Part shown: one piece after another, positions 1-64,000 of the stretch
Layout of the letters: every line of letters begins with the position of its first letter
Position numbering within the stretch: position 1 is the first letter of the stretch
Assembly: GCA_032718475.1 (NCBI GenBank)
Contig: JAUCBJ010008354.1
Span: 62,001 to 126,000, forward strand
Length of the DNA: 64,000 bases
Origin: Nemertoderma westbladi
Lineage: Eukaryota > Animalia > Xenacoelomorpha
Direction of reading: 5' to 3'
Translations under genes and position numbers: made by a program
The notes under the pieces: model-generated
Databases searched by the model: none
Seen by the model: only the letters and a program-made list of their open reading frames with translations
What the model was told of the DNA's origin: nothing

Positions 1-16
1 TGAATATCAGAGTTCT

Positions 17-1645
17 ATGGTTATTGGAGCCGTGGCTTCTACTTTACCGAAGGGTGGAGTAGGTACACGCTGGGATAAAAAAGTGTTATATATGATGGAA
101 CAACAACGACGAGACCCTACCATGGCTGATCTCATGTCATTCTTAGATGGAGAAGTGAAATTACAGCTCCTAAAACAGTCCAGAGAGAAGACACCGGAAA
201 ACAAGGTAAGTGAGAAACCCGTTTCTAGGAGAAAGGTAACACCAGTGTGTTATACCGACGACGGCGAAAGCCAGACTTCTCAAGGGGAGGATAGCGGGAA
301 AGACACTGAAAGATCTTATTATGTCAATAAAACGCCTAAAGAACAGGTAAGTAAATTCAAGTCTCGAACCAATGACAGGAGAGAACAGGTAAGAAAAACT
401 CCTCCTACGTCTCCTAAGAGCATTCAGGTGAGAAAGCCCGAAGAAAGAACGAGTGTGCACAATGTTATTCAAAATAAGGTAAGTAACATCAAACCGAAAT
501 GTGCCCTATGTGACGGGACCCACCGTTTGAATATGTGTGATGAATTCCTGAAGAAATCATTAACGGAGAGACGGGAAGTCATGTGGGATAAGCGGTTGTG
601 TTATAATTGCCTCAGACAAGGACACCAACGGCGAACCTGTTACTCCGACACAAGGTGTGCAAAGTGTGGTGCGAAACATCATATCTTGTTGCACACTGAA
701 TTTGAGCGAAACAGCCAGAGTCAGGTAAGTGATTCCGAACTACATGTCCAATTCAGTGATGTGAACGACACTGACCAAAGTTCTGAGATGGAAGGATTCT
801 ATACAGATGAATTCTCCGACGAAGATGAATCCTGTTACATGATAAATACCGCAGTGTATCGAGCACTTACGTATGAAAAAGACACAGACAGCGACCTCAC
901 CCTAACTACTTCTGAGCGACAACCATCTTGGAAAGCGCCACCTTCCAATGTAGGAATCCGAGAATTTCCTGTAGTACAGGTAAGGGTCCACGGCCCTAAA
1001 AGGAGTTATGTAGTGAACGCCCTCCTTGACTCCGGTAGTACAGGAACATTCATCGACAAAGAACTAGCCGAAGACATCTTTGCTGGACAACCCAAGTTCC
1101 GAACTAAGCTAAACATGTCAGGAATTATGCAGGTTTGGAAATCTACAGTAATAGCGGATTATTATGTAGGTGCGTTGTCCACCCCCCAGGATGAACTAGG
1201 AGAACATAGTATAAGGTCAGTAAAAATGGTGGCGATAAAGAACTTCGTTACCACCCAAGTGGAACCATATAACTGGGATGAGGACGATTTCACCCAGCAG
1301 CTGGAAATACCTAGATTCAACACCGATTACCCTGGAGTGCAAATACTCATCGGTCAAAACGCGCATGAAGCGCTCGAGACATTGGAGAAACGGCCTGCTC
1401 AACCGCAACCACTACAAGCTTATGCGGGAAGAACTAGAGTGGGTTGGTACTTTACGGGCCCTTCCCGTAGAACTCTCCTGGAAAGATTACCGAAAGACCA
1501 GGTATATCAAGTAAGAGAATGGGAAGTCGAGGGCAGTGAGTTAGACGATCCAACTGAGGGAACACCATACTCCTCAGATAATGACGATGTCCACCAACTT
1601 TTCGATGAGGAGAATAGGAAAACGAGACTTGGCAAAACCAAGTGA
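17..1645 (+). pseudogene. gag: A1 gag C-terminal part plus aspartic protease (frameshifted from pol)
   Basis: Knuckles CALCDGTHRLNMC, CYNCLRQGHQRRTC, CAKCGAKHHILLH; protease ALLDSGS. A 16-bp deletion near 1617 relative to A2 shifts the frame. Confidence 0.9.
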
Positions 1646-3954
1646 ACTTATGTCAGCTCCTTCTTCTATCAGAACGAGACGACTATAACGACGAACTTAA
1701 TGACGTCATTGAACGTTATAATGCCAATACTCGGGATGAACATGCCGTACGATTCTTTACTCAAGAGCCTGTAGAGCCCAATTCCTACGATAAGGCCCTA
1801 TCGGTAGAGGAAGAAAGAGCCAAGCAGATCCAAGAGACAACTACACGTTTTATTAAAGATCAAGGTAGATATGAGATCGGTCTACCTTTCCGAAAGCGAG
1901 AACCAAAGTTCGTAAACAACAGACCCTTGGCGGAGAAAAGAATTGCTCATCTACATCGACGCCTTACGGCAAATTCTTCAGCTAAAGAAATGTATCAAAC
2001 GCAGTTGAAGAAATTTATTAGCAAGGGATATGCGGAGCTAGTACCGGAAGAAACACCTATAACTGAGAGAACGTATTATTTAACTCACCATTACGTTCCC
2101 AAACCCGGTAAACCCCATGAGGTACGAGTGGTGTTTGACGGCTCCGCCCTCTATATGGGCCAATCCCTTAATTCCGAATTGTTACCCGGACCCAACTTAC
2201 TCCAATCCTTGTTGGGAATACTCTTAAGATTAAGACAATATTCAATTGCTTTCGCCTCAGATATAGAAGGCATGTTCTTACAAGTCAAGGCGCTGGATAG
2301 GGATCGAGATAGCCTACGATTTCTGTGGTGGCCTGAAGGAGACCTCAACCAGAAACCGGTGGAGTACTGGATGACCATCCAGGCTTTTGGGATAATCTCA
2401 AGCCCTTCAAACGCCTGTTCAGTGGTGCGCACCACTGCGGATGACAACCGAGAAGCCTTTTCTAAAGAGGTGATTGACAACATCAAGCGGGATATATACA
2501 TGGACGATAATCTAAAGTCCCTTCCATCAGTCGAAGAAGCCATTGACGTCGCTAAAGGAACAGTAGAGTGCTTAAAAAGAGGTGGATTTCGATTAACTAA
2601 ATTCACCAGCAACTCCCGTGAGTTTCTGGAGTCGATCCCGGTAGAAGATCGAGGAGCGAAAGACCTAGATCTAATAAAAGATGATCTCCCAGAAACTAAG
2701 ACCCTTGGTTTGAAATGGGACACCGAAAGAGATATCCTGTTTTTTCAACTAAAACAGCGAGATAATCCAGTTCGGACTAAACGGATTTGTTTAAGTATCC
2801 TGAGCACTTATTTCGATCCATTGGGATTTATTAGCCCAGTTATATTGATTGCTCGGAGTTTAGAACAACAGATGTGGCTTGAAAACCACTCATGGGACGA
2901 TCCACTTAAGGGAGAATTATTAAAGAAGTGGATGAAATGGGAAGATTCTCTACCAGCCATCGAGAACTTTATAATTTCCCGTTCATATTTTGGTCATGTT
3001 CTCCCTACGTATTCCTATCAACTCCATGTGTTTGGAGACGCCAGCGATATGGGAATAGGTATAGTAGCCTACCTAAGGGTGGAAACTCCGGACAGAATCA
3101 AAGTCGCCTTGGTTACCTCTAAGGCATTGATAAACAACAAGTTGAAAGTTCCTCGAGCGGAGTTAAAGGCGGCTCTATACGCTACAGCCATCGGCCGGAA
3201 TGTAACAGAACAGATCGACTATCCACTGGAGAAAACTGTCTATTGGACCGACGCTTTACTCGTGTTGGAGTATATAACCAATGAAGTCTGTCAGTTCAGC
3301 GTCTTCGTTACCAACAGAGTAGCCATTATACTCAGTCATACAACGATGGATCAATGGAGACATTGCCCCGTAACCATTAATCCAGCAGACATCGCCTCCA
3401 GGGGAGCAACTCCACAAGAACTGGTAGATACTCCAGACTGGTTAGGTGGACCCGACTTCCTCTACAAAGAAGAAGAAGAATGGCCTCCTCATCTTACTAC
3501 CACAGAGATTAGACAGGCCAAGGGAGCGGAGAAAGTCAAACCTAAAACTCGGGCGAGTAAATCGAAGTTATTCAAACCCATGGTAGATCTGTCTGTACTA
3601 CATACTTCCGGAGACGACGCTTTGGATCAGAAACCCACAGCCACAAACAAACTTGTTGTGGAAATCCGTGAGAAGGATTGGAAATCTGGAATACCAGACG
3701 TTTCGCAAGGACTCTCACCTCTTCTGCAGAGAGCGATACATCACTACAGTTCCTGGAATCGGCTCTGTAAGGCCGTTACATATTTAAAGAGATGTTTTCA
3801 CCATCACTACTCCGGGATGAAGACCAAAAGTGATACCGCTCCAATAACATCGGTGAAGGTCCATGTTGTTAAAGATCTTCCCAAATATAAGATATCCGAC
3901 AGGTTTCTGAAGGAGAAGATCAGTTATCAGGAGCATGAAGAAACCAACAAGTAG
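1642..3954 (+). pseudogene. pol: A1 pol: reverse transcriptase and Pao-type RNase H
   Basis: Motifs RVVFDGS, DIEGMFLQV, YMDD, FDPLG, LHVFGDAS, WTDA, NPADIASRG. Ends at a CAG>TAG nonsense change (Q in A2). Confidence 0.92.
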
Positions 3955-5382
3955 ATGCTGAGACTCCTGCAATGCTATGAGGATTCCGATAAGTATTTCC
4001 TGTTGTTGAGAAATCCGCAGATGCGCTTAAGGGATCGTTTCTCTAGCACAATGATAGATGGGTTGATACGTATTGGAGGAATATTAACGAATGCTCCATT
4101 ATCCTTTGACACTAAGTTTCCCATACTTATTAGAAATCTTGAAATACAAGTCAAGATGATTGTAGACGTTCACAGCAAACTTTATCATGCTGGTAGAGAA
4201 CGAGTTCTTAGCGAAATTCGAACTCGCTATTATTTTTATAAACCCCGTAGAGCTCTGAACCAAGTTCTTAGGAACTGCATACCCTGTAGGAAAGCATTCA
4301 GTAGGCCTTTAACACAGCGAGAGGCAGAATTACCTAGGGAAAGAGTAAGCTTCTATGAACCACCCTTTACTAATACCAGTGTGGATTTATTTGGCCCTAT
4401 TGAAGTATATCGTGCTAGGACTATAGTCAAGAGATGGTATGTCATCTTTGTTTGTATGACTTGTAGAGCTATCCATCTCGATATGGTGAACGATTTATCT
4501 ACCAACAGCTTTCTATTAAGCTTACGACGACAGATCGCTCGCTTTGGCACTAGTAACACGATGAGATCTGATAAGGGAACAAACTTCATTGGTGCCAACA
4601 ATGAAATCAAAGCTTACGTCAAAGATTGGAACCAAAGACAGGTGGACGATCAGCTACGAGTAACAGCGTCTAGCTGGACCTTCAACGCCGCCGACGCCCC
4701 TTGGTGGGGAGGAAGTTGGGAGAGATTAATAAGAAGTGTGAAGACAGCATTTCACTTTATAGTGCCTTGCCGCGCGTATCTCACCGACGAACTTTTGCGG
4801 ACGTTAATGGAGGAAATCGCCGCCTATCTCAAAGAGAGACCGCTTATGCCAGTCTCATCGAATCCCGATTCCCTAGAAGCGCTAACACCCGCGCACTTCC
4901 TACTGAAGAAACCTGTAGCCATGCTCCCACAATCGGAAATCACAGACGGAGACGAATACTGCCGGCAAACTTGGCAACTCATGCAGTTGTTATCCCGTCG
5001 TTTCGCTGACCATTTCGAAAAACATTATCTGCCCACGCTACAACTTCGAACTAAGTGGTTTGCGCAGCAAGAAAACGTCAGCGCTGGAGACATGGTTCTT
5101 ATTGTGGATGTGGATCTTCCACATAAGCGGTGGCAGACAGGTCGTATCATCGAGACTCACATCTCGGATGACGGTTTGGTGCGATCGGTAGAACTCGTCG
5201 TCATGCGATGTAACTTCAAGAAACCGGGAATTGTCTTCGAGACACAGCAGCTCAATCGCCCAGTTGGTCGTTTATGTTTACTGGAAAGAGACAGAGAACT
5301 CTCCGGAAACTATGGGAGGCAAGATACTCTTCCCACGACAACCTCCCTAATCCAACAAACATCTAGGGACTCCCCAACTTAA
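3955..5382 (+). pseudogene. pol: A1 pol: integrase and C-terminal domain
   Basis: HHCC (H..YHAG...CIPC), VDLFGP, SDKGTNF, WERLIRSVK, LTPAHFL. In frame with the upstream RT after a single stop. Confidence 0.92.
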
Positions 5383-5927
5383 CAACGGCTGGAGTGGGTG
5401 TATGACTATATTTTATATTTGTTTTTATTCTTTATATTTATGTATATATTATTATGTAATTTTATTATAATCGTTTTCTTTAATTTTATTTAGTAGAATG
5501 TTATTTTAGCGATTATTTAGTAGATTAGTGCAATATATATTAGTGTTTATTACTTAATTACTTATATATTATATATTTAGTGCGACGGCGAGAAATAATT
5601 CTTGTTCTCCTTCGTTACTGTCCGTATTACATTACAAATACGTAACTACAGTAAGATGAAATGTCCGTACTTATTAAAGTACAATAAAGCTCCTACTATA
5701 TTTAAGTATTATTGGTAAGCAGAGTATTAGGAATGCAAAATTCAGATCCTCGTGTCTCGGCTAAACCAAGCTCTGGGTAGACCTTGGAAACGACTTGCCT
5801 CTTCTCACTGACATTGCTTCGTGCGATATTGCTCTCATACCGTATATTAAATAATACATATAGTAGCGTGATGTCCCTTTAACAGTAGCGTACAACGCAA
5901 ATAAATCTGTTAAACCCTTTGACCATC

Positions 5928-6195
5928 TGTAATTCTAGTCAATTAAGATATCGCGGCACCCACCGATATACTTGAAAGACAAAATTCTAGAATCAGTGGT
6001 TAACGTCCCCAGACAAGTTCTGGAATAAACTGGTGCCCATCCTAAATATTAATTATTAATATTTACAAAATCTGTCGAATTTGGATCCTTTAAAATTCTA
6101 GTCGATTAAGATATCGTAGCACTTACCGATACTCTTAAAAAGACAAAATTCCTAGAATCAAGGATCCCAGTCCCCAGACATGTTCTGGAATAAAA
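5928..6195 (+). repeat. Diverged direct duplication (about 165-bp spacing) in the pol-to-accessory ORF spacer
   Basis: AATTCTAGTC-ATTAAGATATCG...GACAAAATTC...TCCCCAGACA.GTTCTGGAATAAA occurs at about 5931 and 6095, and also in A2 at 25420-25700. Confidence 0.75.
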
Positions 6196-6830
6196 TTGTG
6201 TCTATTTAACATTAAATAATAAAATTTACGGGAATAAATTTAAATTCATATATTTTAATGAATTTAATAAATTGTCATTTTATACAATTTATAACATTCC
6301 CAAAATTCCATTAATTAATAGATCATGGGAGCGGAGATTCACCCTATTAAGTGTATTTGTGTACGAGAATCTCCAACATATAGTCAATAGCCGATAAAAT
6401 TCATAAAATCATAATATATAGAGAGGATATTGACAATTAAAGAATTACTATTAAATAGCATCCCAGATCTGTATGCATGAGAATTACCCTAATTCTACCG
6501 CTAGTTTTCCATAATGTCACCATAGTAACAACCACGCTAGAATTAGAAGTGAGATAAAAGAACAATAGAAAGCTTGCCCCATTGAATAGCATAGGGAATA
6601 AATAGCGCACTGCTAGTATCCAAGGATACATAATAAATAAAGTGACATTCTGGAAGGTACTGACTAACAGACAAATGGCCCGAATGTGTACAGTTTGTGG
6701 TAGTTGTGTTGAATTTGTGCGTTCATAGGTGAATGTTACTGCTAAAGTGTGTTTACAGTAGCTAGTCGCAATTGTGAAAGTAGCCCTAACTCTCCAGAAA
6801 GAACCTGAAGTACATCTAAGCCTTTGGGAC

Positions 6831-6977
6831 GGACAGTGGAGTGACTTGTGCCGGTTATCGTTGTCGTTGTGTAGCTACATCGTTGGCGAAAGCACAGCGA
6901 CGACGGTACATCGGCGCTGAGGATCTTACACTGTCCGGGGGCAAAAGAGGGGTAGGCAGCGACGCCCGCTAGCCTAA
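6831..6977 (+). promoter_or_regulatory. Conserved multi-stem RNA structure just upstream of the accessory ORF (candidate IRES or other cis element)
   Basis: Stems GGACAGTG/CACTGTCC, GTCGTTGTGT/GCACAGCGAC and TAGGC-AGCG/CGCT-AGCCTA, with compensatory changes among A1, A2 and A3. Confidence 0.55.
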
Positions 6978-7021
6978 TATATATAAACTCATTATAATAT
7001 TAATAAACTCATATAGCAGAT

Positions 7022-7582
7022 ATGACTGAGTTGATAGAAGATGATCTTGGTATCAGGGAGCGATATACTCTACCTTTACAAGCGTTTGTCGATAGCTTGA
7101 TACGCGGCGACGCTGGTCCAACTACTACGGAAGATGATGGTCGTTATATCGAACCGCCAATGTCCCAAGAGCAACTTACGCGTGAATTGGACTATCGAAA
7201 GTTCACCGCTCGCTATACGCATCGTAATGGTACGTATATGGACTTCTTAACTACTGGCCATCCTATCGATTTACATGATACGGACGATGTAGATACCGAA
7301 AGGGAAATGGTTTTATTTAAATATCATACCCAGCGGAGTCGGAACGATAAACCGAGAATAGAACACGAGAACTCTATTCGAAACAGACTCGAAAGGGAAG
7401 ACGTTGAAGAGCCGGATAAACGCAGCGACTTCAACGATTATCTGGAATTCTTGAGAGAGACATACCTCAATATTGCCAGTCAACAAAATCTCGAAACTCG
7501 ATATCCTCAAGGTATACATCATGACCCTATGATCGAACTCAAACGACTCTATTTCACTATGATATATCTTACCGCCGATTGA
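7022..7582 (+). CDS. A1 accessory ORF-X, upstream part (186 aa, unknown function), in frame with 7616-11275
   Basis: ATG-started ORF, conserved in A2 (24030-24590) and partly in A3; ends TGA-C. Confidence 0.85.
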   Translation: MTELIEDDLGIRERYTLPLQAFVDSLIRGDAGPTTTEDDGRYIEPPMSQEQLTRELDYRKFTARYTHRNGTYMDFLTTGHPIDLHDTDDVDTEREMVLFKYHTQRSRNDKPRIEHENSIRNRLEREDVEEPDKRSDFNDYLEFLRETYLNIASQQNLETRYPQGIHHDPMIELKRLYFTMIYLTAD

Positions 7583-7615
7583 CCGCTACCTGTCGTCCCA
7601 GATAGCTTCGAACAG

Positions 7616-10600
7616 ATGGAGGAATATTGTAAAACTGGAGAACGATCACCCGCGTTTCCCCTGCAGGACGTACGTCTTTGGTATTACTGCGACGAATGCC
7701 CTAGACCCAATCAGCAAACGGAAAGACATAAACATCCGCGGAGACGTTGCGCTAAACACAGTTTTACACGATATACTTATGGGAGTTTCGAGCGAAACCT
7801 GTTCGACGTATCCCCTACGGTCGCTCGACTCAAACGATCCTTGAACAAACCAATGATCAGAGTTCCGGAATACTCGGTCAGACCTCCTCATTCCTCAGTT
7901 AGACCTCAGACTCTTGATCCTAATAGTATCACGGATCCTCCCGAACTGTATTCGCTGTTCAAAGATCTAGTGTTACCCGAACAGTTGATCGGTGGCACTC
8001 CGGTAGTAGGCTCACTAGATATTCGCCAACCCTACCTAACTGGATTGGGACGCGGTCATCTAATATCGCCGTTTAACCCACACAACCGTCCCGGCTTCAC
8101 CTCGATACAACCCGTTACGGAAGTCGAAGAGAGCGTCGTACGAAACGCGTTAGACGCTATTCGGCAGAAAATCGGAAAGGGAACTTACGATTGTTTGGAG
8201 AAACGTAAATTGCAACAACAAGTCCAAGCGGTGAAGGAATTAGCTTTACCCCAGTTCGATAGAGAAATACAAGATCTTGAGGAGGACATCGAACGTGGAC
8301 GAACCTACTCTTTACAAGAGTTCCTAGATGAGTGTCTACAACAACAAGCGGAGGAAAATCAGCTCGAGGAGAGGCATATAGAACTAGATGAGAGAGAAGA
8401 AGCAGCTTTAGCTCAACCCGAAGCTCAAATCCTTATGACGGATCTCTACTCTAAAACCATCCTTCATCCCTCGATGTTTCCCCATTTCGGAGACAAACTC
8501 TTTGCGACGGTACAACCCCAACCGGTTGATATCAACCTAAGATCTAGAGATCTTATCGCTGACGCTCCCATGTTGCAACGTCCGCCCATCGAAGCCGCTC
8601 GTGTCGATGGTATACTCGTTGAACCTCCGGACAATAGAGCGGATCTTGTCCGCCGCATGGTACACGATGTTAACATACACGCTAGACCTTTACCGGACTC
8701 GTTTTATGGGATCAAAGATCACCCTTATTACGTCAACCTAACACAATATTACATGGTAAAACCGGAAGATCCTACACATAGTCTGAGGTTTCTGCCACTC
8801 ATAAATCCTCTCGATCTTGTCGAACTCGAACAACTGCATAAACATCTGGATCAGTTAGTTAAAATAAACTCATTTCGAAAACCATACAATGTTTCCAGAA
8901 TAGAGAAAGAAACAATACCTCCGTATAATCTTGATGGATTCATCAAAACTCGTTTAGTACACTGGAATCTTGACGTGTTATTCGAGGAGGAAAGAATACA
9001 ACGATATGGAGATGTGGAAACATATACTACGCAATATTTAAAGTATAGAGACCTACCTAATGCTAGCGAATGCGCTACCTTGTGGCATCCAGTGGGAATG
9101 ACCCTCGAAAACGCCACTAAAGAGTGGAACGAGACTCTTAACGTTATCGAGATGTATGGAGTTGTCACTTATGACAACGAAGGTAGCGTTCCGGTTGGAG
9201 AACTGGGAACTACGCGGATGATACACATACGAGGACTCGCTGGTTCTACCCACGTATTTACTCGAGCGTGTTCTGATGTAATTGATTATTCTTTTGAAAC
9301 TCTTACTGAGACACAAAAGAGACTCCGACATGGACAATTCGAGCTCGCGCAGCGTTACGTCGCCGACACCGAGCGCAAACCGGCCATGGGTATCGATGGA
9401 TCGATGTTACCCCAGCCCGTGCTCGAGATGTTGTTTAACAAAAGAATCCTTAAAATCGGCTCAGCTGTTTATGGAGATCTACAAAACGACTTTCGGAATA
9501 TGGAGAACATTCCATACCCTTTCGTGGATACTCAGCTGATTGCTCCCTGGGCAGAAGGCCGAGGTTTCTTCCGCACTATGTATGCCAATACACCCAGCGG
9601 CATTACTAAAGTACAACGAACCTCCATCGGACATCTTGCCTTTCAAGAATACGGATGGAATTTCAAGGTTGGAAATCCTATAAATTACCAACAAGTATAT
9701 GGAGATCATTATTCTCGTTTATACTTTGATGGACCATTGACCGCACCTGGCGCCGTGTATAGCTTTATGAGTGTTCCACTTCGTCCCTCCTTAGCTATAT
9801 ACACGATCTTTGAAAACGCAGCACTTGCCGGTTGGCTAGCCGATGTGTGCAGTCGTACCATACGCGCCCATCCCTTAATACTTGGAACCAAACTCGCCAA
9901 GTTAGATGAACACAATAAATTCATCCGCTTCGAATGTTTCAGGCGCTTTCTGACTCCGTTCCGTAACGTTGATAGTCAGTTCAAGGACCGCGCTCTGACC
10001 AAACTCAGCCTAAGAGACTCAGCTGCGGAGAAGCTAAACAGCGCGGGATTTGCCCTCTTTCAGGACGTTTGTATACAGAACTTACATTCATCTGTTATAC
10101 AAAGACCCCGAATACCCACGGGTTATTCTGTTGTGGAAGTTCAGACAGTGGGTCCGCTTGCGGAGACAGCCGCACCTACCTCAGCTATGCAATTGGAAGA
10201 CGAACCAATCTGCTTAGAGTCTGAAGCGATCCAGCCTACAGCGCCCCGGAGCAGCGATAACGATTACGTCTTGGAGTGGTATCAAGGTCCACAATGTCTC
10301 ACCGCATACGATTATCGACACGCCAACTACGTTTCTCGAAAACGTTGTCGATTATGCGCATCGAGAGACCATTTCACTCCTATGGACTCAGACGTACCCT
10401 GCTCCTATTTCCACGAACAACTGATGATGGAGATCTATTGTGCGTATTGCAGACTTAATAACTCGCATATTTTTGCAGTCTGCCCCCAATTTATGACCCA
10501 ATGCCACCACTGTCAACTTAAAGGACATGCCAATTATAATTGCCCCTTTAACCGCGATTTAGAAAGCGTAGATGAGATGATTACCCTGCGCTACATCCGA

Positions 10601-11275
10601 GCTTGGGAAGCGAACGCGGATTTACATTGTGAGTCCCGCCATCGCTACTACCCTGGACGCTCTTACGAGGGAGTTTACGCGTTCCATCCTTATTTATTCG
10701 CGTCTGTGGAACAAAAAACACGCACACCGAGTTACGAACTAATGAAGCGTGTTGGTGAGTGTATTTCCACCAAATTTGTTCGAAAATATCTTAGGAACGT
10801 CAATCCTAACGATATTACTTCATATCATTTGATCAATTTCATCCGTCAAGACCCTGAGTATGGCGATTTATTTATCAACTCGCACCCTGAGTTACAGGAA
10901 GTATCTCGACGGCCCTACGAATATCGAGCCCGAGAACACGAGCTGGAAAGAACCATTAAACCAAGGAAGTTTCTCACCACTCACGGTCCGCCTACCGCCA
11001 TTGTCCAGACGACCCGTCAAGGACCCGTAGGAGCTGCTGTCCTAAGACGCGCCCTAAAGGCCGTTAGACCTCGCTCCACTGAAGTTGATATCGATCAACC
11101 AGGTACCTCGACCGGCGGATACACCGATCGTAATCCTAAACCTTCTGATGCAATTGTATTGCACCCTTCACCCAGGAGTTACAGCCCTCCTAGTAAAGTG
11201 GCTCGCCCCAAAGAGAAAAGGACTCTTGCTAGCCTCAAAAAACTGCGTAAACGCCGTCCGCGTAAGAAAGACTAA
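7616..11275 (+). CDS. A1 accessory ORF-X main part: coiled coil, DEDDy-like 3'-5' exonuclease fold, three zinc knuckles, basic tail (1219 aa)
   Basis: Exonuclease-like motifs VTYDNEGS, LKIGSAVYGDL, FVDTQL, SIGHLA and PLRPSLAIYTIFE. Knuckles CRLC..H..C, CAYC..H..C and CHHCQLKGHANYNC. C-terminus KKLRKRRPRKKD. Confidence 0.85.
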   Translation: MEEYCKTGERSPAFPLQDVRLWYYCDECPRPNQQTERHKHPRRRCAKHSFTRYTYGSFERNLFDVSPTVARLKRSLNKPMIRVPEYSVRPPHSSVRPQTLDPNSITDPPELYSLFKDLVLPEQLIGGTPVVGSLDIRQPYLTGLGRGHLISPFNPHNRPGFTSIQPVTEVEESVVRNALDAIRQKIGKGTYDCLEKRKLQQQVQAVKELALPQFDREIQDLEEDIERGRTYSLQEFLDECLQQQAEENQLEERHIELDEREEAALAQPEAQILMTDLYSKTILHPSMFPHFGDKLFATVQPQPVDINLRSRDLIADAPMLQRPPIEAARVDGILVEPPDNRADLVRRMVHDVNIHARPLPDSFYGIKDHPYYVNLTQYYMVKPEDPTHSLRFLPLINPLDLVELEQLHKHLDQLVKINSFRKPYNVSRIEKETIPPYNLDGFIKTRLVHWNLDVLFEEERIQRYGDVETYTTQYLKYRDLPNASECATLWHPVGMTLENATKEWNETLNVIEMYGVVTYDNEGSVPVGELGTTRMIHIRGLAGSTHVFTRACSDVIDYSFETLTETQKRLRHGQFELAQRYVADTERKPAMGIDGSMLPQPVLEMLFNKRILKIGSAVYGDLQNDFRNMENIPYPFVDTQLIAPWAEGRGFFRTMYANTPSGITKVQRTSIGHLAFQEYGWNFKVGNPINYQQVYGDHYSRLYFDGPLTAPGAVYSFMSVPLRPSLAIYTIFENAALAGWLADVCSRTIRAHPLILGTKLAKLDEHNKFIRFECFRRFLTPFRNVDSQFKDRALTKLSLRDSAAEKLNSAGFALFQDVCIQNLHSSVIQRPRIPTGYSVVEVQTVGPLAETAAPTSAMQLEDEPICLESEAIQPTAPRSSDNDYVLEWYQGPQCLTAYDYRHANYVSRKRCRLCASRDHFTPMDSDVPCSYFHEQLMMEIYCAYCRLNNSHIFAVCPQFMTQCHHCQLKGHANYNCPFNRDLESVDEMITLRYIRAWEANADLHCESRHRYYPGRSYEGVYAFHPYLFASVEQKTRTPSYELMKRVGECISTKFVRKYLRNVNPNDITSYHLINFIRQDPEYGDLFINSHPELQEVSRRPYEYRAREHELERTIKPRKFLTTHGPPTAIVQTTRQGPVGAAVLRRALKAVRPRSTEVDIDQPGTSTGGYTDRNPKPSDAIVLHPSPRSYSPPSKVARPKEKRTLASLKKLRKRRPRKKD

Positions 11276-11345
11276 CTGTTTAGAGTATTTTTATATTTTA
11301 GAAACTGTGATTTGTTATATTTTATAGACTTAAATCCCATTTTCT

Positions 11346-11353
11346 GGGAGCGG
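11346..11353 (+). promoter_or_regulatory. Short polypurine tract of A1
   Basis: GGGAGCGG immediately precedes the LTR start TGTAAA; identical in A2 and A3. Confidence 0.75.
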
Positions 11354-12533
11354 TGTAAAGGCTTTTGCGGAATTAGCCGGTTATTTTCCCTGTAAAGTAC
11401 TCTGTAGTTAGTTTAACAGGCATAAAAGGCCGTTTCCTTACTGTACTGGTGTTTTAGAGGACATAAAAGCCATTTCTTCTGTATGTGTACTTTAGCGGAC
11501 ATAATTAGCAATTCTATGACGCAATGCGCCAAATCCTCTTGAAACAGTGTAGCTACCATGACGACGGCTAACAGCTGATGCTGTACACGTGGAGCTTTTT
11601 CTTTGTTCTCTGTTCCTTCTTTGTTCGGTCGACCAATCAGAGCGTTTTTTGCCTCTGTGTTAGAGATTGTATATAGAAACTCGTGGAGTTGAGTCAGTAT
11701 GTGATTTTGTCCACAGCCTCGAACACCGGCTTTGGAACCTCCGTGTTTCAGTCTTTAGCCCAACATTAGTAGGCTTAATTATAGAACGTATATCTGTTAC
11801 CATAACAAACCAAATCAATCGAAACTCACTTAACGAACTAATCATATTGTCAACTACAAACAACGCATTTTTACGGCTATTTACTGTCGGTTATTCATTA
11901 TATTTGTTGATGGAATATTATATTTGGAATACTGATAAATAATCAGACACCCCAATCTTCTTGATATACTAAAGGTTAGAGAGACCGGTTACATATAACT
12001 ATTGCGACTTACATTAAGTGGTTTGAAGTGAATCTAATGCTATTTCATAGACCCTACATGTATTGTCTGTTGTTCTCTTTATATGTGACTAAAATTAGTG
12101 AATGTCAGCAGATCAGTGTGCAGCATTGTGCAGTATTGTGTATGATTGTGACTGATAACAAAGCATCTCCTAAAGAATGCGCCATATACGTGAATCTATA
12201 GCCATCCCGTTGTGTCTAGTTTAAGTCATAACTCTGTTTACATATTTAGAGCGCCACGTCCTAAAGGAACTGTTAATATTTCCCGAAAGTGAATAATATT
12301 TGTCAGAGATTATATATTACGATCAGTCGAATAATACAGTAGGCCTACCCCGCAATACGGTTAGGCTTCCGAATCCAGTCTCCCGGGTATATCCAGCGGG
12401 TGAATGATCGCGCATAGACTGGCTTCGGCTAATGTAGTGTATCAAATACTTGTCATAGGCTAAAGACGATCTATCATCTAAAAGACATCCCAATTTGGCA
12501 GGTTAAACTGCTAAAGGTCTGAAAGCGCGAACA
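11354..12533 (+). repeat. 3' LTR of A1 (1180 bp)
   Basis: TGTAAAGG...AAAGCGCGAACA; homologous to the A2 and A3 LTRs. Confidence 0.92.
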
Positions 12534-13282
12534 TTGCTTAACGGCTCACTTTGTGGGGTAGGTTAGCGGAATTGGATAAGCTAACACTCCCCCCATGCTA
12601 TCTTCCCGGTGAGAAGATAGCATCCACCTCTAGTGCGCTACAATTCCGACCTAGTGTCCGGATCCCGACCTAGTGTCGGGTGTGGGTTGGGATTATTTTC
12701 TTTCGGAGCCGGCTTTCCAGGCCGCTCCCTATGGGAATGATAATGCTACCCGTTTGCCTGGCGTCCCGTGTCGGGCCGATCGTGCGCTCCTCCCACACGA
12801 CTTTTGTTTCCCCAGCACTTTCGCCTCTCTAACTCTACTCTACTCTCACCCCAACTCTTACACTCTCGGACCTCTTCGTCCCTTAATCTGCCTCTTACTT
12901 CTCCCCCCCCCACACTTGAATTGCGCTCGCACTCTCTCTATACCCCGCACTCTCTTTGCACTACAACTCAACCTCTATCCTGACCACTCGCTCCCGACGA
13001 GTTTCACCCCTCCCTTTTGTGCCGTCGCACTCAAGAAGCGTGATGTCGTCCAATGTCTCGTCCGTGGTAGTATCATAGTCCATTGGTCCCCAGTCCCAGT
13101 AGCTAATTGAGAAAGGTTATATGACTATAGTACTTACTTCGAATATATTTTTATTACTAGATTACTGATTGTTAAGTACGTACATACAAATTGCACTTAT
13201 TCGATTATTTACATTATTTGAATTTGTATTTAAGAGTTCGCACGTCTCGCGTGGTGCCTTCCAGGCATGCCACACCGAAGTC

Positions 13283-14551
13283 TTAGTTCGTTCCACCAGC
13301 CTTTGGGAACCATCTTAAGTCTTTCCCTTTGCCATCCTCCTCCCTGGGTCGTTTCCTGGTTACTACCGCTCCTCTGGGATCTGTTTTCTGTCTTCGGACT
13401 CTCGCCGCCACCTCCTTACTGATCCCGGTCGTTGCCTCCTTGGGTGCCGGTGTTATCAGCTCCCGATATCGCTTCGCGGGTGGCCCCTCCGAGTGGCCCT
13501 GTTGTCTCCCCCTGGTGGTGTCCCATAAGATCATCTTCATTGCCCGCGGCACATGCTCCGCCAAGAAATCCCTAAACTCTCCTCTGCTCTGTGGCGTCCA
13601 CCTATCCAAATACCTCTGCGTATTTATCACCCCGGCATATGATGCCGCCGTCGCCACTTCCTGGTAGGTAACTGGAAGCCTCCATTTGATAATCTCCATG
13701 TGAGCCTCCTGATTGATGTTAAAGAAGCCCCACCGGAACTCCTTGGCCTTCATACGTTGTCGAGTCATCGCCCCGACGTCGGCCCATTCCTCGAAGACCC
13801 TAAACTTCTCTTCGTTGTCCATCCAGTCGCACTGGCGTCTGTAATGTCCCCGAAAGTTACACTTCGGACATCGGTTATGCAACCGTGGACACGCCCCCAT
13901 CCTGTGGCTCGACTCGCAGCAATAGAGACAAAAAGTCCCTTTCTGGAACCGGTACAAACAGCTCCTTTCCTGGTGGGTCTGTCTCCCACAGTAGTCGCAA
14001 CCGAGTACCAATGTCTCCCGCCCCACGTCGTCCTTCGTCCCAAGCGATCTCCACGGTCTGTGGAGTCGCTGGTAAGTGAACTTCCGGACGTTAGTGTCCC
14101 GATCTACGTCGATTTCCTCGCCCCTCTCGGGCATCGTCTCCCCGAATACTACTCGTGGTGCCGTCCCCGGTTGCTCGCCCAACCTGATAGTGCTCCCCGC
14201 GAAATCCATCGCCGGCTCCTCGTGCACCCAGGCCCGCTTGCCGGGTCTATCCCAGAAGGCCCTCGCCCCACTGGCCGTCACCACCCTCCCGCCAACCCAG
14301 TCCGTGTCCGAGTGGCCTATCCTCCCGATGGGTGGCATCTCTCCGAACTCGTCATCATCTTCGTCCACCTCTGGCAGTGGCTCCAACCCCGGTATCCCGG
14401 TGGATCCACTATGTCCCTTCCCGCCTTGGCTCTCGCCCGTAGCTCTCCATCCCTCTAGCTCCCCTAACTTCCTTAGCGGTTGGTCGCCCTCGGCGCCCGC
14501 TGGTATGGGCATCGCTTGCAACCCCGACGTCGACTGTTTCGGTGATCCCAC
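13283..14551 (-). pseudogene. B1 accessory ORF, C-terminal part with three zinc knuckles
   Basis: CDYCGRQTHQERSC, CLYCCESSHRMGAC, CPKCNFRGHYRRQC, then FEEWADVGAMTRQR..WGFF, which parallels WEANADLHCESRHR..EGVY in family A. Confidence 0.8.
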
Positions 14552-14729
14552 CGTCCATCCCAGTTCTCGCCCTAGAGACTCCCCCGAACTCCCTGACGAA
14601 GTCCAACGGAGTTCATCTAAGCCCGCCTGTTCCTCGAAGCCATAGCTAAGCGTCCTAGCTTCCTCCTCCCTTTCCTCTGCTTCTCTCCTCTCCCGTCAAG
14701 CAACTTCTTCCAGTCGCTTCGCCTCCCGT

Positions 14730-15872
14730 CTATCCGTCTCTAGCTCCTCCCATCTCTGATACGGCGTATCTATCCCCCTCGTCTACCAGATGTCGGCTGT
14801 TGTAGTACACCGACTCGCCCTTCAGCCCCGGGTGGTCTACCAGACCATCGAAAGCCGTCTTAAAGGCTCTTCTGTAGCTTAGGGGTGATCCCGATAACAG
14901 AAATGCCGCTGGTTCCCTCTCGATAACCACGGTTATGAATAAGTTAAGCAAACTTATCATTATCCAATCCTCCTGCAGGATATATCGCTTCTGATATACC
15001 TTTATCGCTCCTCTTCGGAATTGATACACCTCTTGCTTTCCCGGCCTTGCTCCCCACTTCAGCGAGTTCGCTAGTTCTGCTCCGTATTCTTCCCTGAACT
15101 TCCCCCAGTCCATCGGTTTGTGACATATGAGCCCCAATAGCTGGCCCATTGCCACCGCTCCGCATTGGCCTGTGTTCTCGACTAGTCCCAACCCGTCTGG
15201 TGCTGTCATAGCCATGAAGACCTTCTGCATATCCAGGAGGTTGGTGGCGTCCGGACCGATGATTCTCTCCGCGTCGTCGCGAATCGCCGATCCCACTTTC
15301 GTTGTCGACTTCTCCCTCACTAGGACCTGCACCGCCCTCGGCAGCCGGTCCAACTTCGGCCCATCCTTCTTCCCATACGTTCCCAGGTCAAATAGGAAAA
15401 TGTCCCCATTTGGCGCGGCCAAATGTAGGAGTATGGTCCTGGCCGACCCTGCCGATCCTCTCCTTGAATCCTCCTCGTCTTCCACGGTCCCTTCGTCGTC
15501 TAGGATCATGTATCCTCCCCTGTTGACGGACTCTATGAACCTCTTCCAATCTTTCCTCGGTGACTCTCTCTCGTACTTCGGAATCCCGAACTTTGCCTCG
15601 TCTCCTTTCACTACGTAGTGGAAATGCTCGAAGATCGCGTTGTCCAGCGACGGCGTCCCGTAGGTCCCGACCAGCCGCTGTTCATGCATCTCCCTGAAGT
15701 GGTCCTGTAGCGCTCGTGCTGCGCGAACCTTTTCCAACCACTCATAGTATCCTCTCGTCCTCTCTTCCGGATGCCTCTTGGTGAAATCCACCAGTATCTC
15801 CTTTCCTCCTTGCTCCGCCTTTCTCTTTCGCACAAGTTTGCTTGCCATCTCGAACTCTGCCCGATCTCTCAC
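14730..15872 (-). pseudogene. B1 accessory ORF, N-terminal part with DEDDy-like 3'-5' exonuclease fold
   Basis: YMILDDEGT, FLFDL, LPRAVQVLV, TKVGSAIRDD, LLDMQKVF, YQKRYILQED. Joins 13283-14551 after removing a 1-bp insertion (about 14775) and one TGA (about 14697). Confidence 0.8.
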
Positions 15873-16339
15873 CCTCTGGGTGGTGCCTTACCAAGGCGCT
15901 ATAGGATGAGTGATAGGTTTAGATGGTTTATTTTAGTTCGATGGCCTATCTCTTTCTGAATTTCTGAGTTATTGCCTATTTTTTACACTACTTAATTATG
16001 AAGCTACTAAATGTACCCTAAATCACAATTTTGTCCGTTGCTTTAATTATGTTCCAGAATTTTCTTTCCTACTGTTACCATAATTTTCATAATTTTCAGC
16101 CCTATTCTTATTTTATTTTAATTTAATTTTAATTCTACTGTCCTACTACTTACTATTGCCTATGGATTATTCTATTTCATAATCCACATTCTGGCCTACT
16201 CTGTGGGCTTGTGCAGTACAACAGTATGCGTCGCGCGGCCTACACAATTTATCCAGCTGTACTCATATGCCCCCCTCTCGCTACTAACTACTGACTAATA
16301 TGTATACTATATATACCCCTCTACCGCTATCTCTTACTA

Positions 16340-16745
16340 ACTAGTACTACGTACTTTCTTACTAACTTCTAACTCTCTCTAACTAACTAACGGTACTACG
16401 TACCCTCTAACTCTTACTCTCTCTAACTAACGGTACTACGTACCCTCTAACTCTTACTCTCTCTAACTAACTAACGGTACTACGTACCCTCTAACTCTTA
16501 CTCTCTCTAACTAACTAACGGTACTACGTACCCTCTAACTCTTACTCTCTCTTAACTTACTAACGGTACTACGTACCCTCTAACTCTTACTCTCTCTAAC
16601 TAACTAATGGTACTACGTACCCTCTAACTCTTACTCTCTCTTAACTAACTAACGGTACTACGTACCCTCTAACTCTTACTCTCTCTTAACTGACTAACGG
16701 TACTACGTACCCTCTTACTAACCTCTATCTAACTCAACTAACTAA
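16340..16745. repeat. Tandem array of about 9-10 units of 36-41 bp between B1 pol and the accessory ORF
   Basis: Unit CTAACTAACGGTACTACGTACCCTCTAACTCTTACTCTCT. Confidence 0.92.
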
Positions 16746-16897
16746 CGTCCATCTGCCTACTTACTGCGTACCTAGTTATTATATTTATTATTTATTTATT
16801 TTTATTTTATTTTTTTTGTGTGGGAAGGGCGTCTCGCCCGCAATCCCACCCCCCTCAGTCCAAAATTTGGACGACTAAACTTCTCTCACACTCTACA

Positions 16898-17251
16898 CTA
16901 AGGTGCCCCCTCTAGAAGACAACACTTTCCTACAGCCCTTCTGTAGGTTTTCCTGTCTTTCGCACCTATCTTGCCACCTATCCGCACTTCTACCGATCGG
17001 ACTCTTCCGTCCTTGTCGGAGTAAGTGCCTACTACTCTCGCCAACCGCCACTGGTTGTTGATGATAGTATCATCCGTGACAATCACGAGATCACCCACTT
17101 TCAGCTCTCTGTTCGTCTTCCTCCACTTACTTCTTCTGTGAAGCGTGGGTAGGTATTCCTCAACCCACCTTCTCCAATATTCTGCGCTTATCGCCTTAGC
17201 GACTTTCCAACTCTGGCGTGAGTGTATGTCATCTGAGTCTACACCCCGCAT
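16898..17251 (-). pseudogene. pol: B1 pol C-terminus (post-integrase domain)
   Basis: YWRRWVEEYLPTLHRRSKW, WRLARVV, DGRVRSVEV; frameshifted from 17387-19018. Confidence 0.88.
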
Positions 17252-17386
17252 ATCGATGGTCGCTGGTCGCTGGTCTCTCCATTAGGAAATGGCTGGGCGT
17301 TAGCACATCTAGTGACTCAGGGTCATCATTCACTGGATATAGCGGTCTGCTATTAATGATACCCTCACACTTCGCAAGTACTGTCC

Positions 17387-19018
17387 TTAGCACGTCCTCC
17401 GTGACCAGACCATATGGGTGTTCATCAACTTCGTCATCAGACGCTTCGAACTACCCACGAGTCTCTCGACGCATCCTAGGGTATGCGGTGCATACGGCGT
17501 CCTCCTTTCCCACTTTACTTGTCGTCGCCTCATGGCTGCCCTGACTTCCTCTCCTTCCAGGATATCCAAGGCCTCTGCCATCTCGTTCTCCGCCCCCACA
17601 AAGTTGGTCCCGTTGTCGGAGTATATTACTGCAATCGTCCCACCTTTGCGGTCTCTAAACCTCTCTAAGGCATTAATGAATGCCGATGCGGTTGCGTCTT
17701 GGGCGAGTTCTATCCCTACCGCCCGCGTGTTATTACATACGAAGATAATACCGTAGCGTTTCTCCGTGTGCTGCATCACCTTGATCTTTATCGGCCCGAA
17801 CATGTCCACACCGCTATGTGTAAATGGCGGGTCGTGCTGTCTTACCCTACTTGCTGGTAGTAGTGCCATCTCCTGTATGGCTCGCTCCTTCTTCGTTCGT
17901 CGGCAGGTCTGGCACTGCCCCACTACCGCCTTTACCTTCTTCCTCAATTGTTTGACCCAAAAGGTCCTCCTTATCTCCGTGAGGGTTCGGTTGGTGCCCC
18001 CGTGCAATATCGATTTGTGGGAGTCCCAAATAATCTGGTGGACTATCGGCGATCCTGTGGGGATGATGATGGGCTTCGGTGGAACAACGATACTGTTGTT
18101 GTATCCCACCCTAGAGTTCATTACTAGGATCCCGTCGTCATTAAGTTGTGGCGACAGCGTGATCAGCTCGCTGTCCCGTCGGAGATGCTGTTGTTTACCG
18201 ACGCGTTCCACCTCGTCGCCGTAGTTCTTCTTTTGCTCGTAGCGGATGACTGCTTTAGCCGCTCCTTCCAGATCTATTGCCATTCTAATCTTCACGTCTT
18301 TGCCAACTCCCCTGAGGAAATTCCCGAAGGCTCTCCAGTACGCCACTAATTTCTTGGTCTTGTACCAACTAGAACTGTAGCTAAGGAGTTTATCCGTCGG
18401 GTTATCGCACAGTTGTTGTTTAGGTTGCACGTCTCTAATCTCCCTCACCATCTGGGAGTATATCTCTTCTCCCTCTGAATCTCCCTCTTCTCCTTCTAAC
18501 ACTACTTCTCCTGAGTCCGGGTCCACCTTTCTCATCGGCGGCCAGGCCTCCCTATCGCTCAGAAACTGTGGCCCGTGTTGCCACAATACTTCCTTCTTCA
18601 AGAAAGTGTGGCGTACCACGCCCTTCGATAACAAGTCCGCTGGGTTCTCGTCCGTTGGGCAGTAGTGCCACCTTTCCAGTTCTGTGATCGCCCTTATTTC
18701 GTCCACCCTATTCGCGACGAATATAGGGTATCTCGTCCTTTCATTATGTAGCCAACCAAGCACTACCATGGAATCCGTCCAGTAGTGCATCTCCACTATG
18801 TTGGGAATAGCATCCATTAGGTAGGCTGTAGCCCTAACTCCTAGTCTCGCAGCTGTCAATTCTAGTTTGGGAACTGATGCTGAATCTGGTGGCATTGACT
18901 TCGCTTTGCTGAAGGCGAGTCTGGGTTTGTGAGCCCCCTCTCGTTGTACTAAATAGAGTGCCGCTCTGTATGCCTCCAACGACGCATCGGAGAACATGTG
19001 TAAGTCCAGATTCGTCAT
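17387..19018 (-). pseudogene. pol: B1 pol: RNase H and integrase core
   Basis: LHMFSDAS, VPKLELTAA, WTDS, NPADLLSKG, HHCC, GVDMFGP, SDNGTNF. Confidence 0.9.
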
Positions 19019-19040
19019 GTCCCCATCCGGGAAATACGCT

Positions 19041-20266
19041 TGTTCGCGCTTTCAGACCTTTGGCAGTTTAACCCGCCAAATTAGGATGTCTTCTAGATAA
19101 TAAATCGCTTTTAGCCTCTGACAAGTATTTGATTCACTACACTAGTCGAAACCAATCTGTGCGCGATCATTCACCCGCTGGATATACCCGGGAGATTGGG
19201 TTCGACGGCTTAATCTTATTGCTATGTAAGCCTAATGTATTATTCGACTGACAGTATTATATAATCTCTGACAATATTATTCACCTTCGGGGAATATTAA
19301 CAGTTCCTTTAGGACGTGGCGCTCTATCTATATAAACAGAGTTATGACTTAAACTACTCACAACGATATGGCTTAGTTATAATTCACATATATGGCGCAT
19401 TCTTTAGGAAATGCTTCGTTATCAGTCTCACTCATACACAATGCTGCACAATACTGCACACTAATCTGCCGATCTTCACTGATTTTAGTCACATATAAAA
19501 GGAACACAGACCGACTCATGTAGGGTCTATCAAATAACATTAGATTCACTTCAAACCACTTTAACATAAGTCACAATCGTTATATGTAACCTGTCTCTCT
19601 TACCTTCTGTATATCAAGAATATTGGGTTTTCGGGGTTATTTATCGTTATTCCAAATATAATAATTCATCAACCATATTATGAAGAACCGACAGTAAATA
19701 GCAGTATAACAATATAAAAGTATGCACAGGTATATTAGATTAGGTATGTTGCGTTGATTGAGTATGGGCCAGTTAACCAGTGTTTTGGTTTGATAACGGA
19801 TATATGTCCTTATAATTAAGCCTACTAGTGTTAGGCTAAAACAGAAAAGCACAAAATATTCCAAAGCCGCTCTCTCCTGGCTCAGGACAGAATGTCAACA
19901 CTGCCCATAATGCATTGCGTGATTTCTAGGAAATTTCTGTGCAAGAGCCATAAAAATGCTCTGATTGGCTGACTGAACTAAGAGACGCCGTAGAACAAAG
20001 AAAATCGACACGTATGAATATCAGCTGTTAACCGTCGTCATAGTAACTACTGTTCAAGAGTAGCTATCCCCTTTTGCGTCACGGAATTGCCATAGAATCA
20101 TCAACTATGCCTTCCACAGTACACATACGGAGGAAATAGCTCTTAGATCCTCTAAAAAACACCGATACAGCAATAATACGGTCTCTTACACCTATTAAAT
20201 CAACTACAGAGTATTTTAATGTAAAAATAATAAAAATAACGAGGCAATTCAGCAAAGGCTTTTACA
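19041..20266 (-). repeat. 3' LTR of A2
   Basis: On the + strand TGTTCGCGC...TTTTACA, followed by CCGCTCCC (the PPT); matches 37124-38330 with about a dozen differences. Confidence 0.95.
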
Positions 20267-20344
20267 CCGCTCCCAGAAAATGGGATTTTCAGTCTATAAA
20301 ATATAAAAATCACAGTTTCTAAAACCTAAAGATACTCTAAACAG

Positions 20345-20695
20345 TTAGTCTTTCTTACGCGGACGGCGTTTACGCAGTTTCTTGAAGCTAGCAAGAGTCC
20401 TTTTCTCTTTGGGGCGAGCCACTTTACGAGGAGGGCTGTAGCTCCTAGGCGAAGGGTGCAATACAATTGCATCAGAAGGTGTAGGGTTACGATCGGTATA
20501 CCCGCCGGTCGAAGTACCTGGTTGATTAATATCAACCTCAGTGGAGCGAGGTCTAACGGCCTTTAGAGCGCGTCTCAGGACAGCAGCTCCTACGGGTCCT
20601 TGACGGGTCGTCTGGACACTAGCGGTGGGTGGACCGTGAGTGGTGAGGAACTTTCTCGGTTTAATGGTTCTCTCCAGCTCGCGTTCGATATTCAT
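20345..20695 (-). pseudogene. A2 ORF-X C-terminal tail, separated by an 8-bp deletion
   Basis: Matches the last ~110 aa of the A1 1219-aa protein. Confidence 0.85.
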
Positions 20696-23600
20696 ATGGT
20701 CGCCGAGATACTTCCTGTAGTTCAGGATGCGAGTTCACAAAGATGTCGCCATACTCAGGGTCCTGACGGATAAAATTGATCAGGTGATATGTGGTTATAT
20801 CATTAGGGTTAACGTTTCTAAGGTATTTTCTGACAAACTTGGTGGAAATACACTCACCAACACGCTTCATTAACTCGTAACTTGGTACGCGTGTTTTCTG
20901 TTCAATCGACGCGAATAGATAAGGATGGAACGCGTAAACTCCCTCGTAAGCTCGTCCAGGGTAATAGCGATGTCGGGATTCGCAATGTAAATCCGCGTTC
21001 GCTTCCCAAGCTCGGATGTATCGCAGGGTGATCATCTCGTCTACGCTCTCTAAATCGCGATTAAAGGGACAATTGTAACTTTCATGTCCTTTAAGTTGAC
21101 AGTAGTGACATTGAGTCATAAATTGTGGGCATATGGCAAAAATATGAGAGTTATTAAGCCTGCAATAAGCACAATATATTTCCATCATCGGTTGTTCGAG
21201 GAAATAGGAACAAGGTACGCTCGAGTCTAGAGGGGTGAAGTGGTCTCTTGATGCGCATAATCGACAACGTTTTCGAGAAACGTAGTTGGCGTGTCGATAA
21301 TCGTACGCTGTGAGACGTTGTGGACCTTGATACCACTCTATGACATAATCATTGTCACTGCTCCGGGAAGCTGTAGGCTGAATCGCTTCTGATTCCAAGC
21401 ATACTGGTTCATCCTCCAGCTGTATAGACGAAGTGGGTGCGTCTGTCTCAGTAAGTGGATCCACTGTCTGTATTTCCACGACAGAATAACCTGTAGGTAT
21501 TCGGGGTCTTTGTATAACGGATGAATGTAAGTTCTGTATACAAACGTCTTGAAAAACGGCAAATCCAGCGCTACTCAGTTTCTCCGCAGCTGAGTCTCTC
21601 AGACTGAGTTTGGTCAGCGCGCGGTCCTTGAACTGACTATCGACGTTACGGAACGGAGTCAGAAAGCGCCGGAAACATTCGAAACGTATGAACTTATTGT
21701 GTTCGTCTAACTTGGCGAGTTTAGTTCCAAGTATTAATGGGTGAGCGCGTATGGTACGACTGCACACATCGGCTAGCCAACCGGCAAGTGCTGCGTTTTC
21801 AAAGATCGTGTATATAGCTAAGGAAGGGCGAAGTGGAACACTCATAAAGCTATATACGGCACCAGGCGCAGTTAATGGTCCATCAAAATATAAACGAGAG
21901 TAATGATCTCCATATACTTGCTGGTAATTGATAGGATTTCCAACTTTGAAATTCCATCCATATTCTTGAAAGGCAAGATGTCCGATGGATGTCCGTTGTA
22001 CCTTAGTAATGTCGCTGGGTGTATTGGCATACATAGTGCGAAAGAAACCTCGGCCTTCGGCCCAAGGAGCAATCAGCTGAGTATCAACGAAAGGGTATGG
22101 AATGTTCTCCATATTCCGGAAGTCGTTTTGGAGATCTCCATAAACAGCTGAGCCGATTTTTAGGATTCTTTCGTTAAACAACATTTCGAGCACAGGTTGG
22201 GGTAACATTGATCCATCGATACCCATGGCCGGTTTGCGCTCGGTGTCGGTGACGTAACGCTGCGCGAGCTCGAATTGTCCATGTCGAAGTTTCTTTTGTG
22301 TCTCCGTAAGAGTTTCAAAAGAATAATCAATCACGTCGGAACACGCTCGAGTGAATACGTGGGTAGAACCAGCGAGTCCTCGTATATGTATCATTCGCGT
22401 AGTTCCTAGTTCTCCCACCGGAACGCTACCTTCGTTGTCATAAGTAATAACGCCATACATCTCGATAACGTTAAGAGTCTCGTTCCATTCTTTAGTGGCG
22501 TTTTCGAGAGTCATTCCCACTGGATGCCACAAAGTAGCGCATTCGCTAGCATTGGGTAAATCTCTATACTTTAAGCATTGTGTAGTATAGGTTTCCACAT
22601 CTCCATATCGTTTTATTCTTTCTTCCTCGAATAACACGTCAAGATTCCAGTGCACTAATCGAGTTTTAATGAATCCATCAAGATTGTACGGAGGTAATAT
22701 TTCTTTCTCTATTCTGGAAATATTATACGGTTTTCGAAATGAGTTTAGTTTAACTAGCTGATCTAGATGTTTTTGTAGTTGTTCAAGTTCGACAAGGTCG
22801 AGAGGATTGATTAATGGTAGAAACCTCAAACCATGCGTAGGATCTTCCGGTTTTACCATGTAATATTGCTTTAAATTGACGTAATAAGGATGATCCTTAA
22901 TTCCATAAAATGAGTCCGGCAAAGGTCTAGCGCATATGTTAACATCGTGTACCATGCGACGGACAAGATCCGCTCTATTGTCCGGAGGCTCAACAAGTAC
23001 ACCATCGACACGAGCAGCCGCGATGGGTGGACGTTGTATCATAGGAGCGTCAGCAATGAGTTCTTGAGATCTGAGATCGGTATTAACCGGTTGAGGCTGT
23101 ACCGTAGCAAAGAGCTTGTCTTTAAAATGAGGAACCATCGAGGGGTGGAGGATCGTTTTGGAATAGAGATCCGTCACGAGAATTTGAGTTTCTGGTTGGG
23201 CTAAAGCAGCTTCTTCCCTCTCAGTCAGCTCTATATTTCTCTCCTCGAGCTGATTTTCCTCCGCTTGTTGTTGCAAGCGCTCGTCCAGGAATTCCTGTAA
23301 GGAGTAGGTTCGTCCACGTTCGATGTCCTCCTCTAGATTTTGTATTTCTCTATCGAACTGGGGTAAAGCTAGTTCTTTCACCGCTTGGACTTGTTGTTGC
23401 AATTTACGTTTTTCCAAGCAATCGTAAGTTCCTTTTCCGATTTTCTGCCGAATAGCGTCCAATGCATTTCGTATCACGCTCTCTTCGACTTCTGTAACAG
23501 GTTGGATCGGAGGGAGGCCAGGACGGTTGTAGGGGTTAAACGGTGATATTAGATGACCGCGTCCTAGTCCAGCGAGGTAAAGTTGGCGAATATCTAACGA

Positions 23601-23996
23601 ACCCACTACCGGAGTGCCACCAATCAACTGTTCAGGTAACACTAGATCTTTGAACAGTGAGTACAGCTCGGGAGGATCCGTAATACTATTAGGATCGAGA
23701 GTTTGAGGTATCACTTGGGAATGAGGAGGTCTGACCGAGTATTCCGGAACTCTGATCATGGGTTTATTCAATGATCGTTTAAGGCGTGCGACCGTAGGTG
23801 ATACGTCGAAAAGGTTTCTCTCGAAACTCCCATAAGTATATCGCGTAAAACTGTGTTTAGCGCAACGTCTCCGCGGATGTTTATGCCTTTCGATTTGCTG
23901 GTTAGGTCTAGGGCATTCGTCACAGTAATACCAAAGACGCACGTCTTGAAGGGGAAACGCGGGTGATCGCTCTCCAGTTTTACAATATTCCTCCAT
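20661..23996 (-). CDS. A2 accessory ORF-X main part (exonuclease fold plus zinc knuckles), C-terminally frameshifted
   Basis: Near-identical protein to 7616-11275 with many synonymous differences. Confidence 0.85.
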   Translation of the reverse strand: MEEYCKTGERSPAFPLQDVRLWYYCDECPRPNQQIERHKHPRRRCAKHSFTRYTYGSFERNLFDVSPTVARLKRSLNKPMIRVPEYSVRPPHSQVIPQTLDPNSITDPPELYSLFKDLVLPEQLIGGTPVVGSLDIRQLYLAGLGRGHLISPFNPYNRPGLPPIQPVTEVEESVIRNALDAIRQKIGKGTYDCLEKRKLQQQVQAVKELALPQFDREIQNLEEDIERGRTYSLQEFLDERLQQQAEENQLEERNIELTEREEAALAQPETQILVTDLYSKTILHPSMVPHFKDKLFATVQPQPVNTDLRSQELIADAPMIQRPPIAAARVDGVLVEPPDNRADLVRRMVHDVNICARPLPDSFYGIKDHPYYVNLKQYYMVKPEDPTHGLRFLPLINPLDLVELEQLQKHLDQLVKLNSFRKPYNISRIEKEILPPYNLDGFIKTRLVHWNLDVLFEEERIKRYGDVETYTTQCLKYRDLPNASECATLWHPVGMTLENATKEWNETLNVIEMYGVITYDNEGSVPVGELGTTRMIHIRGLAGSTHVFTRACSDVIDYSFETLTETQKKLRHGQFELAQRYVTDTERKPAMGIDGSMLPQPVLEMLFNERILKIGSAVYGDLQNDFRNMENIPYPFVDTQLIAPWAEGRGFFRTMYANTPSDITKVQRTSIGHLAFQEYGWNFKVGNPINYQQVYGDHYSRLYFDGPLTAPGAVYSFMSVPLRPSLAIYTIFENAALAGWLADVCSRTIRAHPLILGTKLAKLDEHNKFIRFECFRRFLTPFRNVDSQFKDRALTKLSLRDSAAEKLSSAGFAVFQDVCIQNLHSSVIQRPRIPTGYSVVEIQTVDPLTETDAPTSSIQLEDEPVCLESEAIQPTASRSSDNDYVIEWYQGPQRLTAYDYRHANYVSRKRCRLCASRDHFTPLDSSVPCSYFLEQPMMEIYCAYCRLNNSHIFAICPQFMTQCHYCQLKGHESYNCPFNRDLESVDEMITLRYIRAWEANADLHCESRHRYYPGRAYEGVYAFHPYLFASIEQKTRVPSYELMKRVGECISTKFVRKYLRNVNPNDITTYHLINFIRQDPEYGDIFVNSHPELQEVSRRPYEYRTRAGENH

Positions 23997-24029
23997 CTGT
24001 TCGAAGCTATCTGGAACGACAGGTAGTGG

Positions 24030-24590
24030 TCAATCGGCGGTAAGATACATCATCGTAAAATAGAGCCGTTTGAGTTCCATCATAGGATCTGGATGTATAC
24101 CTTGAGGATATCGAGTTTCGAGGTTTTGTTGACTAGCAACATTGAGATAGGTCTCTCTTAGGAATTCTAGATATTCGTTGAAGCCGCTACGTTTATCAGG
24201 TTCTTCAACGTCTTCTCTTTCGAGTTTATTTCGAATAGAGTTCTCATGTTCTATTCTCGATTTATCGTTTCGACTCCGCTGGGTATGATATTTAAATAAA
24301 ACCATTTCCCTTTCGGTGTCTACATCGTCGGTGTCGTGTAAATCAATAGGATGACCAGTAGTCAAGAAGTCCATATACGTACCATTACGATGCGTATAGC
24401 GAGCAGTGAATTTTCTATAGTCCAATTCACGCGTAAGTTGCTCCTGGGACATTGGCGGTTCGATATAACGACCATCGTCCTCCGTAGTAGTTGGATCAGC
24501 GTCGCCGCGTATCAAGCTATCGACAAACGCTTGTAAAGGTAGAGTATATCTCTCCCTGATACCAAGATCATCTTCTATTAATTCAGTCAT
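24030..24590 (-). CDS. A2 accessory ORF-X upstream part (186 aa)
   Basis: Same length, same TGA and same 33-nt in-frame spacer as in A1. Confidence 0.85.
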   Translation of the reverse strand: MTELIEDDLGIRERYTLPLQAFVDSLIRGDADPTTTEDDGRYIEPPMSQEQLTRELDYRKFTARYTHRNGTYMDFLTTGHPIDLHDTDDVDTEREMVLFKYHTQRSRNDKSRIEHENSIRNKLEREDVEEPDKRSGFNEYLEFLRETYLNVASQQNLETRYPQGIHPDPMMELKRLYFTMMYLTAD

Positions 24591-26241
24591 ATCTGCTATA
24601 CGAGTTCACCAATATTATAATGAGTTTATATATTTGTTAGGCGAGCGGGCGTCGCTGCCTACTTCTCCCTTGCCCCCGGACAGTGTGAGATTCTCAGCGC
24701 CGATGTACCGCTGTCGCTGTACTTTCGCCAACGACGTAGCCGTACAACGACAACGATAACCGGCACAAGTCACTCCACTGTCCGTCCCAAAGGCTTAGAT
24801 GTACTTCAGGTTTTCCTTGGAGAGTTAGGTTACTTTCACGATTGCGACTAGCTACTGTAAACACACTTTAGCAGTAACATTCACCTATAAACTCACAAAT
24901 ACCACACAACTGGTCACAACTACGCACATTCGGGCCATTTGTCCGTTAGTCAATGCCTTCCAGAATGTCACTGTATTATTATGTATCCTTGGATACTAGC
25001 AGTGCGCTATTTATTCCCTATGCTATTCAATGGGACAAGCTTTCTATTGTTCTTTTAACTCAATTCTAATTCTAGCGTGGTTGTTGCTATGGTGACATTA
25101 TGTAAAGCTAGCGGTAGAGTTAGGGTAATTCCCATGCATACAGATCTGGGATGTTATTTAATAGTAATTCTTTAATAGTCAATGTCCTGTTTGATACATG
25201 ACTTTATGAATTTTATCGGCTATTGACTATGTTTGGGAGACTTTCGCACACTCATACGCATAATAAGATAAATCTCCGCTCCCTTGATCTATTAATTAAT
25301 GGAATTTTGGGAATGTTATAAATTGCGTAAAAATGGCAATTTATTAAATTCATTAAAAGGCATGAATTTAAATTTATTCCCTGAAATTTTATTATTTGAT
25401 AATTAAATGGACATATTTTGATTCTAGAACATGTCTGGGGACACAAGATCCTTAATTCTATGAAAATTGTCCTTTTAAGAATATCGGTAAATGCTACGAT
25501 ATCTTAATTGACTAGAATTGTTGAAGGATCTGAATTTTACAGATTTTGATTTATTGGATTTGCAAATATTAAATAATTAATATTTGAGATGGGCACCGAT
25601 TTATTCCAGAACTTGTCTGGGGACGTTAACCACTGATTCTAGAATTTGTCTTTCAAGTATATCGGTGGGTGCCGCGATATCTTAATCGACTAGAATTACA
25701 GATGGTCAAAGGGTTTAACAGATTTATTTTGCGTTATACGCTACTGTTAAAGGGACATCACGCTACTATATGTATTATTTAATATACGGTATGAGAGCAA
25801 TATCGCACGAAGCAATGTCAGTGTGAAGAGGCAAGTCGTTTCCAAGGTCTACCCAGAGCTTGGTTTAGCCGAGACACGAGGATCTGAACTTTGCATTCCT
25901 AATACTCTGCCTACCAATAATACTTGAATATAGTAGTGGCTTTATTGTACTTTAATAAGTACGGACATTTCATCTTACGGTAGTTACGTATTTATAATAT
26001 AATACGGACAGTAAGGAAAGAGAAAAACACTTGTTTCTCACCGTCACACTAAATATAATATAAGTAATTACGTACGCAATAAACACGAACATATTGCACT
26101 ATTCTACTAAATAATCGCTAAATAATATTCTACTAAATTAAATAAAACGATTATAATAAAATTACATAGTAATACATACATAAATATAAAAATAATAAAA
26201 TAATATAAAATAATAGAGTCACACGCCCACTCCGAACGATA

Positions 26242-29200
26242 TTAAGTTGGGGAGTCCCTAGATGTCGGTTGGATTAGGGAAGTGGTCGTGGGAAGAGTTT
26301 CTTGCCTTCCATAGTTTCCGGAGAGCTCTCTGTCTCTTTCCAGTAAACATAAACGACCCACTGGGCGGTTGAGCTGTTGAGTCTCAAAGACTATCCCTGG
26401 TTTCTTAAAGTTACGCCGCATGACGACGAGCTCTACTGATCGCACCAAACCATCGCTCGAGATATGAGTCTCGATGATACGTCCTGTTTGCCATCGCTTA
26501 CGTGGGAGATCGGGGTCCACAATAAGCACCATGTCTCCAGCGCTGACGTTTTCTTGCTGCGCAAACCACTTAGTTCGAAGTTGTAGAGTGGGCAGGTAAT
26601 GTTTCTCGAAATGGTCAGCGAAACGACGGGATAGCAACTGCATAAGTTGCCAGGTTCGACGGCAGTACTCGTCTCCGTCTGTGATCTCCGATCGTGGGAG
26701 CATGGCTACGGGTTTCTTCAGTAGAAAGTGCGCGGGTGTTAGCGCTTCCAGGGAATCAGGACTTGAAGAGACTGGCATAAGCGGTCTTTCGTTGAGATAG
26801 GCGGCGATTTCCTCCATTAACGTCCGCAATAGTTCGTCGGTGAGATAAGCGCGACAAGGTACAATAAAGTGGAACGCAGTCTTCACGCTCCTAATCAATC
26901 TCTCCCAACTTCCTCCCCACCAAGGGGCGTCGGCGGCATTGAAGGTCCAGCTAGACGCTGTTATCTTTAGCTGATCGTCCACCTGTCTTTTGTTCCAGTC
27001 CTTTACGTAAGCTTGAATTTCGTTGTTGGCGCCAATGAAGTTCGTTCCCTTATCCGATCTCATCGTGTTACTGGTTCCGAAGCGAGCGATCTGTCGTCGT
27101 AAACTCAACACGAAGCTGTTGGTGGATAGATCGTTTACCATATCGAGATGGATAGCTCTACAAGTCATACAAACGAAGATGACACACCATCTCTTGACTA
27201 TAGTCCGGGCACGATATACTTCAATAGGGCCAAATAAATCCACACCGGTATTAGTAAAGGGTGGTTCATAGAAGCTTACTCTTTCCCTAGGTAATTCTGC
27301 CTCTCGCTGTGTCAAAGGCCTACTGAATGCTTTCCTACAGGGTATGCAGTTCCTAAGGACTTGGTTCAGAGCCCTACGGGGTTTATAAAAATAGTAGCGA
27401 GTTCGAATTTCGCTCAGAACTCGTTCTCTTCCAGCATGATACAGTTTGCTATGAACATCTACAATCATCTTGATTTGTATGTCAAGATTTCTAATGAGTA
27501 TGGGAAACTTAGTGTCAAAGGATAATGGGGCGTTGGTAAGCCTGCCTCCAACACGTATTAACCCATCTATCATGGTACTAGAGAAGCGATCCCTTAAGCG
27601 CATCTGCGGATTTCTTAACAACAGGAAATACTTATCGGGATCCTCATAGCATTGTAGGAGTCTCAGCATCTGTTTGTTGGTTTCATCATGCTCCTGGTAA
27701 CTGATCTTCTCCTTTAGAAACCTGTCGGATATCTTGTATTTGGGAAGATCTTTAACAACATGGACTCGTGCAGATGTTGATGGAGCATCATCACTATTGG
27801 TCTTTGTCCCGGAGTAACGATGATGAAAACATCGTTTTAAATAGGTGACGGCTTTACAGAGCCGATTCCAGGAACTGTAATGACGTATCACTCTCTGCAG
27901 GAGAGGTGAGAGTCCTTGCGAAATATCTGGTATTCCAGATTTCCAATCCTTGTCACGGATTTCTAAGACTTCTTTATCCGTGGCGGTGGGTTTCTGATCC
28001 AAAGCATCCTCTCCGGAAGTAAATAATACAGATAGATCAACCGCAGGTTTAAACAACTTCGATTTACTCGCTCGAGTTTTGGGTTTAACTTTCTCCGCTC
28101 CCTTGGCCTGTCTGATCTCTGCTGTTGTGAGATGGGGAGGCCATTCTTCTTCTTCTCTGTAGAGAAAGTCGGGTCCACCTAACCATTCGGGAGTATTTAC
28201 CAATTCCTTTGGAGTCGCTCCTCGGGAAGCGATGTCTGCTGGATTAATCGTTCCGGGGCAATGTCTCCATTGATCCATCGTCGTGCGACTAAGTATGATG
28301 GCTACTCTGTTGGTAACGAAGACGCTGAACTGACAGACTTCATTGGTTATATACTCTAACACGAGTAAAGCGTCGGTCCAATAGACAGTTTTCTCTAATG
28401 GATAGTCAATCTGTTCTGTTACATTCCGGCCGATGGCTGTAGCGTATAGAGCCGCTTTTAACTCCGCTCGAGGAACTTTCAACTTGTTGTTGATTAATGC
28501 CTTAGAAGTAACCAAGGCGACTTTGATTCCATCCGGAGTTTCCACTCTTAGATAGGCTACTATACCTATTCCCATATCGCTGGCGTCTCCAAACACATGG
28601 AGTTGATAGGAATACGTAGGGAGAACATGACCAAAATATGAACGGGAAATTATAAAATCCTCGATAGCCGGCAGAGAATCTTCCCATTTCATCCACTTCT
28701 TTAATAATTCTCCCTTAAGTGGATCGTCCCATGAGTGGTTTTCAAGCCACATTTGTTGTACCAAACTACGAGCAATCAATATAACTGGGCTAATAAATCC
28801 CAATGGATCGAAATAAGTGCTCAGTATACTTAAGCAAATCCGTTTGGTTCGAACTGGATTATCTCGCTGTTTTAGCTGGAAAAACAGGATATCTCGCTCT
28901 GTGTCCCATTTTAAGCCGAGTGTCTTGGTTTCTGGCAGATCATCTTTGATCAAATCTAGATCTTTCGCCCCTCGATCTTCCGCAGGGATCGACTCCAGAA
29001 ACTCACGGGAGTTGCTGGTGAATTTCGTTAATCGAAACCCACCTCTTTTTAAGCACTCTACCGTTCCTTTAGCGACCTCAATGGCTTCCTCAACTGATGG
29101 GAGGGACTTCAGATTATCGTCCATATATATGTCTCGCTTGATGTTGTCGATCACTTCCTTAGAGAATGCCTCTCGGTTGTCCTCTGCAGTGGTACGCACT

Positions 29201-32200
29201 ACCGAACAGGCGTTGGAAGGGCTTGAGATTATCCCAAAGGCCTGGATGGTCATCCAGTACTCCACCGGTTTCTGGTTGAGGTCTCCTTCGGGCCACCACA
29301 GAAATCGTAGACTATCTCGATCCCTATCTAACACCTTGACTTGTAAGAACATGCCTTCTATATCGGAGGCGAAAGCAATCGAATATTGTCTCAATCTTAA
29401 AAGAATTCCCAACAAAGATTGAAGTAAGTTGGGTCCGGGTAACAATTCAGAGTTAAGGGATTGACCCATGTAAAGAGCGGAGCCATCAAACACTACTCTC
29501 ACTTCATGTGGTTTACCGGGTTTAGGAACGTAATGGTGAGTTAAGTAATACGTTCTTTCAGTCACAGGTGTTTCTTCCGGTACTCTCTCCGCGTATCCCT
29601 TACTAATAAATTTCTCCAGCTGTGTTTGATACATTTCTTTAGCTGAAGAATTAGCCGTAAGGCGTCGATGGAGTTGCGCGATTCTTTTTTCCGCCAAGGG
29701 TCTGTTATTGATGAACTTCGGTTCTCTCTTGCGGAAAGGTAGACCGACTTCATACCTACCTTGATCTTTGAGGAAACGCGTAGTTGTTTCTTGGATCTGC
29801 TTGGCCCTTTCCTCTTCCACCGATAAGGCTTTATCGTAGGAATTGGGCTCTACCGCCTCTTGCGTAAAGAATCGTACGGCATGTTCATCTCGAGTCTTGG
29901 CATTACAACGCTCAATGACGTCATTTAACTCGTCGTTATAAGCTTCTCGTTCAGATGGATAAAGAAGTTGACATAAGTTCACTTGGTTTTGCCAAGCCTC
30001 GTTTTCCTTAAGGAGATCGATGGTATTCTCCTCATCAAAAAGCTGGTGAACGTCGTCGTTATCTGAGGAGTATGGAGTTCCCTCAGTTAAATCGTCTCCC
30101 TCACTAGTATCATCTTCCCATTCACTCACCTGGCAGACGCGCTCTTGCGGTAGTCTTTCTCTGAGTGTTCTACGGGAAGGGCCAGTAAAGTACCAACCTA
30201 CTCTAGTTCTTACCGCATAGGTCTGTAGTGGCTGCGGTTGAGCAGGCCGTTTCTCTAATGTCTCCAGCGCCTCATGCGCGTTTTGGCCGATGAGTATTTG
30301 CACTCCAGGATAATCAGTCTGGAATCGAGGTATGTTAAGATGTTGGATGCTCTCATCCTCGTCCCAATTATAAAGGTCTGCTTGAGTAGTAGCGAAGTTC
30401 TTTATAGCCACCATTTTCACTGACCTTATGCTATGTTCTCCTAGTTCGTCCTGGGGGGTGGACAACGCGCCTACATAATAATCCGCTGTTACTGTAGATT
30501 TCCAAACTTGCATAATGCCGGACATGTTTAGCTTAGTTCGGAACTTGGGTTGTCCAGCAAATATGTCTTCGGCTAGCTCTTTGTCGATGAATGTTCCTGT
30601 ACTACCGGAGTCAAGGAGGGCGTTCACTACATAACTCCGTTTAGGTCCGTGAACCCTTACCTGCACCACAGGAAACTCTCGGATCCCTACATTGGAAGAT
30701 GGCTCTTTCCAAGATGGTTGTCGATCAGAAGTAGTTAGAGTGAGGTCGCTGTCTGTATCTTTTTCATATGTGAGTGCTCGATACACTGCGGTATTTATCA
30801 TGTAACAGGATTCGTTTTCGTCGGAGAACTCGTCCGTATAGAATCCTTCCATCTCAGATTGATCAGTGTCGTTCACATCACTGAATTGGACATGTAGTTC
30901 GGAATCACTTACCTGATTCGGACTATTTCGCTCGAATTCAGCGTGCAACAAGATATGATGTTTCGCACCACACTTTGCACACCTTATGTCAGAGTAACAG
31001 GTTCGCCGTTGGTGTCCTTGTCTGAGGCAATTATAACATAACCGCTTATCCCACATGACTTCTCGTCTCTCCGTTAATGATTTCTTCAGGAATTCATCAC
31101 ACATATTCAAACGGTGGGTCCCGTCACATAGCGCACATTTCGGTTTGATGTTACTTACCTTATTTTGGGTAACATTGTGCACTCTCGTTCTTTCTTCGGG
31201 CTTTCTCACCTGAATTCTCTTGGGAGACGTAGGAGGAGTTTTTCTTACCTGTCCTCTCTTGTCATTGGATCGAGACTTAAATTTACTTCCCTGTTCGTTA
31301 GGTGTTTTATTGACATAATAAGATCTTTCAGTGTCTTTCCCGCTATCCTCCCCTTGGGAAGCTTGGCTTTCGCCGTCGTCGGTATAACACACTGGTGTTA
31401 CCTTTCTTCTGGAGACGGGTTTCTCACTTACCTTGTTTTCCGATGTCTTCTCTCTGGACTGCTTTATGAGCTGTAATTTCACTTCGCCATCCAAGAATGT
31501 CATGAGATCAGTCATGGTAGGGTCTCGTTGCTGTTGTTCCATCATGTATAACACTTTCTTGTCCCAGCGTGTACCTACTCCACCCTTCGGTAAAGTAGAA
31601 GCCACTGCTCTAATAACCATATCACTCTGATACTCATGAGACTTACCTAGCCAATCTAATTGTCTGCAGATCTCCTGAATTTCATCGGAAAACTCTATAA
31701 TCCCGTTGCTAATAAACTTTCGGGGCGCTACCAACTTTGCATACAAATACCCAGCTATGTTATTCCTATTACCATACCTGATGTTTAGTGTATCCCAAAC
31801 TTGTCTTAATCCGTCTGGATGTCCAATAAACTTTAACGCCATTAACTTGGGAGATCCTTCCAAGCACTCTATGAGGAATCTAAGTTTCTCTCCATTAGAT
31901 AGTACAGAGTTCTGTATGTTATCTTTGTAATATTCATTAAAAGGTAACCATTTCATCTCATCTCCATTGAACTTGACGATCTCTCCCACCTTTACCGCTT
32001 GCCGGGCTTCGGTTCTAGCCATTTGACACGTAAAACTTTCTTGGGCCATCGTGTTATTTAATATCGAATTATCGGTATATAAATTTCTCGGATTATGATC
32101 AGGTCTATAGGGAATGTCATTATCAACAGGTCTATAATTACCCTTAATAGGGTTCACTATAGGAGTTTCTACTTCGCTAGCAGTGTATATGCGTGTAGGC

Positions 32201-32622
32201 TCCACACCTTGCGCACGAGATACTTCAGGCCTAACAGGTTGACACATTGTTACCGAGGGTGGTGGTATACCCTTTTGTGTATTTACTAATTTATCGCGTT
32301 CGAGCGCGATACTTTGCTGCACTTCTTGCAACTCTAGTCTACTTTCCCTTACTGTGCCCTTGAATTGCTGAACAGTCTCCTGCATCTGCCCGAGCAGGAG
32401 ATCCATCCCCCGCTGTCTCTCGTCCACCCATTCGACCGCAGAAGCGGGAGTCGCCAACGTTGTAGCGGGCGGACGAGGGACAACGGGCGACAAATCATGA
32501 ATATTTCGCTCGGGGTCCAGGACCTGAACTGTCTCCTGGGCAGTTCTACTGGGCACAGGTAGCTTAGTGCTGTGCAGAGGGAATTTAGAGGTAGCTTCAG
32601 GGAGCACAGGTGTGTCTATCAC
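26242..32622 (-). CDS. gag-pol: A2 gag-pol polyprotein (gag core, protease, RT, RNase H, integrase); original start lies upstream of the LINE insertion
   Basis: Uninterrupted 2126 aa: KFNGDEMKWLPF gag core, 3 CCHC, LDSGS, YMDD, FGDAS, DDE integrase. Confidence 0.96.
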   Translation of the reverse strand: MIDTPVLPEATSKFPLHSTKLPVPSRTAQETVQVLDPERNIHDLSPVVPRPPATTLATPASAVEWVDERQRGMDLLLGQMQETVQQFKGTVRESRLELQEVQQSIALERDKLVNTQKGIPPPSVTMCQPVRPEVSRAQGVEPTRIYTASEVETPIVNPIKGNYRPVDNDIPYRPDHNPRNLYTDNSILNNTMAQESFTCQMARTEARQAVKVGEIVKFNGDEMKWLPFNEYYKDNIQNSVLSNGEKLRFLIECLEGSPKLMALKFIGHPDGLRQVWDTLNIRYGNRNNIAGYLYAKLVAPRKFISNGIIEFSDEIQEICRQLDWLGKSHEYQSDMVIRAVASTLPKGGVGTRWDKKVLYMMEQQQRDPTMTDLMTFLDGEVKLQLIKQSREKTSENKVSEKPVSRRKVTPVCYTDDGESQASQGEDSGKDTERSYYVNKTPNEQGSKFKSRSNDKRGQVRKTPPTSPKRIQVRKPEERTRVHNVTQNKVSNIKPKCALCDGTHRLNMCDEFLKKSLTERREVMWDKRLCYNCLRQGHQRRTCYSDIRCAKCGAKHHILLHAEFERNSPNQVSDSELHVQFSDVNDTDQSEMEGFYTDEFSDENESCYMINTAVYRALTYEKDTDSDLTLTTSDRQPSWKEPSSNVGIREFPVVQVRVHGPKRSYVVNALLDSGSTGTFIDKELAEDIFAGQPKFRTKLNMSGIMQVWKSTVTADYYVGALSTPQDELGEHSIRSVKMVAIKNFATTQADLYNWDEDESIQHLNIPRFQTDYPGVQILIGQNAHEALETLEKRPAQPQPLQTYAVRTRVGWYFTGPSRRTLRERLPQERVCQVSEWEDDTSEGDDLTEGTPYSSDNDDVHQLFDEENTIDLLKENEAWQNQVNLCQLLYPSEREAYNDELNDVIERCNAKTRDEHAVRFFTQEAVEPNSYDKALSVEEERAKQIQETTTRFLKDQGRYEVGLPFRKREPKFINNRPLAEKRIAQLHRRLTANSSAKEMYQTQLEKFISKGYAERVPEETPVTERTYYLTHHYVPKPGKPHEVRVVFDGSALYMGQSLNSELLPGPNLLQSLLGILLRLRQYSIAFASDIEGMFLQVKVLDRDRDSLRFLWWPEGDLNQKPVEYWMTIQAFGIISSPSNACSVVRTTAEDNREAFSKEVIDNIKRDIYMDDNLKSLPSVEEAIEVAKGTVECLKRGGFRLTKFTSNSREFLESIPAEDRGAKDLDLIKDDLPETKTLGLKWDTERDILFFQLKQRDNPVRTKRICLSILSTYFDPLGFISPVILIARSLVQQMWLENHSWDDPLKGELLKKWMKWEDSLPAIEDFIISRSYFGHVLPTYSYQLHVFGDASDMGIGIVAYLRVETPDGIKVALVTSKALINNKLKVPRAELKAALYATAIGRNVTEQIDYPLEKTVYWTDALLVLEYITNEVCQFSVFVTNRVAIILSRTTMDQWRHCPGTINPADIASRGATPKELVNTPEWLGGPDFLYREEEEWPPHLTTAEIRQAKGAEKVKPKTRASKSKLFKPAVDLSVLFTSGEDALDQKPTATDKEVLEIRDKDWKSGIPDISQGLSPLLQRVIRHYSSWNRLCKAVTYLKRCFHHRYSGTKTNSDDAPSTSARVHVVKDLPKYKISDRFLKEKISYQEHDETNKQMLRLLQCYEDPDKYFLLLRNPQMRLRDRFSSTMIDGLIRVGGRLTNAPLSFDTKFPILIRNLDIQIKMIVDVHSKLYHAGRERVLSEIRTRYYFYKPRRALNQVLRNCIPCRKAFSRPLTQREAELPRERVSFYEPPFTNTGVDLFGPIEVYRARTIVKRWCVIFVCMTCRAIHLDMVNDLSTNSFVLSLRRQIARFGTSNTMRSDKGTNFIGANNEIQAYVKDWNKRQVDDQLKITASSWTFNAADAPWWGGSWERLIRSVKTAFHFIVPCRAYLTDELLRTLMEEIAAYLNERPLMPVSSSPDSLEALTPAHFLLKKPVAMLPRSEITDGDEYCRRTWQLMQLLSRRFADHFEKHYLPTLQLRTKWFAQQENVSAGDMVLIVDPDLPRKRWQTGRIIETHISSDGLVRSVELVVMRRNFKKPGIVFETQQLNRPVGRLCLLERDRELSGNYGRQETLPTTTSLIQPTSRDSPT

Positions 32623-32631
32623 CGAAGGGGT

Positions 32632-33119
32632 TATAGATAGATAGATTTATTTATATATTATGCAAACAATAGAAACCAATACATTAACTCAGTAAAATTA
32701 TTAATGTATAGTAAGTATTGTCCAACATAACATAAAGGATAACCCCTAAAGCTTTGCAGCTTATTTCCAAGGGGGTCCTTCAAGTTACTTGGTTACCAAT
32801 ACAAACTAAACTAACTACTGTATATAGAATAATTATATAATTTAAACTAAATAAGATACAAGAAATACAAAATTGAACATTATTACTAATTATTGCACAT
32901 GCACCTATTTAATATTGAACTAAACTAAATACTGCTATATAAGAATTTGCACTGGTCTTGGAGATGGGATTTTACTGCAGACTTAAAGGCATGTTCATTT
33001 TTAATATTTTTAATGTTATTCGGTAAGGAATTCCAATTCTTTATTCCATTAAAGAAAAACGTTTCGCTTTCAAAGGATATACAATTGGGAACATAAAAAT
33101 TTGATGTGCTGGCTCTGGT
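32632..33119 (-). mobile_element. 5'-truncated non-LTR retrotransposon (CR1/L2-like 3' end) inserted in A2 gag
   Basis: 15-bp TSD TATCACCGAAGGGGT (32617-32631 and 33120-33134); encodes ...WNSLPNNIKNIKNEHAFKSAVKSHL; short (ATCT)n tail. Confidence 0.88.
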
Positions 33120-34865
33120 TATCACCGAAGGGGTGATTTCAAGAACAGGCCTAATTATTTCAGGCTCATCTACTATAGTAGGGAGTCTTTCTATTTTAAT
33201 TATTTGGTCTGTGGGTTCTGTACTACCTAAGTTGGTGCTATTTAGTTGCCTTCTAACAGCTGGAGGCAAATCAGGCAATTTCTGACGGTAGAATGTTCTT
33301 TTACGTCTGCTTAGACGAGATCTATTTCCTTTGCCTTCAGTATCGGTGGTATCGCCTTCCTCAGATGATGTATATCCCTGTCTTTTGGGAGTAGATCGAT
33401 TCATCATCTGCATATTACTAGCTGTTAACTGTTTATTTATGCAGTCTTGATTCTCCTGAATGTTTTCCAATTCTAATTGGGTGATTTCTTCCGCCGCTCT
33501 ACGTTCTGCTTCTGCCACTGCCATTTCCGCTTTTCTTTTCATTTCGGCTGCTTTTCTTTTCGCTTCTGCCTCTGCCGCTGTCGCTGCCGCTTTTCTTTCC
33601 ATTTCGGCTGCTTTTCTTTCCATTTCGGCTGCTTTACTTTCCTCTTCGGCTGCTTTCCTTTCCGCTTCGGCAGCTGCTACTGCTGCTTTCTTTCTGTCTT
33701 CTATACGTTTTTTCTTTACTTGCTCTTCTTGGACTCGTGTGATGCGGAGTTGTTCATCAAATTTAGCCTGGTTCGCAGCCCTCATTTCCACATCGATGGC
33801 ATCCAACACACGCTGAGTTCCTTCACTATTAGGGCTAAGTCCATCTAACCTTCTCCTCAACTCGTCATCACCTAAAAAACGTTGATAGTCTGACAGATAG
33901 ATGTCAATGGCATCCCTCTTATGCGGCTTCTCTGCCGTCGCTTCACTTTCCACTTGGGAAAAAGTAGCGTCTGTTGATTCTCCATGGGTTGAGCGCTCCT
34001 CCAGCTGAGCTTTCCACTGAGCTGTTCCTTGAACCTGGAGACTCACCCGTTGAAACCAAGTCTTTACGGCAACTTGCAACGACGTGTCTTGTCTTCGTTT
34101 AGAAGCCTCCTCAAAGGCCGATAATATTAGCCTGATTCGTAGAATTCTTTCTCTAACTTGATAAAGCAGTTGTCCCTGCTCTTGAGGTCCTTGTGGTTGT
34201 TGAAACAGTTGTCCTTTTACTCGCTCCATAGAGCTGAAGAATCCCTGTGCGTATCCGGCTGCGGACCTCTTCCACACAGCTGGATCTATGGTTTCCTTGG
34301 CTACTCCCATCCGGTGTATGTCTTCCCAGGCAGCTTCTGATAAATCAAACGGGAGTCCGGGTCCGGGGAAGTTCCATTGCGACTCGACAATAGACTTCAG
34401 TTCTTCCCTCGTGTATCCCGCATAACTATCTTTAGTTGATCGCTGACTTCTCGCCCAATCGATCTGGTGTTCTTCCACCGCAATCAATAACCTAGTGAGT
34501 ACGGCTGCAGGAAGGATGAGAAGGGGATCCGAATAAACCGCATCCATCATCTTTGCTCCGCGTTCGGGTGTCAGCTCTACAGTATCCTCACTACTGGAGC
34601 TGTTGGGCCGTTGAGAAATAAGTTCTTGGCTCGCGGGTTGTTGCTGTTCTGCTGCTTCTTGGTCCCGCTTGACCTGAGCTCGAGTGCCTATGATAGACCT
34701 ACGATGTTGGACCAGCCTAGGGTCTGATATTACTACAGGAGGGATGACCTTCCTCACAGTAGGAGGTGAACTGAACTTAGGTCTAGACGGTTCTACACCT
34801 CTATCTGAGTCACAGATAGTTACATCTAATAAACTGTCTGACAGGTTCTGCTTAGTATCAGACAT
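33120..34865 (-). CDS. gag: A2 gag N-terminal extension (coiled coil, AAEMERK repeats); ORF track 32925-34865 runs on into the LINE
   Basis: Removing the insert and one TSD restores ...EITPSVIDTPVLP... in frame, giving a polyprotein of about 2700 aa. Confidence 0.85.
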
Positions 34866-36185
34866 GTTTATGTGTACAGTTGAATGCCTACTGCTATATT
34901 ACAGTCTAAGCAAGTCTAGTAATTCAGTATTAACTGCTAGCCTAGTAATTAATTACCGATACTGCTACTCAGTGTAGTGTGATATATATAATATATTAGA
35001 ATACCGGTATGCTTATAGTTATATAACTATATAAGTATTATTACAGACTAGGTTTATCACAGAATACCGGTATAATTTTAGCACAAATATATATAAATAT
35101 ATAATAGGCCTATCGGGAATACCGGTATACAGCTTACAGTTTGTAGTATATATAATTCTGGACTAGAATTAATTACAAGTACCGGTATAATTTCAGCCTA
35201 AATTTATAGAAATAAAGATAATAGGCCTATCGTAAATACCGGTATATCAATTATTTTAAATAATTGAATTTCTGAATTTTAGGGTTACTTGGTTACTTTA
35301 CTTACTTTATTACCGTTATTTGAGCAGTAATCCAACTGATATTGAGACCTAATGGTTGTATGGTAGGCCTGCTATTTATAAATCGTTAGATTTGATTTAT
35401 AATATATATATACCCGTTTTAATGGGTTTTGTCAATGTTTGAAATAAATGTTATTATTTCTGGGGAGTAATCACTACACAAAGCGGTGCGCTTTCAGTGA
35501 AGTGTTACTTATAGGACACTAAAACAAATAATGCTAATTTACCTAAGTTACTTAATACTACAAATTACGTACAATTCGGGTGAGATTACAATCTCTAAAT
35601 AAACACAAAAATTTACAAAAAACACAAAATACGAATTTTCAGGGTAATTTTACAAGAAGTCTACAAACCAGCCTAACAAAGGGTTAGAATTCTGGTTATT
35701 ACAACGGACAGGGTACTGCGGTATTTGAAAATAATACGTAGTAGTAAATACACTGCGTTGTCCAGATAGGAAAATACCACCGCCTGACGACCTATAGCCG
35801 TATCGCTATAGGTACTACGTTATGTATCACGGAGTGTTCCTACCTAGAAGTTAATAGAGCTAATCGAACGTGCCTATCAACCACTTTACAACACAAATAT
35901 AATGCCTACACTAATTACTTTCGGAAAGCACTGTACACTAAACCCTAAATTAGGTACGAGTACTTGTACAACATATAATCAGTAGTTAAATATACTTGAA
36001 CAGCTAAAAGAACCACGGCATCTGCTGGAGTGACCGGTGCACAAAATCACCAGTCTTTACCTACGCCAAGCAGCCCGTGTAGTACCGGGGTTAATTTAAC
36101 TATAGCGGTATGTATAACAAACACAATTATTGTAGGAACAAACTTGGGGAATGAATGTTGCGAATAATCGCATAAACTCTGAATA

Positions 36186-36760
36186 ATAAATATTACGCTA
36201 CGCGTACAAACCACTCAAACAAAATGCAGACCAAATACTGACAGACTACTATCAAGCCTAAATAAACTACAGGACATGCAGACTCCGAAATGGTTAGGTA
36301 GTATGCGTTCTAACCCAGTAGTACGACTTATTCTTTAGATGGGGGTTTACCTTACAGCTTTGGCTGCCCCTACTTCCTAACCGTTCTTTATCGGACAGAG
36401 GCTCTACACACACTGCAATCCGTTCAGACCTAATAACAGCCAGACAACTATCCAGCCTACAAATTATCTAAATAAATATTATACGCTACCTGTACAGACT
36501 ACACAAACAAAGTACAGACTAAACGATGGCAGACTACTCTCAAGCCTAAATAAACTACAGGACATGCAGACTCCGAAATGGTTAGGTAGTATGCGTTCTA
36601 ACCCAGTAGTACGACTTATTCTTTAGATGGGGGTTTACCTTACAGCTTTGGCTGCCCCTACTTCCTAACCGTTCTTTATCGGACAGGTGATCTACACACA
36701 CTGCAATCCGTTCAGACTTAACAACAATCAGACAACAGCCCAGCCTACAAATTGTCTGTA
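36186..36760. repeat. Tandem duplication of about 290 bp in the A2 5' leader
   Basis: CAAGCCTAAATAAACTACAGGACATGCAGACTCCG...CTGCAATCCGTTCAGAC occurs twice. Confidence 0.9.
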
Positions 36761-36929
36761 CAATATGATCAGGCTTACACGCCTTCTGTTCAATACTGGC
36801 CTACAAATAAATAAAACTGACAGAAATAAGTAAGCTCCAAAAGAAACAAGGGGTGTACAGTCCCTAATCTCTTAAACAGCCTACCGGTATGCAATAATCA
36901 AAATCGAATAATACTAATGTACTTATACT

Positions 36930-37055
36930 AGAAGTACCGGTTAGGACAGTTGGACCTACAGACCTACTGAAGTACCGATTCTGGCAGTTGGACCTACGGG
37001 CCTACAGCAGTACCGGTTCTGGCAGTTGGGCCTACTGACCTACAGATGTACCGTT
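36930..37055. repeat. Three to four tandem units of about 37 bp near the A2 PBS
   Basis: AGTACCGGTT..G.CAGTTGGACCTAC.G.CCTAC repeated. Confidence 0.75.
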
Positions 37056-37111
37056 CAGGTTTACCGGTTGACCGGTACTTTCAACTTTATTGCTTACTGC
37101 AATAAAGAAGC

Positions 37112-37123
37112 TATATCCGTTAT
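37112..37123 (-). promoter_or_regulatory. Non-canonical primer-binding site ATAACGGATATA, complementary to the element's own LTR
   Basis: Directly abuts the 5' LTR end; has no TGG; exact reverse complement at 37872-37883 and 19793-19804. Confidence 0.65.
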
Positions 37124-38330
37124 TGTTCGCGCTTTCAGACCTTTGGCAGTTTAACCCGCCAAATTAGGATGTCTTCTAGATAATAAATCACTTTTAGCCT
37201 CTGACAAGTATTTGATTCACTACACTAGTCGAAACCAATCTGTGCGCGATCATTCACCCGCTGGATATACCCGGGAGATTGGGTTCGACGGCTTAATCTT
37301 ATTGCTATGTAAGCCTAATGTATTATTCGACTGACAGTATTATATAATCTCTGACAATATTATTCACCTTCGGGGAATATTAACAGTTCCTTTAGGACGT
37401 GGCGCTCTATCTATAAAAACAGAGTTATGACTTAAACTACTCACAACGATATGGCTTAGTTACAATTCACATATATGGCGCATTCTTTAGGAAATGCTTC
37501 GTTATCAGTCTCGCTCATACACAACGCTGCACAATGCTGCACACTAATCTGCCGATCTTCACTGATTTTAGTCACATATAAAAGGAACACAGACCGACTC
37601 ATGTAGGGTCTATCAAATAACATTAGATTCACTTCAAACCACTTTAACATAAGTCACAATCGTTATATGTAACCTGTCTCTCTTACCTTCTGTATATCAA
37701 GAATATTGGGTTTTCGGGGTTATTTATCGTTATTCCAAATATAATAATTCATCAACCATATTATGAAGAACCGACAGTAAATAGCAGTATAACAATATAA
37801 AAGTATGCACAGGTATATTAGATTAGGTATGTTGCGTTGATTGAGTATGGGCCAGTTAACCAGTGTGTGTGATAACGGATATATGTCCTTATAATTAAGC
37901 CTACTAGTGTTAGGCTAAAACAGAAAAGCACAAAATATTCCAAAGCCGCTCTCTCCTGGCTCAGGACAGAATGTAAACACTGCCCATAATGCATTGCGTG
38001 ATTTCTAGGAAATTTCTGTACAAGAGCCATAAAAATGCTCTGATTGGCTGACTGAACTGAGAGACGCCGTAGAACAAAGAAAATCGACACGTATGAATAT
38101 CAGCTGTTAACCGTCGTCATAGTAACTACTGTTCAAGAGTAGCTATCACCTTTTGCGTCACGGAATTGCCATAGAATCATCAACTATGCCTTCCACAGTA
38201 CACATACGGAGGAAATAGCTCTTAGATCCTCTAAAAAACACCGATACAGCAATAATACGGTCTCTTACACCTATTAAATCAACTACAGAGTATTTTAATG
38301 TAAAAAATAATAAAAATAACGGGGCAATTC
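37124..38330 (-). repeat. 5' LTR of A2 (outermost 16 bp missing)
   Basis: Identity with 19041-20250 stops at GGCAATTC, followed directly by B1 RT sequence. Confidence 0.95.
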
Positions 38331-40720
38331 GCGCGCCCTGTGTCCAGTAGCTCCTCAACCGTATTTCCAGACTCCATCCCGTCGTCTACGTAGAAGCTGC
38401 GTCGAATCATATCGACGGCTCTAGTGCTGTACTTATCTTCCTTTCCCTTTATTGTGTCTCTTACGGCCATAGTCGTCTTGAAAGAAGACGACTTGGCTCC
38501 CATATTCTGTACTATCATCTTGTACATCGGTATTGTCGACGGTTCCACATCGCCATCGTACCATAGGAAGCGTTGACTGTCGCTATCCTCTTCCGTCACA
38601 CGGACTTGGTTGAACATGCCTTCTATGTCACAGGTGAAGGCGTGTTTTCCATTCCTGAACCTGAGTAGGACCTCTATCCCTGAGTTGTATATGTTGGGAC
38701 CTTCTAGCAGATAGTCGTTTAGGCATTTCCCGTCGGTCTTTGCCGATGCATCCACTACCATCCGCAGTTTACCTTTCTTCGGATCTAAAGCCACGTGGAG
38801 TGGTAGGTAATATGTCCTGTCCGCGTTTGGTTCGTCGATTGGTAACTCCACGGCCCATCCCTTCTCGACGTACTTTCTAATTGTTTTATGAATGTACTCA
38901 TTCTTTTCGGGGCTCCGTTTTAACGTCTGCTCCAACTTACGAAGCCTCGTGAGTACCATCGCTTTATTATCGGGCAGTGGTAGCTTTGGTACCTTCCATA
39001 CCATTCCTATGGTATACCGCCCCTCATTGCATCTCATAGACTCCTCTACGCTCTGCTGAGCCTGTTTGTCTTCCACCGAGGTTCCGACCCCGGTTTCCTT
39101 TAGTCCCTCAAAATCTTGCCTGAGCAGTATTTTGAGCTGTTCCTCCGCTCTCTCATCCCCTATTTCTTGCATAGTTCCTGCGAACATGCATCCCGATGTC
39201 TCCGACATCCTAAATGGTATCTTACTCTTAATTGGGCCACTCAGCGTCCACCCGAACGGCATCAATATCGCCACCGGATCACACTGCTTGTCTTCGCCGA
39301 AGACCATTTGCATTCTTTCGTGGGCCGTCGGGCAGTCCATTCCTACTATGATGGATACCTTCCTGACATCCACCTCTGGGATTGAGAAGTCGATATCGCC
39401 CAGGAATTTATATTGTTCGACCTCGATGTTGGTTGGCCGCCTGGCATTGATATTTATTGACTCTATCACTTGGATGGGGTCGATGGTCGCCCCGTAGTCG
39501 CATCCCGGTGCCACCGCTGCAATCGTGCACCGTCCGGTCCTCATCTCCAGGACCTCATCTTTGCTAGAGATTGTTGTTACCGCCATTCTACTTGGCCTCG
39601 TTCTCAATCCTATCTCTTCAGCCACCCAATTTTCGATTAGCGTGAAGGCAGCTCCACTATCGACCAGCATCAATGTGGTCACTGATCGATTGCCTTCCCC
39701 AATCACTCGCACTGGTACTACCCCAAGTAGCACCGTTCCTCTCTTCTTCGCCCCTACTATGCTCGTTGCTATCGTTTGGCCTTTGCTTTGACCAAACTTG
39801 ATCGGTGTCTCCTTGCATTGTCTAGCTCTATGTCCACCCATTACACATCGCGAGCAGATCTCATTCCTCGCCGCGTATTCTACCTGATCTTCCCTGGGTA
39901 GCGCTTGCCAGTAGCTGCAGTTCATGGTTCGATGAAACGCATTTGTATGTAGCTGGCATTTGCTCTTTGGGTCGTAGCCGTCCTTGTACAGTGCATCGCG
40001 TATCGCAGCTGTATTTGTACCAAAGTCCCTACTGTTTTTATTGTTTGGGTTCGGCCTACTGGGCGTACTGGGGTTATATTTATTTGTGTTGTTATCTTTC
40101 CCCTGTCCGCTCCATGATGTGGTCTTACCCCCGGCTACCTGTGGACTTGCAGTCCCCTGCGTCGCTGCATACGGCAATGATTGCCTGAGCTTTGGTAATG
40201 CGTTTGACGTGTTGTGTTCTGGTTTCGGTCTATGGTAGTTGGTTCTTGGTCCCTTTCCCAGGCTGTCCTCACTATAGACTGGGTCGGTTATTAATTCGGC
40301 TTCATAGTTCAAGAAGCTCGACATTTCTTCTAAACCCGGTTCCGCACCCTTCCTATCTCGAGTGGAGAAAGCGATCTTCCTCCACTTGTTGCGCAGCCAC
40401 ATCGGTAGTGCCTGCGCTATCGTGGTGATGTTGTTGGACGCGTTGAGTTCGTATGGTGCGTCTAGCGTCTTTAGCACGATTAGCGCCTTCTCGACTTTGT
40501 TAGCGAATGTCTTTATGCTAACGGGATTATCCTGTAGGCCACCCGATGTTATGCCCCTCAGGGTTTGCCGGATGATCTTGGCCGGGTGCCCGTATTCCCT
40601 ATCCAATGCCCGCCATGCCGTCGTGAAACCGCCCTCTATACCCTGGTATTGCCTCACGATGTTGTATGCTGGGCCTCCTGTATATACTTGCAGATATTTT
40701 AGGCACTCCGCCTGCGTCAA
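38331..40720 (-). pseudogene. gag-pol: B1 gag core, protease and RT (truncated just after YVDD)
   Basis: CQLH..H..C, CSRCVMGGHRARQC, LVDSGA, RMVVDAS, DIEGMFNQV, FYVDD. Confidence 0.9.
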
Positions 40721-40735
40721 GTTCTTTGTTAGTAT

Positions 40736-41131
40736 TTAGTTACTATACATGCGCCGAAACTGCAGATATTCTTCCGGCCTACTCCCATCGAATTTAAACG
40801 GTTCCACGGGTGGTAACTCGATCCTAGTTTTTAACGCATCGATCAACGTGGCCATCCCCATTGCCTGCGCTTCCAATGGGTTCGATGGATGTTGTATAGT
40901 TTCTCCTGTTGGGTGTGGTCCGTCCGTCCTATTTTCTACCTTCCTTTGGCTTGGGTATATCATTGGGGGTAGTGGCCCCCTCCATATTTCTGTGTCGCAT
41001 GATCTGTTTTCATCCAAGGGTCTCGTTGTTCTTGCTCCTATCGGGGTATATTGTTGATATTGTGATGGGGGAATGTCACCCTGTCCCCCCCCCCCCCCCC
41101 CCCACCGGTATGCTTGGTACTGGGGTTGATG
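40736..41131 (-). pseudogene. gag: B1 gag segment downstream of the P-type insertion
   Basis: IELPPVEPFKFDGSRPEEY is a typical start of the Pao gag core; a single stop separates it from the next segment. Confidence 0.75.
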
Positions 41132-44100
41132 CATGGCCTACTTTATAAGAGGCCATGACAACGCACGGGCAAATAGCTGACTTGGAGGCCACTTTGTTTA
41201 TGGGTGTAAGTCGGAATATATGGTAGATACAAACTTCTAACCTTTACCTACCCCCACTAAGTCGATGCTGAGGATCTCAAATATCATATTTAAAATTGTT
41301 TATCTCGAGACCCTGTTGCTATGGCAACATCTAACTTCTAAACGGCTGCAGATACAAACTTCTAACCTTTACCTACCCCCACTAAGTCGATGCTGAGGAT
41401 CTCAAATATCATATTTAAAATTGTTTATCTCGAGGCCCTGTTGCTATGGCAACATCTAATCAGTGGATACCGGTTGAACTTCCATTAAAAAAATGAAAAT
41501 AATACTTAAATCAAATATATAAGTTGCGTATAAGTTACAGTAAAAGTAAATCAAATAAGTAGAAAAATAAGAACTATAGTGACAACTTTAGTTTCTTAGT
41601 AGAAGATTCCTTCGAAGACAATGGTGTAAGGAGTTTCGTTTGATTGTTTAAAAAAATATTAGTTAGCTTCATTAGACACACTTGTGGAATCTCACCATCA
41701 AAATATTGACTTGACACAAAGCTAAAGTAGCAGCAAAGACTTCTCCGGCAAACTGAAAGCACACTGATGTTAAGAAAAAAAATAAAACAAAAAAAGGTAA
41801 ACTGCACTAGTATATCTGATGGTGTAGTAAGGCGACCTCGGTCTAGCTCTTTCAAATAGGTGCTGTACTCTGTATAGACAACTGTAGAAGGGTCTATGTT
41901 AGTATTCTCCGGTAAAGATCGCTGAAGATAACCGGCAATAAAGTACAACGCTTGTTTAGTGTCAACATTTATCTCATCTTCACACATAGGTAGTGTCTCG
42001 ACGAGATCTACAATAAATTCAGTCAATGTGACATTACATTTAGAGCATTTATGTGAGTCGTAATCGCTCTGCGTTGTTGACTGCTCATGTCGGAGAAACT
42101 CGAAATTAATTGAGGCTAACAGTTTTGTTTTTTGTATTTGGTAATACTGAAGGGCTTGCACTGCTGCAATGAAGTATGTTCCTCCCGCTGACTGGCGAAT
42201 CCGACCGAAAGCTTTTTCCAGTGGATCAGTGGTAAAATTACCACACAAAACATAATCGAAATTGCGTTGAAGTAACGATTTCACCAAATCTACAAAACCA
42301 CGAAACGTATGAACAATGGCGCTAGCTGTATCTGTTGTAAATGTCTGATAGCGAGTTTTACCATTTACACACCTCATTTTCTCAACATTAGAAGCTATAT
42401 CGAGCAGTATATCCAACCGTTTATCACCAGGATCTGATATGGGACTCCGCCATTCATCATTTAAATGTATAGCCTCGTTCTTGGACTTCACATTTAATAT
42501 CTTGAATGCCTTCACAAAAACTTCTATGAAATCTGCCGTGTCTTTGTCAGTTTTGTTTGATTTCGTATGAGTACATAAAGCTGTTACAGTTTCGTCACAA
42601 AATACTCGAAGCATTAAACAAACGTCTTGTCTCTCAATAGGTTTCGGGTATACAGCTTTGTGAATAAGTCGATGACCAATTTTAACAACATTGGACTTCT
42701 CAGACTCGTATAAACTTCTAATACTCGACCAATTGGCTATCTTGCCATCGAGGTTTATTGCCTGGTTCTTTTCAGTGATCCAATTATTGCGAATTGATTT
42801 CATCAAGTGAACAAAATCAAACAAAAGAAATGTTCCCTGAGTGGTTAACCAAGGCTTTCCTACCTCAGTTTCAAATAAAGCAAAAAAGCTTCGATTGACA
42901 GACAGATTGTCACCAAGAATTGCAATAACATTACCATTAGCTGATTGAATGTTTAGATAAACATCTGTTATAACATCATATAGAAAACTTGAATCTAAAT
43001 TTAACACTGGCATCATGTTGTTCAGAAATGTTGGACCACCATGAAGGCATTTTAACATAACACCCAAAATAGTTTTGGCCAAATAGTTGGGATTGTTTTC
43101 AGCTATTCCAAATATGTGACCACCTTGGTAGGCCAATGCCGCCTTTACGTAAATTTCATCAACCAAGAGCACACAGTTCCGTTGCATCACTGATAGGTTT
43201 TTAAAAACTGCGTGTAAAAAGTTATGATCATCTAATTTATTTGCAGTCGAAGTTAGTCGTTGCAATGTACGGATTGATGGAAGAGGATACTCATTTAAAA
43301 TCTTTGAATACAGCGAACGACTAGTTGCATAATATTCAAAAGCACGAACCAAAACATCGGCAGTCCATTTCTGACAACCAACACGAACAGGTTGAAGTGA
43401 CTTAATATCCTGAAGTAAAATATCGAGTTTGGAAGGGGTTTCCGCATTTGAAAGAAAATTAACCACATTATCTAATATTGACCAGCGATCAATCACTTTT
43501 ATACGCATGGAGTTTATAACGCAAAAGGGAACCGATATTTTAGCACCATATCTGTAAGACTCAAAAGTTAGATTCTTAAAGATCTTAAGAACAAACTTCG
43601 GAATTCCTGAACCAAACACAAATTCAGCACTTTGAATTATCGTCACCGGAACAGAAGAACCTGAAGATACTATTGCAGTAGCGGTGTAAACAATAACATT
43701 ATCCTTGATAATTTTTTTATCTCTTATCGCACCAACAACGTCTTTGTATTCGAACAAATCTTGTGCATTAAACTCGCCGAGCTGATCAGGTTGTATTTGG
43801 CGTGTACCAAAAGAAATTTTAGATACATCGCGCAGTTTTGGCTGAGATATGGGACAGCAACTTGGAGAAATCTGAGGCCATATCGAGGGGGGTTCGACAG
43901 GAATTAATTTCTGTGAGCGAAAAGCCCTACGTTGGGAAAACCCCTCCGGCCAATGCAGTTCACACACAACTGTGTGCTTGGAGACAATTAAATTTTGGCG
44001 AACTTTCAATAGAACGCTCATCCATTGAGAATGGTACGGCTCGTCACTAGGAACTCGATAAACGGTTACCGGTGATTCATTTGCATAGTTGGAGCGACAA

Positions 44101-45390
44101 AGTGGAACGCAGCACTTTCTAGGCATCGCATGCAATGCAACTAGAAAACCGCATGTAAATACTGAATGCAGGTAAGTAAGGACTCCGAGGCGATGATTAC
44201 TGCTTCAACTGTTCAATCTGTCGGTCACGGTCAGATCTCAGACGGTAATTACCGAATTAATAGACCACATCAACTGTCAAACATAATAAAACGAGGTACC
44301 GGTATCACAAACAACAATAGGCCCTATGTATTAATTAATATTACAGCAGTACAGACTACAGTCTTAAATTCAGACAGTAGGTGCAACTATTTATTACACT
44401 ATTAGTGTATTAGTTCAGTAGTCTATTAGTATCATTAGCATCATCAATCTGTCAATGCATGCAGAATGCAGGCACGCGATTCAGCGAATGCAGAATGCCA
44501 CCCCATCCCACAGTCCCATTATACTACTAACATAAAAGCATAAGGCAAACCATACTGCCATAACCCGATAACCACCTGACTGCCTCTGTGACCACCAGCT
44601 GACCAGAGCCAGAGCTGCAGAGACCACCCACTGACGCTGACCCAGCCACCTGCAGACCTGGCTGCCTGGACCACTGCTGCACCGTACGTGTACAGTTATC
44701 AGCAGCAACGTAGGCTGTCAGGTAGTTGAGTTACCGGTCAGCCGGTACCAGACCATCTGACTGCTAACTTACATCAGCTAACTTGCATCAGTCAGCTTGT
44801 CAGAAGTGACAAGACAACTGGACTGGACTGGAACTCATCAGCTGACAATGCAAGTTGACTTGTTCAGTTGTTTTGAGTGTACAAATGAAATTAAAAGGCA
44901 AATTAAAGATGAAAAATCACAAACCTAAAAACCTAGTTTTAGGCTTTTTTCAAATTTTAGGTTTTTGACAAAAACCTACAAAAACCTAGGTTTACAAAAA
45001 CCTACTTTGCCAGCCCTGCACGGACACCGATAAAGGATAAGTACTATATGCTATACATTTGGAAGAAAACAGAATACAGAAGTACACATGACGTAGGCCG
45101 CCCCACTAGAAACTAGGCATATACAGATATAGGCTACATGCTATACAGACAGACAAATACCGGTCAACCGGTATCCACTGATTAGGCCTAGATGTTGCCA
45201 TAGCAACAGGGTCTCGAGATAAACAATTTTAAATATGATATTTGAGATCCTCAGCATCGACTTAGTGGGGGTAGGTAAAGGTTATAAGTTTGTATCTACC
45301 ATATATTCCGACTTACACCCATAAACAAAGTGGCCTCCAAGTCAGCTATTTGCCCGTGCGTTGTCATGGCCTCTTATAAAGTAGGCCATG
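41132..45390 (-). mobile_element. P-superfamily (THAP9-like) DNA transposon, 4259 bp, apparently complete
   Basis: 8-bp TSD GGTTGATG (41124-41131 and 45391-45398); TIRs of at least 200 bp starting CATGGCCTACTTTATAAGAGGCCATG; single transposase ORF. Confidence 0.95.
41574..44135 (-). CDS. THAP-domain P-element-like transposase (853 aa)
   Basis: THAP motif MPRKCCVPLC..P..W..VCELHW; LPSIRTL; catalytic LVDEIY, GDN, FDFVHLMKSIRNN, TDPLEKAFGRIRQ. Confidence 0.93.
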   Translation of the reverse strand: MHAMPRKCCVPLCRSNYANESPVTVYRVPSDEPYHSQWMSVLLKVRQNLIVSKHTVVCELHWPEGFSQRRAFRSQKLIPVEPPSIWPQISPSCCPISQPKLRDVSKISFGTRQIQPDQLGEFNAQDLFEYKDVVGAIRDKKIIKDNVIVYTATAIVSSGSSVPVTIIQSAEFVFGSGIPKFVLKIFKNLTFESYRYGAKISVPFCVINSMRIKVIDRWSILDNVVNFLSNAETPSKLDILLQDIKSLQPVRVGCQKWTADVLVRAFEYYATSRSLYSKILNEYPLPSIRTLQRLTSTANKLDDHNFLHAVFKNLSVMQRNCVLLVDEIYVKAALAYQGGHIFGIAENNPNYLAKTILGVMLKCLHGGPTFLNNMMPVLNLDSSFLYDVITDVYLNIQSANGNVIAILGDNLSVNRSFFALFETEVGKPWLTTQGTFLLFDFVHLMKSIRNNWITEKNQAINLDGKIANWSSIRSLYESEKSNVVKIGHRLIHKAVYPKPIERQDVCLMLRVFCDETVTALCTHTKSNKTDKDTADFIEVFVKAFKILNVKSKNEAIHLNDEWRSPISDPGDKRLDILLDIASNVEKMRCVNGKTRYQTFTTDTASAIVHTFRGFVDLVKSLLQRNFDYVLCGNFTTDPLEKAFGRIRQSAGGTYFIAAVQALQYYQIQKTKLLASINFEFLRHEQSTTQSDYDSHKCSKCNVTLTEFIVDLVETLPMCEDEINVDTKQALYFIAGYLQRSLPENTNIDPSTVVYTEYSTYLKELDRGRLTTPSDILVQFTFFCFIFFLNISVLSVCRRSLCCYFSFVSSQYFDGEIPQVCLMKLTNIFLNNQTKLLTPLSSKESSTKKLKLSL

Positions 45391-45601
45391 GGTTGATGTT
45401 AATATATTGGGGCCCATGCACCTATCCGCAATAATTCCCCCCTCCCCTGGGTATATGTTATGTCCTTGCATGGTGTAGTCATACTGCTGTGCTGGTACCG
45501 GTATAGGCCTATCGGCTCCTGGCCTACCCGACGGTATGTACTCCGCGACTTCCGGGTTTAATCCCGTCGTCCGCGCTATCCTATCGCCTACATTATTCCT
45601 G

Positions 45602-46777
45602 TCAGCATGGCCTATGGTATGTGCACTGTGCAGTAAGGCCTACAGTATGTCCTACAGTCTGTATGTGTCGCTTGGGATCGAAGTTTAATCTTCTCAAGTA
45701 ATCCTCCCCGCGGCTACCGTATTCTCGATCGGTAGTTATATCCTGCTGGGAAGTTTCTCTTCGACCCCCTCCACTATTCTCGTTCTCATGTCGGTACATC
45801 GCGTACCCCTCTATCGGCGCGTAGTGCGCCTCGTCAGGTCGCGCCTCTCCGGGACGACGGCAATCTCCCGAAGTTCGACCCCACCGACTTTCCGTTCCCA
45901 TCTCGACTATCGATGGCTCGCTATCCGTCCTCGCTCTCCTATCGCCCGCGGCGATACTTCTTCTACTTTCTTCTCTTCTTCTCTCCCCAGTGCAGTATTC
46001 CCGCTCGTGAGATCTCTCTTCCATCTCCCGGTTAAACTCCACTGTTCTTCTTCCCTCTTCTGATCGGGCTCGATTCTTCGTCTGCCCTCTCGCGACGTCA
46101 ACCTGCCTCTCTCTGCTCGATCGCACGCCGCTGGGGATACTCGCAATCCCCCTATTACTCTCCGTCGCTGGATGTTGCGGTTTACCTGCCTCGGCCCGCG
46201 CATTATCCGTTGACGCCTGTTGGGCACTCTCTGCCCCCCCTTCCCCCGCTAACTCGCTGTTGTGGGACTCTTGTAGCCCCCCCCCCCCCCACTCGCCACG
46301 TTTCACTTCACTATCTCTCACTTCACCTCTACACCCCTTTCTAGTCGACGCACTGTCTTTACTGCGGCTGGGTTCGTTCACCCCCGCCTCTCTCTCTACT
46401 ATTGCGTGGCCTACCAGGCCCACCTCGGGTTGGTTCAACCCCGCTACCTCCTGCCTACCAACTACGTGGCCTACCAGGCCCCCGTCGGGTTGGCTTAACC
46501 CCGCCGCTTCCTGCCTACCAACTACGTGGCCTACCAGGCCCCTGTTTGCCGGGTTGTGTATGTCCGACGCGTTCACATTAATAGCATCACTGTGGTTGTC
46601 GCCAATTTGGCCCTCTAGTTCACCTAAATTATTTTGTGCACCAAAATTAGAAACAGAATTATTTTGTTCGTTCGAGATAAGATTATTTGAATTATTTTGC
46701 GTGGGTACATTATTTGAATTATTTTGCAAATTCGGGTTTGGATCATTATTTAAATTATTTGGATTAATTGCATTCAT
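45602..46777 (-). pseudogene. gag: B1 gag N-terminal low-complexity region
   Basis: Upstream of and on the same strand as the B1 gag core; Asn-rich start; about three 20-aa repeats GLVGHVVGRQE. Confidence 0.6.
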
Positions 46778-46784
46778 CTTTTAA

Positions 46785-48341
46785 CCCTATTAGTACCGGG
46801 CTATAAAATGTTGTACAAATACCGGGGGGGGGGGGGGGTCATATTGACCCCCCCCTCTAAAATCTACAAATATTTACGAAAACGTCTGATTTTTTGTTTG
46901 TACGTAGTTATCACTAGTCTGGATCCGACCGAAAAAAAAAATTTTCGAAAAAATGTACTGGGGTGGTTATATTGCAGCACCAAAATTACAAGTAGTGCAC
47001 AATTTTCACCAAATTTGAAAGTTACATTTTCGGCTAATTATTTTTCAATACAGGTTTTCTGGGGTGCAAAATACATTGGAAAATATTAAAAAATGATATG
47101 ATTACTATAAATGGCTGTTTAGTCCTCTCTGCGTAGGAAAAAAATGAAAAAAACAAGTAACCAGCACTTTTCAGTTAGAACACAAAATTTTTAATTCTAC
47201 TTATACGATGCTATAAATTCACATTTTCAGGTTTTCGAGGGCGCTGATTCTAATGGAATACATTTCTAATATGCCAGATCATTGCTACTTGTATTTTTCG
47301 GCGTAATTTGGCAAATTTTGGTGCTAGCACCAAATTTCGTACCCATCACCAAAAAGTACAAGTTTGCGATGTCCAGTGCTGTTTTTATTGATTCCATCGG
47401 ATTCAGGACCCTCATAAACCCGTATAACGCAAGAAACAAGGTGATACTATCTACTTATCAATTTGCATATTTTCCAAAATTTGGTGCTGGCACAACAATT
47501 TTCACCCACCGGCGAAAAATACAAGTTTGAGAACTCTTATGAAATTTTTACTGATTCCATTGAATTCAGAACCATCACACACCCGTATAACGCAAGAAAC
47601 AAGGTGACACAATCAATTGATATATTTGATGGTTTTCAAAATTTGGTGCTAGCACCACATTTTGCACCCACATCCGAAAAATACAAGTTTGAGATGTCTA
47701 GTTCGATAATTATATTTTCCATTGAATTCAGAACAGCCATAAACCTCTAAAACGCAAGAAATAAATTGTCACAAGCAATTTTATCTATTGAATGGATTTT
47801 CAAAATTTCGTGCTAGCACCAAAATTTGCACACAGCACCGAAAAATACAAGTTTGATACGCTTGGTGCCACTCGTATATATTTCATCGAATCCAGAAACC
47901 CAAAAAACCCCAATTGCGTAAAAAACAAGTTTCAAACGATCAATTTACAAAATTGACTTATTTCAAAATTTGGTGCTGGCACCAAAATTTGGCACCCACC
48001 GAAAAAAACAAGTTTGAAATTTCTAAATCAATTTATATGAATTCCATCAAATTTCTAACACCAAAAAACCGGTGTAAATCAAAAATAGAGATGTTACAAT
48101 TCATATTTAATGAAATGTAATTTTCAAAAAACGTCTCAAAAAAAGTGCCAAAAGTAGGGTTAAAAAATGGTGCTATAACTCGAAAAGTACCCAATATTTT
48201 TGAAAACGGTTTTCACTACTAGGAAGACAATAGATTTTTAGGAAAAGTCATAAAATTTCAGATTCCCAACTGCGTTTGTTTCAGAATTATAATAAAAAAA
48301 CCACGGGGGGGGTCATATTGACCCCCCCGGGTTTAATAGGG
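46785..48341. mobile_element. Non-autonomous piggyBac-like element
   Basis: TTAA|CCCTATTA...TAATAGGG|TTAA; subterminal palindrome GGGGGTCATATTGACCCCC at both ends; no transposase ORF. Confidence 0.85.
47310..48080. repeat. About 4.5 diverged units of 160-175 bp inside the piggyBac-like element
   Basis: AAATTTGGTGCTAGCACCA...AAAAATACAAGTTTGA...GAATTCAGAA...AACGCAAGAAA recurs. Confidence 0.85.
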
Positions 48342-49104
48342 TTAATGAATTTGATAAATTGTCATTTTTATACAATTTATAACATTCCCAAAATTCCATT
48401 AATTAATAGATCATGGGAGCGGAGATTCACCCTATTAAGTATATTAGTGTGCGAGAATCTCAAATATATAGTCAATAGCCGATAAAATTCATAAAATCAT
48501 GTATAAAGAGGAATATTGACAATTAAAGAATTACTATTAAATAACATCCCAGATCTGTATGCATGAGAATTACCCTAATTCTACCTGCTAGCTTTCCATA
48601 ATGTCACCATGGCAACAACCACGCTAGAATTAGAAGTGAGTTAAAAGAACAATAAAGGCTTGCCCCATTGAATAGCATAAGGAATAAATAGCACACTGCT
48701 AGTATCCAAGGATACTCAATAATAACGTGGCATTCTGGAAGGCACTTGACTAATGGACAAATGGCCCGAATGTGTGCGGTTTGTGACAGTTGTGTGGAAT
48801 TTGTGCGTTTATAGGTGAATGTTACTACTAAAGTGTGTTTACAGTAGCGAGTCGTAATTGTGAAAGTAGCCCTAACTCTGCAGTAATAACCTGAAGTAAA
48901 TCTTAGCCCTTGGGACGGATAGTGGAGTGACTCGCGCTGGTTGTTATTGTCGTTGTGCAGCTACTATGTTGGCGATAAGCACAGCGGCGGCAGTGCATCA
49001 GCGCTGAGGATCTTGCACTGTCCGGGGGCCGTGAGGGGTAGGCAGCGACGCCCGCTAGCCTAATTATAAACTCATTATGATATTGAAAAACTCATATAGC
49101 AGCT

Positions 49105-50559
49105 ATGACTGAGTTGATAGAAGATGATCTTGGTATCAGGGAGCGATATACTCTACCTTTACAAGCGTTTGTTGATAGCTTGATACGCGGCGACGCTAGT
49201 CCAACTACTACGGAGGACGATGGTCGTTATATCGAACCGCCGATGTCCCAGTAGCAACTTACGCGTGAATTGGACTATAGAAAATTCACCGCTCGCTATA
49301 CGCATCGTAATGGTACGTATATGGACTTCTTAACTACTGGCCATCCTATCGATTTACACGATACGGACTATGTCGACACCGAAAGGGAAATGGTACTATT
49401 TAAATATCCTACCCAGCGGAGTCGGAACGATAAACTGAAAATCGAATGCGAAAATTCTATTCGAAATCGACTCGAAAGAGAAGATGTTAAAGAACCGGAT
49501 AAACGCGGTAACTCCAACGTATATTTGGAATTCTTGAGAGAAATATTGTCAAACCGAATAAATATCACCCGCGTTTCCCCTACAAGACGTGCGTCTTTGG
49601 TATTTTTGCGATGAATGCCCAAGACCCAACCAACAAATGGAAAGACATAAACATCCGCGGAGACGTTGCTCTAAACACAGTTTTACTCGCTATATTTACG
49701 GGAGTTTCGAGCGAAACTTGTTCGATGTATCACCTACGCTCGCTCGACTCAAACGATCCTTAAATAAACCTATGATCAGAGTTCCGGAATACTCAGTCAG
49801 ACCTCCTCATTCCCTAGTTAGACCTCAGACTCTTGATCCTAATAGTATCACGGATCCTCCCGAACTGTACTCACTGTTCAAAGATCTAGTGTTACCCGAA
49901 CAGTTAGACAGTAGTCGGTGGCACTCCGGTTGTGGGCTCCCTAGATATTCGCCCATCTTACCTCGCCGGATTGGGACGCGGACATCTAATATCGCCATTC
50001 AACCGTATCATTGTTTAGAGAAACGTAAATTGCAGCAGCAAGTCCAAGCGGTAAGCGAATTAACTTTATCTTAGTTCGATCAGGAAATCCAGAATCTCTA
50101 AGAAGATATCGAACTTGGGCGACCCTACTCTCTAAAAGAGTTTTAGACGAATGCTTCCAACAACAAGCGGAGGAAAATCAGCTTGAGGAGAAGCATACCG
50201 ATTCCGATAGAGCCCGAGAACGCGAGTTGAAAAGAATCATCAAACCGAGGAAATTTCTCACTACACACGGTCCACCTACCGCTTTCGTGCAAACGACCCG
50301 TCAGGGACCAGTAAGAGCTGCTGTCTTAAAATGCGCTCTCAAGGTTGTTCGACCTCGTTCCACTGAGGTTGATATCGATCAACCAGGTACCTCGACCGGC
50401 GGATACACCGACTGTAATCCTAAACCTTCCGATGCAATTGTATTGCACCCTTCACCTAGGAGTTATAGCCCTCCTAGTAAAGTGGCTCGCCCCAAAGAGA
50501 AAAGGACTCTTGCTAGCCTCAAAAAACTGCGTAAACGCCGTCCGCGCAAGAAAGACTAA
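49105..50559 (+). pseudogene. Internally deleted ORF-X of A3
   Basis: Retains the MTELIEDD start and KKLRKRRPRKKD end; has stops and lacks the exonuclease/knuckle region. Confidence 0.88.
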
Positions 50560-50869
50560 CTGTTTAGAGTATTTATATATTTTAGAAACTGTGATTTTTT
50601 ATATTTTATAGAATTAAATCCCATTTTCTGGGAGCGGTGTAAAGGCTTTTGCGGATCTAGCTAGTCATTTTCCCCGCAAAGTACTCTGTAGGTGTTTTAG
50701 CGGACATAAAAAGCCGTTTTCTTACTCCCTGCAAACATTTTACGTTAATTACGCTAATCTAACGTTAGACTTTAGTCTGTTTTAGGTTAGAAAAATAAAG
50801 TTATAAAAATAACTTAGAACAAACGTTTTCTAACGTCTTATAATCGTTTAAAAACTACATGTCTAAAAT

Positions 50870-51260
50870 CAACTAAACCCAAACGTTAAACTGACGTTCA
50901 ATTTTAACATCAATTTTTAACGTTATTTTGAAACGTCTGACATTGGTTAAATTTAATCATGAACAAAAGTGACTAAACACAAACGTTAAACAGACGTTGA
51001 ATTTTAACATCAATTTTTAACGTTATTTTGAAACGTCTGACATTGGTTAAATTTAATCATGTACAAAAATCACTAAACCCAAACGTTAAACAAACGTTGA
51101 ATTTTAACATAGATTTTTAACGTTATTTTGAAACGTCAGACATTGGTTAAATTTAATCATGAACATAAATCACTAAACCCAAACGTTAAACAAACGTTGA
51201 AATTTAACATCGATTTTTAATGTTAATTTAAAACGTCTGACATTGGTTAAATAGAATCAT
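50870..51260. repeat. Subterminal tandem repeat, about 100-bp unit, four copies
   Basis: ACTAAACCCAAACGTTAAAC...TTTTAACATC...AAACGTCTGACATTGGTTAAAT. Confidence 0.9.
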
Positions 51261-51377
51261 TCTTGTATTAGAAAATTGTAATTTAATTTAGTCACGTTAA
51301 TATTTATTGCACCAGGTCCCCCGGAATATAGTGTTGTAATTCAGTGTCATGCAACTATCACTCAAGTTGTACCTTGT

Positions 51378-52135
51378 GGTCTTACTTTTGTACCTGGGGG
51401 GAGGGGGTGTGGTCTTACTTTTGTACCTGGGGGGGGGGGGGTGTGGTCTTACTTTTCTTCCCTGGGGGGGGGGGGTCTTACTTTTGTACTAGGGGGACTT
51501 ACTTTTGTACTAGGGGGTCTTACTTTTGTTTAAGGGGAGTCTTACTTTTGTACCAGGGGGGTCTTACTTTTGTACTTGGTGGGGTCTTACTTTTTGTACC
51601 TGGAGGGGTCATACTTGGACTTACTTTTGTACCTGGGGGTCTTACACTAATTTTGTACCTAAGGGGGGGGGGAGGTCTTACTTTTGTACCTGGAGGTCTT
51701 ACCTTTGTATCAATGGGGTCTTACTTTTGTACTTGGGGGGGGGGGGGGCTTACTTTTGTACCTGGAGGGGTCATGCCTTTGTACCTGGGGGCCTTACGTT
51801 TGTACCAGGGGGTCTTACTTTTGTACCAGGGGGTTTACTTTTGTACCTTGGGGGGGGGGGGGTCTTACGTTTGTACCTGGGGGTCTTACTTTTGTACCTG
51901 GGGTGGGTCTTACTTATGTACCAGGGGGATTTACTTTTGTACCAGGGGGCCTTACGTTTGTACCAGGGGGTCTTACTTTTGTACCAGGGGGTTTACTTTT
52001 GTACCTTGGGGGGGGGGGGGGGTCTTACGTTTGTACCTGGGGGGTCTTACTTTTGTACCTGGGGTGGGTCTTACTTTTGTACCAGGGGGATTTACTTTTG
52101 TACCAGGGCGGGGAAGGGGGGGTCTTACTTTTGTA
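51378..52135. repeat. G-run minisatellite, about 20-bp unit GGGGTCTTACTTTTGTACC(T/A); resumes at 52584-53010
   Basis: Dozens of copies with variable G-tract length. Confidence 0.95.
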
Positions 52136-53460
52136 GGGTCTTTGGTCTTAAGGTGTTGGGTCTTGGGTCTTAGGTCTTTATTTTGTACTCCCATAATATA
52201 ACTACTGTAACTGCAGGTCTTTATTTTGTACTCCCATAATACAGTATAACTACTGTAACTGCAATATTAATTAGTTTACATGTTCTTCAATATATTGTGA
52301 TGTGGATGTGCAATATTATTGAATTTATAACGATGCAATATTGAATATTTCTTTCAATTTTGGTATTATTTTTTTATACTGTAGTTTTGTTATCGTTTTG
52401 TTTATTTCTCATATTTTTGTTTATTGAAGTTTATTTAGTCAATACTGTATATAGTACAGTACGTTATGCCGATTTATATTACCGATATACCGTAAATTTA
52501 GCTTTGAATTATTTTTTATTCCGGGCAAAATTTGTTAAATAAGTTCATTTTCGATTGCCAATTATTTATATAAAAACGGCAAATGGGGTCTTACTTTTGT
52601 ACTTGGGGGGGGGGGGGGGGCTTACTTTTGTACCTGGAGGGGTCATGCCTTTGTACCTGGGGGCCTTACGTTTGTACCAGGGGGTCTTACTTTTGTACCA
52701 GGGGGTTTACTTTTGTACCTTGGGGGGGGGGGGGGGGGTCTTACGTTTGTACCTGGGGGTCTTACTTTTGTACCTGGGGTGGGTCTTACTTATGTACCAG
52801 GGGGATTTACTTTTGTACCAGGGGGCCTTACGTTTGTACCAGGGGGTCTTACTTTTGTACCAGGGGGTTTACTTTTGTACCTTGGGGGGGGGGGGGGGTC
52901 TTACGTTTGTACCTGGGGGGTCTTACTTTTGTACCTGGGGTGGGTCTTACTTTTGTACCAGGGGGATTTACTTTTGTACCAGGGCGGGGAAGGGGGGGTC
53001 TTACTTTTGTAGGGTCTTTGGTCTTAAGGTGTTGGGTCTTGGGTCTTAGGTCTTTATTTTGTACTCCCATAATATAACTACTGTAACTGCAGGTCTTTAT
53101 TTTGTACTCCCATAATACAGTATAACTACTGTAACTGCAATATTAATTAGTTTACATGTTCTTCAATATATTATTGTGATGTGGATGTGCAATATTATTG
53201 AATTTATAACGATGCAATATTGAATATTTCTTTCAATTTTGGTATTATTTTTTTATACTGTAGTTTTGTTATCGTTTTGTTTATTTCTCATATTTTTGTT
53301 TATTGAAGTTTATTTAGTCAATACTGTATATAGTACAGTACGTTATGCCGATTTATATTACCGATATACCGTAAATTTAGCTTTGAATTATTTTTTATTC
53401 CGGGCAAAATTTGTTAAATAAGTTCATTTTCGACTGCCAATTATTTATATAAAAACGGCA
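51712..53460. repeat. Near-perfect tandem duplication of about 870 bp (51712-52581 and 52582-53460)
   Basis: Identical ORF-track peptides in both copies; differences are mainly in G-run length. Confidence 0.92.
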
Positions 53461-55384
53461 CTACGTTTATTCAGTGTGAGTGGCTAAATAAAATAAACAC
53501 CATTCGTTACCATCGTTAAATGATTGGTGAGGTTTGATATACAGTGTAGTTAATACAAACAATAAATTGGTTTCATTCTACCCCTAGCGTCTGCAAAAAA
53601 CGCAAGTCTAACGTTAAATGACGTCAGACTCTAAATAGTCATTAATTTCCTATAATTTAATTTTAAATTATCAATTAAATTGTTTGATAACTAATAAATT
53701 TAAATAATTTAATCAAATGATTTATCTAACGTAGAGGCCAAATAGGTATGTGATAGTATTTTATATAAATCTAAACAAATTTCTTAGCAATTGATCAAAA
53801 GTCATCATAATTCTTCTCAGAAATAATCCGATATTTATTTTGCCTAAATGCATTGAAGGTTCCACTCCTAAGGTGTAGTAGGTGTAGGGGCGTAGGCGTA
53901 GGCTGTGTAGGTTAGGGTTAGGTCCCCCCAGTCCCTTGCAGGTCCACCAAGTAACTACCGCTGTGGTCCATGAAGGAAATCTCAAACTTGATCTTTTTTT
54001 ATGCTTTTGAATCAAAAATAACGTATTAGTGACGTATTTTTTTAACGTATTATTGACGTATTTTTTTAACGTATTTATTTAACGTAGTAACCCCGGCCAA
54101 TAATACGTTAATTTAACGTAATGGTACGTTCATAAATAACGTTCATAATATACGGCAGTTAACGTTATTTTCAGACATGAGTTAATTAGTATGATTTGAG
54201 TACAATTTATGTATATTTTTAACGTAGTAACCCCGGCCAATAATACGTTAATTTAACGTAAGGGCACGTTAAAAAATAACGTTGGAATGGTAGAATATTA
54301 ACGTAAATTAACGTTAAATTAACGTCAAAATGTTTGCAGGGCTGTGTAGGTGTTTTAGTGGACATAAAAAGCCATTTTTCTGTATGTGTACTTTAGCGGA
54401 CATAACTAGCGATTTTATGCCGCAATACGCCAAAATACTCTTGATACAGTGTAGTTCAGATGACGACATCTATCAGCTGATATGTCCACATAGAGCTTTC
54501 TTTGTTCTTTGTTCGGCTCGACCAATCAGAGCGGTTTTCACTCTGTGTTGGACAGTGCATACAGAAACTCACGCAATTCAGTCAGTGTGTATTTTTCCTA
54601 AGCCTAGAACACCATTAGAACGGCTTTGATCATAGAAACGTATAATTGTTATCCTGGCATACCAGACTCACCTAACCTTTCACCGCATTATTTTACTGCT
54701 ATTTACTGTCGGTTATTAATTGTTAGAAGTTGATTGATATGTTGTTATATTTGGAGAATATCGATGAATAATCATAAAACCCCAATCTTCTTGATATACT
54801 GAAGGTTAGAGAGACCGGTTACATATAGCAATTGCGACTTACATTATATTGGTTTTGGAGTGAATTGAATGCTATTTCATAGGCCCTACATGTGTCGGTT
54901 GCTATTCTCCTTATATATGATCAAATTTAGTGAAGGTCGGCAGATCAGTGTGCAGCAGTGTGAGGTAGTGTGCATGAGTGTGACAGGTAACAAAGCATTT
55001 CCTAAAGAATGCGCCTTATACCATCCCGTTGTGTTTAGTGTAAGTCATAACTCTGTTTACATACTTAGAGCGCCACGTCCTAAAGGAACTGTTAATATTT
55101 CCCGAAAGTGAATAATATTTGTCAGAGATTATATAATATTAACGATCAATCGAATAATACAGTAGGCCTACACCGCAATAAGGTCAGAGCATCCGAATCC
55201 AGTCTCCCTTAACCGTGGGTGAATGATCGCGCATAGGCTGGCTTCGGCTAATGTAGTTTTATGTGTATCAAATACTTGTCATAGGCTAAAGTCGATCTAT
55301 AACCTAGAAGACACCTAAATTTGGCAGGTTAAACTGCTAAAGGTCTAAAAGCGCGAACAAATCCATTACACTAGGAAAGATATA

Positions 55385-55480
55385 ATGATACTCTTCTTAT
55401 TTTGAATGTGTGTTTACCATACGAATCTCCTGATAACTGTGAAGCTTACAGTCTATGCTTAGGTAATCTGAAATCCTATA
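55385..55480 (+). pseudogene. Possible fragment of a LINE AP endonuclease
   Basis: Translates NDTLLILNVCLPYESPDNCEAYSLCLGNLKS, resembling the 'NVY.P...Y...LG.L' segment of LINE endonucleases. Confidence 0.35.
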
Positions 55481-55513
55481 ATGAGACGGAATCATTCTCC
55501 CATAGGGAGAATG

Positions 55514-55595
55514 ACACATCGATGAACATTTTGTGGTAGCAATTGCCCCAGAATATTCTGGGGTAATTGCTACCACAAAATGTTCATCGATGTGT
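55514..55595. repeat. 82-bp palindrome with one mismatch and no spacer
   Basis: ACACATCGATGAACATTTTGTGGTAGCAATTGCCCCAGAAT|ATTCTGGGGTAATTGCTACCACAAAATGTTCATCGATGTGT. Confidence 0.9.
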
Positions 55596-55953
55596 TGGTG
55601 TTCAATCCACTGGTGGCGGACACCAACGCGGCGATATCTAGGTTACTCCATGAATTATATTTTATTATTGGTGTATGTTATGGGTGAAAGAGTGGTTTCA
55701 TATTATTATAAATACACTGGTCGTATTTCTCTATGAGTGTAACTGTCCCGCCTAAATTAGTAGCTAGAGTGTATAATCAATCATTGTGGCCATTACGGTT
55801 CCTGGTTAATATACACTACCCTTTCATTGTAGCGAGTGGTTAAAGACGGCCAAGTACTGTAGGGTTGAGCACAGTGGCAGCATATGATGGTATTGGCAGA
55901 TGCGAGGCCATGAGGAGGTAAATTGAAAGCTCATCTATCCCATCATAGTAGAC

Positions 55954-57410
55954 ATGTACCGAACAACAAGAGTCCCACAAGAAATGAAAACAAATAAGTT
56001 GGTGCCAGTTCCCAAGAAGGGCAACCTAACACTCTATGGTTCTTTTCGGGGAATCTCATTGATCTCGATTGCTGCAAAGCTATACAATAGAATTCTATTA
56101 AATCGCATCAGGGATCCCATTGAGAGACTGCTCCGTGGAAATCAGAATGGGTTACGTAAAGGTCGTGGGACCATGGAACCCATTTTGGCACTTAGAAGGA
56201 TAAATGAAGAGTTATCAAAAAAGAAAGACAGGCATCTGGCTGTTATTTTTGTTGACTTCTTCAAGGCCTTTGATTCAGTCTCCCGCTCACGTATGTTCAG
56301 CATACTTTCATTATATGGGATTCCTGATGAAATTATTGCAGCAATCAGATCAGTATACGATGGTTCAACAACATTTGTGTCTACTATTGATGGTGACACA
56401 GAAGCATTTGAAGTGTTATGGGGCGTCCTCCAGGGAGACACACTTGCACCATTCTTGTTCATAATTGTGGTTGACTATGTTCTACGCATGTCCTTAGATC
56501 ATCATAATGATGATGGGGTGATGATAACTCCACCTACTGGCTCCAGAAGTCGAGGAAATCCTGCCAAGTACCTAACTGATCTAGACTTTGCTGATGACTT
56601 AGGAGTACTCTCAGAATCACTAGAGGGAGCCCAACGGCTCCTCAGCTCATTAGAACATGCTGCTTCTAGTGTTGGTCTTTTTATTAACTCCAAAAAGACC
56701 AAAATTTTGACAGTTAACTTTGAAAGTTCTCAGCAAGTCTCTGATCGGATGAGCATAAGCTCAAGCGATGGTATGCTTGAGCATCTGGACGACTTCTGTT
56801 AACTAGGATCATGGATCCGGAAGTCAGGTGCGACCTTCGAATTCGTAAGGGAAAGGCATGGGCAGCCTTGAATAGGCTTTCCAGGATTTGGAAGTCACCG
56901 AGAATTAATCGGAAACTTAAGGTCCGATTATTTAGAGCAGCAGTAGTTCCAGTACTCCTCCATGGAAGTCCATGCTGGGCTCTAACTGCTGAGGACACCA
57001 AATCTCTGGATGGTACATTCACAAGAATGCTACGCCGGGTTCATTGTGTCAAGTACAATGCACACATCTCCAACCAGACACTATATAACATTGGAGGTGT
57101 CTCATTGGTTCCCCCAAGCTTGACACTAGAACAAAATCGCCTCCGCTTTGCAGGACAGTGCTTTCGCCGTGAGGACCAGCCAGTGCATAATCTTGTACTT
57201 TGGCAGCATCATGGAGTGAATAAGCATGGTGGACAGCGCATGACTTTCTTGAGACGCATCTTAAAGGACACTGGCCTTGAAGATGCGGATGATCTAGCAA
57301 ATGTCATGGGTGATAGGGAGTTGTGGCGGCGCAATTTTGTCGACAAGCCGGCACAGCATTCTTAAAAATGCAGCTGCAATGCAGCATGCCGATACTAGTA
57401 GTAGTAGTAG
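55954..57410 (+). mobile_element. 5'-truncated, degenerate RTE-like LINE (RT fragments 55954-56802 and 56811-57365)
   Basis: PVPKKG, FRGISL, FVDFFKAFDSV, GVLQGDTLAPFLF, DFADDL, FC*LGS; short 3' UTR and (TAG)n tail. Confidence 0.9.
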
Positions 57411-57467
57411 GAGGTAAATTGCGGACATACAAGGTATCAGATAGTATTTTCAGGTCTATCTTTTACC

Positions 57468-57540
57468 TGAGCCCCGAATGGTTACAGCGTCAAACTTCCA
57501 ACTTGGAGGTCACCAGTTCGATCCCACCTGGACGTCATTG
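57468..57540 (+). other. Degenerate tRNA-like sequence, possible SINE head
   Basis: B-box-like GTTCGATCCC and a weak A-box (CCCGAATGGTTA); no good acceptor stem. Confidence 0.35.
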
Positions 57541-58002
57541 CCGACTTTGCAAAAGCTGTGCCCAACAAAAAGTTATAATAAATTAAATTGTGTTCAATGT
57601 TTAACAATATATATATATATTTCGCGTATTTTTGGAAGTTAACCAAAATCGATCCACCAACTACCATTGAATTGATTATTCTCTATTATTTCTAACTTGC
57701 ATGTTACATTTGGATTTGCGATAAATAAACGTGTAGAGTTATACATTTCACCCAAACCAACTTTCACCTCTAAGCGCATACTGTTGCTGAGCAGCTGGAC
57801 GCGCAAATCCCATATAACAAAAAAGCAAAGACAGCAGCTATACATGCAAGGTGACAAGTCTCGCAATCCGTATATCTTTTTAGTAGCACCATTGGTGTAT
57901 CATTGTCGTTGAATCTATAAACAGTAAAAATAAAATATAGAATAACATTACATAACTGCGGTGCTGGTGTACAGTAGTTTACTTTAAACTACCTACCTTT
58001 AA

Positions 58003-58086
58003 CCCTATTAGTACCGGGCTATAAAATGTTGTACAAATACCGGGGGGGAGGGGGTCATATTGACCCCCCCTCCGGGTTTAATAGGG
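58003..58086. mobile_element. 84-bp minimal derivative of the piggyBac-like element
   Basis: Same termini and TTAA flanks as 46785-48341, with a single central palindrome. Confidence 0.88.
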
Positions 58087-58671
58087 TTAACCTGCTTTAA
58101 ACTTTATTACTGTTGCTGTAATTTCCTTCTTCATAAACCTATTGTATAATACACCTTCGCTCCCACTAGCGGGTAAATATTAAATAATAATATTATTATT
58201 AGAATTTACCACAACTTTAACAAATTAATGTTCTAGTTATATCACAAACGAATAATAGCGAATAATTTCAGCGTAATAGCATAATAGCAGCAGCGGGGTA
58301 AATGATACATATTTCTAGCGGTACCTAATATATTACACTTCATATTAGAACAAATTATTAAATAAGTAAATATTAAATAATAATACTATGTTTCGACGAT
58401 TGGTGATGGTGCAGGAATAAAGTGTTGTTATTGTGATTTATCTGTCTGAATAATATAATAAAAAAATGTATTATGACATTAAAGTTATTTTATATGAACA
58501 AGTTCAGTAATAGCTACAGTAGTGAATAATTACTAAGCTATCATTACTAAAGTAGCTAATAAAAAATTAATTGCTTCAATGACTCAGTAATTATTACGAA
58601 CTTGTCTTAAGACTGTAGTTTTTAACAAAAAGTAAGGCCAACAAAAACATGATGGGGTGGGTTGGGTTGTG

Positions 58672-60045
58672 TGTTCGCGCTTTTACACTTAGACTTCAAT
58701 AATTTTCACCGTTAAATTTTATTATCACAGAAATATATTTTCGTGTTTGCGAAACGTTTTAACATAAGATATAAATCACCTAGCGTGGCATAATGACCCA
58801 CAAACTATGGGAGCATGAAATATATCGGCTCAGTAATTTAGGCTGGATATGTATCTTTCGATTGATCCTCGCTATATAATTTCTAACAATTATGTTCACT
58901 TACGGGATAGTATTAATAGTTCCGTTTCATTTCAGGAGTTGCGCTCTAGATAATAAACAGGTCTACGTCTTATGGCAATTATAACAACTTGTTAATGAAA
59001 CTCACTCGAAGACTTAGTCGAGTTAACGCTCGATCTCTAAACAGGCTATCAACATTTCAAAACGGAGCCAGGAAACGCAGGAAGCACTCGAATCAAATAA
59101 ATTTATTATTTTCATTCAATTTGGTGAGTTTGGTTCCAAGGATGAGAGGAGGAGTTTGAATAGTTTGGCTACATACATCCGCTAACCATCCAGATAGAGC
59201 AGTGTTCTTGAATATTGTGTTGATAGCCAATGATGGACGAAGGGGTACACTCATAAAACTCTAAACCGCACCGCGAGCAGTTAAAAGGTCCATTGAAGTA
59301 TAAACAAGAATATTGGTCTCCATAGATCTAGAGATATTTGAGAGGATTTCCCTCTTTAAAGTTCCACCCATCCTCTTGGAAGGCGAGGTGTCCAATAGAA
59401 GTTCTCTGGAATTAGTTTTCATTATCGAAAGTAACGACACCATACATTTCGATATATTATAAGATTCTTTCCATTCAGTGGTGACCCTTTGGATTGTCAT
59501 ACTCACCGGTTGCCAGATCATAATTCGTTCATTCATGAGGGGTTCTCGGGTTTAATAATATAGTATTGGGATAGATATAAGGGTGGTCTTTGATCCCGTA
59601 AAATGAGTCTAGTAAGGGTCGAGCCCAAAGGTTTAACCTATCGTATCATTCGGCTGACTAAGTCAGCACTATTATCGGGTGGTTCCACTAATTCTCCGTC
59701 CACTCGAGTGAATTCAACAGATGGTCGCTGTTGCATAGGGGCATCCATGATAAGCTCGTTTGAACGCAAGTCCGTGTTGACTGGTTGAGGTTGACCTACA
59801 GCGAAGAGTTTATCTTCAAAATAAGGAGTCATAGAGGGATGAATTACAGTTTTGGAAATGAGGTGATCTATTTCTTTCTAGCGTTTTTGTTACTACGGTG
59901 ACAATGATACGAGACATATAATTTCTAACAAATATGTTCACTTACGGTATATTATTAATAGTTTCGTTTCAGGTGTTACGCTCTAGATAATAAACAGGTC
60001 TACCTCTTAAGGCAATTACAACAGCTTGTTAATGAAAATCACTGT
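58672..60045 (-). mobile_element. Old, fragmented relative of family A (LTR end plus ORF-X pieces)
   Basis: TGTTCGCGCTTTT terminus; peptides PQPVNTDLRS...VDGELVEPPDN and FMSVPLRPSLAI...GWLADVCS match ORF-X; 58875-59005 is repeated at 59915-60042. Confidence 0.75.
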
Positions 60046-60388
60046 CTGCATGCTCTTTAGAAGCATGGTAGACTTGCTGGCTTAATGATCAAAACTCGCC
60101 AATACGTGATGGCAAAAAACAACAAATACACCAATTATAAATAACGATATATAAAATACTCCTTTACACTCTCCGGTCATACACCAGTAAATAAGTTTAT
60201 CAAATACTTGCAGAATACTTACCAAAAAATACAATAAATGGGCCAGGTTTACAATATAAATCAGTAAATATCTATGCACTCAATTCCTACTAATTACAAT
60301 GGCCTATCGAAACAGTAGAAATAAGTATATTAATAGAACAAATAAGCAAATCAAAAACACTCGAGGGGGGCTGAGAGTTGGTTATTAC

Positions 60389-61734
60389 TGTTAGCGCTTT
60401 TAGTAAATTATGTTATTTCACTCTCAATTTTCATATATTTTGACTCTTTTCTGTTACTTAATAAACCATGCAAAAATGAAGGCAAGATGTCCGGTCTGAT
60501 ACAATAAACGGGATTGCGCGTGTACCTGTCAACAAGGGCCGCACACTGTATCTGTTTATTTACCCCTTTTTTCCTTCGATGCATTGATTTGCTCTATATT
60601 TCACTTAGTTCAATACGGTATTTGATTATCTATTGTATTTGACTGAGATACTATACCGGGAGGGTGTGACAAGTAAATAACAAGTAAATGACTGACTAAT
60701 TAATTCTGTAAGAACTGAAGTCTGGTGATTGTGTTTCCCTTTAGGGGAAACGTATAGTGACAAGTCTTTGGGTCTAATTATATTGATATCACTACAGTAT
60801 TCAATTTGTGACAACTCTCAATCGTGATGTAATTAATAATGAGAGCTTTGCTTATATTAATGGTCTGAAATATCGCCATATTATATTAATTATTTAGTAA
60901 GTCAGAGATATGACAATACACAAATCTGATACAATTGTCCAGATTATCACTGATACTTAATTACAGAAACCCACCTGTTGTGGCGCGTGCAAAACCTCCT
61001 TGATTACGATATCAGCGATATATTAAGCAAATAATAAAGATAAATATAATAAACCAGTAGAATATACAATGTAGCGATGAATAATTACAATTCAATTATT
61101 AACTCTTTAAGTTTAGACCTTAGGCCTGTAATAACCACCAGTCAATTAAACTTGACCGGGGACTGTGACGGGATCAGAGGATCCCGACTGGTTAATTTGT
61201 GTTACGCGTCACCGCACGATTGGAAAATAATAGTTTGTTGTTATTCTGATGTTGATATAGACTAATGATAATATAATATACGTAATAGCACAGTTGAAAT
61301 AATGCAGTAAAGAATGATGTACCGGTAGTGATTGATAATATAGGTGACGGACGGTGACAGTACAAAGTGTCACCGATCTGCTCTACATGACTGAGATAAC
61401 TGAATGGTAATGCAAATTGATTGATAATATATATTTACTCTTACACCACTGTGGCCTTAGTACCTAGCGGATGCTCTCCCTTGTCCCTGATTGGCTAGTG
61501 CGCTAATTCTCGGCTCCCACCTCTGTGGGAGTGCTTCCCCCCGCTGCTGTTACTTTCCCTCTCCAGGAGGTTTAACCTCTGACCTCTCTTTGTGTGGCCC
61601 TTTGGGGTTCGTTGTCCCTGTTATTGGTTGTGTGATACGAGGTTGGTTGTGATTAACCTCGTATCCCCAATATTGCTAAAAGGGGCGCCCTTCCCAACTT
61701 TATGGGGTGGTGAGCGGAATTGAATCCGCTCACA
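60389..61734 (-). repeat. Probable 3' LTR of B2 (about 1.35 kb)
   Basis: Start fixed by PPT GGGGGGGAG|TGT. End inferred from AAAAGCGCTAACA, which resembles the family A end AAAGCGCGAACA. No second full LTR is available to confirm. Confidence 0.55.
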
Positions 61735-62442
61735 CTCCCCCCCATGCTATCTTCCCGGTGAGAAGATAGCATCACCAATGAGTGCGCTTCAATTCCGCTG
61801 GAACCCGATCTACTATCGGGTGTGGGGTGGAGTTCTCTTAAATGGAGTCGGCTTTCCAGGCCGCTCCATCTGGGTATGATGTTACTACCCTCTCTTGGTG
61901 CAACTCCAACCTATGTTGCACCAAGACATCTGGCATCTCAGTTCGAGACAATTGTGGATTTCTCTCACACAATTTTATCTCCCCACTACTCTCTTCACTC
62001 TAACTCCACTCTGACTGACTCTAACTTCTCCACTCTCACCCTGATTCTCCTCTACTTCTCTTCTACTTTCACTCTAACTTTCGTACCCCCTGTCCCTCAC
62101 TCTGTCTCTTACTCCTCCCCCCCACACTTGAATTGCACTCGCATTCTCTCTACGTGCCTCAACACTTGGCTACTTTTAACCCATTCACTCCTGATGAGCC
62201 TCACCCTCCCCTTCCGTGCCGTCGCACCTAAGAAGCGTCAAGTGTGTAGTGCTACGTCTAGTCTCTCGTCCTCATGTCATAGTCAATTGGCCCCCAGTCC
62301 CAGTAGCTAATTGGAAAAAGGTTACATGACTATAGTACTTACTTTGGTTATATTGGTTATATGATTATATTCTATTCTAATGATTATTACATACGTACAT
62401 ACTAATTGCACTTTTAATTAAATTTGCACTTAGGAGTTTGTA

Positions 62443-64000
62443 TTACGACACCTTCATAGCCCGCGGCACATGCTCCGCCAAGAAATCTCTGAACTCTCCC
62501 CGGTTCTCTGGCGTCCACCGGTTTAAATACCTCTGTGTATTTATCACTCCGGCATACGACGCCGCCGTTGACACTTCCTGATAAGTAAACGGAAGTCTCC
62601 GTTTGATGATTTCCAGGTGGGCCTCCTGGTTAATATTAAAGAAGCCCCACCGGAATTCCTGGGCCTTCATCCGCTGCCGCATCATGACGCCAAACATCGG
62701 CCCACTCCTCGAAGATCCTAAACTTCTCCTTGTTGTCCATCCAGTCGCACTGGCGTCCGTAGTGCCCCCAGAAGTTGCACTTAGAACGCCCCCATCCTAT
62801 GACTCGACTCGCGGCAATAGAGGCAGCTTGTTCCCCTTTGGAATCGGTACAAGCAGCTCCTTTCCTGGTGAGTTTGCCTCCTGCAGTAATCGCAGCCGAG
62901 TACCAGTGCCTCCCGCCCCACGTCGTCTTTCGTGCCAAGCGATCTCCTCGGTCTATGGAGTCGCTGGTAAGCGAACTTCTGGACATTAGCGTCCCTGTCC
63001 ATGTCCATCTCCTCGCCTCGCCTGGGCATCGTCTCTCCGAATACTACCCGTGGTGCCGTTCCCGGTTCATCGCCCAACCTGATGGTGCTCCCCGCGAAAT
63101 CCATCGCCAGCTCTCATGCACCCAGGCCCGCTTGCCGGGTCTATCCCAGAAGGCCCTCGCCCCGCTGGCCATCACCACTCTCCCGCCAACCCAGTCTGTG
63201 TCCGAGTGGCCGATTCTCCCGATGGGCGGCATCTCTCCGAACTCATCGTCATCCTCGTCCTCCTCTGGGAGTGGCTCCAAACCCGGATCCAGTGGATCCA
63301 CTGTGTCCCTTCCCACCTTGGCTCTCGCCCGTGACTCTCCATCCTTCCAGTTCCCCTGGCATTCTCTCCACGAAATCGCCCTCGGCGCCCGCTGGTATGG
63401 GCGTCGTCCTCAATCCCGATGTCGACTGTTTCGGTGATCCTACCGTCCACCCCAATTCTCGCCCTAGAGACTCGCCCGAACTCCCTGATGTCAAGTGTAG
63501 ATCGTCCAAGGCTGCCTGTTCCTCGAACCCATAGCCCTCTCCTCTAGCTTCCGCCTCCCTTTCTTCTGCCTCCCTCCTTTCTCGTCTAGCGATTTCTTCC
63601 AATCGCTTTGCCTCTCGTCTATCCGCCTCTCGCTGCTCCCACCTCTGATATGGCGTATCAACCTCCCTGTCTACTAGATATCGCAGTTATAATATACCGA
63701 CTCGCCCTTCAGCCCCGGGTGGTCTACCAGACCCCCGAAAGCCACTTTGAAGGCTCTTCTGTAGTTCAGGGGTGATCCCGATAGCAGAAATGCCGTTGGC
63801 TCTCTCTCGATAACCACGGTCATGAATAGGTTTAGCAAACCTATCATTATCCAGTCCTCCTGCAGGATATATTGCTTCTGATATATCTTTTTCGCTCCTC
63901 TCTGGAATTGATGCACCTCCAGCATCCCCACATGCATCCCCACTTCAGCGAGTTCGCCAACTCCGCTCCATACTCCTCCCTGAATTTGCCCCAGTCTATT
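62443..64000 (-). pseudogene. B2 accessory exonuclease/zinc-knuckle ORF, multiply frameshifted, C-terminus deleted
   Basis: YQKQYILQEDWIM, CDYCRRQTHQERSC, FEEWAD and RWGFFNINQE match B1. Confidence 0.85.

Follow-up and report, generated by a model that had tools for sequence, protein, structure and literature searches.

Candidate self-primers, contiguous or split by a predicted intron, in the LTRs of a Bel/Pao retrotransposon from Nemertoderma westbladi and its relatives

A Bel/Pao LTR retrotransposon of the xenacoelomorph Nemertoderma westbladi, here called element B, carries directly behind its 5' LTR a primer-binding site (PBS) that is the exact complement of 12 contiguous nucleotides within its own LTRs. 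Self-priming of some kind is, to judge from this match and its counterparts in related elements, a likely reading of the sequence, and there is a good chance that it would follow a Tf1-like route in which the primer comes from the 5' end of the element's own RNA. Tf1-type self-priming is itself already known; what would be new here is its occurrence in a Bel/Pao element.

The window analysed is a 64,000-nt stretch of the N. westbladi assembly GCA_032718475.1 (contig JAUCBJ010008354.1, positions 62,001 to 126,000 of the forward strand), and the features of element B given below are all on its minus strand. The gag-pol domain set, together with TG...CA LTRs and a polypurine tract, identifies element B as a Bel/Pao retrotransposon: a 2134-aa gag-pol open frame (26242-32646) contains DUF1759, Cys-His knuckles, Peptidase_A17 (PF05380), an integrase zinc finger and DUF5641, and the 1226-nt 3' LTR (19041-20266) adjoins the polypurine tract GGGAGCGG (20267-20274). 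The 5' LTR (37124-38330), in which the match begins at 38330, lacks its first 16 nt, ends in ...GCGAACA at 37124 and is 98.6% identical to its partner. These Pfam domains rule out assignment to the Tf1/sushi group, whose pol is that of Ty3/gypsy chromoviruses. The N-terminal part of the gag-pol region (32925-34898) is followed by an insertion of ∼0.49 kb (32632-33119), similar to a LINE 3' end and flanked by a 15-bp duplication, which breaks the gag region. A leader of ∼2.2 kb (34900-37080) with 288-bp and shorter tandem duplications separates the PBS from the first ATG, and pol is followed by an extra ORF region (20661-24605) of 191 aa plus 1122 aa, with an in-frame stop between them.

A further Bel/Pao element, unrelated to element B and here called element C (12534-17386 and 38279-46780, minus strand), surrounds element B, at whose ends no target-site duplication was found, the start of the 5' LTR being lost. 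Element C also contains a THAP-domain P-like DNA transposon (41132-45390; 202-bp inverted ends, 876-aa open frame), and neither its 5' LTR nor its PBS was found in the window, which also holds a relative (61697-64000) and, at 46780-48340, what is probably a non-autonomous DNA transposon, with internal repeats of 163 bp and short inverted ends. Pieces of the element B family are present in contigs of four runs, with thousands in two of them, which indicate many copies. The best relatives are ∼40-45% identical in RT-RNase H, the named ones being mainly of echinoderm and coral origin, while a mussel, a ribbon worm and a tunicate supply a few more; no relatives were found in viral contigs, and the 32-nt LTR-end pattern of element B had no match in metagenome or genome contigs.

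A tRNA-type PBS starting with TGG is usual in Bel/Pao elements, although not defining. The PBS of element B, ATAACGGATATA (37112-37123), begins at offset 0 from the end of the 5' LTR and lacks TGG, which is absent throughout the 40 nt that follow the LTR. Its reverse complement occurs at exactly two sites in the whole window, one in each LTR of element B: at 37872-37883 in the 5' LTR, where it is contiguous and intron-free, and as an identical 12-mer at 19793-19804 in the 3' LTR. An initial annotation of this DNA had already described the 12 nt without TGG as an exact complement of the LTR, and both the coordinates and the match hold. By standard LTR biology, every LTR site is carried by the genomic RNA at its 5' end, its 3' end or both, so that a refuting condition named in the initial annotation, an LTR 12-mer that is never transcribed, cannot hold. 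The paired 12-mer, ∼750 nt from the LTR end, has its 3' end oriented towards that end, as a primer requires. An intron-split primer is ruled out for element B, the best match across canonical splice sites being 4 bp versus 12 contiguous.

A chance match, or one peculiar to a single copy that has lost its true PBS through decay or deletion, might be entertained given that a single full junction is available, from a truncated and nested copy, and that many elements were screened. Dinucleotide shuffles of the LTR, however, reached at least 12 bp at offsets 0-4 in 11 of 20,000 trials (∼5e-4), the site is conserved amid divergent flanks in other copies, and the same arrangement repeats in relatives, so that coincidence appears highly improbable. 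When other window positions served as mock PBSs against the real LTR, 13 of 117,752 reached 12. It could also be proposed that a host RNA, either a tRNA half or another small RNA, is the primer and that the match in the LTR is an accessory feature or a coincidence; half-tRNA primers are indeed described for copia-type elements in PMC6317226. This seems decidedly unlikely in view of the missing TGG, the lack of any tRNA gene in the window or of any meaningful Rfam match inside element B, and the 13 different PBSs of the relatives, which track their own LTRs in a manner that a host RNA leaves unexplained. The same tRNA-gene and Rfam scans rule out a tRNA-like primer gene within element B.

Further copies of the family allow the surroundings of the primer site to be compared. 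The sister element A1, 97% identical to element B in RT-RNase H, is represented in the window by its 3' LTR only (11355-12533, plus strand), with no A-type 5' LTR, and the primer-site variant TATATCTGTTAC reported for it is present at the aligned positions 11789-11800. Identical columns between the two LTRs number 32 of 40 ahead of the primer site, 10 of 12 within it, 33 of 85 directly next to it on the other side and 567 of 669 farther downstream. The poorly matching columns correspond to a CA-rich segment (37792-37871) directly 3' of the primer site, which is hypervariable between copies and also contains 5 of the 17 differences between element B's own LTRs. A solo LTR of this family (54349-55359, plus strand), diverged and with some of its sequence deleted, keeps 9 of the 12 primer-site letters, and the family contigs retain the site amid divergent flanks, with joints or loose ends at 37871. 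One C-to-T variant of the primer site in these contigs would still pair via G-U, and no PBS variant is present among the 40 of 199 variant rows listed. The variable segment, from the predicted cut onward, might show where strong-stop DNA ends; slippage in CA-rich sequence accounts for it as well.

In the Tf1-like model, the RNA of element B would start at the 12-mer of the 5' LTR or upstream of it and fold back across ∼750 nt, so that the 12-mer pairs with the PBS and points with its 3' end towards the LTR end. A cut directly 3' of the 12-mer, for which the RT/RNase H of element B is the probable agent, as in Tf1, would free a 3'-OH able to prime minus strong-stop DNA. Predicted pairing of the 12-mer/PBS core is at least 0.97 in 8 of 12 trial RNA starts and 0.05-0.68 in the other four, these long-range predictions being unstable in that one start scored 0.14 in one calculation and 0.68 in another. 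Several observations speak against a 5'-end primer: the loop is far longer than those of the relatives, four of the 12 trial starts fold differently, the solo LTR keeps only nine letters, and the A1 variant, which ends in AC, would have a mismatch at its 3' terminus if placed on the PBS of element B. In addition, a TATA-like TATAA lies 10 nt upstream of the 12-mer, and if this is a true TATA box the 12-mer would belong to U3 and be missing from the 5' end of the RNA. R is not placeable in the element B LTR because AATAAA is absent from it.

Two local structures and two splice-like signals lie in the same region. The 9-bp hairpin after the PBS (37085-37107), pointed out in the initial annotation, folds at -8.5 kcal/mol, a stability equalled by 2 of 200 shuffled versions of the 44-nt sequence; as a feature of the lineage it is ruled out, relatives having no comparably stable hairpin there. 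Close to the 3' end of the LTR, a stem-loop of 8 bp (37142-37163; z -3.5 to -4.2) is retained in all three LTR types, those of element B, of A1 and of the solo copy, with changes on one side of the stem. A donor-like GTAAGA (37677-37682, minus strand), ∼200 nt past the primer site and with a GT that A1 and the solo LTR retain, could yield a subgenomic RNA for the extra ORF, and an acceptor-like tract terminates 31 nt upstream of the 12-mer.

The extra ORF region contains a DEDD-like exonuclease domain (∼21627-22649) followed by Cys-His knuckles. The in-frame stop dividing the region lies in the same place in element B (24030-24032) and A1 (7580-7582), suggesting readthrough or a two-ORF design over decay. 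Pfam gave no exonuclease match in this ORF of element B and word-index searches returned no homologues, while a HMMER search of 1.84 billion proteins found one, with weak matches to PF01612 and to zinc knuckles; P0121 matches PF01612 at E 0.2, and comparison of the extra ORF with the PDB reaches E 0.14-0.15 at best, to EXD2 and RNase D. An alignment with A1, element C and the HMMER homologue keeps DxE, a second D and YxxxE; of the catalytic set D-E-D-D plus Y, the DxE and second D align, and the YxxxE third motif was positioned by eye. Foldseek with a low-confidence model (pLDDT 38.5) gave DEDD/DnaQ-type exonuclease folds for 39 of the 40 matches listed (best E 0.002), and HHalign of the domain against seven bacterial PF01612 domains gave 86.8% and E 4e-6. 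The domain is probably real, and to this extent the 3'-5' exonuclease proposed in the initial annotation is borne out.

Its proposed task, trimming an LTR RNA back to the duplex, is not supported. If the 12-mer of the 3' LTR or of a separate LTR transcript were the primer, the DEDD-like exonuclease of element B would trim that RNA to the duplex; the evidence that the domain is real (Foldseek, HHalign, acidic motif residues kept), a TATAA at -10 from which transcription might begin only beyond the 12-mer, and the divergence of element B, which may differ from its relatives, all favour such a route. However, no exonuclease domain was detected in 86 related loci, and the gap between pol and the 3' LTR is below 400 nt in 23 of 24 relatives and 782 nt in the other (two of the 24 values being 0 where the search missed the polypurine tract), compared with ∼6 kb in element B. 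None of these 24 end-mapped relatives has room for an extra ORF of this size, and the self-match is thus independent of the domain. An extra ORF of the unrelated element C (14730-15887, 13283-14695) encodes a similar DEDD-like exonuclease together with Cys-His knuckles, DEDDy ORFs are described in rotifer gypsy-like and Penelope-like elements (PMC5408684), and trimming would presumably destroy the 3' R of the same molecule, needed for strand transfer. Priming from another RNA end therefore seems unlikely. As self-matching relatives do without an exonuclease, self-priming in the group needs none and a role in priming is doubtful; the exonuclease of element B is probably accessory.

The 86 loci were collected by pol alignment (78 metagenome and 8 genome-bin) and are 36-45% identical to element B in RT-RNase H. 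Direct repeats located the two LTR ends in 24 of them, 12 gave the LTR start only and the other 50 were uninformative. Just three of the 24 have TGG within the first 8 nt of the PBS region. Many relatives show instead a self-match of 6-10 nt that starts directly after a pyrimidine tract and AG, and in an unfiltered scan of every upstream GT in 11 LTRs a GTAAG donor alone extended the duplex best in eight, a GTGAGT donor tied for best in two, and one LTR missed. With canonical splice sites required, the PBS pairs over 10-15 bp with the own 3' LTR in 16 of the 24 relatives: in 14 across a predicted GT-AG intron of 67-451 nt within the LTR (L004, L007, L014, L021, L034, L035, L037, L045, L053, L058, L060, L063, L083 and L084) and contiguously in two (L026 and L080). 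Shuffled PBSs equalled the match in at most 6 of 1,000 trials for each of the 16, and in a cross-family control 10 bp was reached in 2 of 580 pairs and 11 bp in none. With the 5' LTR copies, L054 (split, 10) and L012 (contiguous, 10) join the list, relaxed splice filters are needed for L019 (11) and L031 (10), and L077 and L081 have a self-match with mismatches. The TGG-type L032 and L078, tRNA-primed in appearance, reach self-matches of just 5 and 4 bp. The 24 relatives are partly non-independent, with close groups L053/L054/L063, L083/L084 and L004/L007/L058/L077. Outside these counts, a semi-circular scan of the 12 loci with an LTR start only gave nine plausible cases and three unclear ones.

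The 14 split cases comprise 13 distinct primers, 11 of which end in AC facing a PBS that starts with GT. Where the exon-1 letters differ, as in CAC of L083 versus TAA of L084, the PBS letters follow (GTG versus TTA), and covariation of PBS and LTR was found across distant relatives; together with the geometry and the shuffle statistics of element B, it backs the self-priming originally inferred for that element. AATAAA or ATTAAA lies past the primer in 10 of the 14 split-primer LTRs, and AATAAA in no intron. The loop between primer and PBS is 44-216 nt in the relatives versus ∼750 nt in element B. A shared TATA box at -30 is ruled out, being present in 2 of 17 cases. Five loci (L080-L084), Bel/Pao elements of which several have both LTRs, come from bacterial genome bins (GTDB), most likely through contamination by animal host DNA.

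In a tree of RT-RNase H-integrase from 31 elements, 26 relatives form one clade (SH-aLRT 100), a TGG-type group of four is separate, and element B falls outside both on a long branch; the root of this tree was chosen by the analyst, and a tree with more taxa left element B unplaced too. Because element B lies outside the self-matching clade, the relatives serve as analogy and not as proof: element B shares the self-match trait with them, and common descent followed by intron loss is not implied by the tree. The 11-mer TTATAAGGACA, directly 5' of the 12-mer in element B (37884-37894, minus strand; also 19805-19815), is found at three places in 674 kb of relatives, all of them ahead of the primer's exon-1 half in L045 or L060. 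Close kinship of element B to L045 and L060 on account of this 11-mer is ruled out by the 31-element tree. In L045 and L060 the motif is unlikely to be a TATA box, since transcription beginning 25-30 nt beyond it would start within the intron, and this weakens, without removing, the TATAA objection to a 5'-end primer in element B.

On balance, we lean slightly towards a broader interpretation in which tRNA-free self-priming would be the rule in a wide marine Bel/Pao lineage. In most members the spliceosome would join two LTR exons into the primer, so that only RNA spliced in its 5' LTR would be copied, with the 3' LTR keeping the intron for inheritance, and element B would represent an intron-less form. 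If this is correct, Bel/Pao would be a third LTR superfamily with self-priming, abundant in animals, the mechanism having so far been shown for Tf1 and predicted in gypsy and copia lineages. Self-priming would account for many Bel/Pao elements without a recognisable PBS, which bears on annotation tools that need tRNA matches. Split primers would moreover couple the onset of reverse transcription to splicing by the host, a form of retroelement control that we have not found described, and the contiguous form in element B would offer a natural comparison for how the primer trait changes.

We found no report of self-priming in Bel/Pao elements, nor of an intron-split primer, in the literature covered, which excludes subscription papers. 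Cer7 of C. elegans, a Bel-type element, reportedly encodes its own tRNA-like primer, unlike element B, which has no tRNA-like gene and whose primer candidate is inside the LTR. Achilles is likewise a Bel/Pao element. The main text of four Bel/Pao surveys (PMC554778, PMC3118150, PMC11117352 and PMC6238403) is free of PBS terms, and their supplements could hold PBS data. Achilles, with a tRNA-Tyr PBS according to a passage of PMC4580426, resembles L032 and L078 in sharing the superfamily and domain set of element B and yet having a TGG PBS; L032 and L078 also differ from element B in having no LTR self-match. In the bdelloid rotifer elements Juno and Vesta, an ORF3 after pol encodes a DEDDy-type 3'-5' exonuclease of untested function (PMC5408684), similar to the extra ORF of element B, although these are not Bel/Pao elements and the relevant passages discuss neither a priming role nor the PBS type; element B differs from this ORF3 in its third motif, YxxxE, and the Cys-His knuckles that follow. 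Self-priming has been predicted from sequence alone for Tcn1 chromoviruses and the plant copia elements TAR, Houba and Osr-1 (PMC6317226), which, with element B, would place it in more than one superfamily; superfamilies and hosts differ, and Bel/Pao goes unmentioned in the sections concerned. The closest parallel is with Tf1 and Tf2 of S. pombe, Tj1 and the Tf1/sushi group, whose PBS is described, as in element B, to complement the element's own LTR RNA and not a tRNA: Tf1 uses an 11-nt self-primer released by an RNase H cut between bases 11 and 12 (PMC7175516), and the same geometry has been proposed for Tj1 (PMC4600332). Element B differs from them in being Bel/Pao and not Ty3/gypsy, in its ∼750-nt loop and in a candidate primer known from sequence alone, and its relatives differ in that their primer is mostly split by a predicted intron.
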